Shown: positions 1 through 64,000 of the stretch, one piece after another
Layout of the letters: the number at the start of each line of letters is the position of its first letter
How positions within the stretch are numbered: position 1 is the first letter of the stretch
Translations under genes and position numbers: made by a program
DNA from: a virus
IMG/VR virus record: IMGVR_UViG_3300050821_007139
Location: 1-64,000 of that record
Direction: 5' to 3' (one strand)
DNA length: 64,000 bases
Notes under the pieces: model-generated
Seen by the model: the letters and a program-made list of their open reading frames with translations, nothing else
Told to the model about the DNA's origin: nothing
Databases searched by the model: none

Positions 1-22
1 GCCTGGTTCGCCTCAAGCCGGC

Positions 23-340
23 TTGCCTATGTGGGATTTTATGGGACAGGCACTTGAATTAGGAAAAATTATAACTAAGCTTGATCTGACTCCAGCTACA
101 GTGCCAGATACCCCTGTACCATCAAGCAATGTCCTTGCTGCACCTGAAACTACTCCTGAAACTCCATCTGTACCTTCAGCTCCTATTTCTTCTCTTCCCG
201 AACCTCCGACTCCTATTCGTGGTGGACAAGCTGCGGCTTCAATGAAATCCCCTAATGAAATGACTATGGAGGAGTATGCAGCTAAACGTACTCCGCAAAT
301 TATTGCTGAAAGAAGACCCGGACATAGGTTATTACAATAG
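23..340 (+). CDS. C-terminal part of capsid scaffolding protein (gene likely begins before the window)
   Basis: Pro/Thr-rich linker ending in 'PNEMTMEEYAAKR', a typical scaffold coat-binding tail; directly upstream of coat gene. Confidence 0.7.
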   Translation: MPMWDFMGQALELGKIITKLDLTPATVPDTPVPSSNVLAAPETTPETPSVPSAPISSLPEPPTPIRGGQAAASMKSPNEMTMEEYAAKRTPQIIAERRPGHRLLQ

Positions 341-341
341 G

Positions 342-504
342 AACTTTACTTATCTTAGTCCACCAGAGGCTTAATTCTGGGAATAAAGCTTTGGCTTTAT
401 TTCGCTTAGGGGCGTCAATCCTAGCTGAACCAAGCAGCATATCTTGGGCAAATCCGCGGAGGCGTTACTCAACTTTACTTATCCCGAGGCATGGAAAGGG
501 CCTC
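342..504 (+). promoter_or_regulatory. Multi-hairpin leader between scaffold and coat genes
   Basis: Stems ccaga/tctgg (363-380), aataaagc/gctttatt (382-401), tagg/ccta (407-423), ccaag/cttgg (430-447), gaggc/gcctc (486-504); direct repeat aactttacttatc at 342 and 471. Confidence 0.45.
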
Positions 505-540
505 TTAACTTTAACTTTTACCTCCCGGAAGGTTATATAA

Positions 541-1740
541 ATGGCAGACAATAGTTTACTACAGCCTAGCATTATTTCTAAAGAAACTTTGGTTATCTTG
601 GAAAACAATTTGGTTATGGCGGGTAAGGTTAACCGTCAGTTTGAGAATCAATTCGTTAAAATCGGCTCTAGTTTAACCATTCGGAAACCGAATAAATTTC
701 AGATTCGTACTGGTCCTGGATTGCAAATTCAGAATGTGACCGAGCCTAGTACTTCTATTACAATTTCTAATCAACGTGGTGTTGACTTTCAATTTAGTTC
801 TACCGACTTGACGCTTACTATTGAAGAATTTTCTGAGCGTTATTGCAAGCCTGCAGCGGCCACTATGGCTAATAAACTCGATCTAGATATTATGCAAAAT
901 TTTACCAGTATCTGGAACGTAGTAGGAACGCCTGGTGTTACGCCGGCGGCATATTCAAGTGTTGCTGCAGTCGGTCAGCGCATGGATGAAGGCGCTGTAC
1001 CTCAAGACGGGCGTTGCTTGGTTCTTGGGCCCAAAGCTTATTGGTCCATAGATAATGCTCTAATTACCCTTTACGTTCGTTCTGTTGCTGAGCCGGCTCT
1101 TAAAGGTTTTTTGGCTAATATTGCCAATTTTGAAATCTATGGTGATCAGAACGCACCGAGCCAAACTGTTGGCACCCTTGGTGGAACTCCAATTGTTAAT
1201 GGTTCGAATCAAACTGGTTCTAATCTTGTAACTAATGGTTGGACTGCTAATGTAACTGGAGTCCTTAACGTTGGCGATGTATTCACACTTGCTGGCGTTT
1301 TTGCAATTAATCCACAATCGCGGCAATCCACGGGAGCCTTAGCGCAGTTTGTTGTTACTGCTCCAGTTAATTCCGATGGTAGTGGTAATGCAACGATTCC
1401 AATCTCGCCCGCAATTACTCTAGCAGGTCCGCCGCCGGGGAATCCGTATCAGACTGTGACTGTTGCGCCGGCTAACCTAGCTCCTATTACAGTTGTAGGT
1501 CTTTCTGCGACTAATTATCCACAAAGTCTCGGCTTCGTTAAAGATACCTTTGGTCTCGTTACAGTTCCAATGGAGATTCCGGAAGGGGTGGATTTTGCAG
1601 CAAGGGAGACTTATAAGGGAATTAGTATGAGGATAATTAGAGCTTACGATATTAATAATGACGTTTTCCCTGCTCGTCTAGATATACTTTACGGCACTGC
1701 TACTTACTATCCTGAAATGGGTGTGAGATTGACGGGTTAA
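541..1740 (+). CDS. Major capsid protein, P22 coat (gp5) family
   Basis: N-term 'L.ILENNLVM', 'KIGSSLTIRKP', C-term 'RLDILYG...YPEMGVRL', all typical of the P22 coat family. Confidence 0.92.
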   Translation: MADNSLLQPSIISKETLVILENNLVMAGKVNRQFENQFVKIGSSLTIRKPNKFQIRTGPGLQIQNVTEPSTSITISNQRGVDFQFSSTDLTLTIEEFSERYCKPAAATMANKLDLDIMQNFTSIWNVVGTPGVTPAAYSSVAAVGQRMDEGAVPQDGRCLVLGPKAYWSIDNALITLYVRSVAEPALKGFLANIANFEIYGDQNAPSQTVGTLGGTPIVNGSNQTGSNLVTNGWTANVTGVLNVGDVFTLAGVFAINPQSRQSTGALAQFVVTAPVNSDGSGNATIPISPAITLAGPPPGNPYQTVTVAPANLAPITVVGLSATNYPQSLGFVKDTFGLVTVPMEIPEGVDFAARETYKGISMRIIRAYDINNDVFPARLDILYGTATYYPEMGVRLTG

Positions 1741-1748
1741 TTAAGTCT

Positions 1749-2048
1749 ATGTCAAGTTCAACCCCACTCAAACCCTCTGCTCGCGTCAGTGGAGGCCAGC
1801 CAAATGGCTTCCCTGATTTTAAGCCTATCAATAAACTACCTGATCATGAGATTAGAGAACTTTTAAAGAAAACTCTAAAACCTGCTCTATATCAGGTGCG
1901 TGTTGATGATAGAAAGAAAGGTAATATTGCTGTAGGGCCTAAAGGCCCTGTGCATATTATTGAACCTTTTGCTAATGCTATATCAACACAGATCCAATTA
2001 GGCCGCGAGAAAGATTGGGCGAACCCGATAGTTACTTTAGTTATTTAG
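1749..2048 (+). CDS. Hypothetical protein
   Basis: ORF within head operon. Confidence 0.55.
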   Translation: MSSSTPLKPSARVSGGQPNGFPDFKPINKLPDHEIRELLKKTLKPALYQVRVDDRKKGNIAVGPKGPVHIIEPFANAISTQIQLGREKDWANPIVTLVI

Positions 2049-2057
2049 GAGATTTTT

Positions 2058-2282
2058 ATGCCTGTTGCAATTCCAGTTGAAACGAAAGCGGTAAGGCAAT
2101 TAAGTGATGGGAATAGTGTAGGAACGGTTATGGGTAACGGCCCAAGTGATCACCTTGGGTTTTTCGGGCTTGGCACTCCTATAATCCAACCTACTGGAGA
2201 TGGAGGTACGCCGGGTGCTTATACTTATTCTGCAGGGGCTGTAGTAACGGCGCTAAAGGCATTGGGTTTAATTGCTACCTAA
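2058..2282 (+). CDS. Small virion structural/decoration-like protein
   Basis: SD aggaga; 'GTVMG...DHLGFFG..TP..QP' and 'ALKALGLIA' motifs seen in small genes following P22-type coats. Confidence 0.55.
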   Translation: MPVAIPVETKAVRQLSDGNSVGTVMGNGPSDHLGFFGLGTPIIQPTGDGGTPGAYTYSAGAVVTALKALGLIAT

Positions 2283-2297
2283 GTTCGCCACTTAACT

Positions 2298-3653
2298 ATG
2301 TCTGTCTCACATTCGGTAGTCACTTCTTGGCTCTATAGAGGACGCCATCAACAGATAGAGTCTTGCTTTAGAGCCAAGCTGCCGAATGTTAATGCTTGGC
2401 AAGGTTTGGCATCTCTTAGTGCAGGAAAAGGAAAATTTCTAGCTGCAGAATTTCTTTGTCGTAAAGCTTTAAGTATTGATCCGACTCATGAAGAATCTTT
2501 GATTGCATTAAGTGGTGTTCTTATTTATTTTAAGCAATATGATGAAGCAGAGGAAATTTTAACAAAGCTTATTGAAAGAGACTTGGAATCTAGATATCAA
2601 GTCGAGCAAAATCTTGGTTTTCTTATGCTTGAAATAGGGCAGACAAGCAAAGCTTTAGATTTACTTATTCCAGCATACGAGCATGCTCCTGAAGAAGCCA
2701 AAGCAGGTATAAAATATGGTATTGGGTATGCAAGACTAAAGAATGGTGATCTTCGCGCAGGATTTACAATAGTTCAAGAGCAATGGAATACCCCTAATAG
2801 TCATATTTGGGGCCTTGGAATACCAGAATGGAATGGTGATATAAGTGCTCTTAAGGGCGCACGTATCTTAGTACATCATTATCAGGGATATGGGGATACT
2901 ATCCAGTTCAGCCGCTTCATGAAACGGCTGTGTGACTATGGTGCTTATGTTATTGCAGCAGTCCCTAAACCTTTGCTTCGCATATTAGATTCGCCTGATC
3001 TTACTAATATTGTAGTCGATATAAACGAACCTTTGCCGCCCGTAGACTATCATGTATCAGTTTCATCTTTACCGGCGCTGCTTAAGATTGAATTAAATGA
3101 TCTTCCTAATATAGAATTTCCTTATCTACATAGCACTTATATTCCTGGTAATAAAGAGTCTTTCCCGTTACCACATAGAAATGGGAATCAAAATGTAGGT
3201 ATAATTTGGAAAGCTGATAAATACGGCAGTGGCCCAAGGCGCTCAATTCCTTTAGAATGTTTTCTTCCTTTGACGTTAATACCTCATGCTACAATTTATA
3301 GCCTACAATTTGAAGGGATTGAAGATATAGCTCGACTTGGAGTTTCGGATCTCATAACTGATTTGTCTTATTCCATCCGCGATTTTGCAGATCTTGCTGA
3401 GCGTATAGAAGAAATGGACATTATGGTGTGCGCCGATACCGGTCCGCTCCATCTTGTTGGCGCGTTAAATCGGCCTTGTATTGCACTATTATCTTTTGCC
3501 GCTGCGGATTGGCGTTGGTTGGAACATGATCGAAAAGATAATCCTTGGTATCCCTCTATGCAAGTAATTCGCCAATCGAAGTCCTGTAGTTGGGATGAGG
3601 TAATAGAACAAGTGATTCCTATTATTTCGAATTATTCCTATGATGCATATTGA
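2298..3653 (+). CDS. TPR-containing glycosyltransferase (GT9/heptosyltransferase-like C-terminus)
   Basis: N-terminal TPR-like helices; 'QGYGDTIQFSRF', 'DTGPLHLVGAL', 'DWRW....NPWYPS' motifs. Confidence 0.88.
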   Translation: MSVSHSVVTSWLYRGRHQQIESCFRAKLPNVNAWQGLASLSAGKGKFLAAEFLCRKALSIDPTHEESLIALSGVLIYFKQYDEAEEILTKLIERDLESRYQVEQNLGFLMLEIGQTSKALDLLIPAYEHAPEEAKAGIKYGIGYARLKNGDLRAGFTIVQEQWNTPNSHIWGLGIPEWNGDISALKGARILVHHYQGYGDTIQFSRFMKRLCDYGAYVIAAVPKPLLRILDSPDLTNIVVDINEPLPPVDYHVSVSSLPALLKIELNDLPNIEFPYLHSTYIPGNKESFPLPHRNGNQNVGIIWKADKYGSGPRRSIPLECFLPLTLIPHATIYSLQFEGIEDIARLGVSDLITDLSYSIRDFADLAERIEEMDIMVCADTGPLHLVGALNRPCIALLSFAAADWRWLEHDRKDNPWYPSMQVIRQSKSCSWDEVIEQVIPIISNYSYDAY

Positions 3654-4341
3654 TCCTATAAGTGGGTTACCTAGCCAATGTAGGTATGGAAATATAAGTT
3701 TTTCCCAGACTGGGGCTGATTTTTTGCTCTTGAATCTTTTTGAGCTGCTTGGAATAACAAATCCTTCTTACCTTGATGTTGGCGCATTCCATCCTACGGT
3801 TATAAGCAATACGGCTCTGCTTTACTCTCGCGGCTCACGTGGAGTTAATATAGAAGCAAACCCGGCGCTTATAGAGAATTTTTATAAAGCTCGGCCTGAA
3901 GATTTAAATATTAATATCGGTATAACACCGTGTGGTGGTGAGGTTGAATTTTATAGGATTGATTCATTTTCTGGCCGGAATACATTTGATCCCGAAGCGG
4001 CTCATGGATTTGTTCATGAGAACCCTAGCTTTCAAATTTCAGATACCTTGGTGCTTGAAACTATAACTTTAAATAAAGCTGTTGATACTTATTGTAATGG
4101 GATTTTTCCGGATTTGCTTTTGATAGATATTGAAGGGCTAGATTTGAATGTATTAGAGTCAACTGATTTTAGCTCAAGCCATCCTAAGGTTATTTGTGTA
4201 GAAACAGTTGATTTTAAAGGCGAGAGTCGTTACAGAGATTTTGCTTATCTACTGCTTCTCAAAGGCTTCGTACCATATTGTCGCCTTATTGCTGATGCAA
4301 TTTTTGTCTGGAACGAGAACGCAAAGGAGCTAAATAAATGA
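3640..4341 (+). CDS. FkbM-family SAM-dependent methyltransferase
   Basis: 'YLDVGAFHP...SNT', 'GVNIEAN', 'LLIDIEG.D', 'PKVICVE'. Confidence 0.88.
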   Translation: MMHIDPISGLPSQCRYGNISFSQTGADFLLLNLFELLGITNPSYLDVGAFHPTVISNTALLYSRGSRGVNIEANPALIENFYKARPEDLNINIGITPCGGEVEFYRIDSFSGRNTFDPEAAHGFVHENPSFQISDTLVLETITLNKAVDTYCNGIFPDLLLIDIEGLDLNVLESTDFSSSHPKVICVETVDFKGESRYRDFAYLLLLKGFVPYCRLIADAIFVWNENAKELNK

Positions 4342-5150
4342 CAGTCGAACCAGGTTATCCTGTGACTTTAGTTCATCCAAGACATGTTCCAGCTAAAATT
4401 GCAACTGGAAATGAAATCGGTGTACCGGAGAGATTTCCAGCTATAACTGTCAATGGCGCTTTACACGAGGCGCAGTATCGCTCGCAAGGCTATCTTCGTT
4501 ATGGCGAACCTATGCAACAAGAAGATTACCATGAATTTCCCAAAATCCTCCGGCACCCGGAATATAGGGAAGCAATTCCGTCTCGTGTAGAAGCTAAGAT
4601 TGAAGATGGGCGAATCACAGGAACATTTACAATTCCTGCAACGCCAGCTGAGTATCCAGATGTAACTGTTAATAATGAGGACGAAGAAACCTCTTGGCGA
4701 GATAAGGGATATTTGCCCGCTGGAGATTATAATAAAGATGCATTGGATTCTGTTCTTACAGGAACAATACATAAAGAAGCGTATGTAGCTACACAATACC
4801 CAATGTGGGTTGATGGGAAATTAATTGCGCATGATCCAGATGGCCTAGATTCAAGTCCTGATCCAAATTATCCTAAATTTGAAAATGGGACTATTGTTCC
4901 CGATCCTCGGTTTCCTCCTGTGCCTGATCCGAATAAATATCCAATGTGGGTACATAAAGATGGAATTCCAAGCGAAGAATCTGAATTAGCAGAAACACCC
5001 GAAAAAGAATTTAAAATAAGACAAAAGTGGGTAATTAAAGCTGAACAAGATTTGGAAGAGATAAATTTAGCATCTGATACTTCAGATCAAAATCCAGTAC
5101 CGATTTCTACCTCTTCTTCTAAATCAAAAACAAAACAAATCTCTATTTAG
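4338..5150 (+). CDS. Hypothetical head-associated protein with internal repeats
   Basis: Duplicated 'HP...P..TV....E.....GY' unit and repeated YP(K/M)(W/F) motifs. Confidence 0.6.
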   Translation: MTVEPGYPVTLVHPRHVPAKIATGNEIGVPERFPAITVNGALHEAQYRSQGYLRYGEPMQQEDYHEFPKILRHPEYREAIPSRVEAKIEDGRITGTFTIPATPAEYPDVTVNNEDEETSWRDKGYLPAGDYNKDALDSVLTGTIHKEAYVATQYPMWVDGKLIAHDPDGLDSSPDPNYPKFENGTIVPDPRFPPVPDPNKYPMWVHKDGIPSEESELAETPEKEFKIRQKWVIKAEQDLEEINLASDTSDQNPVPISTSSSKSKTKQISI

Positions 5151-5162
5151 GATTAATAATTT

Positions 5163-5879
5163 ATGACTGTTCCTTTAGATATTATAACTGATGCTTTAGA
5201 AAAGCTCGGGGTTTATTCTCCTGGCGAACCATTATCTGCTGCTGATGCTTCCCGAAGCTTACAGATGCTTAGCGATCTTATGGATCAATGGGCCAATGAT
5301 TCTATCCAACTATACTTTCTTCAAGCTATCGAAGCCAGTTTAATGGCGGGTACAAGTATTTATACTGTTGGCCAAGGCGGAAGTATAAGTGCAGGTGCGC
5401 GGCCCGTCAAGGTAGTTATGGGCCCTGGTGTAGCTTCAGTTACAGTTGTAAGCACAACTACACCAGTGGATTCTGTTAGCTCTATTGAATGGAATGCTAT
5501 TTATAACACCCAAGATCCTCCACCTGTCGGGATACCGACAGCTATGTTTTATCAATCTTCGTTTCCTTTAGGGCTATTATCTTTGGTTCCAGTTCCAAGT
5601 ACTGGTATGACGCTGACGTTTAGTGGTTATTATGGTTTAGTTAATTATGCGGCGAATTTAACAAGTCCAAATGTAACCTTGGCTCCAGGGCAGCAAGTGG
5701 GATTGGCTTCTAATCTTGCTATTCTTTTACATTCCTATTTTAGTATAGGAACTATTACGCAAGATTTAATAGCAGAGGCACAACAATCTAAGACGACCCT
5801 TACGTTGACTAACAGACTCTCGCGTGCTATGTCGGCACGTAATGTTCAGCCGCAGACTCCAGCGGCTCCGAGACCCTAA
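5163..5879 (+). CDS. Head-tail adaptor, P22 gp4-like (copy 1)
   Basis: 'DIITDALEKLGVYSPGE.....D....LQ.L.D.MDQW' N-terminus; position before gp10. Confidence 0.75.
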   Translation: MTVPLDIITDALEKLGVYSPGEPLSAADASRSLQMLSDLMDQWANDSIQLYFLQAIEASLMAGTSIYTVGQGGSISAGARPVKVVMGPGVASVTVVSTTTPVDSVSSIEWNAIYNTQDPPPVGIPTAMFYQSSFPLGLLSLVPVPSTGMTLTFSGYYGLVNYAANLTSPNVTLAPGQQVGLASNLAILLHSYFSIGTITQDLIAEAQQSKTTLTLTNRLSRAMSARNVQPQTPAAPRP

Positions 5880-5897
5880 TTAAAGGAGTAATTTTCC

Positions 5898-6623
5898 TTG
5901 GCTAATGCCCGCGAGGTTATCCAGGACGCGTTTGAATCTTTAAGGATTTATTCTCCTGGAGAATCTGTTCTTGACGCCGATATGAGTCGCGGGTTTGCTG
6001 TTCTTAATGATATGTTGGGCTCGTGGAGCAATGAATCATTAACTACTTTTGCAACTTTAGAACAATCATTAATTTTTACTCCAGGCAAATTTCAATATAC
6101 AATTGGTGTCGGCGGCGATTTAGATACAACACGGCCATTGCGTATTAGGCACGGTTTTGGCGCGGCTTATATCCTTGATACCTCGGGAAACCGATACCCG
6201 CTGACGGTTATACAACAAGATTGGTGGAATTTAATAGGAAACATACTGCAGGTTAATGCTAATATTCCGCAATATCTTTATTATGATCCTCAAAATCCCT
6301 GGGGGATTTTGAATTTTTATCCTATTCCTAACGTCGGTTATACAGCGTTTTGGGATAGTTATTTGCAATTTGAGCGCTTTGGGTCGCTTGAGGTTCATGT
6401 TTCGCTCCCACTTGGCTATGTTATGGCAATCAAGCGTAACTTGGCGCTTGAATTAGAGCCGTATTATCCCAACGCCGTGGTATCACCTAAGCTTCAAAAA
6501 GCCGCTGAAACGTCGAAAGGAAATGTGAAGAGAACTAACTTTAGAGAAACTATAGCAAAATATGATGCTGAGCTTGTAAGTAAAAGTAGAGCTACCTATA
6601 ATGTTTATAGAGACGGGGCTTAA
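5898..6623 (+). CDS. Head-tail adaptor, P22 gp4-like (copy 2)
   Basis: 'EVIQDAFESLRIYSPGE.....D.......LNDMLGSW', 'NLALELEPYY'. Confidence 0.8.
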   Translation: MANAREVIQDAFESLRIYSPGESVLDADMSRGFAVLNDMLGSWSNESLTTFATLEQSLIFTPGKFQYTIGVGGDLDTTRPLRIRHGFGAAYILDTSGNRYPLTVIQQDWWNLIGNILQVNANIPQYLYYDPQNPWGILNFYPIPNVGYTAFWDSYLQFERFGSLEVHVSLPLGYVMAIKRNLALELEPYYPNAVVSPKLQKAAETSKGNVKRTNFRETIAKYDAELVSKSRATYNVYRDGA

Positions 6624-6626
6624 TTC

Positions 6627-8414
6627 TTGAAGACCCCTATCTTCGGTCCTTTTGCACAATCGTCATCAACTAATTTGGTTGATGCGCAGTGTATGAATCT
6701 GATTCCTCGTGTAGAAGAAACTAAGCAAGGGAAAGAAATAGGAGCTTTGTTTTTATCGCCCGGATTGGAGCTTTTTACAACTGTTGGTAATGGTCCTATT
6801 TGGGGAGAACATATTTTCTATCAAAGCGTAACAGGTCCAGCTTTGATTCATTTCTTTTTATATGTTGCTTCTGGTAATGATATTTATGCAATAGATAACG
6901 ATGGTAGTTCTACATTTTTAGGATCTGTAACAGGGGTTACTGGAGAAGTAAATTTTAAAGATAACGGAGGTCAATTAGGTATTTTCACTACCACAGGTGC
7001 TTGGTTAATAGGCCATGATGGAATGGGAGTTCCTCTAACGGGAGGAACAATTGGTGTAGCTGGAATTGATTATACCGATGGAGATATAATTTACTTGTCT
7101 CCAACTACCGGAAATGCAGCGGCTACAGCAGCTGTTGAAGTAACTTCAGTAGATGGTAGTGGCGGAGTAACTGGATTTAGTATATCTATACTTAATGGAT
7201 TGCCTTTGAGCGGCCTTTTTAATTTAACACCAAGCATACCTACTGGATTTGTGCAAGCGTTTACTACAGGCTCTGGAAGTGGTTTTGAACTTAGCGCGCC
7301 TACTTTCGGCGCTCCAACTTGGCTGTATCAAATCCCGCTTCCATTTGATCCTGTTGCAGGGCAGATTTCAGCCGTACAACAAGATGGATTTATCATAATA
7401 TCTCAACCTTTATTTTATATAATGTGGCAATCAGAACTTCTCGATATGTCACTATTTTTGCCACTCAAGTTTGCTTCGGCTTCTGGTAATCCAACAGCTA
7501 TTACCTCTATGCAACAAATCCATAGAGAGATTTTCGTTATAGAGACGTATAATACTGAGGTTTGGATAAATGCTGGAACGTCACCGTTTACATTTGCAAG
7601 GCTTGATGGAGTTTATATTGAGAAAGGGACTTTAAGTCCGGCCTCGGTTGTTCAAATTGGCGAAGAGCTTATGTGGCTCTCACAGGATACTGATGGGATT
7701 TGTAGCATTGTCCGTTTACGTGGCTATGAACCAAGAATAGTTTCAGATACTGCAGTTACAACTATTTGGCAAACATATTCTGATGTAACCAATGCTATAG
7801 CTTACGCGTATCAATTAGGCGGTAGGAGATATTATATTATATCATTCCCATCTGGAAACTCTACTTGGGGATATAATATAACTGATAGTGATTTGCTCGG
7901 AGTTCCAGTCTGGTTTCAACTCGGGCAATTTGATTCAGGAAGGTTTAATAGGCACATTGCCCAAATTAGCACCGGCAGTGGAACTCAAGGAGGGTTATTA
8001 TCAGGGAAGACGATCCTAGGTGATTATAGAAATGGAAATTTATATACATATAAACCTAATGGTTTAACTGATAACGGGGCGCAAAGGAAATGGTTGCGCT
8101 CGTGGCGGGCAAGACAGCCAGGACAAGCTTCGTTTGATCCAATTAGGTTTAATGCCTTACAGATTGATATGCAAACTGGGATTGATGTTCCAATTGATAC
8201 CGATCCTCAAGTTGAATTACGTTGGTCTGACGATGGCGGACATAGCTGGTCTATGGAGCATTTTATTCCAGCCGGAAAGTTAGGCGAAACTGCTCGGCGA
8301 GTTAAAATTAATCGCCTTGGTTCTACTAAAAGAAATGCAGGATTGGATAGAATATTTGAATTGTCCAGCTCTGATATGTTTCCTGTAACTATAATTGGTG
8401 CGGATTTGATATAA
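6627..8414 (+). CDS. Packaged DNA stabilisation / tail hub protein, P22 gp10-like
   Basis: 'AYAYQLGGRRYYIISFP', 'GDYRNG', 'LRWSDDGGHSWS', 'RLGS...DRIFEL'. Confidence 0.9.
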   Translation: MKTPIFGPFAQSSSTNLVDAQCMNLIPRVEETKQGKEIGALFLSPGLELFTTVGNGPIWGEHIFYQSVTGPALIHFFLYVASGNDIYAIDNDGSSTFLGSVTGVTGEVNFKDNGGQLGIFTTTGAWLIGHDGMGVPLTGGTIGVAGIDYTDGDIIYLSPTTGNAAATAAVEVTSVDGSGGVTGFSISILNGLPLSGLFNLTPSIPTGFVQAFTTGSGSGFELSAPTFGAPTWLYQIPLPFDPVAGQISAVQQDGFIIISQPLFYIMWQSELLDMSLFLPLKFASASGNPTAITSMQQIHREIFVIETYNTEVWINAGTSPFTFARLDGVYIEKGTLSPASVVQIGEELMWLSQDTDGICSIVRLRGYEPRIVSDTAVTTIWQTYSDVTNAIAYAYQLGGRRYYIISFPSGNSTWGYNITDSDLLGVPVWFQLGQFDSGRFNRHIAQISTGSGTQGGLLSGKTILGDYRNGNLYTYKPNGLTDNGAQRKWLRSWRARQPGQASFDPIRFNALQIDMQTGIDVPIDTDPQVELRWSDDGGHSWSMEHFIPAGKLGETARRVKINRLGSTKRNAGLDRIFELSSSDMFPVTIIGADLI

Positions 8415-8746
8415 TGGGAACAAATATCCCACCACCTAGAGAACCTCCAATAGAAGGACAGACGTTTTGGTTTACACGCCCCTGGTGGAGGTTTTTTAAC
8501 CAGATTGAAACAGCTTCAGATGGGGCTATAGGTATTGCTAATAATGCGTTAAGTGTTGCAAATGCGGCCGATCTGGCAGCAGCGACAGCGCAGACGGCTG
8601 CGGTAGCAGCACAAGCGACAGCAACGACAGCTCAACTCGAAGCGTCTAGTGCATTAGATATTGGCACCGAAGCTCTGCTTAAGCCGGACCCAGTAATTCC
8701 TGACTTAAACCAAGCAGTTTTTCTTAGCTTAATGTTAGGGGCGTGA
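8414..8746 (+). CDS. Tail needle/plug-like protein (gp26 position)
   Basis: 'TRPWWRFF' N-terminal motif then Ala/Thr coiled coil; follows gp10. Confidence 0.55.
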   Translation: MGTNIPPPREPPIEGQTFWFTRPWWRFFNQIETASDGAIGIANNALSVANAADLAAATAQTAAVAAQATATTAQLEASSALDIGTEALLKPDPVIPDLNQAVFLSLMLGA

Positions 8747-8749
8747 TAA

Positions 8750-9094
8750 GTGACAATTACGCCAGTAGTTCTTTTTGGGCCGATACAGATAGGTAATGTG
8801 CCGGTAACGCTTTACACTCAACCAGCTGGAATTGGGTTTGTTAAAGAAGTCGTGTTTACGAATGTGACAGCGGGAACAGTAGCACTAACTGTTTGGATTG
8901 TTAGATCAGGCCACGCTGCAGGCGCGACTAATATTGTTATTGGTGCCGCAGCGGCAGGATTTGCATTGACTTCTGGGCAAGCCTATATCGCGCAAGAGTT
9001 AGCTAATCTTGTTCTTGTAGTCGGAGACGCAATTGTGGCAGAGTCAAATACAGCTACTAGTATCAATTGCGTCGGCAGCGGGTGGACGCAATGA
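8750..9094 (+). CDS. Small beta-rich tail structural protein
   Basis: Tail operon position; 'LYT.P....V....FTN' and 'LVVGDAI' pattern. Confidence 0.55.
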   Translation: MTITPVVLFGPIQIGNVPVTLYTQPAGIGFVKEVVFTNVTAGTVALTVWIVRSGHAAGATNIVIGAAAAGFALTSGQAYIAQELANLVLVVGDAIVAESNTATSINCVGSGWTQ

Positions 9095-9462
9095 TACAGT
9101 TAGAGTTACCATTGCCAAAAGATGTAAGGGTAAATATTACTCAGCCTCGCGAAATTGAATTTAAAACGGTTGATGGGCTTTTTATAAAGCAGATATTTAT
9201 CCGTAATGCGGGTTCGTTTGTTCCACAACATGCACATGTCTGGAATCATACAAGTCTACTTGCTAGGGGTAGCATATTTTGTTGGAAAGATGGTAAATTA
9301 GATCAGCGCTATATTGCGCCAACTACAATTTATATTATGGCAGGAATTAAGCATTTATTTCAGTCTCTTGAGGATGATACAATTATTTATTGTATTCATA
9401 ATCTTCATGGAGAAGAGCAAGTACGAGTGCTTAAAGAGCACCAATTAACTGATTACGAATGA
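9091..9462 (+). CDS. Cupin-fold protein
   Basis: 'PQHAH...H', 'I.AG.KH.F..LEDDT..YCIH'; ATG at 9091 overlapping previous stop preferred over 9067. Confidence 0.75.
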   Translation: MIQLELPLPKDVRVNITQPREIEFKTVDGLFIKQIFIRNAGSFVPQHAHVWNHTSLLARGSIFCWKDGKLDQRYIAPTTIYIMAGIKHLFQSLEDDTIIYCIHNLHGEEQVRVLKEHQLTDYE

Positions 9463-9473
9463 GAGTAATTTAA

Positions 9474-10517
9474 ATGCCTTTTGGTTTTATTGGTGGGCTT
9501 CTTGGTGGTGTAGGATCTATAGTTGGGGCTGGAATCAGTTCTAATGCTGCTACTAGTGCTGCAAATACACAAGCTCAAGCTGCTACAAACGCTGCTCAAC
9601 TCCAGCAGCAAACTGCACTGCAAGCTTTAAGTCAACAACAATTACAATATCAAAATACACAAAATAATTTATCACCTTATCTTAATGCAGGCGGGAATGC
9701 ACTTAATGATTTAAATAATTATGCTAACCCGAATGGGTTGTTGTTTCAGAATCCAGTTGCGCTTACAGGTCAGAATCCGCAAATAAATAACTTAAGCAAC
9801 GCGCCGGGTTTAAATCTTCCACAGTTTAATATGCCCCAGTTCGGGCTACAACAGTTTCAGGCAAGTCCGGATTATCAATATTTACTTAATCAAGGCCGAG
9901 ATGCAGTGCAAAACTCGGCCGCAGGGAGAACCGGAGCGCTTTCTGGGAATATGCTCCAGGGCTTACAGCAAAATGCTACAGGCTTAGCTACTCAAGATTT
10001 TAACCAAGCTTATAGTGATTACGTCCAGAATTATCTAAATCAATATAATGCTACAAATCAAAATGCGATTAATACTTATGGTGCACAGAATAATCAATTC
10101 CTTAATGCACAGAATGTCCTTGGTAATTATTATAATCAGCAGTTAGGCGGTGTTGGGCAACAGCAAAGTAATATTTATAATATTCTTGCAGCAAGGACAG
10201 GATCTGGACAAAATGCTGCAGCATCACTAGGCGCATTTGGTCAAGCCGGGGTTAATAATGCCAGTAATATCTTGCAGAATCAAGGTAATGCGCTTGCATC
10301 GGGCCAGATTGGGGCCGCGAATGCCCTAAGTGCCGGACAAATTGGTTCTGCCAATGCAATAACAGGAGGCATAAATAATCTAAGTACTAATCTACTTTCA
10401 GCACCAAATCCAAATTTTAATAATAACGCTAATAGTGCTTTCCAATTTCTCTTTGGTGGCGGATTGGGTGGTACAGGGGCGCTGAGTGGCAATACCAATG
10501 CGGATTTTAGTGGTTAA
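9474..10517 (+). CDS. DNA ejection/pilot protein (P22 gp7-like)
   Basis: Gly/Ala-rich N-terminus, 'LSPYL.AG..AL', 'SPDYQY...QG..AV.NSAA..G.LSG'. Confidence 0.8.
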   Translation: MPFGFIGGLLGGVGSIVGAGISSNAATSAANTQAQAATNAAQLQQQTALQALSQQQLQYQNTQNNLSPYLNAGGNALNDLNNYANPNGLLFQNPVALTGQNPQINNLSNAPGLNLPQFNMPQFGLQQFQASPDYQYLLNQGRDAVQNSAAGRTGALSGNMLQGLQQNATGLATQDFNQAYSDYVQNYLNQYNATNQNAINTYGAQNNQFLNAQNVLGNYYNQQLGGVGQQQSNIYNILAARTGSGQNAAASLGAFGQAGVNNASNILQNQGNALASGQIGAANALSAGQIGSANAITGGINNLSTNLLSAPNPNFNNNANSAFQFLFGGGLGGTGALSGNTNADFSG

Positions 10518-10524
10518 TTAGTTT

Positions 10525-12426
10525 ATGCCTTACGATACCCAGTTAGATCCTAGAATTATACTTGGGGCTGGTAAGCCTTCAGGGCCTTTTGGTCCTGATA
10601 TGAGCCAAATTTATCAGTCTCAAAACCAGGCTTATAGAAATGTGTTGCAGCAGCAAGATTTGGCTGGACAAAACGCGCTCCGTGGTGCATTTCAAAATCA
10701 AAATATGTTAAATCCAAACACAGGCTTACCAAATACTCAAGCTCTTGGAATGGTGGGTCAGGTAGATCCTAAGCTCGCACTTGAATATATGGCTGCCACA
10801 CAAAAAATTAATGAAGAACAACAGCGTGCGCAAGTTACAGGTTTAATGGCAAATCAGAAGATTGGGAGTATATTCGATAAGCAAGTTGTGACGCCATTGG
10901 TGACTTACGCTAAAGACTTACAAACACAAAATATACCACAAGATCAACAAGATGTAATGATAGAACAAAAACGCCAAGAGTTTATGAAGGACATGCAGAA
11001 AAGTCAAGGCTTTTCTGATTCTACTATGAATAAGCTTGATACGAAATATGATCCTGTACGTTGGCCTTTAGGATCGGAAGGTTTTAAGAAACGCGAAGAG
11101 GATATAGCTAAAGGCTGGAAAGGGCCGTATACAGATAGTAAAGGCGCTGTGTATTGGTTGAACGAATTTTTAGGTCCAGGAGCTTTTAATCAGGATCGTA
11201 CAGCGCCCTATAATCCGGTTGGGGCCGCGCGTACTGCTGGTCAAGAACCTAAACCTATGGTTGATGTAAAACCAGATGGAACTAAGGTCCCAATTCAATT
11301 TGATCCGTTAAATAATACTTATCTGAAAGATAATGAACCTTATAAACCTACAAATCCACAGAGAATTGGAGTAGAGGGTGGTAAGGGCGCCGGACCTAAA
11401 AATTTACCTGCTCCATTAGAAGCCGATATAAAAAATCCTGATACTGGTAAGTCAGAGCGGCGAGGAATACGCCAAGAACAATTGCCAGATGGAACCGTAA
11501 GGACTGTATTTGCAGGTGGACCCGATGCGGGCAAAGAAGTTCCAAAAGAACAGTTAGGAGAAGTCAGAACTAAAGGCGAACAGGCCGGACAAGAAGCAAT
11601 TGATGCCACTGCAGAGTCCATAGCAGATTATAGAACACCACCATTGAGCCCTTATGCTCAGGTCCGTGGAAATGGGCCGGAAATAATGGAGGCTATTAAG
11701 AAAGCCAATCCTGAATATAATGCACAAAAATATTACCAAGCAAACTCTGTAAGACAAGACTTTGCTCGTGGGGCAGCATCGAAACGGATCGATGCTTTAA
11801 ATACCGTAACACAGCATCTTGAGGTATTTGATGATTTAGGCAAAGCTCTAAAAAATGGAGATGTTAATGCAGTTAATAGTGTTGTCAATTATGCTAAGAC
11901 ACAGCTTGGACATCCAGAAGTTACGAGTTTTAATGCCGCTAAAGATGTAGTTGCAGATGAAGTGATCAAGGCTGTAATAGGTTCAGGCGCAGTTTTTGAT
12001 AGAGAAGGAATGACAAAGAATTTATCCGGCTCCAGATCACCTGAACAATTGCATGATGTTGAAGTTACGATAAAAAGATTAATGGCCGGCCAAGTGGGCA
12101 GTTTAGAGAAACGATGGACTTCTGTAGGGCTTAAGAAGGATGAATTCGGAGAAAAGTTATTGCCGGATACTCTGGCAGCGGTAGATGAATATTTGCCTAA
12201 AGAGAAGAAAGGCGAAGGAAGCGGTTCGAGTCAAACTCAACCTTCAAGCCCTTCCGGCTCAGCTTTTGCACCGTTGCCTGGTAAAGAACATTTCGATACT
12301 TTAGATCAAACTATGAAATCTCTTCCGCGAGATGGAAGAACATATCCGGTTCAAGATAAATCTACCGGACAAGTTCATTATTATAAAAATGGCGCTGAAG
12401 TACCAAAACCACCTGGAGTGCCTTAA
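10525..12426 (+). CDS. DNA ejection protein (gp20 position)
   Basis: Q-rich helical protein between gp7-like and gp16-like genes. Confidence 0.6.
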   Translation: MPYDTQLDPRIILGAGKPSGPFGPDMSQIYQSQNQAYRNVLQQQDLAGQNALRGAFQNQNMLNPNTGLPNTQALGMVGQVDPKLALEYMAATQKINEEQQRAQVTGLMANQKIGSIFDKQVVTPLVTYAKDLQTQNIPQDQQDVMIEQKRQEFMKDMQKSQGFSDSTMNKLDTKYDPVRWPLGSEGFKKREEDIAKGWKGPYTDSKGAVYWLNEFLGPGAFNQDRTAPYNPVGAARTAGQEPKPMVDVKPDGTKVPIQFDPLNNTYLKDNEPYKPTNPQRIGVEGGKGAGPKNLPAPLEADIKNPDTGKSERRGIRQEQLPDGTVRTVFAGGPDAGKEVPKEQLGEVRTKGEQAGQEAIDATAESIADYRTPPLSPYAQVRGNGPEIMEAIKKANPEYNAQKYYQANSVRQDFARGAASKRIDALNTVTQHLEVFDDLGKALKNGDVNAVNSVVNYAKTQLGHPEVTSFNAAKDVVADEVIKAVIGSGAVFDREGMTKNLSGSRSPEQLHDVEVTIKRLMAGQVGSLEKRWTSVGLKKDEFGEKLLPDTLAAVDEYLPKEKKGEGSGSSQTQPSSPSGSAFAPLPGKEHFDTLDQTMKSLPRDGRTYPVQDKSTGQVHYYKNGAEVPKPPGVP

Positions 12427-15400
12427 ATGGCTTATGCTGTAGGCGCTCCGATTGATGATCCTAGCACATTAGGGGTTAGTGCAAGCGCGCCTAGAGCTGA
12501 TGTGTCTTTGCCATCTAGACGTGAGCGTGATGCGCCAATATTAGTTCAATATATCCCAAGCGACGATTTATTAAAAACTACGGGCCTAAGTCCAGAACAG
12601 TATGACACTTATCGACATCATATGGCAAAACGTGAGGCCCCTAGTTATAGTAAACCTTTTGAAAAAACAGGAAGCAAAACTACTCTTGAAGTTGGCGGTC
12701 AATATCAGATGGGGCCGGAAGAAATTGCTTCAGCAGCTAAGCATTTAGGTATTGATGCCCCTTCTAAAGAAGAATTCTTGAAAAATCCCCATCTTCAAGA
12801 GCGTTTGTTTGATGCTTATACAGTGCAGCATGCTCAAGAGTTAATGAAAAATGAGACCTTTAAAGAAGCAGATCCAGCAAAACGAGCGGCAATCTTAGCT
12901 GGGGCACATTTAGGTGGGGTGCAGGGAGTCGAAGATTATTTAGCTGGCAAAAGTGATCCGAGCGACAAAAATAAAACTACCATAAGTAATTATGTTAATA
13001 GTACTGCTCGTGTAATGGGGGCGCCACTAATAGGTGTCTCTGATTGGACACCAAGCAATAATGCGATTGCGTCAGAACAAAGAAGATCTAATACTGATGT
13101 AGTTGATATGAGCCCAGAGCAGTTTCTTTCACTTCTCCCTCCTATACCTAAAGATGAACCTAGTTTAGCAAAACGAGATAATTTACAAAGGTCGCTAGCT
13201 TCAGGAGATCAAATTGAACAAATTCCTTCGCTTGAAGTAAAATCTAAAGGGGATGATCTTAAAGTCGTTGATCATGATGGGAGACATAGGGCACAAGCAG
13301 CTATTGAAGCCGGATTGGATACAATTCCTGTTTCAATTCGTGGTGCGGATGACGTTGCAGGTTTTAAAAATCTAGTTGGAAAAACAACTGTTCCAATTGA
13401 TTTTACTAAGGTTGCTTCAAAACTGGAGCAAGCACCAGTACAAGCACCGGTCCAGTTACAAGCAAGGCCAATCGGGCCGCAACAAGTTACACAAGCTCCA
13501 CAACAACCCTCTTCTCCAACTGTAGCTACTGCTCCTATTCCACCGGCCCCACAGACTCCATCTAAGCCTGATTTTTATCCACAAATCGTAGCAGGAATTA
13601 ATAAAGACATAATTAATCCTGCCTCTCAAGGCTATCGTGGGGTTGCTGTTCCGAATCCAACGACCGATATAACTGCCGGACAGCGAATTGCAAATGCTAA
13701 TGCGTCAAGTGCGGGTCAAGTAGGCTTACCGTCAAGAAATGTATTGGCTTCGGCTTTATCAGCAATTAACCCTATCGGTTCCGCTCAAGCTGCTGAAGGT
13801 AGTGTAGGTTTAAGTCCAAATCAACCATCGGCTTCTGCACCAATTCCTCCCGTTTCATCGCCACAAACATCTCCTTCTTCTGGCTTTGCTATTGGCGCCC
13901 CTATTGAATCTGGAAACTTTGCAGTTGGTGCTCCAGTCGGACCAAATCCGCGCCAATCTTATGTTCCAACTCCTGAAGATGTAATTCCGCCTATTGTAAA
14001 TGCTTTAAGTCCGATGTTAGGTACTGGAGTCATGGCAGGTATAGCTGGGCTCCGTAATCGCCCGATGAGTTTTGATGAATGGAAAGCTGCGCGAGACAAG
14101 GCTTTAGCTGAGACACAATTACCGGAGACTGAGACCGGGAGGAAGATTTCTAAATTCTTTGGCGCTCCGGGGCAGTTGTTAGGTTGGGCGGCTGAACAAG
14201 TTTTAGGAGATAAAACTAAATATCTAACTCCAGTTATGGATGTCTTAGCTCCAGCTTCCATTTTAGCTCCTGGAATTGGTAGTGTAGCTACGGCGCCTAT
14301 TAGACCTATACTTAATCGAGCTTTACAGACGCCTGAAATGGGTGCCGTCCGGGCCGCCAATGCAGCTTACAGAAGTGAGCTTCCGGCCGGTGGTGTAGCT
14401 AATACTGAAATTGCTAACCGTATGGCACAAGCACAAGGGGCTGGAATCCCACTAACTCCTAAAGATATGTTCTTGCCAGGTGAGGCGCAAAATGTACGGT
14501 TAGCTCATGCGTTAGAAAACTCTCCTGAAGCTCGTAAACAAATACGAGATGTATCAGAAGCTAGAACACGAGGTACAGAAGTTTCGCCGGCGCAAGAACG
14601 TGTAGGTGGAAGTCTAGAACGTGGCGATGCCCATGTTACTAATGCTTTCGGGTCAGGCTCAGCTAGAGATATAAGTGAAGCTTTAAATAAAAATCTTACT
14701 AAAAATACTAGCTTATTAGGACAAGCTAGGACATTATTAGATGAATCTAAAACTCAACTACAAGATCGTATAGATACATTAAAGAATATTAAAGTACCTT
14801 CAAAGCAAATCAAAGCTGATCCTGATGTAGCTAGATTGCGTACAATGCGTAATAGGCGTGAAGCTGAGGTTAAAGACCTTAATAAAAAGATTGATAATGA
14901 CAACGCTTCACTTGATGCAGTTAAAGAGGGACAAAAAATCTTTTCTCCAAATGTCCGTTCGGAGGATGTTGACAAATTTGTAGCTAAAGCGAAACCCGAA
15001 CAATTAGATGCGTATCGAATTAGCGTTGGTGATGCAGTTCGAGATCAGTTTAGGCGTGTACGAGAGCTTGGCACAGAAACCAGTAAGGTTAGTATTCCAC
15101 AAAATATGAAAAATAAACTTTCCTCAGCACTTGGTTCAATGCAAGTCGCTGAGGGTTTTATGCGTAAGATGGCACTAGAGGATCAGGTAACTGCCGGGGC
15201 TGAAAATGTGCTTACTGCTTTGGGAAATGAACCTGGGGCAGTAAGAAGAGCTGGGGCGCCATTCCGACGGGCGCTTGAATCTCTTGGTCATATCGGTATG
15301 AGCACTGCTATGGGACATGGTATTCATGGAGCTGGATATCAAGCTATTAGATTTGGCAGAAATGTTTTAGACTATATGGCCTATGGTGGTGGATTTATGG

Positions 15401-15585
15401 GCCGTAAGCGAGGAACCGAGATTAGTAAGCTTTATACAGATCCTAATGCAAATATTGCAACGTCAGGAAAGAATTTATTTCAATCGCCAGCCTTACCTGC
15501 GCGCCGCCAAAATATCTTAAACACGCTTCCGTATGGTCCAGCTGCTACTTATTCCGCCACGCAAAACTATGCGCCAAATCAATGA
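12427..15585 (+). CDS. Large ejection protein with lysozyme-like and ParB/Srx-like domains
   Basis: 'GGQYQMG...QE..FD.Y...AGAHLGG..G' lysozyme-like; 'VVDHDGRHRAQAA..AG...IPVSI' ParB/Srx-like. Confidence 0.65.
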   Translation: MAYAVGAPIDDPSTLGVSASAPRADVSLPSRRERDAPILVQYIPSDDLLKTTGLSPEQYDTYRHHMAKREAPSYSKPFEKTGSKTTLEVGGQYQMGPEEIASAAKHLGIDAPSKEEFLKNPHLQERLFDAYTVQHAQELMKNETFKEADPAKRAAILAGAHLGGVQGVEDYLAGKSDPSDKNKTTISNYVNSTARVMGAPLIGVSDWTPSNNAIASEQRRSNTDVVDMSPEQFLSLLPPIPKDEPSLAKRDNLQRSLASGDQIEQIPSLEVKSKGDDLKVVDHDGRHRAQAAIEAGLDTIPVSIRGADDVAGFKNLVGKTTVPIDFTKVASKLEQAPVQAPVQLQARPIGPQQVTQAPQQPSSPTVATAPIPPAPQTPSKPDFYPQIVAGINKDIINPASQGYRGVAVPNPTTDITAGQRIANANASSAGQVGLPSRNVLASALSAINPIGSAQAAEGSVGLSPNQPSASAPIPPVSSPQTSPSSGFAIGAPIESGNFAVGAPVGPNPRQSYVPTPEDVIPPIVNALSPMLGTGVMAGIAGLRNRPMSFDEWKAARDKALAETQLPETETGRKISKFFGAPGQLLGWAAEQVLGDKTKYLTPVMDVLAPASILAPGIGSVATAPIRPILNRALQTPEMGAVRAANAAYRSELPAGGVANTEIANRMAQAQGAGIPLTPKDMFLPGEAQNVRLAHALENSPEARKQIRDVSEARTRGTEVSPAQERVGGSLERGDAHVTNAFGSGSARDISEALNKNLTKNTSLLGQARTLLDESKTQLQDRIDTLKNIKVPSKQIKADPDVARLRTMRNRREAEVKDLNKKIDNDNASLDAVKEGQKIFSPNVRSEDVDKFVAKAKPEQLDAYRISVGDAVRDQFRRVRELGTETSKVSIPQNMKNKLSSALGSMQVAEGFMRKMALEDQVTAGAENVLTALGNEPGAVRRAGAPFRRALESLGHIGMSTAMGHGIHGAGYQAIRFGRNVLDYMAYGGGFMGRKRGTEISKLYTDPNANIATSGKNLFQSPALPARRQNILNTLPYGPAATYSATQNYAPNQ

Positions 15586-16016
15586 TACCAAAAATAATTA
15601 TCGTCCCTATCGAATATCAACGATTCACCACTATTGGTGATTGGTATGAAGATAAATATGGGAATTTTACAATTTCAATCTCCTATTTATATGATTGGAA
15701 ATATGAATTTTTGGTCTTGATTCACGAATTAACTGAATGGGCTATTTGTCAATCAATGGGAGTTAAAACTCAAGCTTGCGATGATTTTGACGGGCTTTGG
15801 GAAAGTGAGATTAAGAAAGGTATTCAAGATATTAATACCGAAGCAGGTTTTGATCGCCGGTGTCCGTACCGACGTGGGCACGTTTGGGGGGCACGAATGG
15901 AACGTTTATTCTGTTTCCTGCTCCGCGCCTCTTGGAAAGACTATTGTGAGTCGTGCGAACGTGCTATAAAGAATTATTCTAATTCTAAACAGAGTTCAAG
16001 TAATGCCTCTGTTTAA
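15582..16016 (+). CDS. Putative metallopeptidase-like protein (HExxE)
   Basis: 'QRF.TIGDW', 'LIHELTE', 'PY...H..A..ME'. Confidence 0.55.
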   Translation: MIPKIIIVPIEYQRFTTIGDWYEDKYGNFTISISYLYDWKYEFLVLIHELTEWAICQSMGVKTQACDDFDGLWESEIKKGIQDINTEAGFDRRCPYRRGHVWGARMERLFCFLLRASWKDYCESCERAIKNYSNSKQSSSNASV

Positions 16017-16641
16017 AGCTACTCTAGGCATACTAGGCGGTATGGGCCTTAGAGCAACAAGTAATTTTCTTGATTGTCTGGTTAAAGAAATTACTGAAGT
16101 TGGCGTTACGGAAGATAGTGCGTTTCCTACCATAATTATGCTAAGTATTCCTTTACAAGAATGGGGAATTTTGGGATCGACAAATAAAGATCATGTTAGC
16201 GCACAAGTTAATAATGGCTTGAAATGGCTACGTGAAGCCGGCGCAGATTATATAGCTGTTCCTTGCAACACAGTTCACGAGTTTATAACCGATAAGCATG
16301 TGATTAACATTATTGATGAGACTTTAAAAGAATGTCGAGATAAAAATCTTGGCGTTCTTTGCTCCAATCAGACCAGAGAGTCAGGGTTATATGAAAGGAG
16401 TGGGTATAATATACAATATTACCCAAACCAATCTACAATCGATGGATTGATTGAAGCTGTTCAGCATGGGAAAAACCCTGATATTAGTTTGATGCTAAAT
16501 GCTGAGTTCTCTAATTGCTCTACTATCATCCTTGGTTGTACTGAGCTTTCGCTTTGTTCAAATATGAATCGTTGGGGGAATAGGACTATTTTAGATTCAA
16601 CTAAAATCTTGGCGAAGGCTTCTATAAAAGCCCTAATGTAA
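16003..16641 (+). CDS. Aspartate/glutamate racemase family
   Basis: 'LGILGGMG', 'AVPCNTVH', 'ILGCTELSL' with both catalytic cysteines. Confidence 0.9.
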   Translation: MPLFKATLGILGGMGLRATSNFLDCLVKEITEVGVTEDSAFPTIIMLSIPLQEWGILGSTNKDHVSAQVNNGLKWLREAGADYIAVPCNTVHEFITDKHVINIIDETLKECRDKNLGVLCSNQTRESGLYERSGYNIQYYPNQSTIDGLIEAVQHGKNPDISLMLNAEFSNCSTIILGCTELSLCSNMNRWGNRTILDSTKILAKASIKALM

Positions 16642-18050
16642 TGAAATATATCTTCTTTACATTCTCTGGGCATTCATTACCGATAGCCAAGCGGTTGATT
16701 GATGAGGGCAATGAAGTCGAGGTCGGTCAAGTTTCAAGGCCCGAAAAGCTTAATGTCAAAGGCTGGCAGGCCCATAAAGAGACTCCAGAGGAACAACGCC
16801 GCCGGCTTTCACTTTATGATGGAATTATTGAAAAACAAGACGCCGATAAATTACTAAATAATCTTCGTTTTAACAAGGACAAAGAGGATATCTTTGTTGT
16901 TCTTGATCATAATAACCTTTGCGAATACGGTGAAAAATTAAATTCGATGGGATATATCGGTTTAATCCCGCTTCGTGAAGATTATACAATGGAAAAAGAA
17001 AGAACGGCGGCGAAGAATTTTGTTGAAAAAAATTATTCTTTACTTCAAGTGCCTGAATCAAAAGAATTTAAGAAAGCCCAAGATGGAATTGATTTAGTCG
17101 AAGATTCTGATGAGCTCTGGGTTCTTAAGAGTAATGGAAATATCGGTGATACCATAGTTCCACGAACTACTGATACCCAACTTAATCATATGGTAATTAT
17201 AGGCGCACTCAAGTGCGACTCAAAGGATTATGAAAAGGAGGGATATATACTTGAAAGGAAACTTAGATCGCCTATCGAATTTACTCCACAGCTTGCATTT
17301 TGGAACGGTGAGCCGATTTACTCACATGTGGAAATAGAATGCAAGCCAATTGGGGCCGGAGACACTGGCCCCGACGGTGGAGGAGCTTTAAATCTAGTCG
17401 TCAAAACCAACCTAGACGACGAAATAAACGCTATGTTTTTCCCCCCAATTATCTTCGAGATGGCAAAGAAACGCTCGGGCTTATTTATTTTCGACGCTGG
17501 GATACTTTATGACGAAGATGATTCAAGATTTTATTTTACTGAGTTCGCAGGGAATAGATGGGGTTGGGGTGGAATCTATTCGGAACTATCTATGGCAACT
17601 AATAAGAATAGAAATGCGACCGAATATTTTGAGCGCGTAAGTGCTGGAAAGAGTCCTCTTCATTATAAATATGGTGCTACGGTTAGTTTATATAATATCC
17701 TCCCTGATAAGAAATTTGCGTCGTTGGAGTGTGACTGTTTGCCGATTTATTGGCGAAGAGCGGCAGATGAATATTTATGGTTGTATCAGATAAGGAAAAA
17801 TGAAGAAGGGGTTATTGTAAATACAGGATGTTTTAAAGATTCAATTCTTGGTTACGCTAGTGGATGTGGAGATTCATTATCGAAATGTATCAGTTTAGCT
17901 TATAAAGTAATTGATAATTTTGCATTTAAAGAATTCCTTTTTAGACCTAAAGGTGATTTTTTATCTAAAGATTATCCAAGCTCAATTTTAAATCGTTTAG
18001 AGGCGATTAAAGAAATATTAGATAATATAGAAAAGAAAGAAGCCGCATAA
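16641..18050 (+). CDS. ATP-grasp ligase (divergent PurD/GARS-like)
   Basis: 'MEKER..AK', 'WVLK', 'YILERKL', 'ECKP.G.GDTGP.GG', 'YFTEF..NRWG'. Confidence 0.7.
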   Translation: MKYIFFTFSGHSLPIAKRLIDEGNEVEVGQVSRPEKLNVKGWQAHKETPEEQRRRLSLYDGIIEKQDADKLLNNLRFNKDKEDIFVVLDHNNLCEYGEKLNSMGYIGLIPLREDYTMEKERTAAKNFVEKNYSLLQVPESKEFKKAQDGIDLVEDSDELWVLKSNGNIGDTIVPRTTDTQLNHMVIIGALKCDSKDYEKEGYILERKLRSPIEFTPQLAFWNGEPIYSHVEIECKPIGAGDTGPDGGGALNLVVKTNLDDEINAMFFPPIIFEMAKKRSGLFIFDAGILYDEDDSRFYFTEFAGNRWGWGGIYSELSMATNKNRNATEYFERVSAGKSPLHYKYGATVSLYNILPDKKFASLECDCLPIYWRRAADEYLWLYQIRKNEEGVIVNTGCFKDSILGYASGCGDSLSKCISLAYKVIDNFAFKEFLFRPKGDFLSKDYPSSILNRLEAIKEILDNIEKKEAA

Positions 18051-18557
18051 ATGAAATTAAAAATAATTCTATTTCTTGTCTTTATGATATCGCTTTCTGC
18101 TCATGCTCAAGTTCCAGTATTTGTTGCGCCGGAGTTTATACAACATTTTTTTCTTACCAATGGTTCTGTTTGTGCTGGGTGTCAATTGTTTGTTTATCAA
18201 GCTGGAACAACTACAAAAACTCCGACTTATATTGATAGTACAGGGACTACAACTAATACAAATCCGGTTATTATGAATTCTCGCGGGGAGCCACAAGCAG
18301 GAGCACCGAATGGATCTATTGGTATTTGGCTTGCTGCAGGGCTTTATAAAGTCGTACTTGCTCCAGCTAATGATTCTGATCCTCCTACTAATCCCATTTG
18401 GACAATTGATGGTGTCTCAAGTTCGCTTATTCAACCTACCGCGCCAGTAAGCTCGGTATCGCCTTGTGTTCCGGGTGAATTTGCTCAGGACACAAGTTTC
18501 TTTTATAGCTGTGTAGCTATAAATACTTGGAAACGTGTCGCGTTAAATTCGTTTTAA
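18051..18557 (+). CDS. Tailspike virion-attachment (head-binding-type) adaptor with Sec signal peptide
   Basis: Signal MKLKIILFLVFMISLSAHA; 'FF..NG....G.QLFVYQAGTTT...Y.D..G...NTNPVI.NSRGE...IWL..G.YKVVL'; C-term 'YSCVA.NTWKRVAL'. Confidence 0.75.
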   Translation: MKLKIILFLVFMISLSAHAQVPVFVAPEFIQHFFLTNGSVCAGCQLFVYQAGTTTKTPTYIDSTGTTTNTNPVIMNSRGEPQAGAPNGSIGIWLAAGLYKVVLAPANDSDPPTNPIWTIDGVSSSLIQPTAPVSSVSPCVPGEFAQDTSFFYSCVAINTWKRVALNSF

Positions 18558-18569
18558 TCATGGAGTGTA

Positions 18570-18827
18570 GTGGCTATGAAAACAATATTCGGAGTTATAT
18601 TTACAGTTTCGCTAGGCTTCAGTCAGGTTGCTCTTTCTCAAGATGTTCCACAAACTCCTCCTAGTGATACAGAATATGATTCGCAACGTTTTACGTTGCT
18701 TAATGAACAGAATAAGTTCCTTACTATGACAATTCTTCGTGATCGGGCGCAAGCTAAAGAAACTGCAGCTTGGTGGGCCGAAGTTTGGAAAGCATTGCCT
18801 GATCCTAATAAAGTTGGAGTTAAATGA
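18570..18827 (+). CDS. Small secreted protein
   Basis: SD ggag; Sec-type signal ending 'VALS'. Confidence 0.6.
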   Translation: MAMKTIFGVIFTVSLGFSQVALSQDVPQTPPSDTEYDSQRFTLLNEQNKFLTMTILRDRAQAKETAAWWAEVWKALPDPNKVGVK

Positions 18828-19303
18828 AACTAATCTTTAAGACTCTTGTCTTAGCTTGTTTGGTAGCGTTAGTTTCAACTTCAGCTAACGCTACCTGTGA
18901 GCGCGTGGTTCAGAATGGAACTGTAATAAATGGTGCTCCGGTAGTTTTTATTACTGAATGCTTGATTGCTCGTGCTGGCGGCAGTGCTGGGAGTACAATT
19001 GCTAATGGCCTCCCTATGATTACCGACCTTGGTGTTATGGGGCCGTTTGGGATTATCGACGCTCCAATTACAGGGGCGTATCATAAAGGCGTATTTAGCT
19101 GGCAAGGTAATAATCTTGTTTTAGCTCTTAATGGTCTTGGCGGCGCTGGCGTTCCAGGGCTTTGTTTATCAATTAATGGCGGGCAATTAATATCGCTTGG
19201 CGGCTCAAGTTGTGGTGGCGGAGGCGGGGGCGGCGACGCATTATTAATTCAAACTGGAAGCAAATTATTAATTCAAACTGGCAGTGTATTATTGATTCAG
19301 TGA
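18824..19303 (+). CDS. Secreted fibre-associated protein
   Basis: Signal ending 'SANA'; C-terminal G-linker plus tandem 'LLIQTGS' repeat (direct DNA repeat ttattaattcaaactgg). Confidence 0.65.
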   Translation: MKLIFKTLVLACLVALVSTSANATCERVVQNGTVINGAPVVFITECLIARAGGSAGSTIANGLPMITDLGVMGPFGIIDAPITGAYHKGVFSWQGNNLVLALNGLGGAGVPGLCLSINGGQLISLGGSSCGGGGGGGDALLIQTGSKLLIQTGSVLLIQ

Positions 19304-19317
19304 GGAAATTTAATAGT

Positions 19318-22300
19318 ATGAAGAAATTAATCTCTTTCGTATTTGCTTCACTGGGTTTTATAAGTCCAGCGTTAGCTGATGGTACAATTAACACATTAAA
19401 TCCTGGTAATTCCCTGACTGGATCAGAGTTGATTCCAATGTTTCAGGGTAACAACCCTATGACGACAACAAACCCAGTAGCACTTGGAACTTATCTTAAT
19501 GGGACCTTTCTTGTAAAAGGAAGCAATTTCATTCCAGGGGGAATGACAATATTAAATTATAATGCGTCTAATTTGACACTTCCTCCGGCTGCTGGATCTG
19601 TTCTACAAGTAATCGGTACTGATGGTGTTTCCGCAAGAATTGAAGTAGATTCTTTTAATACACCAGCGAAGCATGATGTGGTATGTTACGGGGGAACTTT
19701 TGCTTCTAGGACTGGTGTATTAGGCGGAACCAATTGCGGTGGTTATGATGTCTTTGCTTACAATGGTACTTCTGCTATTGGTCCTTTGGCTGGCATAGGA
19801 TTTTTCACATCTGAAAATCAATCATCCGGCCACGGAGGCATGGAGACGGTTTTAACTACAACTCCAAATGGAACCACTACAAGGATTAATAGAGTTAAAA
19901 TTACTAACGATGGAGCAATATTGGTTCCAGATACAGTTACTGGAGGAAGTCAAGGCCCAGGGACCATTAATATGGCAGGGTGTTTTGTTAATGGTGCTCC
20001 TTGCGGTGGTGGGGGCGGTGGATCTCCAGGAGGAATTACTAATAGTTTTCAATTTAATAACTCTGGCGCCTTTGGCGGTTCATCAAATCTACTCAATGGG
20101 GCTGGCGAGGTAGTTGTTAATTATAATTCCTCAACTTTACCGGCGCCTCTTGGTGGAACAGTTTTACAGATTGCCTCGCCGAATTCTACCCTTACAAGGG
20201 CCGAGGTAGACGCATGGGGCGCCGGATTTGGACCTAATTGGACCACCAGATTTGCTCGGGGGACTGCTGCTGCACCGTCGGCGGTTCAAAGTGGAGATAA
20301 CATTGGCGGATTTAATTCTTTCGGATACGGCGCAAGTGGATACTCAGTTAGCAATCGCGGTGGTTTTCGTGTAGTCGCAATTGAAAATTGGAACGATAGC
20401 GCTCAAGGAACCGAAGTCGATATTGATACTATAAATCTAGGATCGCTGAATTTAATTCAAGCCGCTAGGTTTTCCAGTGCTAATGCTATCTTCAATCATA
20501 GCGGAGCAACACTGCCGACTCCGCTTCCTGGAACAGTTCACCAAATTGCTGGGCCTACTGGAAACAATGTCAGGGCTGAGCTAGATTCTTGGGGAGTAGG
20601 ATTTGGGCCTAACTGGACAACACGTTACGCTCGCGGAACTCCCGGTGCGCCATCGGCAGTGCAATTAGGGGATAATATCGGCGGATTTAATTCCTTTGGT
20701 TATGGTGCAACCGGGTATTCCTTCAGCAACCGTGGTGGTATGAGAGTCCTCGCTACTGAAAATTGGACCGATACTGCACAAGGCACCGAGACTGATATTG
20801 ATATTACAAATACAGGAACTCAAACGTTAGCACAAGCAGCCAGATTTTCTAGTAATGGGTCTGTGATAGGCACACCTACTGGTAGTTTTCAAGGCCCTGG
20901 AACACTTAATATGGCAGGGTGCTTTATTAACGGCGTTGCTTGCGCGACATCTGGCGGCGGTGGTATAACTTGGCCAGCAACAAATGATATTGTTATTTCT
21001 AATGGAACTAGTTCGCCTGCAGGACTTGCACCTGTTAATGGGTCCTTAGTTATTGGTGCTGGCGGAGTCTGGGGAACATTAGGAATTGGGTTGAATACTT
21101 ATGTTCTTACATCGAATGGTACTACTGCATCTTGGCAGCCTGCAAGTGGCGGCGGCAGTGGTACAGTTTCAAGCTGCTCGACTATCTATGCGCTAGGTTA
21201 TTACGCCTCGACTGGCACCACAATTTCATGCCTTCCGAGTTCTGGAACGCCAACAACTATATTGCATGGTAATACGGCAGGCCCAGCAACATACGGCCCG
21301 GTCAATCTTAGCACTGATGTATCCAGTCTATTGCCAGACGCGAATCTTAATCCAGCAGGGTTCGGGCCGGCTGGGAGTTATACCAGCGCGAATATTACGG
21401 TGAGCGCAACAGGGCGCATAACGGCGGCTGCCAATGGTGGCGTCGCAGGCAATTTCTTTACCACCAACGCGGCGACGACGGGCGGCCCAACTGTCTATGC
21501 CTTAGCACTGACAGGGTATGCAACCAATGCTGGGAATTATATCTGCACTGCATCATTTACCCCAACGAATGGCGCAAATCCCACGCTTAATCCAAATACG
21601 ACCGGGCCGAAACCAATTCAGCTTCTAACTTCGACAGGGCTTGTCTCATTAGCTGGCGGCGAGATCCCAAACGCTAAACCTGCGTGTTTTATTTATGATG
21701 GTACGAATTATATCTACCAATCTATACAGGTAGCTGCACCGCCATTATTTGCTACTGATACGGTAACTCTACCAAAGTGGGTTGGATGCCAGTCGTATGT
21801 TATCACGACTGCAGCGCAGACGATTACGCTTCCAACTTCAACCGGGCTCCCGACAGGTGGCTGTGTCAATATCACGACGATTGGTGTAACGGCGCAACTT
21901 GCACCAACCGGCGCTTCAGGTGACGCGATTGATAACGGTCAAGTTGGCGGCGGCGCTGCAAATGCGGCAATCACGCTACCGGCTGATTTTTCAGGGCAAG
22001 TGACTTATAGCGGAACCCCAGGCGTAACGGCGTTTTCAATTCCTCTTGGGCCGGTACAATACGCACCGTTATCTTGGGGAGTTGGAGCAGATCTATCGCT
22101 TAACACGGGTGGAATTGATTTCGTAAGATTTGCGACGCCACGTGTGGTTTACGGTGTCAAGTGTAAGAATAATACGCTAGCTGGCACTGCACAAACTATG
22201 ACGTTTAAGTATCAGACTGATGCAGGCGGAACGATGGCTACGGGAACTACTATCTCTTCTGCGCCATTTGATATGAATGCAAATCTTGGATTGGAACAAA

Positions 22301-22413
22301 CGATTACCTTGACATCAAGCCCACTTCCCGTACCTGCCGCTTACTCTGTTGGAAGTACTATTAGCGGTAGTTCTACAGCAGGTTCCGGCCGCTGTCAGTA
22401 CACATATAGATAA
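19318..22413 (+). CDS. Long tail-fibre-like protein with Sec signal peptide and internal repeats
   Basis: Start re-called to ATG 19318 (SD gaggaa; MKKLISFVFASLGFISPALA); 'LTGSELIPMFQG' fibre N-terminal motif; three related ~125 aa repeats; Gly/Thr-rich. Confidence 0.75.
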   Translation: MKKLISFVFASLGFISPALADGTINTLNPGNSLTGSELIPMFQGNNPMTTTNPVALGTYLNGTFLVKGSNFIPGGMTILNYNASNLTLPPAAGSVLQVIGTDGVSARIEVDSFNTPAKHDVVCYGGTFASRTGVLGGTNCGGYDVFAYNGTSAIGPLAGIGFFTSENQSSGHGGMETVLTTTPNGTTTRINRVKITNDGAILVPDTVTGGSQGPGTINMAGCFVNGAPCGGGGGGSPGGITNSFQFNNSGAFGGSSNLLNGAGEVVVNYNSSTLPAPLGGTVLQIASPNSTLTRAEVDAWGAGFGPNWTTRFARGTAAAPSAVQSGDNIGGFNSFGYGASGYSVSNRGGFRVVAIENWNDSAQGTEVDIDTINLGSLNLIQAARFSSANAIFNHSGATLPTPLPGTVHQIAGPTGNNVRAELDSWGVGFGPNWTTRYARGTPGAPSAVQLGDNIGGFNSFGYGATGYSFSNRGGMRVLATENWTDTAQGTETDIDITNTGTQTLAQAARFSSNGSVIGTPTGSFQGPGTLNMAGCFINGVACATSGGGGITWPATNDIVISNGTSSPAGLAPVNGSLVIGAGGVWGTLGIGLNTYVLTSNGTTASWQPASGGGSGTVSSCSTIYALGYYASTGTTISCLPSSGTPTTILHGNTAGPATYGPVNLSTDVSSLLPDANLNPAGFGPAGSYTSANITVSATGRITAAANGGVAGNFFTTNAATTGGPTVYALALTGYATNAGNYICTASFTPTNGANPTLNPNTTGPKPIQLLTSTGLVSLAGGEIPNAKPACFIYDGTNYIYQSIQVAAPPLFATDTVTLPKWVGCQSYVITTAAQTITLPTSTGLPTGGCVNITTIGVTAQLAPTGASGDAIDNGQVGGGAANAAITLPADFSGQVTYSGTPGVTAFSIPLGPVQYAPLSWGVGADLSLNTGGIDFVRFATPRVVYGVKCKNNTLAGTAQTMTFKYQTDAGGTMATGTTISSAPFDMNANLGLEQTITLTSSPLPVPAAYSVGSTISGSSTAGSGRCQYTYR

Positions 22414-22428
22414 GAGCCGTTTAAAAGC

Positions 22429-23022
22429 GTGATTACACGACGTAGGCTTATCGCAAGTGCGCTCGCCGCTCCGGCTATTATTCGTCCGGCTTCAGCTAAC
22501 TTATTGATGATGCCTGCTGCGGGTGGTGGTAGCTCCACAAATTTTATCACAGGTGAAACGTTAGGCGTGTTGAATAATAATGTCACCGATCTTCTCGGCT
22601 TTATTATGACGACAGGAGCAACGCCCATTACGATTACGGATCTTGGTCGCTGGAAAATATCTGGTAATAGTCTAACGCATACGATTTATATAATTGACAT
22701 CGGCTCTGCTGGAATGACTAACCCCGGCACATCTCTAGGCTCTGCAGTTGTTAATTTATCTGGCGGGACAATAGGTGCGTTTAATTATACAACATTGGGC
22801 TCGCCTGTAACGCTAGCAGGTAGTCATCAATATCTTGTTGTTTCATCAGAGACCGCTAGCGGAGATCAATGGTATGATCAGACGACAGTCGTCACAACAA
22901 CTACTGTCGCGTCTATTACGCAGTCTGCGATAATATCAGGTTCTAGTCCTACAGGAACATGGACAACAACCAGTATTGCTAATACTGATTATGGTCCATG
23001 TGATTTTAAATATCATCTGTGA
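22429..23022 (+). CDS. Tat-signal protein with DUF4082-like beta domain
   Basis: 'ITRRRLI...RPASA' twin-arginine signal; 'LGF..T....ITITDLGRWK.....TH' domain. Confidence 0.7.
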   Translation: MITRRRLIASALAAPAIIRPASANLLMMPAAGGGSSTNFITGETLGVLNNNVTDLLGFIMTTGATPITITDLGRWKISGNSLTHTIYIIDIGSAGMTNPGTSLGSAVVNLSGGTIGAFNYTTLGSPVTLAGSHQYLVVSSETASGDQWYDQTTVVTTTTVASITQSAIISGSSPTGTWTTTSIANTDYGPCDFKYHL

Positions 23023-23030
23023 GCTTTTAG

Positions 23031-26000
23031 ATGCGCCGCCGTGATCTATTAAAGATTAGTCCGGGGTTGCTGGTCCCGAAGATCGCTTTGGCGCGGCCTA
23101 AACATGGCGGCGGCGGTGCGGGGGCTCCTCCACCAACGCAGACTATTACAGCCGTTACGTTATCGAGTAATACCGTTGTGGGTGGCGCCGGATCAGCCAA
23201 TACGGTAATTGGGACCGCAACCGTTGTGCTCTCACCATCGAGCCCAAGTGCAAGTGGTATTGTTTGGAGCCTAGCGGGAACTGATGCAAGCCATTTTGTA
23301 ATCAATTCATCGACGGGCGTTTATAGCGTAAGTGGCTCTGATATTACGCCAGGGGTTTATAATGATGTGGAATTTGTGCCGACAAATGTGGCTTACACAG
23401 GATCAGGAACACATTTTACAAAAACTATAACAGCAACTGCTGTTGCGACGCCAGTAGCTATAACATTCAATCCAGCATCGCCAGCTACGGTTTATGACAC
23501 AGCGTTGTCCGGCGCGACAGTGAATATGCCTACTGTCACGATGTCAGATTCATCCACATTCACCGGAACGTGGGGGATACCGACAAATCCGGGCGGATTG
23601 CTGGTATTTTCTGGAAGTAATCTTAACCTAACACGAAATCTATCGCCCGCTGATATTGGCACGCCGCTTTTTACTATTAGTGCCCTAGAACACTCGACCA
23701 CGATTACAAATAATCTGACACTGAACATCACGGCGCCACCTGCAGGTGTTAATTTTATTACGTCGGTCACTGCCAGCACGAGTATGAACACGTATGGGTT
23801 CCCACTCGGGTTTGCGTTCACAGTTGGCAGCTCACCCATTACCGTCTCTGCTCTTGGTCGCTATAAGGTCAATTCGGGCGATAACCAAACACATTCATTA
23901 TATCTGCTAGATCCTACAATTGTAGATCCAGGTGGGAAATATCGCGTTGTGGCCGGCGGTTCAGCATCGGTCAATATCGGCAGTGCAACAGTCAATACGT
24001 TCACATATGGCAGCGTAGTGAGTCCAACTACGCTCCTCACGGGACATCAATATATTCTGATCAGTACTGAAACTAATGGCGGCGATCATTGGTTCGATCA
24101 AGGATGCGCTGTTACATCAACGGCTGATGCAGTGGTAAATTATCCCGTCTTCGTAAACGGCCCTGCGTTTAATCAGAACGTAACGCCGAATGGTGGCGGG
24201 AATCATGCCTACGTGCCGCTTGATTTTATCTATTCGGTTGGCGCCACGGCGGTTGCTACAATACAGGGTGGCCCTGGCTCGGTGGCCGGGCCAATAGTTA
24301 ACAATGCGCAGGCGCTATTCTATCCGACATTAACCTCCGGCGGGATCGGCACTGTAATCAGCGGATCAGCCGTTATTATGAACGCGACTTGGGTCAATGG
24401 AGGGCCTGAGCTGTCTTTCCCCGGCGTATCCGTCACTGGACAGTGGATGCGAGATAACGAGATCCCGATAAGTCCCGCCATTACATCGACTGGGGCGATA
24501 ATCTCTGGTGGACATTTCAACGGACAACCAGGTTGGTTTACTTATACTTTAGATACAACTACGATTCCAGATGGGGCTCATACGGTTTACTGTCGGATTA
24601 TTGATAGCGGGACCAGTCCTGCTCTTTCGTGCTATCAATGGGGATCGTGGGGGAAACCCTTTATTGTATCGAATGGGAGCCTTAATATTGGCAATCAGAC
24701 CATTTGGACATCGCAGTATTCAATAGGGCCGCGCTCACAGGTGCCAAAGCCTGATAGTGTCGCTTATAATAGCATTCCCAATCCAGTGAATGCTACGTAT
24801 CCATATCCCTATGCGGTTTCGGCGACAGCTACGGCTCGGGGCGGCGATCTGACGCGGTTTAGAGATGTAACGACAATTTGCGCCGAGGCCATTAATGCCC
24901 CAAGAGGCGGGGAATATCTTGGGCCGCCACAGTTTTGCACGACGCTACCAAGTAGCGGCAGCGGCGGAGTGTTTGTTGGGCATCAAGATCCGCTAGTTGA
25001 CGCTGGAAGTAATGCGGGCGCGTATCCCTATGTAATTCGGCAGAATTATCCAGATGGCACGAGACTAAATAATCAAACGGCGAATATTAGTACTTTCGTT
25101 GAGGCGCCAACGTGGTTGACTGGTGCTGGCGCGTGGCTCGGGTGCAGTGTTGAGGGTCGATTTTTCATCACCGACCAGTTTGGTAATACGACTACTCTAG
25201 CGGGATATACGCGCGATCGCACAGTATTAACGGTAGATCCAACTAATAGCACCGATAGTGAGTCCGATCTTACGCGGGTTTTAATTGGCACGTTTCCAAC
25301 GGACGTTGATCTTGGCGGCGCGACTGATCTGGTTGTTGATCCGCGAAATGATCATATTGTTTATGTGCTATGTCAGAATGCTGCCAATTGGCTTGCTAAG
25401 ATCACGCTGACGGGGACTAGTCTGGCGGGCGGTGTGACAGCGGCAGTAACTGTTTATGCTGGCTTGCCGGGAGCGCCCGATGCATATGTCGAGGCGCCCG
25501 GAACAGGCGCGACGAACGCACGGTTTTCTCAACCCATTAGCTTAGTAATCGTTGGCACAGTAAGCAATACGGCGGCGCCTAACGGCGATCCGGTCGGTAC
25601 GATCTACATTGCGGATCAGGGCAGCGCTGATCCGGCGCTCCCAAATAATAGTGCCATCCGCCGAATATCAGCTAACGGTTTAACTGTTGATACGCTATAT
25701 GGCGGTACTGTAGGCCCAACGCTGCCAACTGGAGCGCAAGTCAACGATTATACGGTAATCACCATTACGTCGATGAGTTGGAGCGCGACGGGCGGCGGGA
25801 CGGGGACTATCGTATCAGCTACGCCGATAACCTATGTTTCCGCGATTGGGTGTTCCGTAGCTTTTCTAGGTGTGGTGAATTCAGGATCGGCTCCCGTAAA
25901 CTCTAGCGATGGCGGACCAGCGGGATCGCCAAAGTTTTATGTAAATGGGTTTACTAATAATACCCATTTTACTATTGCTATGCCGGGGACTTCTGGTGTT

Positions 26001-27314
26001 GACTTCAATCCGGGGCTCTTTGGCGGGACCATTCAAATCTTTAGCTATGCTTCTGATAAGTACAGTCCGCCCGGCACCGTATCGCTAACCGGGCCAGCCG
26101 GCTGGACTGCTTTCCCCGGTTTTATTCGATGGAGTTCAGCACAGCATTTAGTTTTGTCAGAGTTTTGGACAGATAATGTACGGGACATCAATCTGGCGGC
26201 GAATACAATCAGGCGTATAGGAACGTTTGATAATCGCATTCAGGCGTTAGATCCGGCGCCGGGTAGCTGGCTGGGGATGGACTGTGATTATGCTGGAGTG
26301 CTTGGCCCAGTTGATGATATTATCTTAGCTAAGTTCCAATCCAACGCGAGCGCCGCTCATTACGTCTGGCGCGTAGGGTTTGATAGTACTGGTTTCAATG
26401 GCGGAAGTGCCTATACTCAAGGGAGCTTCAGTGACTTTGGCTCCTTTCCAACTATTGGCCAATCATCGACACTTTTAGCGGGAGCGGGACATTACCCCTG
26501 GGCATGGTCATTCTCGCGCACACAAGGCCGCGCAATCTCGACCGGTACAGCAAATGCGGCGCCCGCATTTCACCGCATTATGGAACCTGGCGATGTAGTA
26601 GTTAATATCGGCACCAGTCAGAACATTGATTTCGCGAAATGGACGAATGGTAATAATATATGGAATCAGGGCACCGTAACGGCGTTTCCCTGGACTGCGC
26701 GACCGGCGTTTAGCGCACTTTGGGGTTTTTGGGGTGACGGGCAAATCCTGGGACACACTTGGGATGACTTAATGCACAACACGGCATTAGGAAGCTTTGC
26801 GTCAAGCTCCCCAGGCGACGCAGGCGATATTGCACTTGCGAATTATATCCGCGCCGGCATGGGCGGATCAGTTCCGCGCCCTGAGATCACCGGCAATGAT
26901 ATGCGGGATCTGATTTATTTTATTAGGCGAAATACTCTGCTTGGTAGTGGATTAGTTGGTGGGCCGGCTTTGGTTGTTCCGGGTGCGGATGATGCTAACG
27001 TTACGCCGCCGTTGATCCTGACGTTAAGCGCGGTGCATAATGCGCCCGTAGGCGGGTTTGAATCCCTCACCGTAACGTGGACAACTGATACCTCTTGTAT
27101 CGGATGCGCAATGGCAGGAACAAGCTCGCAGCTTGGTCAGCCGTGGCCGACAAATATTCCCTCAGAGATTGAAAGTAGCTACGGCACGAGCCATAGTGTT
27201 ACCATTGCGGCGCCTAATGGTATCAAGCTGGGCGCGTCGCCGATATATTACCGCGTGATTGCTAAGGACATGGCAGGAAATTGTGTCTATTCAAACACCC
27301 TATCGGTGGCATGA
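23031..27314 (+). CDS. Large Tat-signal adhesin/receptor-binding protein (cadherin/Ig-like, DUF4082-like, NHL-type propeller, FN3-like)
   Basis: 'MRRRDLL...KIALA' signal; 'WSLAGTDASHF.I' cadherin-like; 'ARFSQP', 'IYIADQG...IRRI' NHL-like; C-term 'VTWTTD...H.VTI...YYRV.AKD.AGN'. Confidence 0.72.
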   Translation: MRRRDLLKISPGLLVPKIALARPKHGGGGAGAPPPTQTITAVTLSSNTVVGGAGSANTVIGTATVVLSPSSPSASGIVWSLAGTDASHFVINSSTGVYSVSGSDITPGVYNDVEFVPTNVAYTGSGTHFTKTITATAVATPVAITFNPASPATVYDTALSGATVNMPTVTMSDSSTFTGTWGIPTNPGGLLVFSGSNLNLTRNLSPADIGTPLFTISALEHSTTITNNLTLNITAPPAGVNFITSVTASTSMNTYGFPLGFAFTVGSSPITVSALGRYKVNSGDNQTHSLYLLDPTIVDPGGKYRVVAGGSASVNIGSATVNTFTYGSVVSPTTLLTGHQYILISTETNGGDHWFDQGCAVTSTADAVVNYPVFVNGPAFNQNVTPNGGGNHAYVPLDFIYSVGATAVATIQGGPGSVAGPIVNNAQALFYPTLTSGGIGTVISGSAVIMNATWVNGGPELSFPGVSVTGQWMRDNEIPISPAITSTGAIISGGHFNGQPGWFTYTLDTTTIPDGAHTVYCRIIDSGTSPALSCYQWGSWGKPFIVSNGSLNIGNQTIWTSQYSIGPRSQVPKPDSVAYNSIPNPVNATYPYPYAVSATATARGGDLTRFRDVTTICAEAINAPRGGEYLGPPQFCTTLPSSGSGGVFVGHQDPLVDAGSNAGAYPYVIRQNYPDGTRLNNQTANISTFVEAPTWLTGAGAWLGCSVEGRFFITDQFGNTTTLAGYTRDRTVLTVDPTNSTDSESDLTRVLIGTFPTDVDLGGATDLVVDPRNDHIVYVLCQNAANWLAKITLTGTSLAGGVTAAVTVYAGLPGAPDAYVEAPGTGATNARFSQPISLVIVGTVSNTAAPNGDPVGTIYIADQGSADPALPNNSAIRRISANGLTVDTLYGGTVGPTLPTGAQVNDYTVITITSMSWSATGGGTGTIVSATPITYVSAIGCSVAFLGVVNSGSAPVNSSDGGPAGSPKFYVNGFTNNTHFTIAMPGTSGVDFNPGLFGGTIQIFSYASDKYSPPGTVSLTGPAGWTAFPGFIRWSSAQHLVLSEFWTDNVRDINLAANTIRRIGTFDNRIQALDPAPGSWLGMDCDYAGVLGPVDDIILAKFQSNASAAHYVWRVGFDSTGFNGGSAYTQGSFSDFGSFPTIGQSSTLLAGAGHYPWAWSFSRTQGRAISTGTANAAPAFHRIMEPGDVVVNIGTSQNIDFAKWTNGNNIWNQGTVTAFPWTARPAFSALWGFWGDGQILGHTWDDLMHNTALGSFASSSPGDAGDIALANYIRAGMGGSVPRPEITGNDMRDLIYFIRRNTLLGSGLVGGPALVVPGADDANVTPPLILTLSAVHNAPVGGFESLTVTWTTDTSCIGCAMAGTSSQLGQPWPTNIPSEIESSYGTSHSVTIAAPNGIKLGASPIYYRVIAKDMAGNCVYSNTLSVA

Positions 27315-27331
27315 AGAGAGGTCAGTGAACA

Positions 27332-27532
27332 ATGCGCAGGATGAGTACCGGAGAAGCTAGAAGACGATTTGCCGAGATCATCAGGGAATCAGCACATACA
27401 GTTATAACAAGACATGGGAAAGATATTGCGGCCGTGGTTCCTATAAAAGATGTCCGGCAATTACCCCCAGGTGCGATTCAAGTTCTACAAAACCATGAGA
27501 TACTGATCTACTCTGGAAAAGATGGGTATTAA
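27332..27532 (+). CDS. Phd/YefM-family antitoxin-like protein (orphan)
   Basis: 'STGEARRRFAEII......VITRHGKDIAAVVP'. Confidence 0.8.
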   Translation: MRRMSTGEARRRFAEIIRESAHTVITRHGKDIAAVVPIKDVRQLPPGAIQVLQNHEILIYSGKDGY

Positions 27533-27554
27533 TGAGCGAAAGTAAGCTATAGAT

Positions 27555-28727
27555 ATGCGAAGAGTCAGCTTACTCTTACTTATTGTATCGCTTGCTACGA
27601 CACTGATAGGGTTGTTGGTTTCGCTGCCAAATCGCGCAAATATGCTTTTTATGCCGTCAGGGTCAGGTGGTGGGATTAGTCCAGATGGATCTTTTATTCA
27701 AGCTCCGGCAACTGGAGTCACGGGCGCTGCGGCGGGATCATTAAGGACCGTATATGGTACTTTCTCATTCGGGGATTTATACGCGCCTGTCCCGCATTAT
27801 GGTGGCGGACAGCTTTACATCCCGTTGCTAAACGGCGTGCAGATGGAGCCGGGGCAGACGTTCGTATGGGCGCAGTTCTTTTATGTCGGGTACGGCGGGA
27901 ACGCTTTTGCAATGGTTACGGGTGATCAGCTACAAGCATCGTGGAGCAATAGTTCGTGGAACGGTGATAATGGTGGCACAGGGCCGGGACCATTTACCGG
28001 GTTTCCAGGCTTTGGCGGGGCTAATCAGATACCCGTTGGGACGCCGACCCCACCAACATTGCCGACAGCTTGGGCCGGTCCTTACACACCATCAGCAGAT
28101 GGTACAGCGATCTCAGGTGGAACAGGAACCTTAACCTCAGCACGGGGAGATGGTGGGATATGGACTTTTGGTGCTGCTAGCGGCGGCGGATATATCATGC
28201 AGCGCCAGGGTATCACCGTATCGACGCCCAATTCAGGCTCGCTCACGCCTTATATCGTCACCGATATGCAAATAAGCGCGTTTGGCTCGTTATTTTTTAA
28301 GACGGTAGATACAGTGTGGCACGTATGGAGCGGTCATCAGGCGAACGCCTCGACGGGGCCGCCCGGTACGGTGCCGATTCCAGTGGCGGTTAACTTCACG
28401 CCAAATGGATCGCTACCGCATGTGACGGTTGGCTCGGCGGATGGAACATTCGTCGCAGGCGTCGTGACCACTATGAGTGATGGGGGCAGTTCTGTCGGCA
28501 CGCTTTCTATCGGCCTCGACTTTAACACTGGTACGCGATTGTTGCGTAACTGGAATAGCGCCGATCCCTGTCCGTCTAGCTGTTCGGCAAATACGACGAT
28601 AGTTGTGTGCGGCGTTGGCACTATAGGCACGGGGCTGGGATGCGTCGGCACTTATAATGGATCGAGTTCTCCGGTGACTGTAACGCAAAATGGAGCTTCG
28701 ATCGTGTCAAAGATTAACGCGCAATGA
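27555..28727 (+). CDS. Secreted Gly/Pro-rich fibre/adhesin-like protein
   Basis: 'MRR' + hydrophobic signal ending 'NRA'; duplicated 'S.DG..I......L....G.WTFG' unit; Cys-rich C-terminus. Confidence 0.65.
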   Translation: MRRVSLLLLIVSLATTLIGLLVSLPNRANMLFMPSGSGGGISPDGSFIQAPATGVTGAAAGSLRTVYGTFSFGDLYAPVPHYGGGQLYIPLLNGVQMEPGQTFVWAQFFYVGYGGNAFAMVTGDQLQASWSNSSWNGDNGGTGPGPFTGFPGFGGANQIPVGTPTPPTLPTAWAGPYTPSADGTAISGGTGTLTSARGDGGIWTFGAASGGGYIMQRQGITVSTPNSGSLTPYIVTDMQISAFGSLFFKTVDTVWHVWSGHQANASTGPPGTVPIPVAVNFTPNGSLPHVTVGSADGTFVAGVVTTMSDGGSSVGTLSIGLDFNTGTRLLRNWNSADPCPSSCSANTTIVVCGVGTIGTGLGCVGTYNGSSSPVTVTQNGASIVSKINAQ

Positions 28728-28731
28728 CCTA

Positions 28732-28860
28732 ATGAGGATCTCCCTCGACTATCAGACGGGTAGCGAGCATAAGCGCATGCGGCTTTGCCTGAGCTTCTAT
28801 GGCAACGGCTGGCGCCGGAGCATCCCCGTCTGGTTTTGGACCAAATCGTTTTTCGTGTGA
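28732..28860 (+). CDS. Possible 42-aa leader ORF upstream of tatA
   Basis: Hand-translated MRISLDYQTGSEHKRMRLCLSFYGNGWRRSIPVWFWTKSFFV; stop overlaps the tatA SD. Confidence 0.35.
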   Translation: MRISLDYQTGSEHKRMRLCLSFYGNGWRRSIPVWFWTKSFFV

Positions 28861-28877
28861 GGGAGTGACCACACCTT

Positions 28878-29105
28878 ATGGGCTCGCTAAGTCTCGCTCA
28901 TTGGCTGGTTGTTTTCGCGATCGTCACATTTCTATTCGGGGCTGGCAAAATCCCCCGACTTATGAGCGACGCGGCGAAGGGTGTAAAAATTTGGAAGAAA
29001 GAAATTCACGCTCCGCTCGAAGATGTTGTTAGCAACGTGAACGAAACATCTGCAGAGGTAAGAGCACTTAATCCGTTACCCACAATTAAAAAGCTTGGAT
29101 TATGA
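28878..29105 (+). CDS. tatA: Twin-arginine translocase TatA/E subunit
   Basis: [41 protein letters not shown]: TM helix, FG hinge, amphipathic helix of alphaproteobacterial type; SD gagggag. Confidence 0.92.
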
Positions 29106-29278
29106 TAATTCGCGCGTTTGTATGGATCTTAATATTACTGCTTGTAGCTCCGGCTTTCGCTAAGCCAAAACATGGTGGCGGCGGAGGCGGTGGGGCGCCG
29201 TCGAATTTTATACTGAATGACGCAGGAACTGCGATTCTCACCAATGACGCTGGCACACAGAGGTTAACTCCGCCATGA
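29102..29278 (+). CDS. 58-aa secreted peptide (not in ORF track)
   Basis: [58 protein letters not shown]; ATGA overlaps at both ends. Confidence 0.75.
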
Positions 29279-30228
29279 AACGATATCTTTGGTTTCTTTT
29301 AGTTTTTATATTTCCTGCATCGTCTATGGCCGATGTAACTTTTAGCTCGACTCGGGCGTATCAATCAGTATCGCTAACTGGCAGCGCATTTATTCCAAAT
29401 GTTCTGCTTGGCTCAAACTTGACCCTAACTCTCGTTCACGGAACTTGTCCGTGTACATTGAATAATATGACCAATATTTATCCTGGTCAGTTCGGTGTAG
29501 TTCATATTATAAATAGCTCTAGTGGTAGCGAGATTCTTACCCTATCAGGTAGTCAATATTCGTTGACTGTAACGCCTCCTTTTACACCAGATCCAGCATC
29601 TGAAAACGATTGGTTTTATACAGTCAACGCGGATAGCAAGGTATTATTTACATCAGCGGCATTACCACCTTCGATCTCTAACACACAGGCGAATTTGCTC
29701 TCCGGCGCCGACGGAATGACAAGTGGCTGGACTGCACAAAACGCGACGCTTGCCACGGGCGCGACATGTACTAGCCCAATTGGCGGCACAAATACCTGTG
29801 CTTTATTGACTGAAGATACGACTACAAATACGCATTTCGCGTTTCAAAACACAACGCTACCGACATCCACAAATACCGCGAGCGTGTTTGCCAAGATAAA
29901 TTCCGGCACACGTTTTGTAGAGTTTCGAATAGCTGACAATTCTTTTGTCAATGTTGCTAGTGAGATATTCGATCCGGTAACGTGCTCGGATACGATATCA
30001 GGTACTGGTGCTACCACGATTGGAACGGCGGTAATTATCGGTCATGGGACCATAGCGCGCTCAAACGGGTTTTGTGAGGGATGGATACAGGCGAATTTAG
30101 GCGGCGCTGTTCCGGTATTTGAGAATATCCAATTAGCAACACCGGCTGGTGATAATTATCTTGGAACGGGGCAGAGTAATTTATTGTGGCGTCCTGCAGT
30201 GAGGAATTGTGTATGCTCACCACCATGA
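29275..30228 (+). CDS. Secreted fibre/spike protein with C-terminal CBM/jelly-roll-like domain
   Basis: Signal ending 'SSMA'; 'NLL......W......A..L.ED....H...T.S.FAK' domain; paralogous to C-terminal part of next gene. Confidence 0.68.
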   Translation: MKRYLWFLLVFIFPASSMADVTFSSTRAYQSVSLTGSAFIPNVLLGSNLTLTLVHGTCPCTLNNMTNIYPGQFGVVHIINSSSGSEILTLSGSQYSLTVTPPFTPDPASENDWFYTVNADSKVLFTSAALPPSISNTQANLLSGADGMTSGWTAQNATLATGATCTSPIGGTNTCALLTEDTTTNTHFAFQNTTLPTSTNTASVFAKINSGTRFVEFRIADNSFVNVASEIFDPVTCSDTISGTGATTIGTAVIIGHGTIARSNGFCEGWIQANLGGAVPVFENIQLATPAGDNYLGTGQSNLLWRPAVRNCVCSPP

Positions 30229-32480
30229 AACGAATTATTCTTACACTTGCTATTGCGATGGCGAGTGCATTTCCGGCGCTTGCCCAAAATCAGGGAACTA
30301 CTAGGCTTTTTCCTCCGATCGATGACTTGAGCCTGGTGAATCATCAGCCCTGGGCCTGCACTCAACTTACTGCTGGCTGTGCGTTTAACGTAATCACGCC
30401 AAATCCAGGTATTGATCAGAGTGCCCAGATACAGGCTGCGCTTAATGGGTCGAAAACTTTGCCGGTAATGTTAGTTGGCGGTCCATTCATTTCTTGCACA
30501 CAGCTCCAGGTTCCCAACTATGGAACCTTTTTAAGCTATAATACCCTTGCTTATGATCCATTTTTTGGGACAGAAGCAAATACTTACCTGTCATGCAATA
30601 GTACATTTCATGGCACTAGTTTTGTTGCCTTTACTGGGTTACATGGCGGGTTGATTCGAGATATCGCTATTGATGATAATTATACGCATCAAACAACTTT
30701 TGTGGGATCAATTTCGGGAACAACACTTTCTGTCGCTTCAATTACATCGAGCAATCTATCTCCAACGATTACGGTCGGCCAAAGTTTGCAGGACGCGGCA
30801 GGTCATATTGCGATGACGACGCAGATAACCGCACTTGGTACTTGTGGAAATCCCGTTGTTCCGCCTTGTACTTTTTCTGTGTGGCCGTCACAGACAGTTG
30901 CAAGCGAAACTATGGGTGCTACAGTACACTGCTTTGAAAACATCCATAATGCTTCGTTCACCACTGCCTACGATATTCAAGGTGTCCGCTGTACGGGGGA
31001 TGGATATCATGTTGTTGCCGATGGTAATCAGCCGGGTGGGCAGGGAATTGGTGGCGCTATCATCCGTCCATTAATTGGTGGCGCCCATACATATCTATCA
31101 CTAAATGTTGGCGCTGGATTACGTGTCGATCAGGTAAATAACGGATTTGCCTCGGATCTTTCAGTGCAATGCTGTCTCAATGCAGCAAGCAACTCGAATA
31201 ACGGATTCTTCGGTCAATCAGTCGGGGATATTATACTGGCTGGGACAACTGGTCAATATGACAACCTTCGGACAGAGCAAGATGGAGCGTGTGGAGTTGT
31301 ATTGCTTAATAGTGGCTACTTAACTCTTTCTAATTTACACGTTGACTCAAACTCATGCGTTGTTAAGGCGTTTAATTCATCGCTCAGTTTGATAGGTGGA
31401 GATGCGTTTAATAGGTTTACTGGGGTCACGGCGATTCAATTATTCAACTCCACTATGACTATGCAAGGATTTTTTCTAGGCCCCGGATATTCATCTTCGA
31501 TCCAAGCTGACGCCACGTCACATTTCTCCGGTTGGTTCGGCGGTACTAACCCTGGAATATCTTTTGCCGACCCCACAAGCGAACTTGTAGTGGGCCCAGG
31601 ATTAATAAATTCAGTCGGCGGCAACCCGCCAGCTACCGTAACGCTTACCGGAGCCGCTTTTGCTGCACCCGATTTATTACGCTCGGCCAACTCTATATTT
31701 GCCTTAAATCATGCGGGTTGTGCAGGTGGAACCGGCGGACATTGCTCTGTTCCGAACCCGACTTTTTTCACTAAGGGCACGAATGGCGTTTTTGAAATTC
31801 AGCAAAGTCTTACCGGCAATGATACAATTACTTGGGGTTCTGCATATGTTAATGCGCCAACACTCAGTACGGGAGCTGGTGCGGTAGATTATGTACCGTG
31901 GTATGTAAATTCAGTCGGTCAGGTAGTGCTCGAAGCGCCTAATCAGAATCGGCTTGTTACAACTCCTGTTCCGGCCCAGCCTAACATTGTCACGCTACCA
32001 TTGAGTTTTGCTGGTGGCGTATGGGGCGGTGGAACGCCTACGGCAGGTCAACTCGATCCAGAAGGCGGCACTACAGCAGTATTATTTACCGAAGATTCCA
32101 GCACCGGTTATCATGGCATATCAACTAATGTTACAGGTGCTGCTGGCACTTATACCGCCTCGTTCTTCTTCAAAGTTGGCGCTACCGGGGCGACGCGTTA
32201 TGCAAACCTTCAGATCAATTCGACTACGACTAATGACCAGGTACAGTATCAGGTCAATCCCTGTAATAATACAGGAGCGAGTGGCGGAGAAATAGTTGCA
32301 AGCGGGTGCATCATGTCACCAAATGGATATGGGCGGGTGTATTTGACTGTGGCAGCGCCGAGTGCATTATCAAGCGTCATATTCTTTATGGGTGATTATA
32401 GTAATTATACCTATACGGGCGACGGCGTTTCTAATGGTTATTTCTGGGGGCCAATTATGCGTGCTGGGAATGCGCCATAA
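30225..32480 (+). CDS. Secreted tailspike-like protein (beta-helix plus C-terminal CBM-like domain)
   Basis: Start re-called to ATG 30225 (MKRIILTLAIAMASAFPALA); 'D.SAQIQAALN' beta-helix cap; 'F.GSISGTTL.V' motif; many Cys. Confidence 0.72.
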   Translation: MKRIILTLAIAMASAFPALAQNQGTTRLFPPIDDLSLVNHQPWACTQLTAGCAFNVITPNPGIDQSAQIQAALNGSKTLPVMLVGGPFISCTQLQVPNYGTFLSYNTLAYDPFFGTEANTYLSCNSTFHGTSFVAFTGLHGGLIRDIAIDDNYTHQTTFVGSISGTTLSVASITSSNLSPTITVGQSLQDAAGHIAMTTQITALGTCGNPVVPPCTFSVWPSQTVASETMGATVHCFENIHNASFTTAYDIQGVRCTGDGYHVVADGNQPGGQGIGGAIIRPLIGGAHTYLSLNVGAGLRVDQVNNGFASDLSVQCCLNAASNSNNGFFGQSVGDIILAGTTGQYDNLRTEQDGACGVVLLNSGYLTLSNLHVDSNSCVVKAFNSSLSLIGGDAFNRFTGVTAIQLFNSTMTMQGFFLGPGYSSSIQADATSHFSGWFGGTNPGISFADPTSELVVGPGLINSVGGNPPATVTLTGAAFAAPDLLRSANSIFALNHAGCAGGTGGHCSVPNPTFFTKGTNGVFEIQQSLTGNDTITWGSAYVNAPTLSTGAGAVDYVPWYVNSVGQVVLEAPNQNRLVTTPVPAQPNIVTLPLSFAGGVWGGGTPTAGQLDPEGGTTAVLFTEDSSTGYHGISTNVTGAAGTYTASFFFKVGATGATRYANLQINSTTTNDQVQYQVNPCNNTGASGGEIVASGCIMSPNGYGRVYLTVAAPSALSSVIFFMGDYSNYTYTGDGVSNGYFWGPIMRAGNAP

Positions 32481-32526
32481 ATGAGCCTTAAGTGATATAT
32501 TTGTTAGTTGGACATGGAAGATTCTA

Positions 32527-32760
32527 ATGAGCGAACAGGAAAAACCAACTCTCTGGTCTCGTATTCGCGAGTTCTTATATCCACCACGGCCTGACAAAAC
32601 AGCCGTTGGTTACCTTGACTTTGCAGCTGGGGTTGATGACTGTGGTCGTTGCGCCCATTATCTTTCTACTACACACCGCTGTAAACTTATCCGTGGTCGG
32701 GTATCTCCTAACGGATGGTGCCGGTACTTTGTAAACCCAGGGGAGAATCAGCCCTTTTAG
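32527..32760 (+). CDS. HiPIP-like (high-potential iron-sulfur) domain protein
   Basis: 'CGRCAHY......CKLIRGRVSPNGWCRYF' four-Cys HiPIP spacing. Confidence 0.7.
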   Translation: MSEQEKPTLWSRIREFLYPPRPDKTAVGYLDFAAGVDDCGRCAHYLSTTHRCKLIRGRVSPNGWCRYFVNPGENQPF

Positions 32761-32793
32761 GTGTAAATAATGAGCGACGAGCGAGAATTCTAA

Positions 32794-33591
32794 GTGGCTA
32801 CAGATGATAACGGCATCTCCGAGTTAAGAAATGCGACTGATGAACTTAAACGCGTTATTGACTTAGTACGGGACCGCTCCTCTATATGGACGCTCCCGCC
32901 TCAGTCGTCGGTGGGATTACCTATAGGTTCAGATAACTGGAATTTTACTACATTTGAGAAATATATTAACCAGCGCTTTGGCGATCTTTCGTTACAGTTG
33001 CGCGAGCGCTATGAAGCGCAACAGACTGGCGTTATTGCTGCTTTGGCCGCTGCCGAGAAAGCGGTTAACGCAGCGTTGATCGCCGCTGAGAAGGCAGTTG
33101 ATAAAGCAGAAGGTGCCCAGCAGCTTCGTAACGAAGCGCAAAATGAGTTTCGTAAATCACTTTCCGATCTTTCAGGATTGATGTGGACTAGTAAAGAAGG
33201 CTTGGCAGCGGTTGATTCAGTACGACGCGAGCTTAACGCCCTAGTAACAAATGCGGAAAATCGTATCGGCGTGATTGAAAAGTCTATTGCTGATAAGTGG
33301 AATTCTAAGGATGGCCAGTCAGCGGTAGATTCGGCGCGCCGTGAGAGGGTTGAAAGCTTTAGTCTTTTGGAAAAACGCACCGGAATATTAGAAACTGGTT
33401 ACGCGAATCTTCAAGGGCGCATTTGGGCTGTGAGCGCATCATTTGCAATTATAGTTGTCATTGTTGAGATTGCTATGCATTTCATACCTTCTTCTGTTTC
33501 TCCTACACCCATCCCTTCTATGTATAATAGTACGCCATCATCTCAGTGGCCGACGGCGGTTCCAACCGCACCCGGTGGTCCACAAAAATGA
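32794..33591 (+). CDS. Coiled-coil membrane protein upstream of endolysin
   Basis: 'AAEKAV' repeats, single C-terminal TM helix. Confidence 0.6.
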   Translation: MATDDNGISELRNATDELKRVIDLVRDRSSIWTLPPQSSVGLPIGSDNWNFTTFEKYINQRFGDLSLQLRERYEAQQTGVIAALAAAEKAVNAALIAAEKAVDKAEGAQQLRNEAQNEFRKSLSDLSGLMWTSKEGLAAVDSVRRELNALVTNAENRIGVIEKSIADKWNSKDGQSAVDSARRERVESFSLLEKRTGILETGYANLQGRIWAVSASFAIIVVIVEIAMHFIPSSVSPTPIPSMYNSTPSSQWPTAVPTAPGGPQK

Positions 33592-33689
33592 ACGAAACCG
33601 ATCCTATAGCAATAGCGCGATTCTTTTTAGAAATCTTTTTACTTATTGGCGCCATCGGAATTTTGCTTCTCCTTATAGATCATAGATAA
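33588..33689 (+). CDS. 33-aa single-TM protein, holin candidate (not in ORF track)
   Basis: MNETDPIAIARFFLEIFLLIGAIGILLLLIDHR; ATGA overlap; immediately before endolysin. Confidence 0.5.
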   Translation: MNETDPIAIARFFLEIFLLIGAIGILLLLIDHR

Positions 33690-33693
33690 AATT

Positions 33694-34335
33694 ATGCCCA
33701 CACTTCCTTATCTTCCTAAAGTTACAACCGATACAGTAATCGATATAAGTCATTATGAAAAGATTAGTCAAGATTTTACACAAGTTGCAAAATCAGGCAT
33801 CGTTGCAGTAATTATGAAGGCCACTCAAGGTGTTAACTTTGTCGATCCGACATTTCTTGAACGTGTAAGAGAGGCTAAAGCAGCCGGATTATTAGTCGGC
33901 GCTTACCATTTCTTAGATGGATCTAATCCGGCCGAACAAATAGCGCACTTTTTAACGGTTGCAGTAAGCGAAGGTGGAGTGGAATGGCTCGCGCTCGATT
34001 GGGAACCTTATCCAAATTCGCAAGCAACGGCAATGCAAGCGGCTACAGCAGCAGCGAGTATAGAAGCAGTACAAGATGTGTGGCCGACGTTATATACTAT
34101 TCGTAGTATGCTTAATGGACCAAATAAGACACTCTTAAATTGTCCCCTATGGCTAGCTGAGTATGGCTCGAGACCAATACCGCCTCCAGGATTTACGGCT
34201 TGGAAGCTTTGGCAACATACGGATGGCCAAGTAGGAAGCAGTGTTAATCCCGTTCCTGGTATCGGGCCGTGCGATAGAAGTAAATTCGCTGGTACAGTAA
34301 GTGAGCTTAAAGCTTGGTGGGCGAACCCGGTTTAA
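33694..34335 (+). CDS. Endolysin, GH25 muramidase
   Basis: 'VIDISHY', 'IMKATQG', 'GAYHF', 'ALDWE', 'LWLAEY', 'LWQHT'. Confidence 0.92.
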   Translation: MPTLPYLPKVTTDTVIDISHYEKISQDFTQVAKSGIVAVIMKATQGVNFVDPTFLERVREAKAAGLLVGAYHFLDGSNPAEQIAHFLTVAVSEGGVEWLALDWEPYPNSQATAMQAATAAASIEAVQDVWPTLYTIRSMLNGPNKTLLNCPLWLAEYGSRPIPPPGFTAWKLWQHTDGQVGSSVNPVPGIGPCDRSKFAGTVSELKAWWANPV

Positions 34336-34352
34336 ATGAAAGGAATCTGGCT

Positions 34353-34577
34353 ATGAAATTGATCATGTTGGCGTTTCTCGGCATTTTGATGTACGCAACG
34401 ACGGCGCAAGCCGCTAATTGCCGATGGACATACAATGGCTATGTATGCGCTCCGGGCTGGATGTGGCAGGATGGTCGCGAATGGAGCGAGTATGAGTGGC
34501 GCGAGCAGCACCGGCATCACGAGCGCGAGCGCGAGGGTGATTGGTCCCGTCATTATCACTACGATGAAAGGCATTAA
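34353..34577 (+). CDS. Small secreted protein with His/Arg/Glu-rich tail
   Basis: SD aaagga before ATG 34353; signal ending 'AQA'. Confidence 0.6.
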   Translation: MKLIMLAFLGILMYATTAQAANCRWTYNGYVCAPGWMWQDGREWSEYEWREQHRHHEREREGDWSRHYHYDERH

Positions 34578-34636
34578 TAATAAATTTTAACCATGCTTAT
34601 CTTTAATAAGGCGTTATTTTGATGAAAATGACTTAG

Positions 34637-35749
34637 ATGCCATATATTGTTCCTGATAAAGTAGTTGAGCCGTTATATGCAATAGTGCCGTTGAGTAATC
34701 CGTGGAGATGGAAAGCTCGGTGGAAGCACGTAGAACGATCAATCAAGCATTTCATGGACTCCGGCGCAGTGGTTGTCCTTGTGGAAGTCGCTTTCAATCG
34801 CCGCGAGTTTGCCTTTGCTAATAGTGGCCTCGACGGAACACCAGCTAACTGTGGCGTGCTTGGCAGTGACCATCGGTTCCGCCATCGCTATATCGGCCTT
34901 CGTAGCTCGCATGAGCTTTGGTTCAAAGAGAATCAGATAAACATAGCCGTCGCACAAGCGCTGCCCTATGACTGGCAGAATATGTGCTGGTTGGATAGTG
35001 ACCTATTATTTCTCCGACCGAATTGGGTAGGAGAATGTATCCACAAATTACAACACTACGATTTTCTACAAATGTTTGACCATGCTAGAGATGTTGGGCC
35101 GAATTATAGAGTTTTACCGGGCGGATATCCTCACGCTGATGGAACAAGTTGGGTGAGATGGTGGCTTGATGGAGAGCCCGATTTTAGCGAGATTGCAGTC
35201 CGAAAGGGCGAAGATTTAGCAATCGATCCCAAGCGTCGGCATAAGAAAAAGCATCATCCATATCCGCCTCGTGTTTGGCCGGGTTTAGCATGGGCCGCGA
35301 CGCGCCGTGGTTTTGATGCTGTAGGAGGTTTGCTCGATTTCGCTATATGGGGTGGCGGAGATTATCACATGGCACATTGCTTGATTGAGCGCAAAGATGG
35401 CATGATGCGTAACGATCTTCATCCTAACTATAAGATGAAAGTAATGGAGTGGTTCGACCGCTGCCAGCGTCATATTAGGCGAAATGTTGGAGTTATGGAA
35501 GGTAGCGTTTTCCATTTTTGGCACGGGCGCAAGACTGATCGGGGTTATAATGCTAAACACGCAGCTCTCGCGCGGATCGGATTTGATCCATTACGGCACT
35601 TGAAGAGAGACTATCAAGGGCTCTATCAGCTCAATGACGACGGTAGCGAAGGCTTTGTGCAGATGCGTGATACGCTACGAAGAGTCGCAATAGAACGCGA
35701 CGAGGACAGCAATGATACGCGGCTTGATCTTTGGGATCAGGGACACTGA
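34637..35749 (+). CDS. Glycosyltransferase-like protein (GT-A fold)
   Basis: 'LWFKENQIN', 'WLDSD' DxD, 'G.AWA..R', 'GGGD..MA', 'H.WHG'. Confidence 0.7.
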   Translation: MPYIVPDKVVEPLYAIVPLSNPWRWKARWKHVERSIKHFMDSGAVVVLVEVAFNRREFAFANSGLDGTPANCGVLGSDHRFRHRYIGLRSSHELWFKENQINIAVAQALPYDWQNMCWLDSDLLFLRPNWVGECIHKLQHYDFLQMFDHARDVGPNYRVLPGGYPHADGTSWVRWWLDGEPDFSEIAVRKGEDLAIDPKRRHKKKHHPYPPRVWPGLAWAATRRGFDAVGGLLDFAIWGGGDYHMAHCLIERKDGMMRNDLHPNYKMKVMEWFDRCQRHIRRNVGVMEGSVFHFWHGRKTDRGYNAKHAALARIGFDPLRHLKRDYQGLYQLNDDGSEGFVQMRDTLRRVAIERDEDSNDTRLDLWDQGH

Positions 35750-35751
35750 CA

Positions 35752-35874
35752 ATGCGTGACTATTGGTACGGCATAATTATATCTATTTGTTTCGCAGTCG
35801 TGGCTATTTGGTTTGGGGCATTTGAAATCATCAGATATCGGGAAGAAAAGAAGAAAAAGATATCTCAGCTATGA
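35752..35874 (+). CDS. 40-aa single-TM protein (not in ORF track)
   Basis: MRDYWYGIIISICFAVVAIWFGAFEIIRYREEKKKKISQL. Confidence 0.5.
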   Translation: MRDYWYGIIISICFAVVAIWFGAFEIIRYREEKKKKISQL

Positions 35875-35900
35875 TACAAGATTAGATTGGGACATTAAAC

Positions 35901-36107
35901 ATGAGGTTCAGATATCAGGGTGCAGACGTGCAGAGCGCACGGCATTCGATCTTCGATGGGCCACCGCCGCAAATGGTCGTGGAGGGAGAAGTTGTCGGGG
36001 TGTACTATGATCCCGATACAGAAGGACCGCAGCTATTACTGTGGGATGATAAGGCTGGCTGTATCAGAACATGCCCCGCTCTTGAATCTAAGAAAATCTA
36101 TCCATGA
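35901..36107 (+). CDS. Hypothetical protein
   Basis: ATGA-coupled to next gene. Confidence 0.5.
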   Translation: MRFRYQGADVQSARHSIFDGPPPQMVVEGEVVGVYYDPDTEGPQLLLWDDKAGCIRTCPALESKKIYP

Positions 36108-36451
36108 CTAAGATCATAACCCGAGTCATCTCGACGTTCGACACAAGTGGAAATGCGACATTGGTGATTCCGAATCACGCCGAGAGCGTATCGCTAAAAT
36201 TCTACGAGAATCCGCCGGACGATATTGGACAGCAGATTGCGGTAATCTTACTATTGGATGATCCGCCTATCGTAGCTGGGACACACGAGCGTAAGTTTGT
36301 AATCGTACCAGACGGCCAGCCTGTGCCGGTAGAGTTTAAGAAGTATGTAGCTACTTTTCCTTACGGGCCGAATAAGATATTGGTTCATTGTATCGAAGTA
36401 GGGATACAGGAGATGGGAAGTTTTAATCCTGATACAGCAGTGATTTCATGA
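36104..36451 (+). CDS. Conserved-looking phage hypothetical protein
   Basis: 'ERKF..VPDGQ.VP....YVATF......VH..E' pattern. Confidence 0.55.
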   Translation: MTKIITRVISTFDTSGNATLVIPNHAESVSLKFYENPPDDIGQQIAVILLLDDPPIVAGTHERKFVIVPDGQPVPVEFKKYVATFPYGPNKILVHCIEVGIQEMGSFNPDTAVIS

Positions 36452-36957
36452 TGCGTTTAATCGCGGGCCTAGCTATACTAATCATCTCGTATATTCCAGT
36501 TTCGGCACAGATCACTAGCCTTTCGCCAGATTTGATAGTGAATTGTCCTAATGGAGCGCTCCCTTGCACCATTGCTTCTCGCGCGCCTTTAGTTACTCAT
36601 GGAGAGCAAAGTCTTAGTCTTGATCAAACCTTTATAGGAATGACTGTGGTGAGATCCTGCGCACCAGCGACTTGCCTGACAGGGATGAAAGACACTGTTG
36701 TTGATCCTTCAGTAATCGGTAAGAATAACTCCTTTGGCGTATGCACCGGCGCTGGATGGGATACCATAAGTGCAGTGACGCCTGTAATAAATGGCGCCAA
36801 ATGGATATCGTTAACTCAGTGGCAATGCGCTGATTTCTTTTCGGACGGAACGAATTACCTGGTTGTATTAAGTTGGCAGGCGGGAAATAATATGCAAAGG
36901 TGTCCGACAGGGCAACATATGACTTCGGCAGCGCCTTTCAGGTGCGGGCCGCCATAA
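36448..36957 (+). CDS. Secreted Cys-rich protein
   Basis: Signal ending 'VSA'; eight cysteines; 'SDGTNY'. Confidence 0.6.
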   Translation: MMRLIAGLAILIISYIPVSAQITSLSPDLIVNCPNGALPCTIASRAPLVTHGEQSLSLDQTFIGMTVVRSCAPATCLTGMKDTVVDPSVIGKNNSFGVCTGAGWDTISAVTPVINGAKWISLTQWQCADFFSDGTNYLVVLSWQAGNNMQRCPTGQHMTSAAPFRCGPP

Positions 36958-37049
36958 TGACCAACTGGCAGGCTCAGTTGCTTGTAACCACCAGTATTAT
37001 TCTCGCGATGATAGCAATCGTCATTTGGGGAATGTGGGATTATTTATAA
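36957..37049 (+). CDS. 30-aa single-TM protein (not in ORF track)
   Basis: MTNWQAQLLVTTSIILAMIAIVIWGMWDYL. Confidence 0.45.
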   Translation: MTNWQAQLLVTTSIILAMIAIVIWGMWDYL

Positions 37050-37067
37050 ACAAGGGCTAGGGCGTTC

Positions 37068-37394
37068 ATGATCGACAAGCAATATACTGTGGAAGAAATA
37101 GACCGCATGCGATCGGCGGTGCGTTATATAATATTTCCCGATGGCCATTTCTCTGACGATTTTCCTATAGAAGAAAGGTATGTACAAAAGCAGACCGAAG
37201 ATCAGCTTCGGACGTACATGATAAATGGGACACGCCCTGAAGAATTAGAAGAATTGGTAAGTGATAAAGAAGAATGGCTTAGATGGAGAAATAAAGAACG
37301 ACAGAAATGTTGGGATACTGCTCCTCCTGATAGCACAGTAAAATACCCTGAAGAAATACAAGGCAATTGGCGTCCCGGACGGAAGGCAACATAA
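37068..37394 (+). CDS. Hypothetical protein
   Basis: ORF in operon. Confidence 0.55.
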   Translation: MIDKQYTVEEIDRMRSAVRYIIFPDGHFSDDFPIEERYVQKQTEDQLRTYMINGTRPEELEELVSDKEEWLRWRNKERQKCWDTAPPDSTVKYPEEIQGNWRPGRKAT

Positions 37395-37407
37395 GGACTA
37401 TAGTTAT

Positions 37408-38523
37408 ATGAGCATAATTACAACACAATCTATGCATTCTTATCTTAAATACCCAAGCGCCGACAATATCTTAGTTGATATGCATGGGAATGATTTTCCT
37501 TGGCGAGTGCCCCAGCTTTGCGCTTCTTATAATTGGCCTACAAATGCGCCAGGTGGCGGAGTTATAGGTATAGTCGAATTAGGAGGCGCCTGGATTTGGA
37601 ATGATATGGGGAAGTTCTTCACCGGCTTAAATCAGCCGGTTCCTAAAATTGGCGATTTCTCTGTTGATGGAGCGATGAATAATGGAGATATCACAGACCC
37701 TGCTTCAGCAGAAGTAACGCTAGATATACAGATTGCTGGAGCATCTTATTTCGCAGCGACTGGAAAGCCAGCGATAATAAGGGTATATTGGGCCGGAAAT
37801 ACCGTCAATGCAATCTCGCAGTCTATCACGAGAGCAGCTGCTGACGGGTGTGATACGTGCTCGATATCTTGGGGCGCTGATGAGGCTAATTGGGGAAATG
37901 CTGCAGCAATGCAACTTGAAGCCGCTGCCGCTGCAGCAGTTGGAGCTGGGATGATAGTATTCGCCGCTGCCGGCGATAATGACTCTAGCGATGGCGGGCC
38001 GACTGCCGCTAATGTAGATCTTCCAGCATCGGCCCCACACGTTATTGGATGCGGAGGAACAACTAGACCGCATAGCCCTAGTGCGGTTAAACCTGAAATA
38101 GTATGGAATCAATCGCCCGGTAACGCTAATGGCGAAGGTACGGGCGGCGGATTTTCTACTATCTTTCCTGTCTCACCTTGGATGGCAGGGGCGCCGTCTG
38201 GCCCAGGCAGGATGGTCCCTGATTTAGCCGCTAATGCAGATCCAAATACTGGCTATCATGTAACTCTTGGCGGCCGAGATGTTATTTTTGGCGGCACGTC
38301 GGCAGTAGCGCCTCTATATGCCGGATTATTCGCCTCGTTCGGCCTCAAGCTTGGATTTGTCGCACCCAAACTTTGGGCGAACCAGCTAGCGTTTAATGAT
38401 ATTACCAAGGGCGACAATGGCCAGTTTCGGGCGCTTGTGGGGCCAGACGCTGTGACTGGCTTGGGATCGCCTCGAGGAGCTCGCCTATCTGATCTATTCG
38501 CGCTCCGTCTATATATGAGGTAA
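37408..38523 (+). CDS. Sedolisin/kumamolisin-type peptidase (S53), catalytic domain only
   Basis: 'EVTLD' (Glu/Asp), 'SISWG', 'AAGDND', 'GR.VPDLAANADP.TGY', 'GGTSAVAP' (Ser), 'D.VTGLGSP'. Confidence 0.92.
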   Translation: MSIITTQSMHSYLKYPSADNILVDMHGNDFPWRVPQLCASYNWPTNAPGGGVIGIVELGGAWIWNDMGKFFTGLNQPVPKIGDFSVDGAMNNGDITDPASAEVTLDIQIAGASYFAATGKPAIIRVYWAGNTVNAISQSITRAAADGCDTCSISWGADEANWGNAAAMQLEAAAAAAVGAGMIVFAAAGDNDSSDGGPTAANVDLPASAPHVIGCGGTTRPHSPSAVKPEIVWNQSPGNANGEGTGGGFSTIFPVSPWMAGAPSGPGRMVPDLAANADPNTGYHVTLGGRDVIFGGTSAVAPLYAGLFASFGLKLGFVAPKLWANQLAFNDITKGDNGQFRALVGPDAVTGLGSPRGARLSDLFALRLYMR

Positions 38524-38525
38524 AT

Positions 38526-38717
38526 ATGAATAAATGGGTTGATGTAGGGATTACAGCATTAACAGCATTTATTATTACAGCTGGAGGAGCATATACGACT
38601 ATTGTAACTGGAACAACTGCAAGTCCAGATACTGCTCAGATAGTGACGTGTATTGTTGCAGGAGTTATGGCGGCCGCATTAGTCGTACAGAAACATTTAG
38701 CTCCGCCGCCGCAATAA
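38526..38717 (+). CDS. Two-TM small protein, holin-like
   Basis: SD gagg; two hydrophobic helices. Confidence 0.5.
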   Translation: MNKWVDVGITALTAFIITAGGAYTTIVTGTTASPDTAQIVTCIVAGVMAAALVVQKHLAPPPQ

Positions 38718-38729
38718 AGGATATCTTGT

Positions 38730-39009
38730 ATTGGCGTTACACAGGGCGACGACCGTAAGGGAATATCTGCGTAGCGAGTTAAGTCTTGGCTTAGCTTCGC
38801 CCCTGGTATCCAAGTCCCTGCACTCTAAGCCCAAGGGACGGCGCACCGGCCTGGTCCTCCGGCAAGATTATTCAATCTTGGGCATTTAATTGTATATTAA
38901 CGTGCATTCTTGGTTAATATACTGGCGGCCGGAAAGAGCTGGGCAGCCATGTGTCAAATGCCAAACTTGATTGGAGCTACCTAGAGATGCACCTAGGTAG
39001 TAGCTCCAA
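38730..39009 (+). ncRNA. Structured ncRNA of unrecognised family, copy 1
   Basis: Intergenic; closing stem ttggcgttacac/gtgt-c-aaatgccaa; shares attggcgt, cgaccgtaagg, actctaagcc, ggacggc, ctggtcc with copy 2; terminal bulged hairpin. Confidence 0.75.
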
Positions 39010-39149
39010 GAGATTAAATATTTGTCTCTTTAAGCTTAGCTTTGTAAGCTTGTTTTGCAGCTTCACGAGCTTTTGCTCTACGAAGAATTTGTTTGGCTCT
39101 TTCTACTACCATCCAATGGAGGTCACCCCAAATTGTGATTAATACTCCT

Positions 39150-40031
39150 ATGAATACTCCTAGGCAAAAAATTCTAAAAGCCCAACTATTAAGTATGTCT
39201 GTCATAGCCTTATTTCTTTCCTCTTGTTCTGGATCTTTAACTGCAACACCGCCAGCACAACCTACGCCAGAGGCTATTCAGGCTTTGAATATCAGACTAT
39301 TAGCTATTTCTTCCGATCCAATAATGACTTGGCAAATAGGAAATTATTCTGTTCGGTCGGCTTGTCATGCTTATCTTAATGCTATGGCGGCGCGAAGTGC
39401 CAATATTAATCTTGCATCTGGCTCCCTTGGTCTTGCTGGGCCGGCAGCTGCAGGGTTTTTAGTAGCCGGATCAAATCCTATGGGAGCGGCTGCTGCAGGA
39501 GCTATAGCGGCTCTTGGGCAAACATTCTTGAATCTATTTAATTCTAGCGGCTCAATTCCTTATACTGCTGAAACATCTGGCATCATCCAAGCCGCCCTTG
39601 ATGCTTATGAGGGTGGAGTTAATCTTTCTCCACCCTCAAGTATTCCCCAAGCAATTTCTTATATTGATGATCTCTGGTGGCAATGCTCAGCTGGTGGATA
39701 TGCAATATTAGTTAGTAAGGCTATTAGTACGGCTAATATTGGCGTTCAGATGAATGGAATGTTTTCGTTCCGTTCACTTACACCGACAGGTCGGCCGGTG
39801 ATTACTGTAAATCCACCGCCAACTACTACAAATTCAACATTCGAAGAAATGCCACTACCGCGACCCAGATTGCACCGTAAAATAGCACCGCCACTAGCAC
39901 GGCAACAAATAGCGTCACCAGAGGCGGCCAATTTACCTGCCAATTTACCTGACGATCTTGATAAGCTGGCTCGTCTGCGTTGGCTAAAGGCAACTTGGAC
40001 TTGTGTTCGGATGTTAGATGGAACATGTTAG
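39150..40031 (+). CDS. Putative lipoprotein
   Basis: Lipobox-like 'LFLSS-C'; start uncertain (39093/39150/39196). Confidence 0.55.
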   Translation: MNTPRQKILKAQLLSMSVIALFLSSCSGSLTATPPAQPTPEAIQALNIRLLAISSDPIMTWQIGNYSVRSACHAYLNAMAARSANINLASGSLGLAGPAAAGFLVAGSNPMGAAAAGAIAALGQTFLNLFNSSGSIPYTAETSGIIQAALDAYEGGVNLSPPSSIPQAISYIDDLWWQCSAGGYAILVSKAISTANIGVQMNGMFSFRSLTPTGRPVITVNPPPTTTNSTFEEMPLPRPRLHRKIAPPLARQQIASPEAANLPANLPDDLDKLARLRWLKATWTCVRMLDGTC

Positions 40032-40058
40032 TACCATTTATTTCCTTTCCTATTGCAT

Positions 40059-40433
40059 TTATTCCCAGCTGACTTTACAAACTATCACTACGTTGTCTCC
40101 ACAAATACCGGGAGTTACAGCTGCACATGGAGATATTTGAAATACGATCGGAGCTTGACTCAAGTCGCTTGCACTGATATTTCCCCAATTTGCTGCACCG
40201 CCAGCAGTCGTTAGATCGACGCCGTAAACAATTCCGTCATCTGAGCCGACTCCATATCTCCCGGTCGCAGGGGTACTCGCTGTTCCTGGCACCGCCGTAT
40301 AAAACCAGCCGCAATCTGGATGATTTGGTCCATTTGCCGTTGATGAACCATGTAATACTGCATTACCCGATCCGGCATTAGCTACACTTGTGAGCAACAA
40401 AAATGCCGATGTAAACGCTAACAGCTTATTCAT
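40059..40433 (-). CDS. Secreted protein (distant relative of 55294 and 55930)
   Basis: SD aggaga; signal ending 'ANA'; four Cys. Confidence 0.65.
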   Translation of the reverse strand: MNKLLAFTSAFLLLTSVANAGSGNAVLHGSSTANGPNHPDCGWFYTAVPGTASTPATGRYGVGSDDGIVYGVDLTTAGGAANWGNISASDLSQAPIVFQISPCAAVTPGICGDNVVIVCKVSWE

Positions 40434-40448
40434 CTTACTTTCTCCTTT

Positions 40449-41072
40449 TTAAGGTCCTGGATAAAAGTGCAGTCCGCAACTACACTGACCCGTACACATA
40501 TTTACTAGATATGCACATGCAGGGCCAGATAACCCACTTGGATTCCCTAGCAGAAATACTCCCTCTAAAGTTCCTACAAAACTATAATGCCCTCCTCCAT
40601 CGCATATTCCTCCAGGTGATAGATTATTCAACTCTGCTCGTGGGCCGAATGATACTCCAGATACTCCTATTGCTTGTACTAGTCTTACATGCGTTCCTAA
40701 TATAGCTTGTGCTCCATTCATTGCCTTTAAATCGCAATCATTCGCGCTTAAACCCGTAAGCTTCTGCAACCCTGCACCAAATGCAGGATTTCCTATATTT
40801 GGCACACAAGGAAATCCTCTTCCTCCTGGCACTTGACTACCCATTCTTGGGTTGCACGGACCTTGAGTCTGAAATCCAACCCAAACATTGTTATGTTCCG
40901 CTACATTGTCATTGCTAAAATTGTTTAGCAATCTTCCAATTATTAATTGCGCCGTGATATCTACCACCACACCCGCAACAATATCGCTTATTGCTGGTTG
41001 CCCTGCTTTTGCTGGCCAACCATGAACCAATAACCATCCTAATATTAACGCTCCTATTCCTATTGATCTCAT
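40449..41072 (-). CDS. Secreted Cys-rich protein
   Basis: Signal ending 'AKA'; eight Cys. Confidence 0.6.
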   Translation of the reverse strand: MRSIGIGALILGWLLVHGWPAKAGQPAISDIVAGVVVDITAQLIIGRLLNNFSNDNVAEHNNVWVGFQTQGPCNPRMGSQVPGGRGFPCVPNIGNPAFGAGLQKLTGLSANDCDLKAMNGAQAILGTHVRLVQAIGVSGVSFGPRAELNNLSPGGICDGGGHYSFVGTLEGVFLLGNPSGLSGPACAYLVNMCTGQCSCGLHFYPGP

Positions 41073-41089
41073 TCCTTTTTACTCCTTCT

Positions 41090-44038
41090 TTATCCACAGC
41101 CGGTGTTATTGCCACAGTTTGGGCATGTTAGACAAGTTCCAGTTTGGTTCATTTCAGAGCCGCATTCGGGACATAAAGTTCCTGAGCGATAAGAAATTAA
41201 ATCTTCATGATTTTGATTTACATTTTCATTTTGATCTCCTATCAAATCTTTAGCAACTTGAACAAGATTAGAATTACCCAGGTCGTTACGGGCTAAATAT
41301 GTTATTCCAAGATCACGGAAGATTAGGTCCACAATGCTTGAACAAAGTTTAATCGTATCATGGCCTTGGACGATTCCGGAAGGCTCAAAGCGAGAATGTG
41401 TAAAGGCGTCTATATATTCCTCAAGTGGCACCCCGTATTGGATTCCAAGTGAAATTGCTTTTGAAAAACATTCCATTAATGCTCGCGTGGTTGAACCTTC
41501 CTTAGATAGGTCTACAAAAATCTCACCTAGTGAACCATCAGAATAATTTCCGGTATGAAGGTACAATGTCTGACCGTTGATCTTATATTTATTTGTATAT
41601 CCTCTGCGGCGTTCGGGTAAAGAAATTCTCTCGCCTCGGTAATGACCGTTAGGTTTAGTAGTAATATTCTGTAAATTTCCGTAATTCTCTTTATCTATTG
41701 ATATAGATTCTTCTGTTAATGTCCATTTGTCTTGAGATTTAGTTTTACTATAAATAGAGCTGGTATATAGTTCATTTGTTTCGCTTATGGCTTTATTAAG
41801 CAATTCTTCTTTAGCCCAAATCTCTTCTTTTGTATTTGAACTTAATGGCTGCGCTAACTTACATCCGTCTCGATAGATTGAGATTGATTTGAGGCCAAGT
41901 TTATGAGCCAATCTATAAATTTTATCTACATCTGCAACCGTAGCTTTATTTGGCATATTGACGGTTTTACTGACTCCGCCGGATAAGAACGGCTGCACAG
42001 CCGCTACCATTTTAACATGGCCTTCAGGAGAAATACAATTTTCTCCGACCGCAGTTGCGAATACGGGCCAATGTTCTTCTTTTATCCATTTTCTAATATC
42101 AAATCCGGCTTCGACTTGTTTAACGATTTGGGTAGCTTTTGTAGAATCGTAGCCTAGTTCAAATAAAGCCCCGTATACGGATTGATTAATAAATTTCATG
42201 TTACCTCCCCCGGCTAGTTTCTTGGATTTAACTAGGGCAAAATCCGGCTCTATACCTGTAGTATCGCAATCCATTAAGAGCGCTATTGTTCCAGTTGGCG
42301 CGATCAAAGTTACTTGAGCATTGCGAAAAATAATAGAATCACTTAAAAGAGTTTTCCAAACAAGATATGCTTTACTGTCTATTACTGTCATTGGAGTAAC
42401 TTGGGCTTTTCTGTAATGTTTATATATAATTTCGTGCATGAATTTACTATTTTCGCCGAATCTTAGAAATGGACCTAGTTCGCCTGCTAGTTCAGCACTA
42501 GTTTTATAAGCAATGGCAGTCATTAGAGAAGTAATTGCGCCTGCTATACTTCTTCCTTCATCGCTATCATAGGCTAAACCGTTGCGCATGATTAGTGCGC
42601 CAAGATTAGCATAACCGAGGCCCAAAGTACGGTAATTGTAACTTCCTAGAGCGATCTCCTTTGAGGGAAAACTAGCCATATAGACGCTGATTTCGAGTAC
42701 TATGGTCCATAATCTTGTTGCGTGTTCAAAAGCTTCGATATCAAAATCTTTATTGGTTTTTAAAAATTTACATAAATTTAATGAAGCCAAATTACAAGCG
42801 GTATTATCTAAGTGGAGGTATTCCCCGCACGGGTTAGATGCATTGATATCACCATCAGCCTTGCAAGTGTGCCAGGATTGAATCGTATCATGAAATTGAA
42901 CCCCTGGATCTCCGCACTCCCAAGCGGAGCTACAGATTTGATCCCATAATTCCTTTGCTTCAAGTACTTTAGTGACATGTCCTGTTGTACGTTCAGTCAG
43001 GAACCATGGTTTGTCTTCGCTAAGCGCATCGATAAAACTATCTGTAACTCGAACTGAGTTGTTAGAATTTTGGCCTGATACTGTATCTAAAGCTTCATCG
43101 GGGCTCCAAGCTTCGGTAGCTGAAAGGACCTTTGCTTTCTCTTCTTCTTTAACTTTCCAATTTATAAAATCTTCAATTTCAGGATGATCAAGATCACAAA
43201 CTCTCATTAAGGCCGCACGGCGTGTTGTTCCGCCGGATTTAATGGCGCCAGCCGCCCGATCGCCGACACGAAGGAAACTCATCATGCCGGAGCTAGTTCC
43301 GCCACCGGATAATAATTCTCCCTTGGCTCTCAACTTGCTTACATTTGTCCCTGAACCTGATCCGTATTTAAAGATCTTTGCTTCACGCAACCAAAGGTCC
43401 ATAATTCCGCCGGGATTGACTAGATTATCATCTACTGGTTGAATAAAACAAGCGTGCGGAGTTGGATATTCGTAAGAGTCCTTACATTCGACTTGATTTC
43501 CGTCCTCGTCGTTTCTCCATTGACCATTAACATTTCCGGTAATTCCATAGGCCCAATATAAGCCTGTGTTAAACCATTGTGGCGAATTGGGCGCTCCGAT
43601 TTGCTTTGCGAGCATCAAGTAAAGCTCGTCATAGAATATTTGAGCATCATCGTGATTATCTAAGATTCCTTCGCGCCAGCCCCAATAAGTCCAACAACCT
43701 GCGAGCCGATGGAAGACTTGCTTGGCGGAGGTTTCGGAACCGAAAGTTAAGTTTATATCAGGTGCTGGAATGGATGGTAGGAGCCAAATTGGCATTTCGC
43801 CATGAAGTTCTTCGTCCCCTTTTAAATACCCTGTCTTATTTGGCATTCCGGCTTTACGAAAATATTTTTGCGCTAAGATATCTGTTGCAGTTTGACTCCA
43901 ATGATCTGGGACTTCAATATCTTTCATCTCGAAGATTATATTTCCTTCGAGATCGGTTATTTGAGAGTCTACTCGTTTCCACGCGACTTGATCTTGAACT
44001 GGTGTATTGGGTAAAGAATAAAATCTCTCGAATTTCAT
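41090..44038 (-). CDS. nrdJ: Class II (adenosylcobalamin-dependent) ribonucleotide reductase with TSCPD domain and Zn ribbon
   Basis: 'PNSPQWFN', 'HACFI', 'KSGGTTRRAA', 'SNPCGEY', 'ACNLASLNL', 'IAPTGTI', 'SKTVN'; C-term CPECG..CPNCG..GCG. Confidence 0.95.
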   Translation of the reverse strand: MKFERFYSLPNTPVQDQVAWKRVDSQITDLEGNIIFEMKDIEVPDHWSQTATDILAQKYFRKAGMPNKTGYLKGDEELHGEMPIWLLPSIPAPDINLTFGSETSAKQVFHRLAGCWTYWGWREGILDNHDDAQIFYDELYLMLAKQIGAPNSPQWFNTGLYWAYGITGNVNGQWRNDEDGNQVECKDSYEYPTPHACFIQPVDDNLVNPGGIMDLWLREAKIFKYGSGSGTNVSKLRAKGELLSGGGTSSGMMSFLRVGDRAAGAIKSGGTTRRAALMRVCDLDHPEIEDFINWKVKEEEKAKVLSATEAWSPDEALDTVSGQNSNNSVRVTDSFIDALSEDKPWFLTERTTGHVTKVLEAKELWDQICSSAWECGDPGVQFHDTIQSWHTCKADGDINASNPCGEYLHLDNTACNLASLNLCKFLKTNKDFDIEAFEHATRLWTIVLEISVYMASFPSKEIALGSYNYRTLGLGYANLGALIMRNGLAYDSDEGRSIAGAITSLMTAIAYKTSAELAGELGPFLRFGENSKFMHEIIYKHYRKAQVTPMTVIDSKAYLVWKTLLSDSIIFRNAQVTLIAPTGTIALLMDCDTTGIEPDFALVKSKKLAGGGNMKFINQSVYGALFELGYDSTKATQIVKQVEAGFDIRKWIKEEHWPVFATAVGENCISPEGHVKMVAAVQPFLSGGVSKTVNMPNKATVADVDKIYRLAHKLGLKSISIYRDGCKLAQPLSSNTKEEIWAKEELLNKAISETNELYTSSIYSKTKSQDKWTLTEESISIDKENYGNLQNITTKPNGHYRGERISLPERRRGYTNKYKINGQTLYLHTGNYSDGSLGEIFVDLSKEGSTTRALMECFSKAISLGIQYGVPLEEYIDAFTHSRFEPSGIVQGHDTIKLCSSIVDLIFRDLGITYLARNDLGNSNLVQVAKDLIGDQNENVNQNHEDLISYRSGTLCPECGSEMNQTGTCLTCPNCGNNTGCG

Positions 44039-44313
44039 TAATTTAGCTCCTTTTCCCAGCTAAATGAAGGTATAATTCCACTCTCAGAGATAGCAAGTTC
44101 AGCATTTTCTGACAATAAGTGGGCAAGGGTATGCTTAGGCTTCCTTCCAGGGCGTTTGCAACGTGAGGAACCGAGTAAGATATTTAGGGCTTCTTTTTTA
44201 TTCCTTCGCCACCTTTGTGTTCGCTCAATGTGCTTCTTTGGGTCTTCATTTATCTTTGCTACTAGCCAGGTCATAATGATATTACTTTCCGAATTGCAAA
44301 TGGTGAATTGCAT
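44038..44313 (-). CDS. Hypothetical protein
   Basis: ORF abutting nrdJ start. Confidence 0.4.
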   Translation of the reverse strand: MQFTICNSESNIIMTWLVAKINEDPKKHIERTQRWRRNKKEALNILLGSSRCKRPGRKPKHTLAHLLSENAELAISESGIIPSFSWEKELN

Positions 44314-44563
44314 CCGCTGCTTCTGATAATGCGTGTTTTGTTTCGATAGAATGAGGTAATATATCGCGAAGGCGGAGAACTATTAATTCTGCTTGATCCC
44401 TCATTTGTTCCACAGTTTTGGGCGGAGTAAAATGGGCCTTCCAAAGTGGATGGTTTGGATGCCATGCTAAACCACATACTTCTTGAGATAAGGGTTTTAT
44501 AGATTTTGGCATATAGAAATTTTCTTTAGCTTTAATATGGTGATACATAAGTAGTATTGCCAT
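44282..44563 (-). CDS. Hypothetical protein
   Basis: ORF; true start likely the internal Met (MPKSIKP). Confidence 0.5.
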   Translation of the reverse strand: MAILLMYHHIKAKENFYMPKSIKPLSQEVCGLAWHPNHPLWKAHFTPPKTVEQMRDQAELIVLRLRDILPHSIETKHALSEAADAIHHLQFGK

Positions 44564-44774
44564 GTGGGTTTAATACTATATATCCACCATTATTATCGGG
44601 AAATGCGTAAGAAGTTCCTTTAGAATTTTGGATTATATAATTTGGTGGGTAAGCTGGAGCGATAGTTCTATTTGGCATTTGAAGTGGGTAGAACTGTAAA
44701 GGAGGAATTTGTGTATATTGCGCATGAGCAGAAAAAGAAATAAATACACAAGCTAAAATTATAATTGTTTTCAT
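44532..44774 (-). CDS. Small secreted protein
   Basis: Signal MKTIIILACVFISFSAHA. Confidence 0.6.
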   Translation of the reverse strand: MKTIIILACVFISFSAHAQYTQIPPLQFYPLQMPNRTIAPAYPPNYIIQNSKGTSYAFPDNNGGYIVLNPHGNTTYVSPY

Positions 44775-44776
44775 AG

Positions 44777-45148
44777 TTAAAACTTCTTTCCATGTTCGGA
44801 TTGTCTGTATTCTAAATCATGATCGATTCTGTCTTTATTGTATTTCATCTTAGCTTCAATTGCATGTTCAAGATCAATGTTTAATCGTCCTGCTAGATCG
44901 AAGATACGAATACATGCGTCTGCAAGTTCTACATTAATACCAGGTAGATATGGTATATGATCATCCATTGTTCCTTTGCGAAAAGCTTCCATAGCTTCGC
45001 TAATCTCAGAATGGATTAGGGCGAATTTTGTTCCAATTATATACTTGCCGACATTCTCAGGTGTTAGATTATCACTCCCAAAATCATTCCACCAGCCTCG
45101 ATCATAACTTTCTTCAAAGCACTTCTCAACTAAATCATTTAAGTGCAT
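44777..45148 (-). CDS. MazG-like nucleotide pyrophosphohydrolase
   Basis: 'ALIHSEISEAMEA.RK', 'VELADACIRIFDL', 'KM.YN..R'. Confidence 0.88.
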   Translation of the reverse strand: MHLNDLVEKCFEESYDRGWWNDFGSDNLTPENVGKYIIGTKFALIHSEISEAMEAFRKGTMDDHIPYLPGINVELADACIRIFDLAGRLNIDLEHAIEAKMKYNKDRIDHDLEYRQSEHGKKF

Positions 45149-45173
45149 TTTATAAATCTCCTATATAAACTCT

Positions 45174-45398
45174 TTATTTATTTAAATGATTCGTCGCGCC
45201 TGAATCGGTGCTACACATTTCAGCTGCAGAACCAGTTAGAGAAAATTTCTCAGCATAAGGCCGAGCGAATTTGACATATATTGGTTCTCGATTTGCTTCA
45301 CTTAAATTATCTTCAAAGTGCATATCCCCTGGCCAGGGAATTAGTTCGTAGATTTTTTTATTATTATCAATTTCTCTATTATTAGCGGTAAGTGGCAT
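45174..45398 (-). CDS. Hypothetical protein
   Basis: SD aaagga; immediately downstream of ncRNA copy 2. Confidence 0.5.
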   Translation of the reverse strand: MPLTANNREIDNNKKIYELIPWPGDMHFEDNLSEANREPIYVKFARPYAEKFSLTGSAAEMCSTDSGATNHLNK

Positions 45399-45423
45399 AG
45401 GTTTAATCTTTCCTTTACTTTAG

Positions 45424-45670
45424 TTGGGTGTTGTCCTAAGATACACACGGTACTTTAGGACACCCAAAGGTTGTGGTGATTTACACTAGCGCGGGCCGAG
45501 AAATAATTAATCTTGAAAGGATAACTTTCTCTCGGCTTTGCTAAGGGGGACCAGACCTTCCTGCCGTCCTGAGGCTTAGAGTTAACCGGGCTTGAATGAG
45601 AGGATAAGAGAATTGATCCATCTTACGCGCACTCCTTTCCTTACGGTCGGGGGCCGGCAATCACGCCAAT
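45424..45670 (-). ncRNA. Structured ncRNA of unrecognised family, copy 2
   Basis: Reverse complement carries the same ordered motifs as 38730-39009, closing stem gtgattgc/gtaaatcac, and terminal ttgg...ccaa bulged hairpin. Confidence 0.75.
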
Positions 45671-45675
45671 GAGAG

Positions 45676-46056
45676 CTACGTTGTTTTTAGCCGTATGGCT
45701 TCAAGGATCGGTAAATTCGCTTCAGTTGGGACATAGATCGTCTCGCCTTTACGTTCTTCCATCATCTTAATCCATTGCCATCTCAGATAGAGATCGTGCT
45801 GTTTTAGGTTGTCACCAATTATCTCTATCTGCTTAGCAACTGCTTCTGCCTCAATGATAGCTGCGGCCTTATTCAAATCAGCAGCCTTTAGGCGCCCGTT
45901 GGCATGGGCGCCTTGAATCTGTTGCTCGTTCTGAGCCCGTGCAAGGTCCGCAAGTCCCTTCTGGTGGGCGAACCATACGCGATAGCGCGGAAATCCCCAA
46001 AGCCAGATAACTAAAATTGCCAAGATTATTATGGTGGGTAAAATTAAATTGTCCAT
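45676..46056 (-). CDS. Membrane-anchored coiled-coil protein (SPFH C-terminus-like)
   Basis: N-terminal TM; 'YLRWQWI', 'IYVPTEANLPILEA'. Confidence 0.6.
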   Translation of the reverse strand: MDNLILPTIIILAILVIWLWGFPRYRVWFAHQKGLADLARAQNEQQIQGAHANGRLKAADLNKAAAIIEAEAVAKQIEIIGDNLKQHDLYLRWQWIKMMEERKGETIYVPTEANLPILEAIRLKTT

Positions 46057-46070
46057 GTCAATAGAAGCTC

Positions 46071-46376
46071 TTATTTAGAGAAAATGTTGGGGTACACTTC
46101 GCGGACACCAGACAAAGCTGCATTCTGCTTAGCATAATCCGACATGGATATAGCACGAAGTTCATCGAATGGCATAATAACCTTATTAAAAGATCCTTCT
46201 AACTCTAGTGTACTAGGTAAATCATTAGCCTTTTCATTCTTACGCCTGATTAGCTCGGCTATACGATTATAGTTCGCTTGTGCTTGGTCAATATCCTCGA
46301 ATCCAACATCGTGGAAAACGGGATTACCTATCATACCAAATGAAGCTTGAGTTAATCTTATTTCTGCCACTAACAT
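46071..46376 (-). CDS. Hypothetical protein
   Basis: ORF in early operon. Confidence 0.5.
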   Translation of the reverse strand: MLVAEIRLTQASFGMIGNPVFHDVGFEDIDQAQANYNRIAELIRRKNEKANDLPSTLELEGSFNKVIMPFDELRAISMSDYAKQNAALSGVREVYPNIFSK

Positions 46377-46381
46377 ACCAT

Positions 46382-46588
46382 TTATTCCTTTAGTACTTGT
46401 AATCTATGTAAAGTTGTACTTGTTATGTCGCGGATTTTTATTAAGCTTGCGATCAGTTTATCTAAGTCGAAGTTAATTTTTTTAGTTCCTATATCAGATA
46501 TGACCTGACAGGGATTTATTATCGGTTCGGCCCAAATTTTGGCCATTATATCTATTGTTTGTTTTTCGATGGGATTTCTTTTAGACAT
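46382..46588 (-). CDS. Hypothetical protein
   Basis: ORF in early operon. Confidence 0.45.
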   Translation of the reverse strand: MSKRNPIEKQTIDIMAKIWAEPIINPCQVISDIGTKKINFDLDKLIASLIKIRDITSTTLHRLQVLKE

Positions 46589-46979
46589 GCCATCTACTCA
46601 CAAAACAGTGTAGTAATTCGTGTGCCCATGTTTCGTTGTTAGCCTCTTTTACCCATTTCGCCGACCATTCATCTGTCGTTATCGCGTGTAATTTTTGTTT
46701 CGTTGGAAAGTGTATAGTACATGTGCCATCATTTCGTACTTGTGCATAAGCATATGCGCCAGGAACACGTTTTGTTATGTCCTCTGCAGGATCAAAATAA
46801 ATCGTGACTTTTCCAGGTAGTGTCTCTGCCGTTACAAATTGGTGGGCCTTTTCCTGTATAGTCAAATCTCTATTCCATCCAATATTACCTTTGTCGGTCC
46901 GAATAGTATTTGTAGTTATCAACCCGACTACTATGCCAACACATAAACCAAGAAGATAAACTATTATGTATTTCAGCAT
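46581..46979 (-). CDS. Membrane-anchored protein with HExxH zincin motif
   Basis: N-terminal TM; 'WAHELLHC'. Confidence 0.55.
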   Translation of the reverse strand: MLKYIIVYLLGLCVGIVVGLITTNTIRTDKGNIGWNRDLTIQEKAHQFVTAETLPGKVTIYFDPAEDITKRVPGAYAYAQVRNDGTCTIHFPTKQKLHAITTDEWSAKWVKEANNETWAHELLHCFVSRWHV

Positions 46980-46991
46980 ATTGCTTATTTT

Positions 46992-47204
46992 TCAATTTTG
47001 GTTTTCATTTGAATCAACTTTTTCTTTAGGGAGACGATTCCATAACTCGTTCTCTATAGATTCTAATTTATCCCAGATAGAGTTTAATTTTTCACCAATT
47101 ATCCATATACTACACCCTAATGCTAGCTGTATCAGGATAAAAAATATACCAATTCCAATTTCCATTTTATAATTTGTCCATTCCTGAGCCTTTAATTTTA
47201 CCAC
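46992..47204 (-). CDS. Small membrane protein
   Basis: Single TM. Confidence 0.45.
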   Translation of the reverse strand: MVKLKAQEWTNYKMEIGIGIFFILIQLALGCSIWIIGEKLNSIWDKLESIENELWNRLPKEKVDSNENQN

Positions 47205-47328
47205 GATAATTATAAATTATATAGAATGGACCAAAATGTAAGCACCAAAAAGCTTTTTGCCTTTCTAATAACCAGACCCAATTATGAGAATCATATCCGA
47301 ATAGTAATGTTGATGGAAGCATTCTAAT

Positions 47329-47538
47329 TTACTCTATAGGAATTAATTTAAAGCCATATTTAGCAGCTTGTTTATATAAATCCTTTATTCGATCTTCACG
47401 CCATACTGCACAACATTCAGGGCAATCTTCTTTCCAGGTTTTTCCATGTCCGCACATTTTCAAATCAGCTGCTTCTTGTGCAATGCGTAATATGGCATGG
47501 TCTAGGTTACGTTTATGAACAGGAGTAGTAATTGACAT
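47329..47538 (-). CDS. Hypothetical protein with C-x-H...CxxC motif
   Basis: 'CGHG.....CPEC'. Confidence 0.5.
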   Translation of the reverse strand: MSITTPVHKRNLDHAILRIAQEAADLKMCGHGKTWKEDCPECCAVWREDRIKDLYKQAAKYGFKLIPIE

Positions 47539-47542
47539 TGCT

Positions 47543-48751
47543 TTATACCCTTGTATGTTCGTTCATTGGCCTCGGTATCCAATGCGGTGATAGAGTATTA
47601 AATTTGGGATCTCGGCGTATCATTCCTGATCTTTCGGCAGTTTCTATGATTCGCGGTATCTGAGGACTAGGAACCCGATCTTTTAAGAATGTCCAAAGAA
47701 ACTTATCTTCAATTGCGATTCTTTGTGTTGGAACATGACGGTTGTATTCGGTGTATATGAACTGCCATAGGTCATGGATTAGCTGCGAATCACTTCTTTG
47801 GCCCATTGCACGGAATACATCGGGCATAACGCTCTCGGCTTCACTTAACCATTCATGGGCGCGCTCATAATCTTCAATATCAATATAAAGATTTCTCCCT
47901 GCACTAACGCTTGATATCATCGCAAGTTTCATTATCTGAACGCCACGGCGTGAGGCGTAATGTTTTAATCGCGAATGATCCGGGGCGCCTGGCTGATCTG
48001 CATCTAGCCAATTTATATGCGCCTCTTGTGCTTCTAGGCTCCACTCAAACTCCCCACCTAAGTTAAACATAAATTCTAGGCTTTTAACCAATCTTTCATT
48101 ATCTCTTTCACTGCGCTTCTTAAAGTAATTTTTATTGTCAAACTTAGTTGCATCGCTATAAATGAAGATTAACCGAGCTGTAAAACCTTGGCCCCAAGCA
48201 GTCTCAGGAAATAAATCTCCCATAAAGTCCGGCGTGATCCCGCATAACATATTAAAGTTTGGTTTATCTAAGTTTCGATCTTCTACTGTAGCTCGGGGCT
48301 CGGAATAAGTATCAGGATTATCGTAGATATGACTTAGGATGCTTAAAAATTCCATGTCCCATTTAGGAAAGAAGATGCCAAATTCTTCTACTGGAGCTAC
48401 TAATGAGCTAAATATGTGCAAATCGCCGGTTCCGTTTAAGAATGCTCTTGTGCTGGTTTCAAATTCGGTTATAAAACTTGCGTGGGTGACGTTATCACTA
48501 GCGATGTATAATCCGTTTACTTTTGTCCATAATTTTCGGGTTTCTTTGATAATGATTGATTTTCCTGTAGCTGGGGCGCCGACTAAGGACACCCAAAGAT
48601 TGGGACATAATGGGGCTGTACTAGCTTCGGTATAGGTATAAACGCGGCGTTGAAGCACTCCTGCTATAGTAACTAATCCGGCCCATAGGCGAAATATTGG
48701 AGGGGAGCGAATACCTTCTGTGCTTTGCATCCATGAGTCGATCCAGTCCAA
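47543..48751 (-). CDS. DUF3987-type P-loop ATPase (putative replicative helicase)
   Basis: Walker A 'GAPATGKS', 'EEFG.F', 'L..IYD', 'GF.ARLIFIY'. Confidence 0.75.
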   Translation of the reverse strand: MDWIDSWMQSTEGIRSPPIFRLWAGLVTIAGVLQRRVYTYTEASTAPLCPNLWVSLVGAPATGKSIIIKETRKLWTKVNGLYIASDNVTHASFITEFETSTRAFLNGTGDLHIFSSLVAPVEEFGIFFPKWDMEFLSILSHIYDNPDTYSEPRATVEDRNLDKPNFNMLCGITPDFMGDLFPETAWGQGFTARLIFIYSDATKFDNKNYFKKRSERDNERLVKSLEFMFNLGGEFEWSLEAQEAHINWLDADQPGAPDHSRLKHYASRRGVQIMKLAMISSVSAGRNLYIDIEDYERAHEWLSEAESVMPDVFRAMGQRSDSQLIHDLWQFIYTEYNRHVPTQRIAIEDKFLWTFLKDRVPSPQIPRIIETAERSGMIRRDPKFNTLSPHWIPRPMNEHTRV

Positions 48752-48768
48752 GATAAGAGGTCCATACT

Positions 48769-49116
48769 CTATGAGATTTTATATTCTCGACAATCAAGTT
48801 TGCAATCGCCTTCTTTTAATGGACAATAACTACAAGTGTATCCTTGCGGATTTGGGTTTACTTTTTCAAAATAAGTGAATTTATCATTATCTATTTTAGA
48901 TAACCAGCTTGGCGGACCCCCTTGTACTTCGCGTGCCCAGATCATTCTTCTATATAGTATAGTAGTCGCTATCTCGTACCATTCGTATATATTATATAAT
49001 TCTCCAGTGGGAGAATAATTGAAAATATCTTCTGGACTAGTTGGATCAGGGTGACCATTTTTACCTTTGAGGTATTTGGATTCAAATATAACTTTACACA
49101 TGTCTAATAGAGTCAT
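48769..49116 (-). CDS. Hypothetical protein
   Basis: ORF with C-terminal Cys cluster. Confidence 0.5.
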   Translation of the reverse strand: MTLLDMCKVIFESKYLKGKNGHPDPTSPEDIFNYSPTGELYNIYEWYEIATTILYRRMIWAREVQGGPPSWLSKIDNDKFTYFEKVNPNPQGYTCSYCPLKEGDCKLDCREYKIS

Positions 49117-49232
49117 ATTAGTTTTCCAAAATTGATTTCTCTAAGTTTCTTTTAAGGCTTCTATAAGCGTTTGGGCGTGCACCGCGACGGCCGAGTACAG
49201 CATCGTCGCGGCCAGCACGATTGGCCGTAGTC

Positions 49233-49460
49233 TCATCGGCTACGCCTCACGATCCGGATGCCACGGGGACCGAATTGCATCGTCTGGATTTCGCCACCAA
49301 CGAGTATGGCGCACTCGCCTGTTTCTTCATCAGCAGAGACGATCAACCCAGAGACCTCAGCGTAGCTGTCCGTCCGCACGAGCTTCCAGCGGGCCTTGTC
49401 CTCAGCGCTGTGCCACGTTTCGAGCTTCATCGTGGCTATCCAGTTGTCGATGGCGATCAT
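49233..49460 (-). CDS. Small protein paralogous to 58451-58648
   Basis: Shared 'KAR.K..RTDSY..V.G.I..ADE.TGE....V.GE.Q...FGP..IRIV'. Confidence 0.7.
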   Translation of the reverse strand: MIAIDNWIATMKLETWHSAEDKARWKLVRTDSYAEVSGLIVSADEETGECAILVGGEIQTMQFGPRGIRIVRRSR

Positions 49461-49699
49461 GAATTCATTCCCTTGTGCGGCGTCGGTTGTTTTCTATTTT
49501 CATCTGATAATTGCTTTATAAGATTTGCAAGAGTCAGCGCATCTGTTGTTGTCATTACCATTCCTGTATGGGGCGTTTCGTTTCCATCAGGAGTTGTGTC
49601 GCAAAATGTTATTCTCGTAATGGTAGGGCTTACGCTAACATAAAACCTGTTCGCAAAAGCCGACGGTACGAATCCCACAAACTCTTTGCTTTCACTCAT
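49457..49699 (-). CDS. Hypothetical protein
   Basis: 'FANRF.VS.....RI.F' pattern; ATGA coupling. Confidence 0.5.
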   Translation of the reverse strand: MSESKEFVGFVPSAFANRFYVSVSPTITRITFCDTTPDGNETPHTGMVMTTTDALTLANLIKQLSDENRKQPTPHKGMNS

Positions 49700-49985
49700 C
49701 GGAATATTCCTTTGGTGAATATGGACATGCTATCTCTTCGTCTAACTTCTTACCTTCAAACCAATCTTGATAAGTGATTGGTTTTCCTGATTTGTAATCG
49801 ATATTTTCTTGTTTGCACCAAGTTACGAATCCAGCGCAGATTTGATTAGCGCTGTGACAGCTCCAATTAATGTTTTCATTATCTTTGAGAGACATTATCT
49901 CATATGGGTCTGGGACGCAACCATAGTTTATGGCGCGCTCGGAAGTTTCAGAGCCCATAAATGGGCATGAGGAGCAAGCGGTCAT
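49692..49985 (-). CDS. Cys-rich hypothetical protein
   Basis: 'C..CPF...CH....ICAG'. Confidence 0.55.
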   Translation of the reverse strand: MTACSSCPFMGSETSERAINYGCVPDPYEIMSLKDNENINWSCHSANQICAGFVTWCKQENIDYKSGKPITYQDWFEGKKLDEEIACPYSPKEYSDE

Positions 49986-51547
49986 GCGACTAGCTCCAAG
50001 TTGTTATTTACTCTGGTTCTCTTATCGCCACTTGTGGTCCATTTGATTAATCCGTCGGGATGATCCTGATTTGCATTGCCCCAACTCCAGCCTACTTTAG
50101 CTTCACTAGGAACAGTAAATCTCCGGCCTCGATAAGATAACGGAACATCTAAATGTTTTTGCATTTCGCTTATTATTTTAGCTTCATTAGTGTCAAATTC
50201 AAGTCTTTGCCCATAAACTGCGTCGTGTAATTGCGCTATAAGTTCTACGGGATGATTGCTATTTGGCCCCATGTATTTCCACATGCGCCATAAACCAAGA
50301 TTAAGGCGCCTTGCTGTCGGAGCCTGGGACATGAAGGCAATGCCTTCTTTAATTGTATCATTTGAGTCTGCGCGGCCAAAAAAATCACGCCTTCCTCCGA
50401 AAGCATCTATTAAATAATGCTCGCGTTGAAGTTGTCCGGCTACCCAAGTAAAGAATTGATTTAAGCAGGGATAAGTAGCAAACATTCTTTCTTGGGCAGA
50501 TTTAATGAGCTTATTTGGTACTCGAATTTGCCGGGCAATTTCTAAATAGCCGCCGAATTTTTCCGTTCCATGACGGACGCGTTTGGCAACTTCGCGATAG
50601 CTGTGTTGGCGGTAATATAATTGATCTGCAATTTTGCGATCATGTTTCAGATCCCCATTCCAATCTAGATCGTTTTCCCAAATCTCGCGCGCTAAGATAG
50701 TATGAGGGTCGCCGGATTCGGCTGAGTCTAAGTAGCTTGAGTCGCCAAATAATACCCAACATAGCCATCCGGTTTCTCTTGTTTCGGCTTGTTCTAAATC
50801 AGCGCCAAATAGCTTCTTATCTTTATTTGCTATGAACATATATCTTAATTCTTCTTCGATATTTTGAAAATTTCTCCCGGTTCCGGTTATTGATTTTGAT
50901 GAACTAAAGCGCGATGTTGTTGTCATAGCGGGATTGAAACTGGTACGCATTCGCCAATCGGAATCAATTTCGGTTTCTAAAACTTCAAGTTGTCCTTCAT
51001 TGTCGCGATAAGATAGAATCGCAGCTATTATTGGCCTTGCTATAAAATAACCTTCGAGTTTTTCTAAGATTTCCCTTTCCATTGGTTTTGTTAATTTGCC
51101 TTCTTTTTTTCTTATTATTGGTGGGATTTGCAGTATATCGTAGAAGAAAGTTGCTAATTGTGAGGTTGAGTTTGGGTTTAAGGTTTTTGGTTTCGGGTGG
51201 TCATTGGTGGCTTTGGTCGGCGAGCGTAAGTCACAAATGGCGCTGACGTAGCAATCAATTATATCGCTTAATCGTTCTAAGCGTTTTCTTAACTTAGCTA
51301 TCCCATCTTCTCTTGCCCAAGGGTCAATTTTCCAGCCGCGTAAGTTCATCTCAATTGCGGGTGCCTGTAAAGCGCGCTCAAAGTCGTAGATTAGCTTTGG
51401 GCCTTGAAGCTCGATAGGAGAATTGTGACTTGGAAGCAGGGTTTTTAATTCGTTTAAAACCTCACAAGTCAACATGCTATCCATGGCATTATAGACTTGG
51501 ATCGATCCGCAATCAGTATCAAGCTCGTGTGCGGCTATTAATGGCAT
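49982..51547 (-). CDS. Family A DNA polymerase, polymerase subunit (carries ExoIII motif only)
   Basis: 'YNAMD' ExoIII; 'TSRFSSS', 'NFQNI', motif A 'ADLEQAE', motif B 'R..AKR.RHG', motif C 'QLHDA'. Confidence 0.92.
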   Translation of the reverse strand: MPLIAAHELDTDCGSIQVYNAMDSMLTCEVLNELKTLLPSHNSPIELQGPKLIYDFERALQAPAIEMNLRGWKIDPWAREDGIAKLRKRLERLSDIIDCYVSAICDLRSPTKATNDHPKPKTLNPNSTSQLATFFYDILQIPPIIRKKEGKLTKPMEREILEKLEGYFIARPIIAAILSYRDNEGQLEVLETEIDSDWRMRTSFNPAMTTTSRFSSSKSITGTGRNFQNIEEELRYMFIANKDKKLFGADLEQAETRETGWLCWVLFGDSSYLDSAESGDPHTILAREIWENDLDWNGDLKHDRKIADQLYYRQHSYREVAKRVRHGTEKFGGYLEIARQIRVPNKLIKSAQERMFATYPCLNQFFTWVAGQLQREHYLIDAFGGRRDFFGRADSNDTIKEGIAFMSQAPTARRLNLGLWRMWKYMGPNSNHPVELIAQLHDAVYGQRLEFDTNEAKIISEMQKHLDVPLSYRGRRFTVPSEAKVGWSWGNANQDHPDGLIKWTTSGDKRTRVNNNLELVA

Positions 51548-51624
51548 TATTTATGTTCTTCAGTAAGAAAAATTATTATAACTATTATGCATACAATGAT
51601 AAATAGTGACCATGCTGGGTTCAT

Positions 51625-52221
51625 TTAAATTTCTATATCAGAGCCAGATTCGTTGTTATAAGAATAATCAGCCCAATCGAACCAATCAAAGATGCGTTTT
51701 TGTTTAGCGCGCTCGTCCCAAATAAACCATGCGTAACAAGTATTGCTTGGCGCTTCAGGGCCGGTCCAATTGTATCGGTGCATCATAGGCAATCGGCGTG
51801 AAGATATCCAAAGCCGTGCTGGTGGATGTTTGCGAAAGAAGGGGAGTCTATTACAGCTTTCTAAGAAATTGGTTCTTAATAAGAACGCTACATAAGGAAC
51901 TTCACTGATTGCTTTCTTGGCGAATTCGACTGCGAGCTTATAGGGTGGATTTGTTATTATACCCTCCCATGACATTTTAACTGCTAGGAAAAAATCTACC
52001 ATTGAAGACCCATATCCATAATCCATAATATCTGAACTAAAAACATCAAAATTATTATCTTTTAAAACTTTACTTATTGCTCCGTCTCCACAAGCGGGTT
52101 CCCAAATGTAATGAGGAATAAATTCTTTTTCTATATTAATTAGTGATATTGTAGCCTCTGGTGGCGTGAAATATGCATCTAAACCTCGGTCTTCAAAATT
52201 ATGCGAGCTTTGAATTAGCAT
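51625..52221 (-). CDS. DNA amino-methyltransferase
   Basis: 'D.YFTP', 'WEPACGDG', 'ITNPPY', 'YAWFIW'. Confidence 0.85.
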   Translation of the reverse strand: MLIQSSHNFEDRGLDAYFTPPEATISLINIEKEFIPHYIWEPACGDGAISKVLKDNNFDVFSSDIMDYGYGSSMVDFFLAVKMSWEGIITNPPYKLAVEFAKKAISEVPYVAFLLRTNFLESCNRLPFFRKHPPARLWISSRRLPMMHRYNWTGPEAPSNTCYAWFIWDERAKQKRIFDWFDWADYSYNNESGSDIEI

Positions 52222-52233
52222 AACTTTATCTTT

Positions 52234-52560
52234 TTAACGTATATTTCGTTCTGTAAACGGGATGATTAAGTTCTTTTCAAATAATCTTTCTTTTGCTTTT
52301 AACATCCCTGGCGACCATCCTAAGTCAATATAAAATGCTATTAATTCGGCACTTGACCACCAAGCATATCCAGATTCTATCCCCATTTGCCTTTGTTCCG
52401 GTTTATTATCATCTAAAAATAATGGATATAATAGATGTGATCCAAATGGAGCCTCTCCGCGTTTTAAGCTATCTAATGCAGCTTCATAAGCATAAGCTTT
52501 ATTTAAGGCTATATTGCCAGCAAAAGGAGATTCTATAATAACTCTACGACGTAATTGCAT
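52234..52560 (-). CDS. Nucleoside deoxyribosyltransferase-like fold protein
   Basis: 'VIIESPFAG', 'RGEAPFGSHLLY', 'Y.DLG.S.GM'. Confidence 0.65.
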   Translation of the reverse strand: MQLRRRVIIESPFAGNIALNKAYAYEAALDSLKRGEAPFGSHLLYPLFLDDNKPEQRQMGIESGYAWWSSAELIAFYIDLGWSPGMLKAKERLFEKNLIIPFTERNIR

Positions 52561-52562
52561 TT

Positions 52563-53708
52563 TTATTCCTCGCGTTTTAAACTCTCGCCATGAGCAAGCA
52601 TAGACTTCCAGGCAATTTCGTTGCTGTATATCGAAGCCAAGTAACCCAGCCCGCGCCGCTTTTCTGGCAACGTGGCGTGTTGTAAAATCATTGGATCATC
52701 GGCGCAATTATTAACTATGATACCTATTCGTAGAAAATGACTTATATCGAAGATGCCATTTTGAAAGGCTTTTGGAACTGGAGAGCGCAATGCGCCTATC
52801 AGTAATTCCCATGCTTGAATTTCCTCTTCTAAACTTTTCCAATAATTAAGCTCGGGATCTTCTCGGGTCATGAAAGGAATTACAAGCGATTCGTAAGGAC
52901 TTCTGGCAAAACTTACCATAGATATAAGTTCGGATAAGATCCGCCGCATTGGAACTGGCATATTTTTGATTTCAGACCGGGAGAACAGGGCATATCCGGT
53001 TTCGATGTCGATTGTATAAGATTCAGCAGGCTGAGCTAGCCAAGTTTTGATTTCACTTAGGGTTATCTTTTCTTTCGTTTTTGGATCTTCACAAGTTATC
53101 CAGCGTTTGATTCGTCTTATTTCGGGAAAGTTTGATTCGTAGGCGACCTTTTGTAGATCTGAAATAATATCTGTTCTTAGTTGTTCTTGGCGCAGTGCTG
53201 CAGGATGGAATGTTGGAAAGACCTTTTTATTAAATCTCAAGCTTAGCTTAGGCGTGCCTCGAATTGAGCTTATATTAGTTATGCCTAGTAACGCCCAACA
53301 GGCATAGTTTCCTAAAGCGACGATTACATTGGGATTATGATTCTCTATTTCTTTCCATAAGTTCTCGATATGATAGCGATATTCGGATTTGACATAAAAG
53401 ATGCGGTTATTGATCTTGATTGGGGGTAAACTTGTGTCTATATTTCCTTGTGTAGCGAAGAATAGTTCGGTCTTATCGCCTTCCGGGTGTTCGTTGAAGA
53501 CATTTGTTACTGCAATTTGGTGCTCGTCTTTTAGCCATTTCCAATGAGAGATCATGTCTTCAAGGCTTGGATAAGGTACGCGCAGTTCAGGCGCAAGATT
53601 GGAGCTTCCTAGCATCTTTGCTAATTCTCGGCCTGACCAGCCGACTAATGGATGACCGACTAGGGCTTCATTTTTTCCTAAACTTTCGGCTACAAGAACT
53701 ACTTTCAT
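52563..53708 (-). CDS. Uracil-DNA-glycosylase-like domain fused to N-half of 3'-5' exonuclease (N-terminal subunit of split DNA polymerase)
   Basis: 'LVAESLG.NE...G.PLVG.SG', 'PNVIVALG..A', 'PTFHPA'; ExoI 'DIETG', ExoII 'QNG.FD', 'D.MI..H'. Confidence 0.85.
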   Translation of the reverse strand: MKVVLVAESLGKNEALVGHPLVGWSGRELAKMLGSSNLAPELRVPYPSLEDMISHWKWLKDEHQIAVTNVFNEHPEGDKTELFFATQGNIDTSLPPIKINNRIFYVKSEYRYHIENLWKEIENHNPNVIVALGNYACWALLGITNISSIRGTPKLSLRFNKKVFPTFHPAALRQEQLRTDIISDLQKVAYESNFPEIRRIKRWITCEDPKTKEKITLSEIKTWLAQPAESYTIDIETGYALFSRSEIKNMPVPMRRILSELISMVSFARSPYESLVIPFMTREDPELNYWKSLEEEIQAWELLIGALRSPVPKAFQNGIFDISHFLRIGIIVNNCADDPMILQHATLPEKRRGLGYLASIYSNEIAWKSMLAHGESLKREE

Positions 53709-55090
53709 CTTACAGCTTCACTAGCTTTTCTTTTAGATCTTTCTTTTAGAGTTAATTCGTTAGCTTTGGCTGCGTATTCTTCATTAATTTCAATTCCCAG
53801 TACACTTCGGGCGCCTAGGCTTTCGGCAGCTCGAATTGCACTTCCGCTGCCGGAACATATATCTAAAAAATCTGTAGCGTTATCGACTAGCATTGATAGA
53901 AAATGTTTCAGCATTGATTCTGATTTTTGATTAGGAACGATTGGAGATGTAACTGCAGGGGCCGCGTAACAGTCTGTCATTTTTTTAAATAAGGCTCGGT
54001 CGCCCCGGGTAACTAATAGACAACTTTCATAGCTTGGCTTAGGATGCAGTCCACGCACACCTGGAGCGCCGTTATTTGTGTCTGATTTGAACCAAATTAA
54101 AGGATAATCGGTAAGAAAGAATTGAGAATTGATAAATTTATTTATGATTGGCAGGGAATCTCCTTCACGATCTAACCAAAACATTATATGACAACTGTAA
54201 CTAGCAAAGTTGTCTATATTATCAATTAATGAATTTGGCAAAGCATAATACGAATTTTCATCATGTGTAAAATCACAATGAATCAGGTTAAATTTATCTC
54301 CGGAATAACTCTCGCTCCAAGATATAAAATCGGTAGTTATAATTGGAGGAGTAGCTTTATCCAAATTCGGCTTTGGTTTTACATCTGTAATAATAGTTTC
54401 AGTTTTTGAAATTGGCATTAATTGTTCATGATTTGTGTCAGTATAGATATCATGTGTATCTGAATAACTAACTAATGTTGGAAGGACAGAATCGGCTAGT
54501 TTTGTTACTTGATCCTTATTTAAGGGGGCGCGTAGTAGTTCTTCGACTAAATCTGCGGCTTTTTTTTCCTCCTTTCGTTGTAAGATGCCTAGGGCTTGCG
54601 TAAAGTTATCAGCGTTAGATAATAGTGGTGAGTCTAATTCTTTAAAGACATTTAATATGTTTCCGATTTGTTGCGGGGTGTAATTTAAAGCTTCAGCTGT
54701 TTTGGAGTTTGTCCAAGAGATATCTTTGCTTGTTTTATTTTTATGAAAATCTCCTATGGCGCTGACATGATCCTGCCAAGATAAGTTTTCGCGCTTGATA
54801 TTTTCTTCAAGTTCGATAATTTGAAGCTCGTCTGGATCTAAGGTATCGTAATAACGTATGGGAACTTGGCTTAAGTTTAGTTCTAATGCACAAAGTAATC
54901 GTCTGTGTCCGGCGACTAAGGTTAGTTTGTCTAATCGCTCTAGCTTTTCTCTATGAACAATTATTGGGTTCCAGATTCCTCTGGATCTTATGGAATCTAT
55001 TAAACCTTCTGTTGTCGCATTCTTTCGTTGGCGCTCGCCTATATTTATCTCGCCTGGATCAACAAAGTCGATTTCATTTGTTATTGGCAT
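53705..55090 (-). CDS. ParB N-terminal domain fused to degenerate DNA methyltransferase
   Basis: 'L.DSI..RGIWNPI.V', 'LVAGHRRL', 'ELEEN.KRE.L'; C-term 'LDICSGSGS'. Confidence 0.82.
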   Translation of the reverse strand: MPITNEIDFVDPGEINIGERQRKNATTEGLIDSIRSRGIWNPIIVHREKLERLDKLTLVAGHRRLLCALELNLSQVPIRYYDTLDPDELQIIELEENIKRENLSWQDHVSAIGDFHKNKTSKDISWTNSKTAEALNYTPQQIGNILNVFKELDSPLLSNADNFTQALGILQRKEEKKAADLVEELLRAPLNKDQVTKLADSVLPTLVSYSDTHDIYTDTNHEQLMPISKTETIITDVKPKPNLDKATPPIITTDFISWSESYSGDKFNLIHCDFTHDENSYYALPNSLIDNIDNFASYSCHIMFWLDREGDSLPIINKFINSQFFLTDYPLIWFKSDTNNGAPGVRGLHPKPSYESCLLVTRGDRALFKKMTDCYAAPAVTSPIVPNQKSESMLKHFLSMLVDNATDFLDICSGSGSAIRAAESLGARSVLGIEINEEYAAKANELTLKERSKRKASEAVR

Positions 55091-55278
55091 GGGTTTGTTC
55101 CGGTCTCCTTTGGAGGCTGGATGCGCTCCCCGATTACACTAATGTCTGAATAGACAACCATCTCCTCTCCTTGAGCCAGGATAAACCATTCGTGGCCGGT
55201 CCATTCCGCAGGCTCCCATTTATTATGAGAACTAGGCTTGACCCAATAAAAACCTTCTTCTAGTTTGATCTTTGGCAT
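55081..55278 (-). CDS. Hypothetical protein
   Basis: 'GFYWV.....WEPAEW....W' common phage motif. Confidence 0.6.
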   Translation of the reverse strand: MPKIKLEEGFYWVKPSSHNKWEPAEWTGHEWFILAQGEEMVVYSDISVIGERIQPPKETGTNPCQ

Positions 55279-55293
55279 AAGGAAATTAACTTA

Positions 55294-55674
55294 TTATCTG
55301 ACGCCAATAGCATTGATTATTCCGACGATTTGTAAGGTTCCATCGGGTCCATTTCCGAAACAAGGCACCATTGGGGCCGAATAAGGAAATACAGGTGTGT
55401 AGTCGAATACAGTTGCTACTTCGATAGGATCGTTAGCGAGGTATTTTGTATGTATTGTGGTCCAACGCATTTGTGCGTCAGAGTCATGGACGTTAATGGC
55501 GAAGGTTTTACCGTTTACTACAAATTTTGCGCATAGCGGCCCGGCGGGTAAGAAGTCGCTTGGGACCCCTGCAGCACTCCAGGTTGCGTTGGATCTTATT
55601 GGCGGCGACTGTGCTAAAGTTGCATTGGTGATTGCGATGAGACTTGTAGTGGCGAATATGATTATTTTAAACAT
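55294..55674 (-). CDS. Secreted protein, paralog of 55930
   Basis: Signal ending 'TLA'; 'AG.LCAK..V.G...A'. Confidence 0.65.
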   Translation of the reverse strand: MFKIIIFATTSLIAITNATLAQSPPIRSNATWSAAGVPSDFLPAGPLCAKFVVNGKTFAINVHDSDAQMRWTTIHTKYLANDPIEVATVFDYTPVFPYSAPMVPCFGNGPDGTLQIVGIINAIGVR

Positions 55675-55685
55675 AGATTATCTCC

Positions 55686-55796
55686 TTAGGTTGATTTTTT
55701 GTTAGGTTTTTGAAGTGATTTTCGCGAGCTTTTGGCGCCTTTACGTTTCATAATAGCGCTTGACCGACGGCGTTTGGCAGTTGGGGTTGTGGACAT
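55686..55796 (-). CDS. 36-aa highly basic peptide (not in ORF track)
   Basis: MSTTPTAKRRRSSAIMKRKGAKSSRKSLQKPNKKST; purine-rich SD aagggaag. Confidence 0.55.
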   Translation of the reverse strand: MSTTPTAKRRRSSAIMKRKGAKSSRKSLQKPNKKST

Positions 55797-55814
55797 TTTA
55801 AATTTTCTTCCCTT

Positions 55815-55907
55815 ATAACATGGGGCTCCCCTCGTCGTTACCCGAAGCTAAGCGTTCAAAATTAGTCTGCCGAGTAGGCACAGACTACAAAGCTCCGCCC
55901 ATGTTAT
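55815..55907 (-). promoter_or_regulatory. Structured intergenic element
   Basis: 10-bp closing stem ataacatggg/cccatgttat enclosing tagtctg/cagacta hairpin. Confidence 0.45.
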
Positions 55908-55929
55908 CTTGAGTTGAGTTGACTTTACT

Positions 55930-56280
55930 TTAGTTTACGAAGTCTACTCCTGGGAGAAGTACACCCCCATCGTTGCAAAGGACTGTATTGGTGCTGCCGG
56001 TGCCGAGGGCCGGATAGGTGTTGATTTGCATGGGGAGGCCGCTAAGGGCACGGAAATCCATCGTTTGGAGGCGTGCGAGAGCTTGTGCGGCTGGCGTATG
56101 GACCAAATCGACCGCGACCTGGACGCCACCAACGGTGCGCTTGGCGCAGAACGCCCCCGCTGTCGCCTTGCTAGGGTCATTGGTTCCCGAAGCGGTTACT
56201 ACCGCCTGAGCCGATGCGTAATTGCTGCTAAGCAAAACGGCGCCAAAAGCGACTGCGATAGCGAGATTAATTTTAGACAT
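55930..56280 (-). CDS. Secreted protein, paralog of 55294
   Basis: Signal ending 'ASA'; 'AGAFCAK..VGG...A'. Confidence 0.65.
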   Translation of the reverse strand: MSKINLAIAVAFGAVLLSSNYASAQAVVTASGTNDPSKATAGAFCAKRTVGGVQVAVDLVHTPAAQALARLQTMDFRALSGLPMQINTYPALGTGSTNTVLCNDGGVLLPGVDFVN

Positions 56281-56298
56281 GATTTGATTCCTAGATTA

Positions 56299-56357
56299 GT
56301 TTGAGATTAGATTAGGGTTTGACTTGAGATTGACTTGACTTTAGCTTGACTTGACTT
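56299..56357. repeat. Degenerate pentamer array (TTGAC/TTGAG/TTAGA)
   Basis: ttgagattagattagggtttgacttgagattgacttgactttagcttgacttgactt; shorter copy at ~55908-55925. Confidence 0.6.
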
Positions 56358-56850
56358 ATCGTGGCGCCCCGACCATAAAGCTGATATTATTGAACACTCG
56401 TGGGGCCGCATCTTCTGGTTCACCTGGCCGTTTCTTGCCCGGCCTAGATGTAACGGTTAGCAATACCCGCTTTCCAATAACTTCATCTACCAACTGATCG
56501 GTGGATAGGTTTTGATTAAACTCTGGGAAGGACTTGAAGAGAATCTTAAAGGCGTGCATGCGATTTGTAGCAATTTCTAGTGCATAGGGGGGAAGGTTCA
56601 TGCTTCGTAAATCAACGCCTTCTAGATCTTCCGTTGAAACATCTTCGGCTGGTTCAAGTAGTTGGCAATGATAAAGAATAGCTTCGGTTTCGGGATTCCA
56701 AGGGGTCTGCCCTTTTTCTCGTCGGGTGACTACGCCGTAGTAATGGCCTGCTTTTAGTGTTGGCGGGCCGTCAGGCAGGGAAGAGACGGGCGCTGACATT
56801 GGATCTTCATGATAATCGCGCGCGTCGAAAGCTTTAGCTGTTTGAGCCAT
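56356..56850 (-). CDS. Putative single-stranded DNA-binding protein
   Basis: 'P.L.AG.Y.G.V', 'IGKRV...V..R......FNNI'; adjacent to AAA recombinase-like gene. Confidence 0.55.
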   Translation of the reverse strand: MAQTAKAFDARDYHEDPMSAPVSSLPDGPPTLKAGHYYGVVTRREKGQTPWNPETEAILYHCQLLEPAEDVSTEDLEGVDLRSMNLPPYALEIATNRMHAFKILFKSFPEFNQNLSTDQLVDEVIGKRVLLTVTSRPGKKRPGEPEDAAPRVFNNISFMVGAPR

Positions 56851-56870
56851 AAAGTTGGGTTCCTATAAGG

Positions 56871-57902
56871 TTAGGTTAGGATAGGGTTTAGGGTTTGTTT
56901 GGGTTGTGTATAGTTCGGTTTTGGGTCCTCCTTCTTAAAGCTGGTTCGGTTTTGGATAGCTTCAATTAACTCTTTTGGTTCAGGCTTCCCTTGAAGTTTG
57001 CAAAATATTTCAGCTAAACCAGTGCTTACATCGTAAGTTGGCTTTAGACTGAAGGGCGCGCTAGTTTTGACTGCTATTGCGCCTTGAGGAGTTGTATGGA
57101 TTAGTCTTTTTGTATTTCTCCCGGTTCCTTCTATTCGCATTTCGACTACATTATTAAAGTATCTTCCGAATCTTGGACCCAAAGCGCGGCCAAGTGCACT
57201 TGGAAAGGCTTTTTCGGAGCCGAAAATATCGCTTGAATTGGAGCTTAGGACACGATTTTTTTGTCCGGTTTTATTATCCTCCATGAAGCTTTCACTTATG
57301 TAATTTATATGGGTGATTACTATTACATGGCACTTGACTGCATCGGAGTATAGAAATCGTAGTACATTTTCCATTTTTTCTTGTGCGGCGCCTATAAATC
57401 TTCGCCATTCGTTACCTAATGGTTCGGCGCCTAATTTACTATTCATTTGTTGAACGTAGCTTAAAGCTGCATAGCCAGAGAAAGTCGAAGAGTCGAGTAC
57501 TATTACGCTATCTTCACTCCAAGATGTAATTGGGCCTAATTTGACTCCACAGGCTTCGTCCCAGGAGTTTAGTAATTTTTCTATCTTTGGCCAAACGGTA
57601 GCGCTTTGGGGTTGAATCCTGACCTTATCTCCGCCTAGATCCATTGTTATCATTTTATGATTAACAGTTTCGTATCGGAAGGATTCTTCGAGATCGAGAC
57701 TTTGTGCAATTTTATAATATGGGCTTTCAGGATCATGGAGGCAATTTAAAATTATATCTAATCCGTTATCGACATCAATAACACGCAATTTATGACCGTT
57801 TAGAATTAAGGAAACTATGGCGCCGCTTTTGCCGACACCGGAATCTCCGGCAATACAAATCTTGATTGGTTTCTTGCCTAAACCTTCAGCGCCGGAAGTC
57901 AT
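56871..57902 (-). CDS. AAA/RecA-like ATPase (Sak4/AAA_24 type)
   Basis: 'GDSGVGKS', 'VIDVDNG', 'IVLDS.T', 'VIVITH', 'YFNNV'. Confidence 0.8.
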   Translation of the reverse strand: MTSGAEGLGKKPIKICIAGDSGVGKSGAIVSLILNGHKLRVIDVDNGLDIILNCLHDPESPYYKIAQSLDLEESFRYETVNHKMITMDLGGDKVRIQPQSATVWPKIEKLLNSWDEACGVKLGPITSWSEDSVIVLDSSTFSGYAALSYVQQMNSKLGAEPLGNEWRRFIGAAQEKMENVLRFLYSDAVKCHVIVITHINYISESFMEDNKTGQKNRVLSSNSSDIFGSEKAFPSALGRALGPRFGRYFNNVVEMRIEGTGRNTKRLIHTTPQGAIAVKTSAPFSLKPTYDVSTGLAEIFCKLQGKPEPKELIEAIQNRTSFKKEDPKPNYTQPKQTLNPILT

Positions 57903-58003
57903 TTAGGATCTCTTCCAAAGTATGATATTAATACTACAAATAAACATGCTACAAAGCCGGAAATACATATACATTGCTCCCAAGTCATGATTCAAATTAC
58001 TCC

Positions 58004-58201
58004 TTAACCATTCTCTGATTTTGTTTCTTCTACTTTTCCGTGATTAAAGTTCGGCCCTGCTTTTGGGTCAGGATCGATTCGCTCCCCGGGCGGGTGTTGA
58101 TGTACGGTGCCATCAGGACGAATGTAAAGTGGTATTTGCAGATTATCACTTAATTGTTGAACTTTGGCTTTAGCTACAGGGTCGATTTCTTTTGTTTTCA
58201 C
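58004..58201 (-). CDS. Hypothetical protein
   Basis: ORF coupled to upstream gene. Confidence 0.5.
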   Translation of the reverse strand: MKTKEIDPVAKAKVQQLSDNLQIPLYIRPDGTVHQHPPGERIDPDPKAGPNFNHGKVEETKSENG

Positions 58202-58446
58202 TTGTAGTGCTCATCATTATCTTTTACTAATTTTTCAGCTGCGGTTTTGGCTTGTTCTTTAGTTATGTATTCGCCAAACCCCGCCCCGTTTTTATAAACA
58301 CCCCACGGATTTGTGGTCTGTTTGGCGTGCATTACCATAACTAATACTTTGCCGGTACTTTCTTCAACGAATCTCTCATATTCTTCAACGCTGTCGCTTG
58401 ATGCAATCCACATCGCTGCCACTATGGCGATAATAGGCTTGTTCAT
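58198..58446 (-). CDS. Hypothetical protein
   Basis: ORF; short hydrophobic N-terminus. Confidence 0.5.
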   Translation of the reverse strand: MNKPIIAIVAAMWIASSDSVEEYERFVEESTGKVLVMVMHAKQTTNPWGVYKNGAGFGEYITKEQAKTAAEKLVKDNDEHYK

Positions 58447-58450
58447 CTCT

Positions 58451-58648
58451 TTATTTCCGCTTTAGGACTATTCTGATTGAGTGCGGCCCGAAATTTATTT
58501 GTTGCGTTTCGCCTTTAACTTGTAGAGTAACCTCGCCTGTTACTTCATCAGCGGCTATAATATCCCCGGGCACATCGCGATAACTATCGGTGCGGATTAT
58601 CTTATATCTAGCTTTTTCTTCTGTGTTATCGCCGGATTCGAATTTCAT
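58451..58648 (-). CDS. Small protein paralogous to 49233-49460
   Basis: See 49233. Confidence 0.7.
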   Translation of the reverse strand: MKFESGDNTEEKARYKIIRTDSYRDVPGDIIAADEVTGEVTLQVKGETQQINFGPHSIRIVLKRK

Positions 58649-58818
58649 AATAAATCTTCCAACTTTGGTGGATTATAGCGATGACGGCACTGCTGACATT
58701 CGTATGGCTTATCATTGGCATTTAAATGAAAAATTTTGGTAGCTCTACCGCTGCATTTGGGGCAGACCCGTGGTGAAGTCCATTTTTTAGGAGCCTTTAA
58801 TCTGTCCTCTATGATCAC
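58645..58818 (-). CDS. 57-aa zinc-ribbon protein (not in ORF track)
   Basis: GTG start overlapping upstream stop; CPKC...CQQC. Confidence 0.55.
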   Translation of the reverse strand: MIIEDRLKAPKKWTSPRVCPKCSGRATKIFHLNANDKPYECQQCRHRYNPPKLEDLL

Positions 58819-60014
58819 GGCTTTTCTCTACTTTTTAGGGGATCCCAGACTCGCTTATCATAGTTAGCTTTTAGCAGGGTTTCTCTTATTTCAGGCGCTT
58901 CAGCGCAGACTTTCCTGAACGGGCATTGATAGCTTAATTCGCCAGTTTGTGGATCTTCATAAACTTGTCCACACATTTTTTCGTTCATAGGCCAATGATT
59001 TCTTTCAGCGGCTACTTCTGCTAAGCTGATATAATATTCGGTATCTGTTATCCATTCAGCTAGGTAACTTTCACTTCGGGCTATCTCTCTTCGTTCAAAT
59101 TCAGTGCTTTCTACTTTGATTTGACTTGCGTCGATGATCACACCTTTTATTTCTTCACTGAAGACGAGTTTACCAGCGTAGGAGTAAAAGGAGACTTGAT
59201 TATCAGGTGAGTATTTGGCAAAATAAGCGGAATTTAAGGTAAATTTGGTTGTCTTCGCATCGGGTATCCAAAGTGCTTCTTGAAACTCAGCTATACGATC
59301 GAAATGGCCGCATAAAATATATGTTTCGCCAACGGTTCCGGTGCCGTTACAATTTCTGCATTCTTCTAAGCCATCATCAATGTGATCTGGCAAATTTAGA
59401 TTGAGTGGTTCTCTTAATATTTGTCCGTCGCCGAAACAAATTGGACATTCGACTTGAGTTATAGTTGTTTTCTTATCTAGTTCTAATCTAAAGCTTAGTT
59501 CGACTGCGGCTTTTCCATTAGCTAAGATATAAGTCTTAAAGCTGTCATTTTTAAAATTATCTAAATAATCAATAATGGAACGGATTAAGGTGATTCGGTT
59601 TTTATTGGGATTATCACTTATCCAGGGACGATTAAGTTTATCATCCCAGGTTGATATTAGAGCATGCTTAACTGACTCTATTAAGGCGCTTTCGTGATCG
59701 TCGCCGGCTGCTAAGCGGTGTTGGTATAACTCTAATGCGGAATGATACTCTAGGCCAAAACGTAGGTGAACGGACTGTTCACGAGGAACCCAGCCGTCAA
59801 TGATAGTATATTTGTAACGCCGTTGACAGCCTTTAAATTCTCCAAGCGATGTCGAATCCCAAGCTAATTGAAGGGTAGGAAGGAGTTTAGAGAAGCTGGA
59901 ATTAATGTACGGGCCTTCCACCCGCGCGCCAGTTCTAGCCTGGTTCTCCTGACCGGCCATATTTTCGGTTTCAGGCAGATTGGAATTATTGATTATTAGC
60001 TCTAATTGGTTCAT
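58815..60014 (-). CDS. PD-(D/E)xK Cas4/RecB-like exonuclease with inserted zinc finger
   Basis: 'FKGCQRRY', 'FG..YH..LE', 'G.FDRI......I.DAKT', C-term 'C...CPFR.VC'; insert CPICFGDG...CRNCNGTG. Confidence 0.82.
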   Translation of the reverse strand: MNQLELIINNSNLPETENMAGQENQARTGARVEGPYINSSFSKLLPTLQLAWDSTSLGEFKGCQRRYKYTIIDGWVPREQSVHLRFGLEYHSALELYQHRLAAGDDHESALIESVKHALISTWDDKLNRPWISDNPNKNRITLIRSIIDYLDNFKNDSFKTYILANGKAAVELSFRLELDKKTTITQVECPICFGDGQILREPLNLNLPDHIDDGLEECRNCNGTGTVGETYILCGHFDRIAEFQEALWIPDAKTTKFTLNSAYFAKYSPDNQVSFYSYAGKLVFSEEIKGVIIDASQIKVESTEFERREIARSESYLAEWITDTEYYISLAEVAAERNHWPMNEKMCGQVYEDPQTGELSYQCPFRKVCAEAPEIRETLLKANYDKRVWDPLKSREKP

Positions 60015-60183
60015 TTATTTGAATAATCTCATAAATTCAACTAACATAGCTACAAAAACAAATCCATTACACCAAGCAAAGATGATTAAAAGTCCGTCAT
60101 ATTTTCCTAATCCAATACCGAGCGCCATCATTCCGCCAGTTAGAAGAAACATAAGAAACATGATTAAAACAAACCAGCGCATT

Positions 60184-60387
60184 TCACTTATCTTGACTTA
60201 AGTGCTGAGCAGTTTTCAAATTACTTAATGCGATATGGATTTGCGTTTGTGCGTTATTTGAAAGCTTCTCTTCTAGAGCTTTGTTTAAATAAAGCTCTAT
60301 ATTGCTCATAAGGAACTTAATTGCTTTTAGCTCGCCGGAACTAAGCCGCTTCGAGCGTGAGCTTGGATTTGTTTTTGTTTCGCTCAT
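60184..60387 (-). CDS. Hypothetical protein
   Basis: ORF in early operon. Confidence 0.45.
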   Translation of the reverse strand: MSETKTNPSSRSKRLSSGELKAIKFLMSNIELYLNKALEEKLSNNAQTQIHIALSNLKTAQHLSQDK

Positions 60388-60776
60388 ATCTCAATATCCT
60401 TGGCCATATCTAGGGCTTCGCTTATTGAAACTGTTTTCTTTCGGGTCTTTTTTGGTTCTAGTAGATCCTTTTCGATTTTTTCTTTGGCTAATTTGGCGAA
60501 ATGAGATTTTTTATCGCGGACCCAACGAGCTAAGTAACGGACATTTGTAGTTAGATCCTCATTGCTTAACGATAATGGGTTTGTATTAAAAGTAATCTGC
60601 GCTCGTTCCATAAGCTCGTCTAGCGATTTTGGATCGGCTTCGCTTAATGGCGAATTAGCACTGGCTTCTAAGAGAGCCTTTAGTGGCGATTGAGATTCTT
60701 CATTCATTTTGGACGGTCCGGGCAGTAATCGCACATTAATGGTGCGCCAATTAATATAAACGTTGCGCCGTGCCAA
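60384..60776 (-). CDS. Hypothetical protein
   Basis: Likely start at internal MNEESQSP. Confidence 0.55.
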   Translation of the reverse strand: MARRNVYINWRTINVRLLPGPSKMNEESQSPLKALLEASANSPLSEADPKSLDELMERAQITFNTNPLSLSNEDLTTNVRYLARWVRDKKSHFAKLAKEKIEKDLLEPKKTRKKTVSISEALDMAKDIEI

Positions 60777-61066
60777 TCTAGTTCGGGGTTCATTTCTTCT
60801 GGATTCTCTACTATGACATAGTGGAACAATGTCTTACGACTGTAAGGTCGTGCAACTTCCTCCAATTTAATATGGACATGGGATACATAGCTTATATTAT
60901 TCATCTTGATATCCTTACTAATTATACATCCGAGCCTAATTTTCTCATAGCCTCTGAGCGTAGTTAATTTGCGATCACGCAAATCTTGTGCTTCTTGAGA
61001 ACGGTCATTGATATACAGCATGCCAATGAATTCATAACGCTTTGTATAGGCTGCATACCAAGTCAC
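60704..61066 (-). CDS. Hypothetical protein
   Basis: ORF in early operon. Confidence 0.45.
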   Translation of the reverse strand: MTWYAAYTKRYEFIGMLYINDRSQEAQDLRDRKLTTLRGYEKIRLGCIISKDIKMNNISYVSHVHIKLEEVARPYSRKTLFHYVIVENPEEMNPELDWHGATFILIGAPLMCDYCPDRPK

Positions 61067-61095
61067 GATATTAGACCTGACTTGAGTTTCATTGC

Positions 61096-61293
61096 TTATT
61101 TGCTCTCTTCTTTATCTATCAGCCGCCTGGCTATATCTTCAGTTTCGATTAGAAATCGTCGAATTGCGATTCGAACTGCTTTACTGACACCAATTTTTCC
61201 TTTACCCGCGAAAAGGAATTCTAACTTGGTATTGTCTTCCTTATCGACCATGTAGTGTTTTTTGATAAGGTTCTCTTGGCGAGCGGGAGGCAT
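61096..61293 (-). CDS. Possible ribbon-helix-helix DNA-binding protein
   Basis: Strand-helix-helix pattern ending 'SKAVRIAIRRFL'. Confidence 0.45.
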   Translation of the reverse strand: MPPARQENLIKKHYMVDKEDNTKLEFLFAGKGKIGVSKAVRIAIRRFLIETEDIARRLIDKEESK

Positions 61294-61299
61294 GAGAAT

Positions 61300-61656
61300 C
61301 TATCTCTTCTCTTTTTTTATCATTTCCAGTCCAGCTTTTAGCCTTGCTTCAACACGTTTTTGAGCCGAAGCTATAGTTATTTCGTCGTTTGATCCTTGGG
61401 CTTCTTTGGCTATCTCTTCGCTATGATCAAAGTCAGGGACTTCTAGTTTCATTTGGCTTGAGATTATGTCAGCTTCTATTTGGACCTGAAGATTAGTTAG
61501 GTTTGGATGATCAGCTATAAATTGAATTAGTCCTTCTAAGAGTTGATCTAGGAAGATTTTATTTAGAATTTTGGCTTCAATAGTTCCTAATGAATCGCCA
61601 GGATTAAATCTTGGTTTAAGGGTTATAATCAGCTCGTCTATTATTACTAAACTCAC
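61300..61656 (-). CDS. Hypothetical protein
   Basis: ORF in early operon. Confidence 0.5.
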   Translation of the reverse strand: MSLVIIDELIITLKPRFNPGDSLGTIEAKILNKIFLDQLLEGLIQFIADHPNLTNLQVQIEADIISSQMKLEVPDFDHSEEIAKEAQGSNDEITIASAQKRVEARLKAGLEMIKKEKR

Positions 61657-61662
61657 TTTGCT

Positions 61663-61911
61663 TTAACTCACACGCTTGATTTCAAAGGTTGGGGTTCTTT
61701 TAATTAAAATGCAGGGTTTTGATTCATGCTGTTCTAAGATGAAACTTAAACCGATTCCGATTTTCTTCCGTCGGCGTAAGCTATAGCATGCGAAGCGGAA
61801 ACTTTCGGCCTCAGAGATGTTATCGAATTTAATTAAAGCTTCAGCGCCGTTTAAGATTGGCATTAGAGCAGCTCTAATTTGCTCCTCGCTCCATTTATGT
61901 CTTAGGGACAA
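61663..61911 (-). CDS. Hypothetical protein
   Basis: ORF; weak resemblance to 63225-63503. Confidence 0.5.
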   Translation of the reverse strand: MSLRHKWSEEQIRAALMPILNGAEALIKFDNISEAESFRFACYSLRRRKKIGIGLSFILEQHESKPCILIKRTPTFEIKRVS

Positions 61912-62113
61912 TTTAACTTAGATCCTTATCTAAAATAAACCTGAAACCCACCAAAGCCAGGCTGCAAAGATAGTGCTTGTCGTTGCCCGAAGTGTATAAA
62001 CATCTGCACCCTTGAACTGACCGCCATTCGCGGCAGCTACTAAGCAATATGGTATATCTAACACTAATGAAAGCAATAGGAACCATTTCATGGGTTGGTC
62101 TTTATCACCTAAC

Positions 62114-62515
62114 TTAAGCTTTGAAGCTTACTTTGAGTTTATTGTTTAGATCAAATATTAATTCGCCTTCGATGTCTTCTGTTCCTATGTCCATTTTTTC
62201 GGCAAAGATGGCTGGGATATAGCCTAATTGGTGCTCGGTTAAATCGCAGACTTCATCTAAAGTAAATCCGGAACTAGCTAGGGCAGATATTAGCTCTCTT
62301 TTATCGACTTTTAAGAATTCTTCTGTTTTTATCCAAACGCCGATTGCATTGGCTCGTGTTTTGGGATGATCGGGTTCTTGGCGTAGGATTAACTTTGCGC
62401 CGATTGGAAGGACTTCTAAGATTGCTTGAGCAGGTGGTCGGTAATGGGCGCCCACGATTTCATAGCTATAGGCAGTTTTGAGACCTGAAGACATGAGTAC
62501 CACGGTCTTGTTCAT
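62114..62515 (-). CDS. HIRAN-domain protein
   Basis: 'IVGAHYR', 'L.LRQEPDHP...NAIGV', 'LGYIPA'. Confidence 0.75.
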   Translation of the reverse strand: MNKTVVLMSSGLKTAYSYEIVGAHYRPPAQAILEVLPIGAKLILRQEPDHPKTRANAIGVWIKTEEFLKVDKRELISALASSGFTLDEVCDLTEHQLGYIPAIFAEKMDIGTEDIEGELIFDLNNKLKVSFKA

Positions 62516-62517
62516 TG

Positions 62518-62886
62518 TTATATCTCTATTTCTCTTTCTAGCTCGAATTGGGTTTCTTGAAGTTTGTAGCTTCGCTTTAGATCCTTAGCAAATTCAACAT
62601 CGCTGGGTTCATTGATTGAGCTTAGATTAATTTCAAATAAAGTCTCTAGGGTATTTTCTGGATCAAGCCGGTAAGAGTTGATAATCTCGCTTAGCTTTTC
62701 GTCGGGAATTATTCGTGTGACTTGGCGAGATAGATATCTTCCGGAACCGGAGTTTGGAATCATCGCACTTATTGTTATTGTTTCGTCTTGATTTGGAAAT
62801 AGGTTTAATCGCGGCACGACGACGCGTTTGCCGAGTAACTCGGGAATATCATTTATTCTTTTTCGATTGGGGTCAAAGAGGTTCAA
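62518..62886 (-). CDS. Hypothetical protein
   Basis: ORF with SD aagga. Confidence 0.5.
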   Translation of the reverse strand: MNLFDPNRKRINDIPELLGKRVVVPRLNLFPNQDETITISAMIPNSGSGRYLSRQVTRIIPDEKLSEIINSYRLDPENTLETLFEINLSSINEPSDVEFAKDLKRSYKLQETQFELEREIEI

Positions 62887-62902
62887 GGGTTTAATTCCTT
62901 TT

Positions 62903-63220
62903 TCAAGTTCTTGCCTCGTTACGACTTCGCTTCATTGCCCTTGCTGCTCGAATGTTGCTTTTTTGCTTTAACCTGAAATGCTCTCGTTCGCGCGATAGAA
63001 TCTCAATTGCTTCTGGACTTAATAAAGGTTCTGCTATGGCCGCATCTATGGCTTGGATGTAGGCTAGGAGCTTACTTGAGCTGGTTTCTTGATTTGAATA
63101 GAAAGCTTCTATGGCTTCTTGCGTATAGGTTTTTATCATTGATTTTAATTGTCTTTGGCTTGTGATTGCTTCATCTACAATTTGTATTAGGGCTAGTAGG
63201 CGGTCTTGAGTTATGGGCAT
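62903..63220 (-). CDS. Hypothetical protein
   Basis: ORF in early operon. Confidence 0.5.
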   Translation of the reverse strand: MPITQDRLLALIQIVDEAITSQRQLKSMIKTYTQEAIEAFYSNQETSSSKLLAYIQAIDAAIAEPLLSPEAIEILSREREHFRLKQKSNIRAARAMKRSRNEART

Positions 63221-63224
63221 AAGA

Positions 63225-63503
63225 TTAGATTTTTATATCTTCTGAACTTATTTGTTCTTTATCTGAATTTAGAATCCATAACTCATATTCGGGATTGTCT
63301 GGGCTTATTCGGATCTGCAAGTTGGCATATTTAGCGTTTGGGTATTTGGAGCGGAATTTGTAAAGTAACATGCGGGCTTGAAAGGAGTCTTCGGTGCCGA
63401 TTCTATAGCCGGTTTGGGCGTCAGCCCCGGCGCTTAGTGCAGCCTCACACATAATACCTAGAGGGGAATCTAGGGTTAGATAATTGTATGAAGCCTCTGT
63501 CAT
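63225..63503 (-). CDS. Hypothetical protein
   Basis: ORF in early operon. Confidence 0.5.
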   Translation of the reverse strand: MTEASYNYLTLDSPLGIMCEAALSAGADAQTGYRIGTEDSFQARMLLYKFRSKYPNAKYANLQIRISPDNPEYELWILNSDKEQISSEDIKI

Positions 63504-63504
63504 T

Positions 63505-63684
63505 TTATTTCTTTTTCTTACTTTGACCGCTTTCGCTGAGCCCGATTGCTATTGCTTGAGCACGCGATTTTACTTTAGGGCCGGACTTGGAGCCGGAATG
63601 AAGCGAGCCGGATTTGTATTCGTCCATGACTTGTTTCATTGCGGCGCGCTTTTGAGGCTTGGTTACGGGAGTTTTAGAGGGCAA
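63505..63684 (-). CDS. DUF6496-like small basic protein (not in ORF track)
   Basis: TTG start, SD aaagga; MPSKTPVTKPQKRAAMKQVMDEYKSGSLHSGSKSGPKVKSRAQAIAIGLSESGQSKKKK. Confidence 0.75.
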   Translation of the reverse strand: MPSKTPVTKPQKRAAMKQVMDEYKSGSLHSGSKSGPKVKSRAQAIAIGLSESGQSKKKK

Positions 63685-64000
63685 TTTTAAGTTCCTTTCT
63701 CATATGTTCATTGCAATAAAGAAAAATAAAATAGCAATGAGGAATAGTATATCTATAAATGGCTCTAGATTCGCGATTATAAATCCGTTGCGCGTCGAAA
63801 TCCAAAGCCTAGTTCCAATGAGCTTCATTTTTTTCTAAACCTTATCTTCCATACGCTTACTTGAAGATTGGGTAGTTGATTTTAGTTTGGCTCAACTACC
63901 AAAAGCCAAGAAGATTTTAGTAGGGCTTTCTACCCTACTGTTTGCATTTTAAAATCTCCTTTAATGGAGGTATCGCCTGCCCAATGCGCCAATATCTTGC

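Follow-up and report, generated by a model that had tools for sequence, protein, structure and literature searches.

Ten of the twelve consecutive ORFs between positions 18051 and 32480 of the window, the 64,000-nucleotide stretch of DNA analysed here, begin with a predicted signal peptide of the Sec or the Tat type, and the two signal-less ORFs of this block encode a TatA (28878) and a Phd-like antitoxin (27332). The window is part of IMGVR_UViG_3300050821_007139, the complete genome of a soil phage, 91 kb long and bearing terminal repeats. We tentatively attribute the block, with a probability of about 0.4, to the podophage's own tail-fibre or tailspike module, rebuilt as exported proteins that would dock on the particles, the docking step itself being given the same probability. 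The arrangement suggests that the host-recognition parts may mature outside the cytoplasm. The genes given below with both end coordinates lie on the plus strand.

The coat and ejection proteins of the phage are of the P22 type and are accompanied by a gp10-type hub, in the same gene order as in P22. The block follows the ejection-protein genes and occupies the same spot as the fibre gene in relatives, as the earlier note had placed it. The tail hub (6627..8414), a P22 gp10 / Hc3 homologue (phrog_578, E 4e-68), carries no signal peptide and shares 45-53% identity with hubs from relatives whose fibres either bear a signal or lack one; it is presumably the docking partner of the 18051 anchor domain. 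Immediately before the block an ATP-grasp-like gene (16641..18050), for which a Pfam and NCBIfam profile search gave no match, serves as a synteny marker. Its homologues sit directly upstream of the anchor-fibre gene in L001, L003, L010, G001, L100 and L103, and the order of ejection genes, ATP-grasp gene and anchor-fibre gene is found in relatives with and without a fibre signal. Just 3' of the block, the lysis genes (33546..34335) comprise a holin candidate of 47 residues with a single transmembrane segment, read from the sequence only, and a GH25 endolysin without signal (PF01183, 112.6 bits; phrog_291).

The first gene of the block (18051..18557) encodes the anchor protein. Its Sec signal, MKLKIILFLVFMISLSAHA ahead of a predicted mature start QVP, is followed by a head-binding domain of the P22 tailspike type at about residues 23-128, with the CAGC pair, and by a C-terminal module of 40 residues with a second Cys pair; a receptor-binding body is absent. 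The AF2 model, with a pLDDT of 81.5 overall and above 90 across the head-binding domain, was matched by Foldseek to the P22 head-binding domain (1lkt, probability 1.0, TMt 0.69) and also to the N-termini of the Pan3 and Pam1 tail fibres and to Sf6 gp14N, the matches at probability 1.0 being 1lkt, 2vky, 8tvr, 7sg7, 7eeq and 9vyg. The protein further matched phrog_17312 (tail-protein C-terminus). By its modelled fold 18051 is thus a tailspike head-binding domain. It is present in a single copy, no second head-binding domain being found in the 91-kb genome.

A fibre origin had been implied for all ten signal-bearing proteins. It stood for 18051, 30225 and 29275, whereas searches on the other seven (18570, 18824, 19318, 22429, 23031, 27555 and 29102) did not establish any. 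The last gene (30225..32480) encodes a protein of 751 residues with 16 Cys and a Sec signal ending in AFPALA before QNQ; a Sec signal is also present in each of its four full-length homologues, although the signal sequences are unrelated, and the family profile matches Rcc01080 (6tb9) with an E value of 5.7e-13 over query positions 561-748. An ATG at 30213, preceded by GAGGA, may be the true start of this gene instead of the one first assigned, and the signal is intact either way. The neighbouring 29275..30228 encodes 317 residues with 8 Cys and a Sec signal called by the heuristic described below. Without its signal the protein is homologous to the last 275 residues of 30225, aligning to residues 471-746, and a PDB search with 29275 alone gave no match. 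Judged by this homology, both proteins end in a virion-spike domain similar to the RcGTA head spike.

The remaining genes of the block encode proteins of very different size. Those with Sec-type signals are an 85-residue protein (18570..18827; signal by the heuristic), for which a family search found none; a Gly-rich protein of 159 residues (18824..19303) with 4 Cys, a signal ending in STSANA before T and a repeated LLIQTGS at its C-terminus; a repeat protein of 1031 residues (19318..22413) with a signal ending in ISPALA before DGT, 14 Cys in the mature part and, from phages and the PDB, no more than weak and partial matches; and a 58-residue protein (29102..29278; signal by the heuristic) that has its mature start KPKHGGGGG in common with 23031. 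Twin-arginine leaders are predicted for a 197-residue protein with a single Cys (22429..23022; MITRRRLIASALAAPAIIRPASA before NLL) and a 1427-residue protein with 12 Cys (23031..27314; MRRRDLLKISPGLLVPKIALA before RPKHGGGG). The mature part of the former and residues 233-403 of the latter are paralogous, and a homologue of the latter, P0167 (30% identity), also begins with a twin-arginine leader. In the 390-residue protein 27555..28727 an RR pair precedes a hydrophobic N-terminal stretch of 22 residues; its 4 Cys include those of CPSSC, and the tag N(L/M)L(M/F)MP..GGG is common to it and 22429. Between these genes lies the signal-less ORF of the Phd/YefM antitoxin family (27332..27532; TIGR01552, 28.9 bits for a cut-off of 20.8), which is probably outside the export system.

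Signals were called with a home-made heuristic, combining n/h/c architecture with the -3/-1 rule, and not with a trained predictor. By this rule all ten ORFs that the earlier note had described as starting with export signals were recovered and flagged, among them the seven Sec leaders (18051, 18570, 18824, 19318, 29102, 29275 and 30225), for which the defining features are a basic n-region, a hydrophobic h-region of 7-15 residues and small residues at -3 and -1. The assignment of twin-arginine leaders held for 22429 and 23031. Their motifs (TRRRLI and RRRDLLK) are combined with a basic residue in the c-region (R and K at -5, respectively) and with h-region hydropathies of 1.94 and 1.78, the lowest of the block, compared with 2.2-3.5 elsewhere. 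The N-terminus of 27555 has an RR, but the hydropathy of its long, very hydrophobic segment (3.03 across 22 residues) does not fit the Tat pattern, and it may be a Tat leader, a Sec leader or a membrane anchor. Genome-wide the heuristic flagged 25 of 161 ORFs (15.5%), against 4-5% in two control phages, P22 and Vibrio phage VvAW1; in three related loci it flagged nothing. About 15 of the signal-bearing proteins are encoded outside the block, some of them in the early region, which suggests a broader envelope programme.

Cysteine content gave a second view of the same proteins. Even numbers of Cys were counted in the mature parts of 20 signal-bearing proteins, an odd number in 1 and none in 3, whereas for the other ORFs the corresponding counts were 27, 47 and 35 (Fisher p = 8e-7 for the link of even counts with signals). 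The motifs CAGC, CFVNGAPC, CPSSC, CPC and CVCS, on which the idea of oxidative folding had been based, are all present in the translations. In the anchor family, the 138 best representatives amenable to scoring comprise 58 with a signal and 80 without; 38 of the former and 2 of the latter contain a CxGC pair (p = 7e-17). The leaders of 23031 and 30225 are retained in homologues although their sequences are unrelated, and they therefore behave like real export signals. This retention, the even Cys counts and the CxGC coupling support export indirectly. We infer that the block proteins are probably exported, and they would then lose their leaders and form periplasmic disulfides.

The tatA gene noticed earlier (28878..29105) scored above the Pfam cut-off (PF02416, 27.4 bits for 21). 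The protein has the short N-terminal transmembrane helix with a polar residue near position 8, the FG hinge (LFGAGKIP) and the basic amphipathic helix that define the TatA architecture, together with an unusual conserved tail, NPLPTIKKL, which occurs in one other database protein, the close relative P0008. It aligns from residue 1 to solved TatA chains, E. coli TatA (2mn7) and 9e07_F. Its NCBIfam scores are under the cut-offs (48.8 for 53.9 with TIGR01411, 63.6 for 83 with NF001940) because the match covers residues 1-47 only. The gene is embedded among those of the twin-arginine cargo, and its stop overlaps the start of 29102 (ATGA), an instance of translational coupling. Neither tatB nor tatC was found in the 91-kb genome. 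The protein may function in Tat export; the 1427-residue cargo, close to the upper size known for Tat, speaks against such a route. No phage TatA was found in the literature searched, in INPHARED or in close relatives in IMG/VR, and neither signal-bearing podophage fibres nor a phage TatA with twin-arginine cargo was found in print.

The relatives of the phage contain both types of fibre. In G001, a complete 59.7-kb genome (coat 68%, portal 52%, hub 45% and anchor 53% identical), the fibre-like genes number just four, all signal-bearing and adjacent to one another at the same locus, and an ORF census revealed no signal-less fibre-like gene; L103 shows the same arrangement. On this comparison of loci and on the anchor-family counts, the signal-bearing fibre design is one that recurs among relatives. 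L100 has the most similar hub (53%) and a signal-less fibre. In L010 a signal-less anchor fibre stands beside signal-bearing neighbours, and such neighbours therefore need not be fibres.

To our knowledge no tailed phage builds virion parts outside the cytoplasm. P22 heads without tailspikes are stable and become infectious once tailspike is added in vitro. For the present phage, assembly would be divided between two compartments. Seven proteins would leave the cytoplasm via Sec and two, perhaps three, via Tat, with the phage TatA supplying added protomers for the host TatBC receptor to move the large twin-arginine cargo. In the periplasm the leaders would be lost and disulfides formed, and glycans of the envelope may be a further target of these proteins until the cell lyses. 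Meanwhile particles would be assembled in the cytoplasm in the usual way, filled with DNA and equipped with a P22-type hub but lacking fibres. The holin, on breaching the inner membrane, would let the compartments mix, and the exported adaptor 18051 could dock on the hub, bringing the other fibre proteins along. This full scheme, of a P22-type podophage lineage with its own TatA whose receptor-binding apparatus is exported by Sec and Tat, disulfide-bonded and attached at the holin breach, is slightly more doubtful than the exported fibre module as such. If true, it would constitute a two-compartment assembly route undescribed for any tailed phage.

The main rival explanation, and a strong one, is that the proteins are exported and never enter the virion, acting instead as fibre-derived proteins in the envelope of the infected cell, much as in the alternative given by the earlier note. 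Newly made capsule, EPS or O-antigen might there be trimmed or bound by them, receptors might be hidden from superinfecting phages, or progeny might be kept from sticking to debris, and host recognition by the virion would fall to something else, e.g. a needle-like protein. An exported fibre-like trimer does not have to belong to a virion, even if it keeps a head-binding-like domain, as illustrated by WceF, a Tat-exported bacterial tailspike-like trimer with a P22-like head domain (PMC7949094), and by the MAT fibres, 21/21 of which consist of a signal peptide and then the conserved domain (PMC10769870). The L010 locus, the signal-bearing proteins beyond the block and the glycan-related enzymes that are also encoded in the structural module (a GT9-like gene, an FkbM methyltransferase and a racemase) point in the same direction. 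However, this genome holds no other head-binding domain and G001, by the ORF census, no signal-less fibre-like gene, the signal-bearing gene lies exactly where relatives whose hub is conserved have their fibre gene, and 18051, lacking an enzymatic or binding body, would be hard to reconcile with a free envelope enzyme. We consider a purely envelope-located role on the unlikely side, if still a serious competitor of the exported virion module.

A division into two pools, in which a cytoplasmic share becomes the virion fibre and an exported share has a separate envelope role, appears clearly less probable again. Such pools could stem from internal starts, from slow or saturated late export or from uncleaved precursor. 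Met residues at or beside the predicted cleavage sites of 22429 (NLLMM), 27555 (NMLFM) and 29275 (SSMA), and the relative P0016, in which the ancestral 'MLSPTP' start is retained behind the leader, are compatible with it, and phages are known in which a single depolymerase gene yields both a free and a virion-bound product. Most signal-bearing anchor relatives, like 18051, nevertheless have no Met near the domain start, and, were a cytoplasmic pool the selected one, there would be little reason for paired Cys and CxGC to go along with the leader. That the N-termini are mis-called starts, membrane tethers or assembly pro-peptides is very improbable. The tatA-like gene would then encode a small membrane protein with another role, e.g. 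in lysis timing. The use of a home-made heuristic, the several starts without a clear Shine-Dalgarno motif, the NCBIfam scores of TatA and the resemblance of 27555 to a membrane anchor would agree with such a view, but they are set against textbook n/h/c architecture with AxA ends, leaders that persist across homologues of unrelated leader sequence, Cys parity and CxGC coupling that indicate export, a signal rate three times that of the control phages, and a TatA that scores above the Pfam gathering threshold and aligns with solved structures from its first residue.

Among known systems, the head-binding domain of P22 gp9, which sits on the gp10-gp4 hub, has the fold of mature 18051, as do Sf6 gp14N and the fibre N-termini of the cyanopodophages Pam1 and Pan3; all solved examples that we know of are made and attached in the cytoplasm. 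In contrast to gp9, 18051 is a stand-alone adaptor of 168 residues without a spike body, with a cleavable-looking Sec signal and a gained CxGC pair. Rcc01080 of the Rhodobacter capsulatus GTA (6tb9) matches the C-terminal ~190 residues of the 30225 family, a region common to 29275, but is a signal-less particle component, whereas 30225 and 29275 carry Sec signals and 8-16 cysteines. An extra TatA-type gene beside presumed cargo, with the same transmembrane helix, hinge and amphipathic helix, recalls E. coli TatE and the B. subtilis phoD-tatAd-tatCd genes, from which the 28878 TatA differs in being phage-encoded, without tatC and with the NPLPTIKKL tail. In Porphyromonas phages, genes with Sec signals were interpreted as relying on the secretion system of the host; the genes named there are capsid, spanin and unknown ones, and tail fibres and Tat components go unmentioned (Matrishin et al. 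2023, PMC10367356). Pantoea stewartii WceF, with its Tat leader, tailspike-like build and P22-like N-terminal head domain, acts on exopolysaccharide (PMC7949094) and is a single chromosomal gene in an EPS cluster, whereas here a whole fibre block, with no signal-less alternative in the present phage, occupies the fibre locus in complete phage genomes. The MAT (mosaic adhesive trimer) fibres of Bdellovibrio bacteriovorus are phage-tail-fibre-like trimers with a conserved domain of ~130 residues directly after the signal peptide and with distal adhesin tips that are swapped (PMC10769870); they resemble the block in architecture and are cellular, being displayed by a predator. WceF and the MAT fibres thus belong to cellular genomes, and the present block to the fibre locus of a complete phage genome.

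The source record is a complete virus of 91,468 bp with 97-bp direct terminal repeats, the window being its first 64 kb, and matches of its coat, hub and ejection proteins identify it as a P22-type podophage. The coat protein belongs to phrog_283 (E 2e-81) and is about 40% identical to those of Vibrio VvAW1 and Xanthomonas PBR31; the hub (6627..8414) is of the gp10 type (phrog_578) and one ejection protein is of the gp7 type. Gene order runs from the coat through adaptor paralogues and the hub to three ejection proteins (9474-15585). Next come an ORF of 144 residues, genes for an Asp/Glu racemase and an ATP-grasp-like protein, and the fibre block (18051-32480, genes named here by start coordinate), 3' of which lie a candidate holin and a GH25 endolysin that has no signal. 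DNA of the phage was present in three soil-metagenome sequencing runs, and the same run listing contained no RNA run with phage sequence. The structural module also harbors enzymes on the plus strand (2298-4341, 16003-18050, 34637-35749), namely a TPR plus heptosyltransferase-like protein, an FkbM-family methyltransferase, the racemase and the ATP-grasp-like protein, whose gene precedes that of the fibre in relatives; they may modify glycans or peptides of the virion or envelope. GC content climbs from about 0.40 to about 0.50 over positions 20000-38000, the fibre and lysis region. A foreign island was set aside as its cause, since the fibre loci of relatives show synteny with the block and its Gly/Ala/Thr-rich composition can explain the GC. 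The rise probably reflects such proteins, though a mosaic origin may contribute.

The ORFs and N-termini named in the earlier note were all present in the translations, and each of the ten block proteins said to bear signal peptides was flagged by a home-made heuristic (n-, h- and c-regions plus the -3/-1 rule), which is not a trained predictor. Genome-wide this heuristic flagged 25 of 161 ORFs (15.5%); the share was 4-5% in the control phages P22 and VvAW1, and no ORF of three related loci was flagged. The two leaderless ORFs of the block are TatA and a Phd-family antitoxin. The latter, a lone Phd/YefM-like ORF at 27332-27532 (plus strand; TIGR01552, 28.9 bits, cut-off 20.8), lacks a signal peptide, and a toxin partner for it is not evident. 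Among the three proposed twin-arginine leaders, those of 22429 and 23031 fit by their motif, by h-regions less hydrophobic than any others in the block and by a basic residue in the c-region; that of 27555 proved ambiguous. Directly after the predicted cleavage site, otherwise unrelated pairs share short tags, N(L/M)L(M/F)MP..GGG in 22429/27555 and (R/K)PKHGGGG in 23031/29102, which may serve in docking or sorting. About 8 of the 22 Sec leaders predicted genome-wide (raw count; e.g. 18051, 18570, 30225, 36448, 44774-, 55674-, 56280- and 81268) are followed by Gln as first mature residue, as are those of many signal-bearing relatives of 18051; this may hint at pyroglutamate at the N-terminus or at the group to which the host belongs.

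Three signs of export that need no predictor were used: cysteine parity, leader conservation in homologues and a CxGC pair. Signal-bearing proteins of 60 residues or more had cysteine counts in their mature parts that were even and non-zero in 20, odd in one (the Tat candidate 22429) and zero in three. The corresponding numbers for other ORFs were 27 even, 47 odd and 35 without cysteine, a class that includes some spurious frames because genes were called as greedy longest ORFs (Fisher p = 8e-7 for the parity difference). All four full-length homologues of 30225 (751 residues), 41-46% identical to it, carry Sec-type leaders of unrelated sequence, and the single long homologue of the 1427-residue protein 23031 begins MARRLTRRTVLTGAAATASSPALA. 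The anchor protein 18051, queried against 1.84 billion representatives, gave 8,354 matches, and among the 138 scorable of the best 150 a leader preceded the anchor domain in 58 and was absent in 80; ranked by similarity to a signal-bearing query, this 42% share overstates that of the family, which is about 5% in IMG/VR. Immediately ahead of the conserved LF.YAAGT motif, a CxGC pair occurred in 38 of the 58 sequences with a leader and in 2 of the 80 without (Fisher p = 7e-17), and one of these two has a leader behind an N-terminal extension. Leaders that drift in sequence yet are retained, together with leader-linked cysteine pairs, match the prediction of export to an oxidizing compartment. 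On these sequence patterns, the predicted export of the block proteins by Sec, and of two or three of them by Tat, with removal of the leader and oxidative folding, is well supported. Cysteine parity and the CxGC pair with a leader also provide a simple predictor-free finder for such proteins in metagenomes.

Signal-bearing proteins are also found elsewhere in the genome. A subtilase (37408-38523, plus strand; Peptidase_S8, 41 bits) lies among late genes that also encode a lipobox protein (39150) and more proteins with signals (36448). At 80098-83907 (plus strand) of the full genome, just upstream of the large terminase, a second run comprises five signal-bearing proteins with even cysteine counts (230, 144, 118, 377 and 377 residues), one of them Gly-rich and one with an RR leader, preceded by an ORF of 125 residues that lacks a signal and has a fibre-like N-terminus.

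Of the ten proteins, 18051, 30225 and 29275 proved to be fibre parts, the other seven being assigned by position and composition only. An AF2 model of 18051 (81 sequences) reached a pLDDT of 81.5, above 90 over residues 30-125, and fold comparison bore out the suggested kinship with tailspike head-binding domains, matching P22 1lkt with a probability of 1.0 and a TMt of 0.69 as well as Sf6 gp14N and the tail-fibre N-termini of cyanopodophages Pan3 and Pam1. A domain profile scan revealed no second anchor domain in the 91 kb. In the family profile of 30225, the last 190 positions matched Rcc01080, the head spike fibre of RcGTA (E 5.7e-13), and 29275 is homologous to this RcGTA-like part. The AF2 model of 30225 (five sequences, pLDDT 44) was too low in confidence to use, and scans of IMG/VR and metagenome contigs with the 30225 family and with the homologue P0002 gave no matches. 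22429 is a paralogue of 23031 residues 233-403, and no family was found for 18570, 18824, 19318, 22429/23031, 27555 and 29102. Pfam and PHROGs had no match for 8 of the 10 signal-bearing proteins, tblastn against cultured phages gave short partial matches only, and PDB sequence searches with 23031, 29275 and 27555 returned nothing meaningful.

The anchor domain opens a signal-less fibre or tailspike in the related loci L001, L002, L003 and L010, in cultured Xanthomonas PBR31 and in cultured Rhodoferax P26218, and in uncultured L001, L003 and L010, but not L002, the gene lies directly 3' of the ATP-grasp gene. Leaders were present on four or five of 93 anchor-domain ORFs (90 IMG/VR loci). One of these belongs to G001, a complete phage of 59,747 bp whose coat (68% identity), portal (52%), hub (45%) and anchor (53%) mark it as a true relative. 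Its ATP-grasp gene is followed by four consecutive signal-bearing proteins of 469, 844, 115 and 781 residues with 7, 16, 2 and 14 cysteines, respectively; the genome has essentially no further signal-bearing ORF and no TatA. In a hub-based scan, L103 (hub 44%) showed an anchor fibre with a signal and, next to it on the 3' side, a protein of 124 residues that also bears one, and L100 (hub 53%) a fibre without leader. The gene at this locus thus occurs in both states within one hub-type lineage. L010, a 41.9-kb IMG/VR contig, is a mixed state between both designs in the region 9510-13505, its leaderless anchor fibre lying among signal-bearing neighbors of 128 residues upstream (4 Cys) and of 135 and 595 residues downstream (8 Cys in the latter). 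The best anchor-domain tree requires the signal state to change 25 times, compared with about 45 times under shuffled labels, and just two independent pairs are on supported branches. L006, a relative of the ATP-grasp gene, is part of an unrelated phage and was dropped as uninformative.

The proposed tatA (28878-29105, plus strand) is supported by a Pfam score of 27.4 against a gathering threshold of 21 and by alignment from residue 1 with solved TatA chains; it falls below NCBIfam's stricter cut-offs, the match being limited to the first 47 residues. Its stop overlaps the start of the next gene, so that tatA is translationally coupled to the cargo-like genes 3' of it. It stands in one operon with the signal-bearing fibre genes. 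TatC is absent from the phage genome. Searches of INPHARED and IMG/VR gave no relatives of this TatA, and a genome-contig scan returned ordinary cellular TatA genes only; against 401 genomes of one phylum, identity was 44-60% along 43-58 N-terminal residues, which does not point to a host. Conservation of the tail is unusual in TatA proteins. The C-terminal NPLPTIKKL (within the last 12 residues) is also present in the sole close database relative, P0008, a 67-residue protein on a 2.5-kb NCBI contig. The simplest reading is that the phage TatA would supply extra protomers to the host TatBC receptor to move the 145-kDa cargo. Beside twin-arginine cargo, it would represent a natural example in which a virus supplements the folded-protein exporter, and it bears on how TatA number limits Tat cargo size.

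Tailed-phage assembly is, by the textbook, wholly cytoplasmic. We tentatively favor, with a probability of about 0.4, a route in which the exported fibres would dock onto finished particles after the holin has joined cytoplasm and periplasm. A phage requires a receptor-binding protein, and the only fibre-like genes in two complete genomes, including here the only head-binding domain, carry leaders; these genes occupy a conserved fibre locus by a conserved hub, and tailspike-less P22 heads, which are stable, can be completed in vitro. The main rival, which we consider somewhat less probable, is that the block proteins act in the envelope only. Pantoea WceF works in this way, Bdellovibrio MAT fibres likewise combine a signal peptide with a conserved domain, and the many other signal-bearing proteins and glycan-related enzymes of the genome would fit. 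That some of the proteins follow a two-pool model appears unlikely.

If the only fibre genes of complete phages encode exported, disulfide-bonded proteins, two possibilities follow. Virions may gain host-recognition parts after export, and this way of assembly would be new and would matter for the timing of lysis, the engineering of host range and reconstitution in vitro. Alternatively, the fibre module of a large phage group would have become a set of proteins that act in the envelope, hosts being recognized some other way. We found no paper describing signal peptides on tailed-phage tail fibres or a phage-encoded TatA. The nearest published cases are Porphyromonas phages, which have Sec-signal genes among which tail parts are not named (PMC10367356), the Bdellovibrio MAT fibres, 21 of 21 of which have a conserved domain directly after the signal peptide (PMC10769870), and Pantoea WceF, which is exported by Tat and has kept a P22-like head domain (PMC7949094).

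What the first reader, a model, noticed from the sequence alone, without database searches (positions are those of the whole stretch)
38730..45670. Two diverged copies of an unrecognised, probably pseudoknotted ~250-280 nt ncRNA, one in each transcription arm
Seen: 38730-39009 (+) and 45424-45670 (-) are intergenic, each in the sense of its flanking operon, and share ordered islands: attggcgt (38730 / 45670-45663), cgaccgtaagg (38750-60 / 45649-39), tgcg, caag, actctaagcc (38822-31 / 45582-73), ggacggc, ggYctggtcc, gtgt.aa..cca. The sequence between islands differs but keeps pairing. Closing stem: ttggcgttacac/gtgt-aatgccaa versus gtgattgc/gtaaatcac. Second stem: cagggc/gtccctg versus gccggc/gcccggt. 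Candidate pseudoknot with a compensatory change: ccct(38801)/aggg(38834) versus tcct/agga. A second invariant candidate is gacc/ggtc. Both end in a ttgg...ccaa hairpin with a 3-nt 3' bulge. Inference: conserved unpaired islands plus covariation suggest a tertiary-folded RNA (ribozyme-like, protein sponge or anti-defence RNA). I could not match it by eye to tRNA, tmRNA, RNase P, group I/II introns or common riboswitches; any likeness to the raiA motif (cagg..cga..cgtaag..aagtcc.tgc) is loose. Copy 1 also has alternative pairings (gtccct/agggac).
Basis: partly seen in the sequence, partly recalled or inferred. Interest (0 to 1): 0.88.

Follow-up and report, generated by a model that had tools for sequence, protein, structure and literature searches.

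The report
Undescribed structured RNA between phage genes
A soil phage carries three diverged copies of a 200-290-nt folded RNA that matches no known RNA family, each sitting between two co-oriented genes. One distantly related soil phage has a fourth copy, so the RNA is real and conserved, but what it does is still unknown.

Summary
Both loci share the ordered islands at the stated coordinates. A covariance model built from copy 1 alone finds copy 2 at E 2e-8. It also finds a third copy in the same 91-kb genome (outside the window, genome ~78,325-78,524) and one copy in a distantly related 71-kb soil phage.

Across these four sequences, three helices of a ~100-nt 5' domain are well supported. 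96% of cells are paired, against 40-56% for slid controls, and 16 of 23 pairs changed on both sides. Ten G.U cells against two A.C/C.A cells show that the sense strand is the one that folds.

All four copies end in the same bulged hairpin (UUGG...CCAA base, 2-3-nt bulge on the 3' side). All lie between two same-strand genes, starting 5-17 nt after a stop codon in three copies (in the fourth the upstream ORF, as listed, stops inside island B).

There is no Rfam match and no tRNA or tmRNA. Neither phage encodes a reverse transcriptase, TnpB, Y1 transposase or Ro protein. Exact-pattern scans of viral, metagenome and genome collections found nothing further.

The two proposed pseudoknots and the closing stem are not confirmed by the new homologs.

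Function is unresolved. My best guess (about 0.4) is a cis-acting element on the operon transcript, controlling antitermination, processing or translation. Rivals are a trans-acting decoy RNA, a ribozyme, a riboswitch, or a mobile or DNA-level element.

The parts
38730..39009 (+). Copy 1 of the RNA module, whole (about 280 nt)
   Evidence: Seed of model R1 (140 bits to itself). MFE z -2.9.
38730..38737 (+). Island A (AUUGGCGU). UGGCG is invariant in all four homologs. Its pairing partner is unresolved: either GCC of the CUCUAAGCCC island or MGCNA near the 3' end.
38742..38746 (+). Helix P2, 5' strand (CAGGG). Pairs with 38816-38820 (CCCUG).
   Evidence: 4 of 5 pairs changed on both sides among four sequences, 100% paired.
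38750..38760 (+). Island B (CGACCGUAAGG): a CC/GG mini-hairpin capped by a GUAA tetraloop. CCGUAAGG is invariant in all four.
38763..38809 (+). Helix P3 (38763-67 with 38805-09) enclosing the P4 hairpin (38774-38800)
   Evidence: P3 has 5 of 5 pairs changed on both sides; P4 has 7 of 11. RNAalifold recovers both.
38810..38832 (+). CCAAG junction, P2 3' strand, and island ACUCUAAGCCC (GCC invariant in all four)
38836..38860 (+). GGACGGC-N5-GGYCUGGUCC-YCC segment (candidate hairpin P5). Shared by copy 1, copy 2 and the other phage, absent from copy 3.
38861..38970 (+). Variable 3' region (three predicted hairpins in copy 1), candidate closing strands AGCCA (38945-49) and AUGCCAA (38958-64), and island GUGUCAA (38951-57)
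   Evidence: Structure tentative.
38971..39009 (+). Terminal bulged hairpin: UUGG...CCAA base, 3-nt bulge on the 3' side
   Evidence: -19.4 kcal/mol, z -4.7
45424..45670 (-). Copy 2 of the RNA module, whole (about 247 nt)
   Evidence: 36.9 bits, E 2e-8 to the model built from copy 1 only
45569..45670 (-). Copy 2 5' domain: island A 45670-63, P2 45658-54 with 45589-85, island B 45649-39, island ACUCUAAGCC 45582-73
45424..45467 (-). Copy 2 terminal bulged hairpin (UUGGGU.../...ACCCAA, 3-nt bulge on the 3' side)
   Evidence: -18.6 kcal/mol, z -3.4
38526..38717 (+). Upstream gene of copy 1 (63 aa). Its stop codon lies 12 nt before island A.
   Evidence: No family match.
39151..40031 (+). Downstream + strand gene of copy 1 (the ORF opens at 39093; likely start ATG 39151). 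It shows that copy 1 is intercistronic.
45676..46056 (-). Upstream gene of copy 2 (126 aa, phrog_11227). Its stop codon lies 5 nt before island A.
   Evidence: Homologs match residues 1-125, so the gene is complete.
45174..45398 (-). Downstream gene of copy 2 (74 aa). It has its own AAGGAAAG ribosome-binding site and starts 25 nt after the hairpin.

Best explanation
Shown. This is a previously undescribed family of 200-290-nt structured RNA modules.
- Each module has a conserved ~100-nt 5' domain: helix P2 enclosing a GUAA-capped mini-hairpin, helix P3 and hairpin P4, joined by invariant single-stranded islands.
- This is followed by a variable 3' region and a terminal bulged hairpin with a UUGG/CCAA base.
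- The modules are inserted between co-oriented cistrons of two distantly related soil phages, three copies in one and one in the other.

Inferred.
- The modules have no promoter of their own and are made as part of the operon transcript.
- They act in cis on that transcript or on the polymerase making it. The conserved core would engage a conserved host component (RNA polymerase, a Nus-type factor, a nuclease or the ribosome).
- The terminal hairpin, whose lower stem is alike within a genome but differs between genomes, would serve as the output. It could be a processing or stabilising end, a conditional block, or a mask for the ribosome-binding site that starts at or just after CCAA in three of four copies.
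- In kind it would work like the RNA-based antiterminators put, EAR and conAn2, or like an intercistronic processing signal.

I put about 0.9 on 'real structured RNA family' and about 0.4 on the cis-acting mechanism.
For: - Strand and structure: 96.1% of 77 cells are paired, against 40-56% for slid controls. 16 of 23 pairs changed on both sides, and 0 of 500 shuffles reach any measure. RNAalifold recovers P2, P3 and P4 on its own. There are 10 G.U cells against 2 A.C/C.A cells, so the sense strand folds.
- Conservation: 18 of 56 unpaired columns are invariant across phages whose shared replication proteins are only 23-61% identical (about 40% for the five largest) and which share no other significant nucleotide match around any copy.
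- Placement: 4 of 4 copies are in the sense of both neighbours. In three copies island A starts 5-17 nt after a stop; in the fourth the upstream ORF, as listed, stops inside island B. No shared motif is visible in the upstream flanks, which are coding. The promoter scan is at background.
- Distribution: copies lie in both convergent arms of the genome, and the other phage has the same two-arm layout.
- Hairpin: the same architecture appears in all four copies. Lower stems are alike within a genome (UUGGGUG twice in G000; UUGGUACCCC twice in G001) and differ between genomes. G001 has a second hairpin of this kind 58 nt after a UUUGGCGU at another intercistronic site.
- Downstream starts: in the G001 copy the likely start (TTG 8808 with AAGAGGG) begins at the hairpin's CCAA.
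- Precedent: RNA-based cis antiterminators range from ~70 nt (put, one in each early operon; PMC9378689) to 260-600 bp (conAn2, in the intergenic region between two operon genes; PMC8191782).
Against: - There is no transcript evidence at all.
- Copies 1 and 2 lie 1.3 and 5.4 kb from the ends of their arms, where little is left to antiterminate.
- No clear terminators lie downstream.
- No N-like or other partner protein was identified.
- The hairpin loops and bulge sequences are not conserved, so a sequence-specific protein site there is doubtful.
- The hairpins have 13-16 bp, short for a classical RNase III site (my own knowledge).
- The downstream genes are functionally unrelated (lipoprotein-like ORF, 74-aa ORF, unknown ORF, tail protein J-like), so there is no common regulon.
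- Only four sequences exist, and the alignment used for pair counts was fitted to the structure.
Confidence: 0.4

Rival explanations
1. Trans-acting stable RNA. The module is cut out of the operon transcript, with the terminal hairpin protecting its 3' end. It accumulates as a 200-290-nt RNA that binds and titrates a host or phage protein through its invariant loops, acting as a sponge, decoy or anti-defence RNA.
For: - The many invariant unpaired nucleotides and a GNRA-capped arm suggest a compact fold presented to a partner.
- In G001 the module occupies a slot between two tail genes that is empty in one relative and holds a small apparent HTH ORF (my reading) in another. This is an accessory ('moron'-type) position.
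- Three paralogs could raise dosage across infection stages.
Against: - One copy would suffice for a trans function, yet three highly diverged copies are all kept.
- No own promoter or canonical terminator.
- No partner identified. No Ro/TROVE protein despite a CUGGUCC motif reminiscent of Y RNAs, and no Rfam Y RNA hit.
Confidence: 0.22
2. A new self-cleaving (or otherwise catalytic) RNA that processes the polycistronic transcript between cistrons, as small self-cleaving ribozymes do in some phage operons.
For: - Ribozyme-like conservation pattern: an invariant core of joining strands and freely varying peripheral helices, with a minimal form (copy 3) lacking a whole subdomain.
- Intercistronic, sense-oriented placement.
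Against: - No match to any ribozyme family in Rfam even at E<=10 (copies 1 and 2) or E<=5 (copy 3 and the G001 copy).
- No cleavage site can be inferred.
- Much larger than the known small self-cleavers.
- Not an intron: the flanking genes are complete and separately started.
Confidence: 0.12
3. A riboswitch-like sensor. The 5' domain binds a small molecule, for example a nucleotide-derived signal, and switches the terminal hairpin to control the downstream gene.
For: - Aptamer-plus-platform layout: a conserved 5' domain, then a variable linker and hairpin next to the downstream ribosome-binding site.
- Island A has two alternative partners (GCC of the nearby island, or MGCNA near the 3' end), which could be a switch.
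Against: - The downstream genes have nothing in common.
- The hairpins are very stable and are not followed by U-runs.
- Copy 1 is 140 nt from the next start.
- No resemblance to a known riboswitch class.
Confidence: 0.1
4. A selfish or DNA-level element: an old non-autonomous mobile insert (MITE, or IS200/IS605-derived), or a structured single-stranded DNA signal such as a priming site. In either case the RNA itself would have no function.
For: - The module occupies an insertion-type slot in G001.
- It is shared by two phages that have no other significant nucleotide match around any copy.
- It begins with TTGG and ends with CCAA.
- Copies 1 and 2 are inverted relative to each other, 6.4 kb apart.
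Against: - The copies are only 46-63% identical, with whole subdomains replaced, yet the islands stay invariant. That indicates purifying selection on a fold, not recent transposition.
- No Y1 transposase, TnpB or reverse transcriptase in either phage.
- No copies elsewhere in viral, metagenome or genome collections, which a spreading repeat would leave.
- A GNRA tetraloop and G.U pairs are RNA features.
- No target-site duplication is seen.
Confidence: 0.1

Closest known systems
HK022 put RNAs (putL, putR) and lambda nut sites
   Same: Cis-acting phage RNA elements present once in each of two oppositely oriented operons, read in the sense of the operon. For put, two diverged paralogs share sequence and fold (PMC9378689). 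Nut combines a conserved linear box with a phage-specific hairpin (PMC2800207, and my own knowledge).
   Different: Put is ~70 nt with two stem-loops and lies just downstream of the early promoters. The present modules are 200-290 nt and have a three-helix core. They lie deep in the arms, two of them near the arm ends. No sequence or Rfam relation exists, and the activity is untested.
EAR (eps-associated RNA) and conAn2 of pLS20
   Same: Structured RNAs embedded between genes of long operons that act only in cis. ConAn2 regions are 260-600 bp, a comparable size (PMC8191782).
   Different: EAR and conAn2 come from Gram-positive chromosomes and plasmids and sit near the start of the operon. ConAn2 works with a protein, ConAn1. 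There is no Rfam EAR hit here, and no ConAn1-like partner was looked for or found.
Phage T7 intercistronic RNase III processing hairpins
   Same: Bulged or internally looped hairpins between cistrons of early and late operons. After cleavage they leave a protective 3' hairpin on the upstream mRNA (my own knowledge).
   Different: T7 sites are stand-alone hairpins of about two helical turns. Here the hairpin has 13-16 bp and is preceded by a 150-240-nt conserved folded domain that T7 sites lack.
Orphan 'ornate' structured RNAs and candidate structured RNAs of phages (Fremin et al. 2023, PMC10690425; raiA, ROOL, GOLLD classes)
   Same: Conserved, covarying, function-unknown RNAs found by comparative genomics, often in phage or prophage DNA.
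   Different: No match to any of those held in Rfam 15. This family is known from only two phage genomes, is multi-copy within one of them, and is strictly intercistronic.
Y RNAs / YrlA
   Same: The GGNCUGGUCC segment recalls the GGCUGGUCCGA strand of the Ro-binding helix (from memory, a lead only).
   Different: No Rfam Y_RNA or YrlA hit. No TROVE/Ro gene in the phage. Copy 3 lacks the segment altogether.

Membership tests
Any Rfam 15 family (including raiA, riboswitches, ribozymes, RNase P, 6S, SRP, Y RNA, EAR) | Score at or above the family's gathering threshold in cmscan | tested here: not met
   Whole window: 0 matches. All four loci at E<=10 (copies 1 and 2) or E<=5 (copy 3 and the G001 copy): only noise, namely ACAT at 14.5 bits (gathering 37) and snoRNA or snRNA models at 13-18 bits (gathering 40-100).
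tRNA / tmRNA | Cloverleaf or tmRNA architecture detected by ARAGORN | tested here: not met
   0 genes in the window, L239 and L139
Group I intron | Interrupts a gene whose exons join into one reading frame | tested here: not met
   The gene upstream of copy 2 is complete: homologs cover residues 1-125 of 126. The downstream gene has its own ribosome-binding site and ATG. The stop codon of the upstream ORF precedes island A in copies 1-3.
Group I intron | Conserved P3-P9 core recognised by the Rfam intron models | tested here: not met
   No hit at E<=10 (copies 1 and 2) or E<=5 (copy 3 and the G001 copy)
put / nut-type cis antitermination RNA | One element per operon, read in the sense direction | tested here: met
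   Copies lie in both convergent arms, all in sense
put / nut-type cis antitermination RNA | Located shortly downstream of the operon's promoter and upstream of terminators | tested here: not met
   Copies 1 and 2 lie 1.3 and 5.4 kb from the arm ends. No significant terminators are predicted.
put / nut-type cis antitermination RNA | Makes RNA polymerase terminator-resistant in cis | not testable with these tools
   Needs read-through reporters or in vitro transcription
Retron msr-msd or other RT-associated ncRNA | Adjacent reverse transcriptase gene | tested here: not met
   No RVT_1 match in G000 or G001
IS200/IS605-derived elements (omega/reRNA, PATE, REP) | TnpB or Y1 transposase in the genome, and many near-identical copies | tested here: not met
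   No PF07282 or PF01797 match. The copies are 46-63% identical.
Y RNA / YrlA | Ro60 (TROVE) partner gene and a Ro-binding helix | tested here: not met
   No TROVE in G000, no Rfam hit, and the motif is absent from copy 3
Protein-coding small ORF | A reading frame conserved between copies | tested here: not met
   The spacing between islands A and B is 12 nt in copy 1 and 13 nt in the others. The 52-codon frame of copy 1 (38731-38889) therefore hits a stop within three codons in copy 2.

The most novel reading that the evidence does not exclude
The module is a new class of large functional RNA with an active core. It could be a self-processing ribozyme, or a sensor that binds a small molecule such as a host or defence-derived nucleotide signal. 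Phages would embed it between cistrons to cut or gate their own operon transcripts.
Probability: 0.15. Interest if true: 0.85.

Novelty: new member of a known kind. Interest (0 to 1): 0.6.

Why it matters
Few RNA-only devices are known that phages place inside their operons (nut, put, RNase III sites, a handful of small ribozymes). This module is large and clearly structured, it has a core conserved between phages whose proteins have drifted to about 40% identity, and it is kept in three diverged copies in one genome. That points to a regulatory or processing layer not yet described for soil phages.

It is a defined, synthesisable object of 200 nt in its shortest copy. It can be tested directly for self-cleavage, ligand binding, antitermination or protein binding. 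The model R2 gives a handle for finding more members as soil viromes grow.

Tried and rejected
Searches that found no further member:
- blastn of both copies against 50,697 GenBank phages: no match.
- Exact-pattern scans. The full island pattern gave 0 hits. CTCTAAGCC..GGACGGC gave 12 chance hits. GGACGGC..GGNCTGGTCC gave more than 119 hits, of which one (L139) was real. Two stricter patterns returned only L139 plus one chance hit.
- The metagenome scan returned only the same phage again (L221) plus 16 chance hits. The genome scan over 185,579 species gave 5 chance hits.
- Model R2 over 48 whole viral records that share a neighbouring gene found only G001. Two weak hits (16-18 bits) lie antisense inside long ORFs and lack P2, so I rejected them.
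- The scan's own index held no look-alike.

Other leads:
- Relatives of the flanking genes share only that one gene with this phage, so no empty-site comparison was possible for G000.
- Cultured relatives are remote: the best is Caulobacter phage Kuura at 30% in the primase-helicase.
- Sequencing runs: no RNA holder is listed. Two soil DNA runs hold the stretch, with identical sequence over the pieces listed, so they give no natural variation to test pairing.

Ideas considered and dropped:
- Group I intron: a remembered likeness in CCAAGUCC..UAAG, but no Rfam hit and the flanking genes are complete.
- Y RNA: CUGGUCC, but no Ro gene.
- ZTP and guanidine-III look-alike strings: no Rfam hit.
- Invertible segment bounded by the inverted copies: the copies are too diverged and covary like RNA.
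- Stop-codon read-through stimulator: the frames end within about 20 codons and are not conserved.
- 11-nt tetraloop receptor in CUCUAAG: its UAUGG half is absent.

Full report
**What is there.** The window is the first 64 kb of a 91,468-bp virus record with 97-bp direct terminal repeats. Two soil metagenome runs from different studies hold the stretch, and over the pieces listed their sequence is identical to the window. Both lie between genes of the same strand. Copy 1 (38730-39009, +) follows a 63-aa ORF that stops 12 nt upstream. A + strand ORF of about 290-310 aa (39093/39151-40031) follows it. Copy 2 (45670-45424, -) starts 5 nt after the stop of a complete 126-aa gene (phrog_11227). It ends 25 nt before a 74-aa gene with its own ribosome-binding site.

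**More copies.** I fetched it (L239 = genome 77300-79600) and confirmed it at about genome 78,325-78,524, + strand. A motif scan of the whole genome finds exactly these three.

A pattern scan of IMG/VR then gave one true relative. It lies in a 71,049-bp phage, G001 (L139:8564-8795, = G001:14249-14478). The same phage appears again in a metagenome record.

G000 and G001 have the same two-arm gene layout. They share a collinear replication module of primase-helicase, PolA, UDG-exonuclease and PD-(D/E)XK nuclease. Shared ORFs are 23-61% identical at the protein level, about 40% for the five largest. Their tail regions are unrelated, and blastn finds only one marginal 42-nt match (E about 1e-3), unrelated to any copy.

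**Structure.** I built a covariance model from copy 1 alone with a hand-drawn 5'-domain structure. It found copy 2 (36.9 bits, E 2e-8), the G001 copy (31.9 bits) and copy 3 (28.8 bits), each full length. Nothing else scored better than E 0.2.

On the resulting four-sequence alignment A6:
- 96.1% of 77 cells form standard pairs, against 40-56% when the partners are slid by 1-3 columns.
- 16 of 23 pairs changed on both sides.
- No shuffle out of 500 reaches any of the measures.

The alignment was fitted to the structure, which leans the counts its way. However, RNAalifold run on it independently recovers the same three helices.

The 5' domain is made of these parts:
- P2 reads CAGGG/CCCUG, GCCGG/CCGGU, GAGGG/CCCUC and GAGAAG/CUUCUC in the four sequences. 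It encloses the other elements below.
- Island B is CG(A/U)CCGUAAGG, a CC/GG mini-hairpin with a GUAA tetraloop.
- P3 is a 5-bp helix.
- P4 is a variable hairpin.
- CCAA(G/A) is the joining strand between P3 and P2 on the 3' side.

Island A (UUGGCGU) precedes P2, and the island CUCU(A/G)(A/U)GCCC follows it. Eighteen of 56 unpaired columns are invariant, while overall pairwise identity is only 46-63%. Ten G.U cells against two A.C/C.A cells show that the sense strand is the folding strand.

Frames are not conserved. The A-B spacing is 12 nt in copy 1 and 13 nt in the other three, so the module is not coding.

**The 3' part.** Copy 1, copy 2 and the G001 copy share GGACGGC-N5-GGNCUGGUCC-YCC, a GCAA(A)G motif and (G/U)UGUMAA. 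Copy 3 lacks all of these and has two small hairpins instead, so this subdomain is dispensable for the family.

All four end in a hairpin of one design. The lower stem has 6-8 bp and begins UUGG/CCAA, a 2-3-nt bulge sits on the 3' strand, and the upper stem has 6-9 bp. Loop and bulge sequences are unrelated (-18.6 to -22.2 kcal/mol, z -3.1 to -4.7).

Lower stems resemble each other within a genome and differ between genomes. A geometric scan found one extra hairpin of this design in G001 (65,142-65,178), at another intercistronic site. It lies 58 nt after a UUUGGCGU but has no 5' domain upstream.

**Claims not upheld.**
- Closing stem. Island A can pair with a segment 12-22 nt before the terminal hairpin in every copy (UGGCG with AGCCA, CGCUA, CGCUA or CGCGA; 18 of 20 cells by my reading). 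The partner is unresolved.
- Pseudoknot CCCU/AGGG against UCCU/AGGA. In G001 the corresponding bases are the P3 3' strand, and copy 3 has no AGGR partner.
- Pseudoknot GACC/GGUC. Island B reads GUCC in G001 and copy 3. Pairing with GGNC works in copy 2 (A-U) and G001 (U-A) but gives A.C in copy 1 and has no partner in copy 3. The A/U difference is equally explained by a U.G pair that lengthens the island B hairpin.

**What it is not.**
- No Rfam 15 family matches, at gathering thresholds or at E<=10 (copies 1 and 2) or E<=5 (copy 3 and the G001 copy).
- No tRNA or tmRNA is present.
- It is not an intron: the neighbouring genes are complete.
- It is not RT-, TnpB-, Y1-transposase- or Ro-associated.
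- It is not a spreading repeat. The copies are too diverged, and none occurs elsewhere in the viral, metagenome or 185,579-species genome collections at the level of exact island patterns.

**Context clues.** In G001 the module sits between a minor-tail gene and the J-like tail protein gene. In one relative those two genes overlap, so the site is empty. In another the gap holds a small ORF that looks like an HTH protein by my reading. The module therefore occupies an accessory slot.

In G000 the genes form a 58-kb + arm (73.3 kb through the terminal repeat to 40.0 kb) and a 32-kb - arm (72.2 to 40.06 kb), converging at 40.04 kb. Copy 3 is 5 kb into the + arm and copy 1 is 1.3 kb before its end. 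Copy 2 is 5.4 kb before the end of the - arm. No promoter-like or terminator-like excess surrounds the copies. The upstream flanks are coding and share no motif that I could see.

**Mechanism.** The data show a selected RNA fold made from operon read-through. The step from there to function is inference.

I favour a cis role (0.4). The reasons are the sense-only intercistronic placement, the lack of an own promoter, one or more copies per arm, and a core conserved across phages joined to a genome-specific hairpin next to the downstream start. There is also precedent for RNA-only cis antiterminators from 70 nt to 600 bp (PMC9378689, PMC8191782).

Against this reading, two copies lie near arm ends, no terminators are evident, and the downstream genes are unrelated to one another.

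The rivals are:
- a processed trans-acting decoy (0.22);
- a new ribozyme (0.12);
- a riboswitch-like sensor (0.10);
- a mobile or DNA-level element (0.10).

**Novelty and score.** This is a new RNA family, well supported structurally but known from only two genomes (four full copies) and without any functional data. I file it as a new member of the known kind 'orphan structured RNAs of phages' and score interest at 0.6. If it proves to be a ribozyme or a ligand sensor it would deserve far more.

Noticed in passing
outside the window: genome 78,325-78,524 (+) = L239:1026-1225: Third, shortest copy (about 200 nt) of the RNA. It keeps islands A and B, P2-P4, CUCUGUGCCC and the terminal hairpin, but lacks the GGACGGC/GGNCUGGUCC subdomain. 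It defines a minimal form.
   Followed up: yes
L252:5077-5178 (= G001:65,077-65,178, +): A second hairpin of the same bulged UUGGUACCCC...GGGG..UACCAA design in the other phage, 58 nt after a UUUGGCGU. It lies in a 315-nt gap after a 556-aa ORF, and no 5' domain is detectable upstream (R2 best 8 bits). It may be a truncated copy or a separate use of the hairpin module.
   Followed up: partly
L245:2034-2209 and L246:3959-3962: At the junction where G001 holds the RNA, one related phage has a small ORF of about 58 aa that looks like an HTH protein by my reading (not checked against a family library). Another relative has the two tail genes overlapping. This junction is a variable accessory slot.
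   Followed up: partly
window 39029-39055 (+): An AU-rich hairpin (AAGCUUA...UAAGCUU) followed by GUUUUG lies 20 nt after copy 1. A similar small AU-rich hairpin follows copy 3 (L239:~1222-1245). These could be weak terminators. They were not flagged by the terminator scan.
   Followed up: no
L139:8601-8612, and window 45642-45628 (-): Shine-Dalgarno-like strings lie inside the RNA: UAAGGAGGUG in the P4 5' strand of the G001 copy and AAGGAAAGGAG in copy 2. Copy 2 also has a 26-codon ORF starting 11 nt later. None of this is conserved in the other copies.
   Followed up: no
window 47543-60014 (-), and G001:23,778-33,604: The two phages share a collinear replication module (DUF3987 primase-helicase, PolA, UDG-exonuclease fusion, PD-(D/E)XK nuclease) at about 40% identity. 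The nearest cultured relative of the primase-helicase is Caulobacter phage Kuura at 30%.
   Followed up: partly
window 37408-38523 (+): The S53/kumamolisin-type peptidase gene next to copy 1 has thousands of homologs, the best at 85% identity on a 2.7-kb contig.
   Followed up: partly
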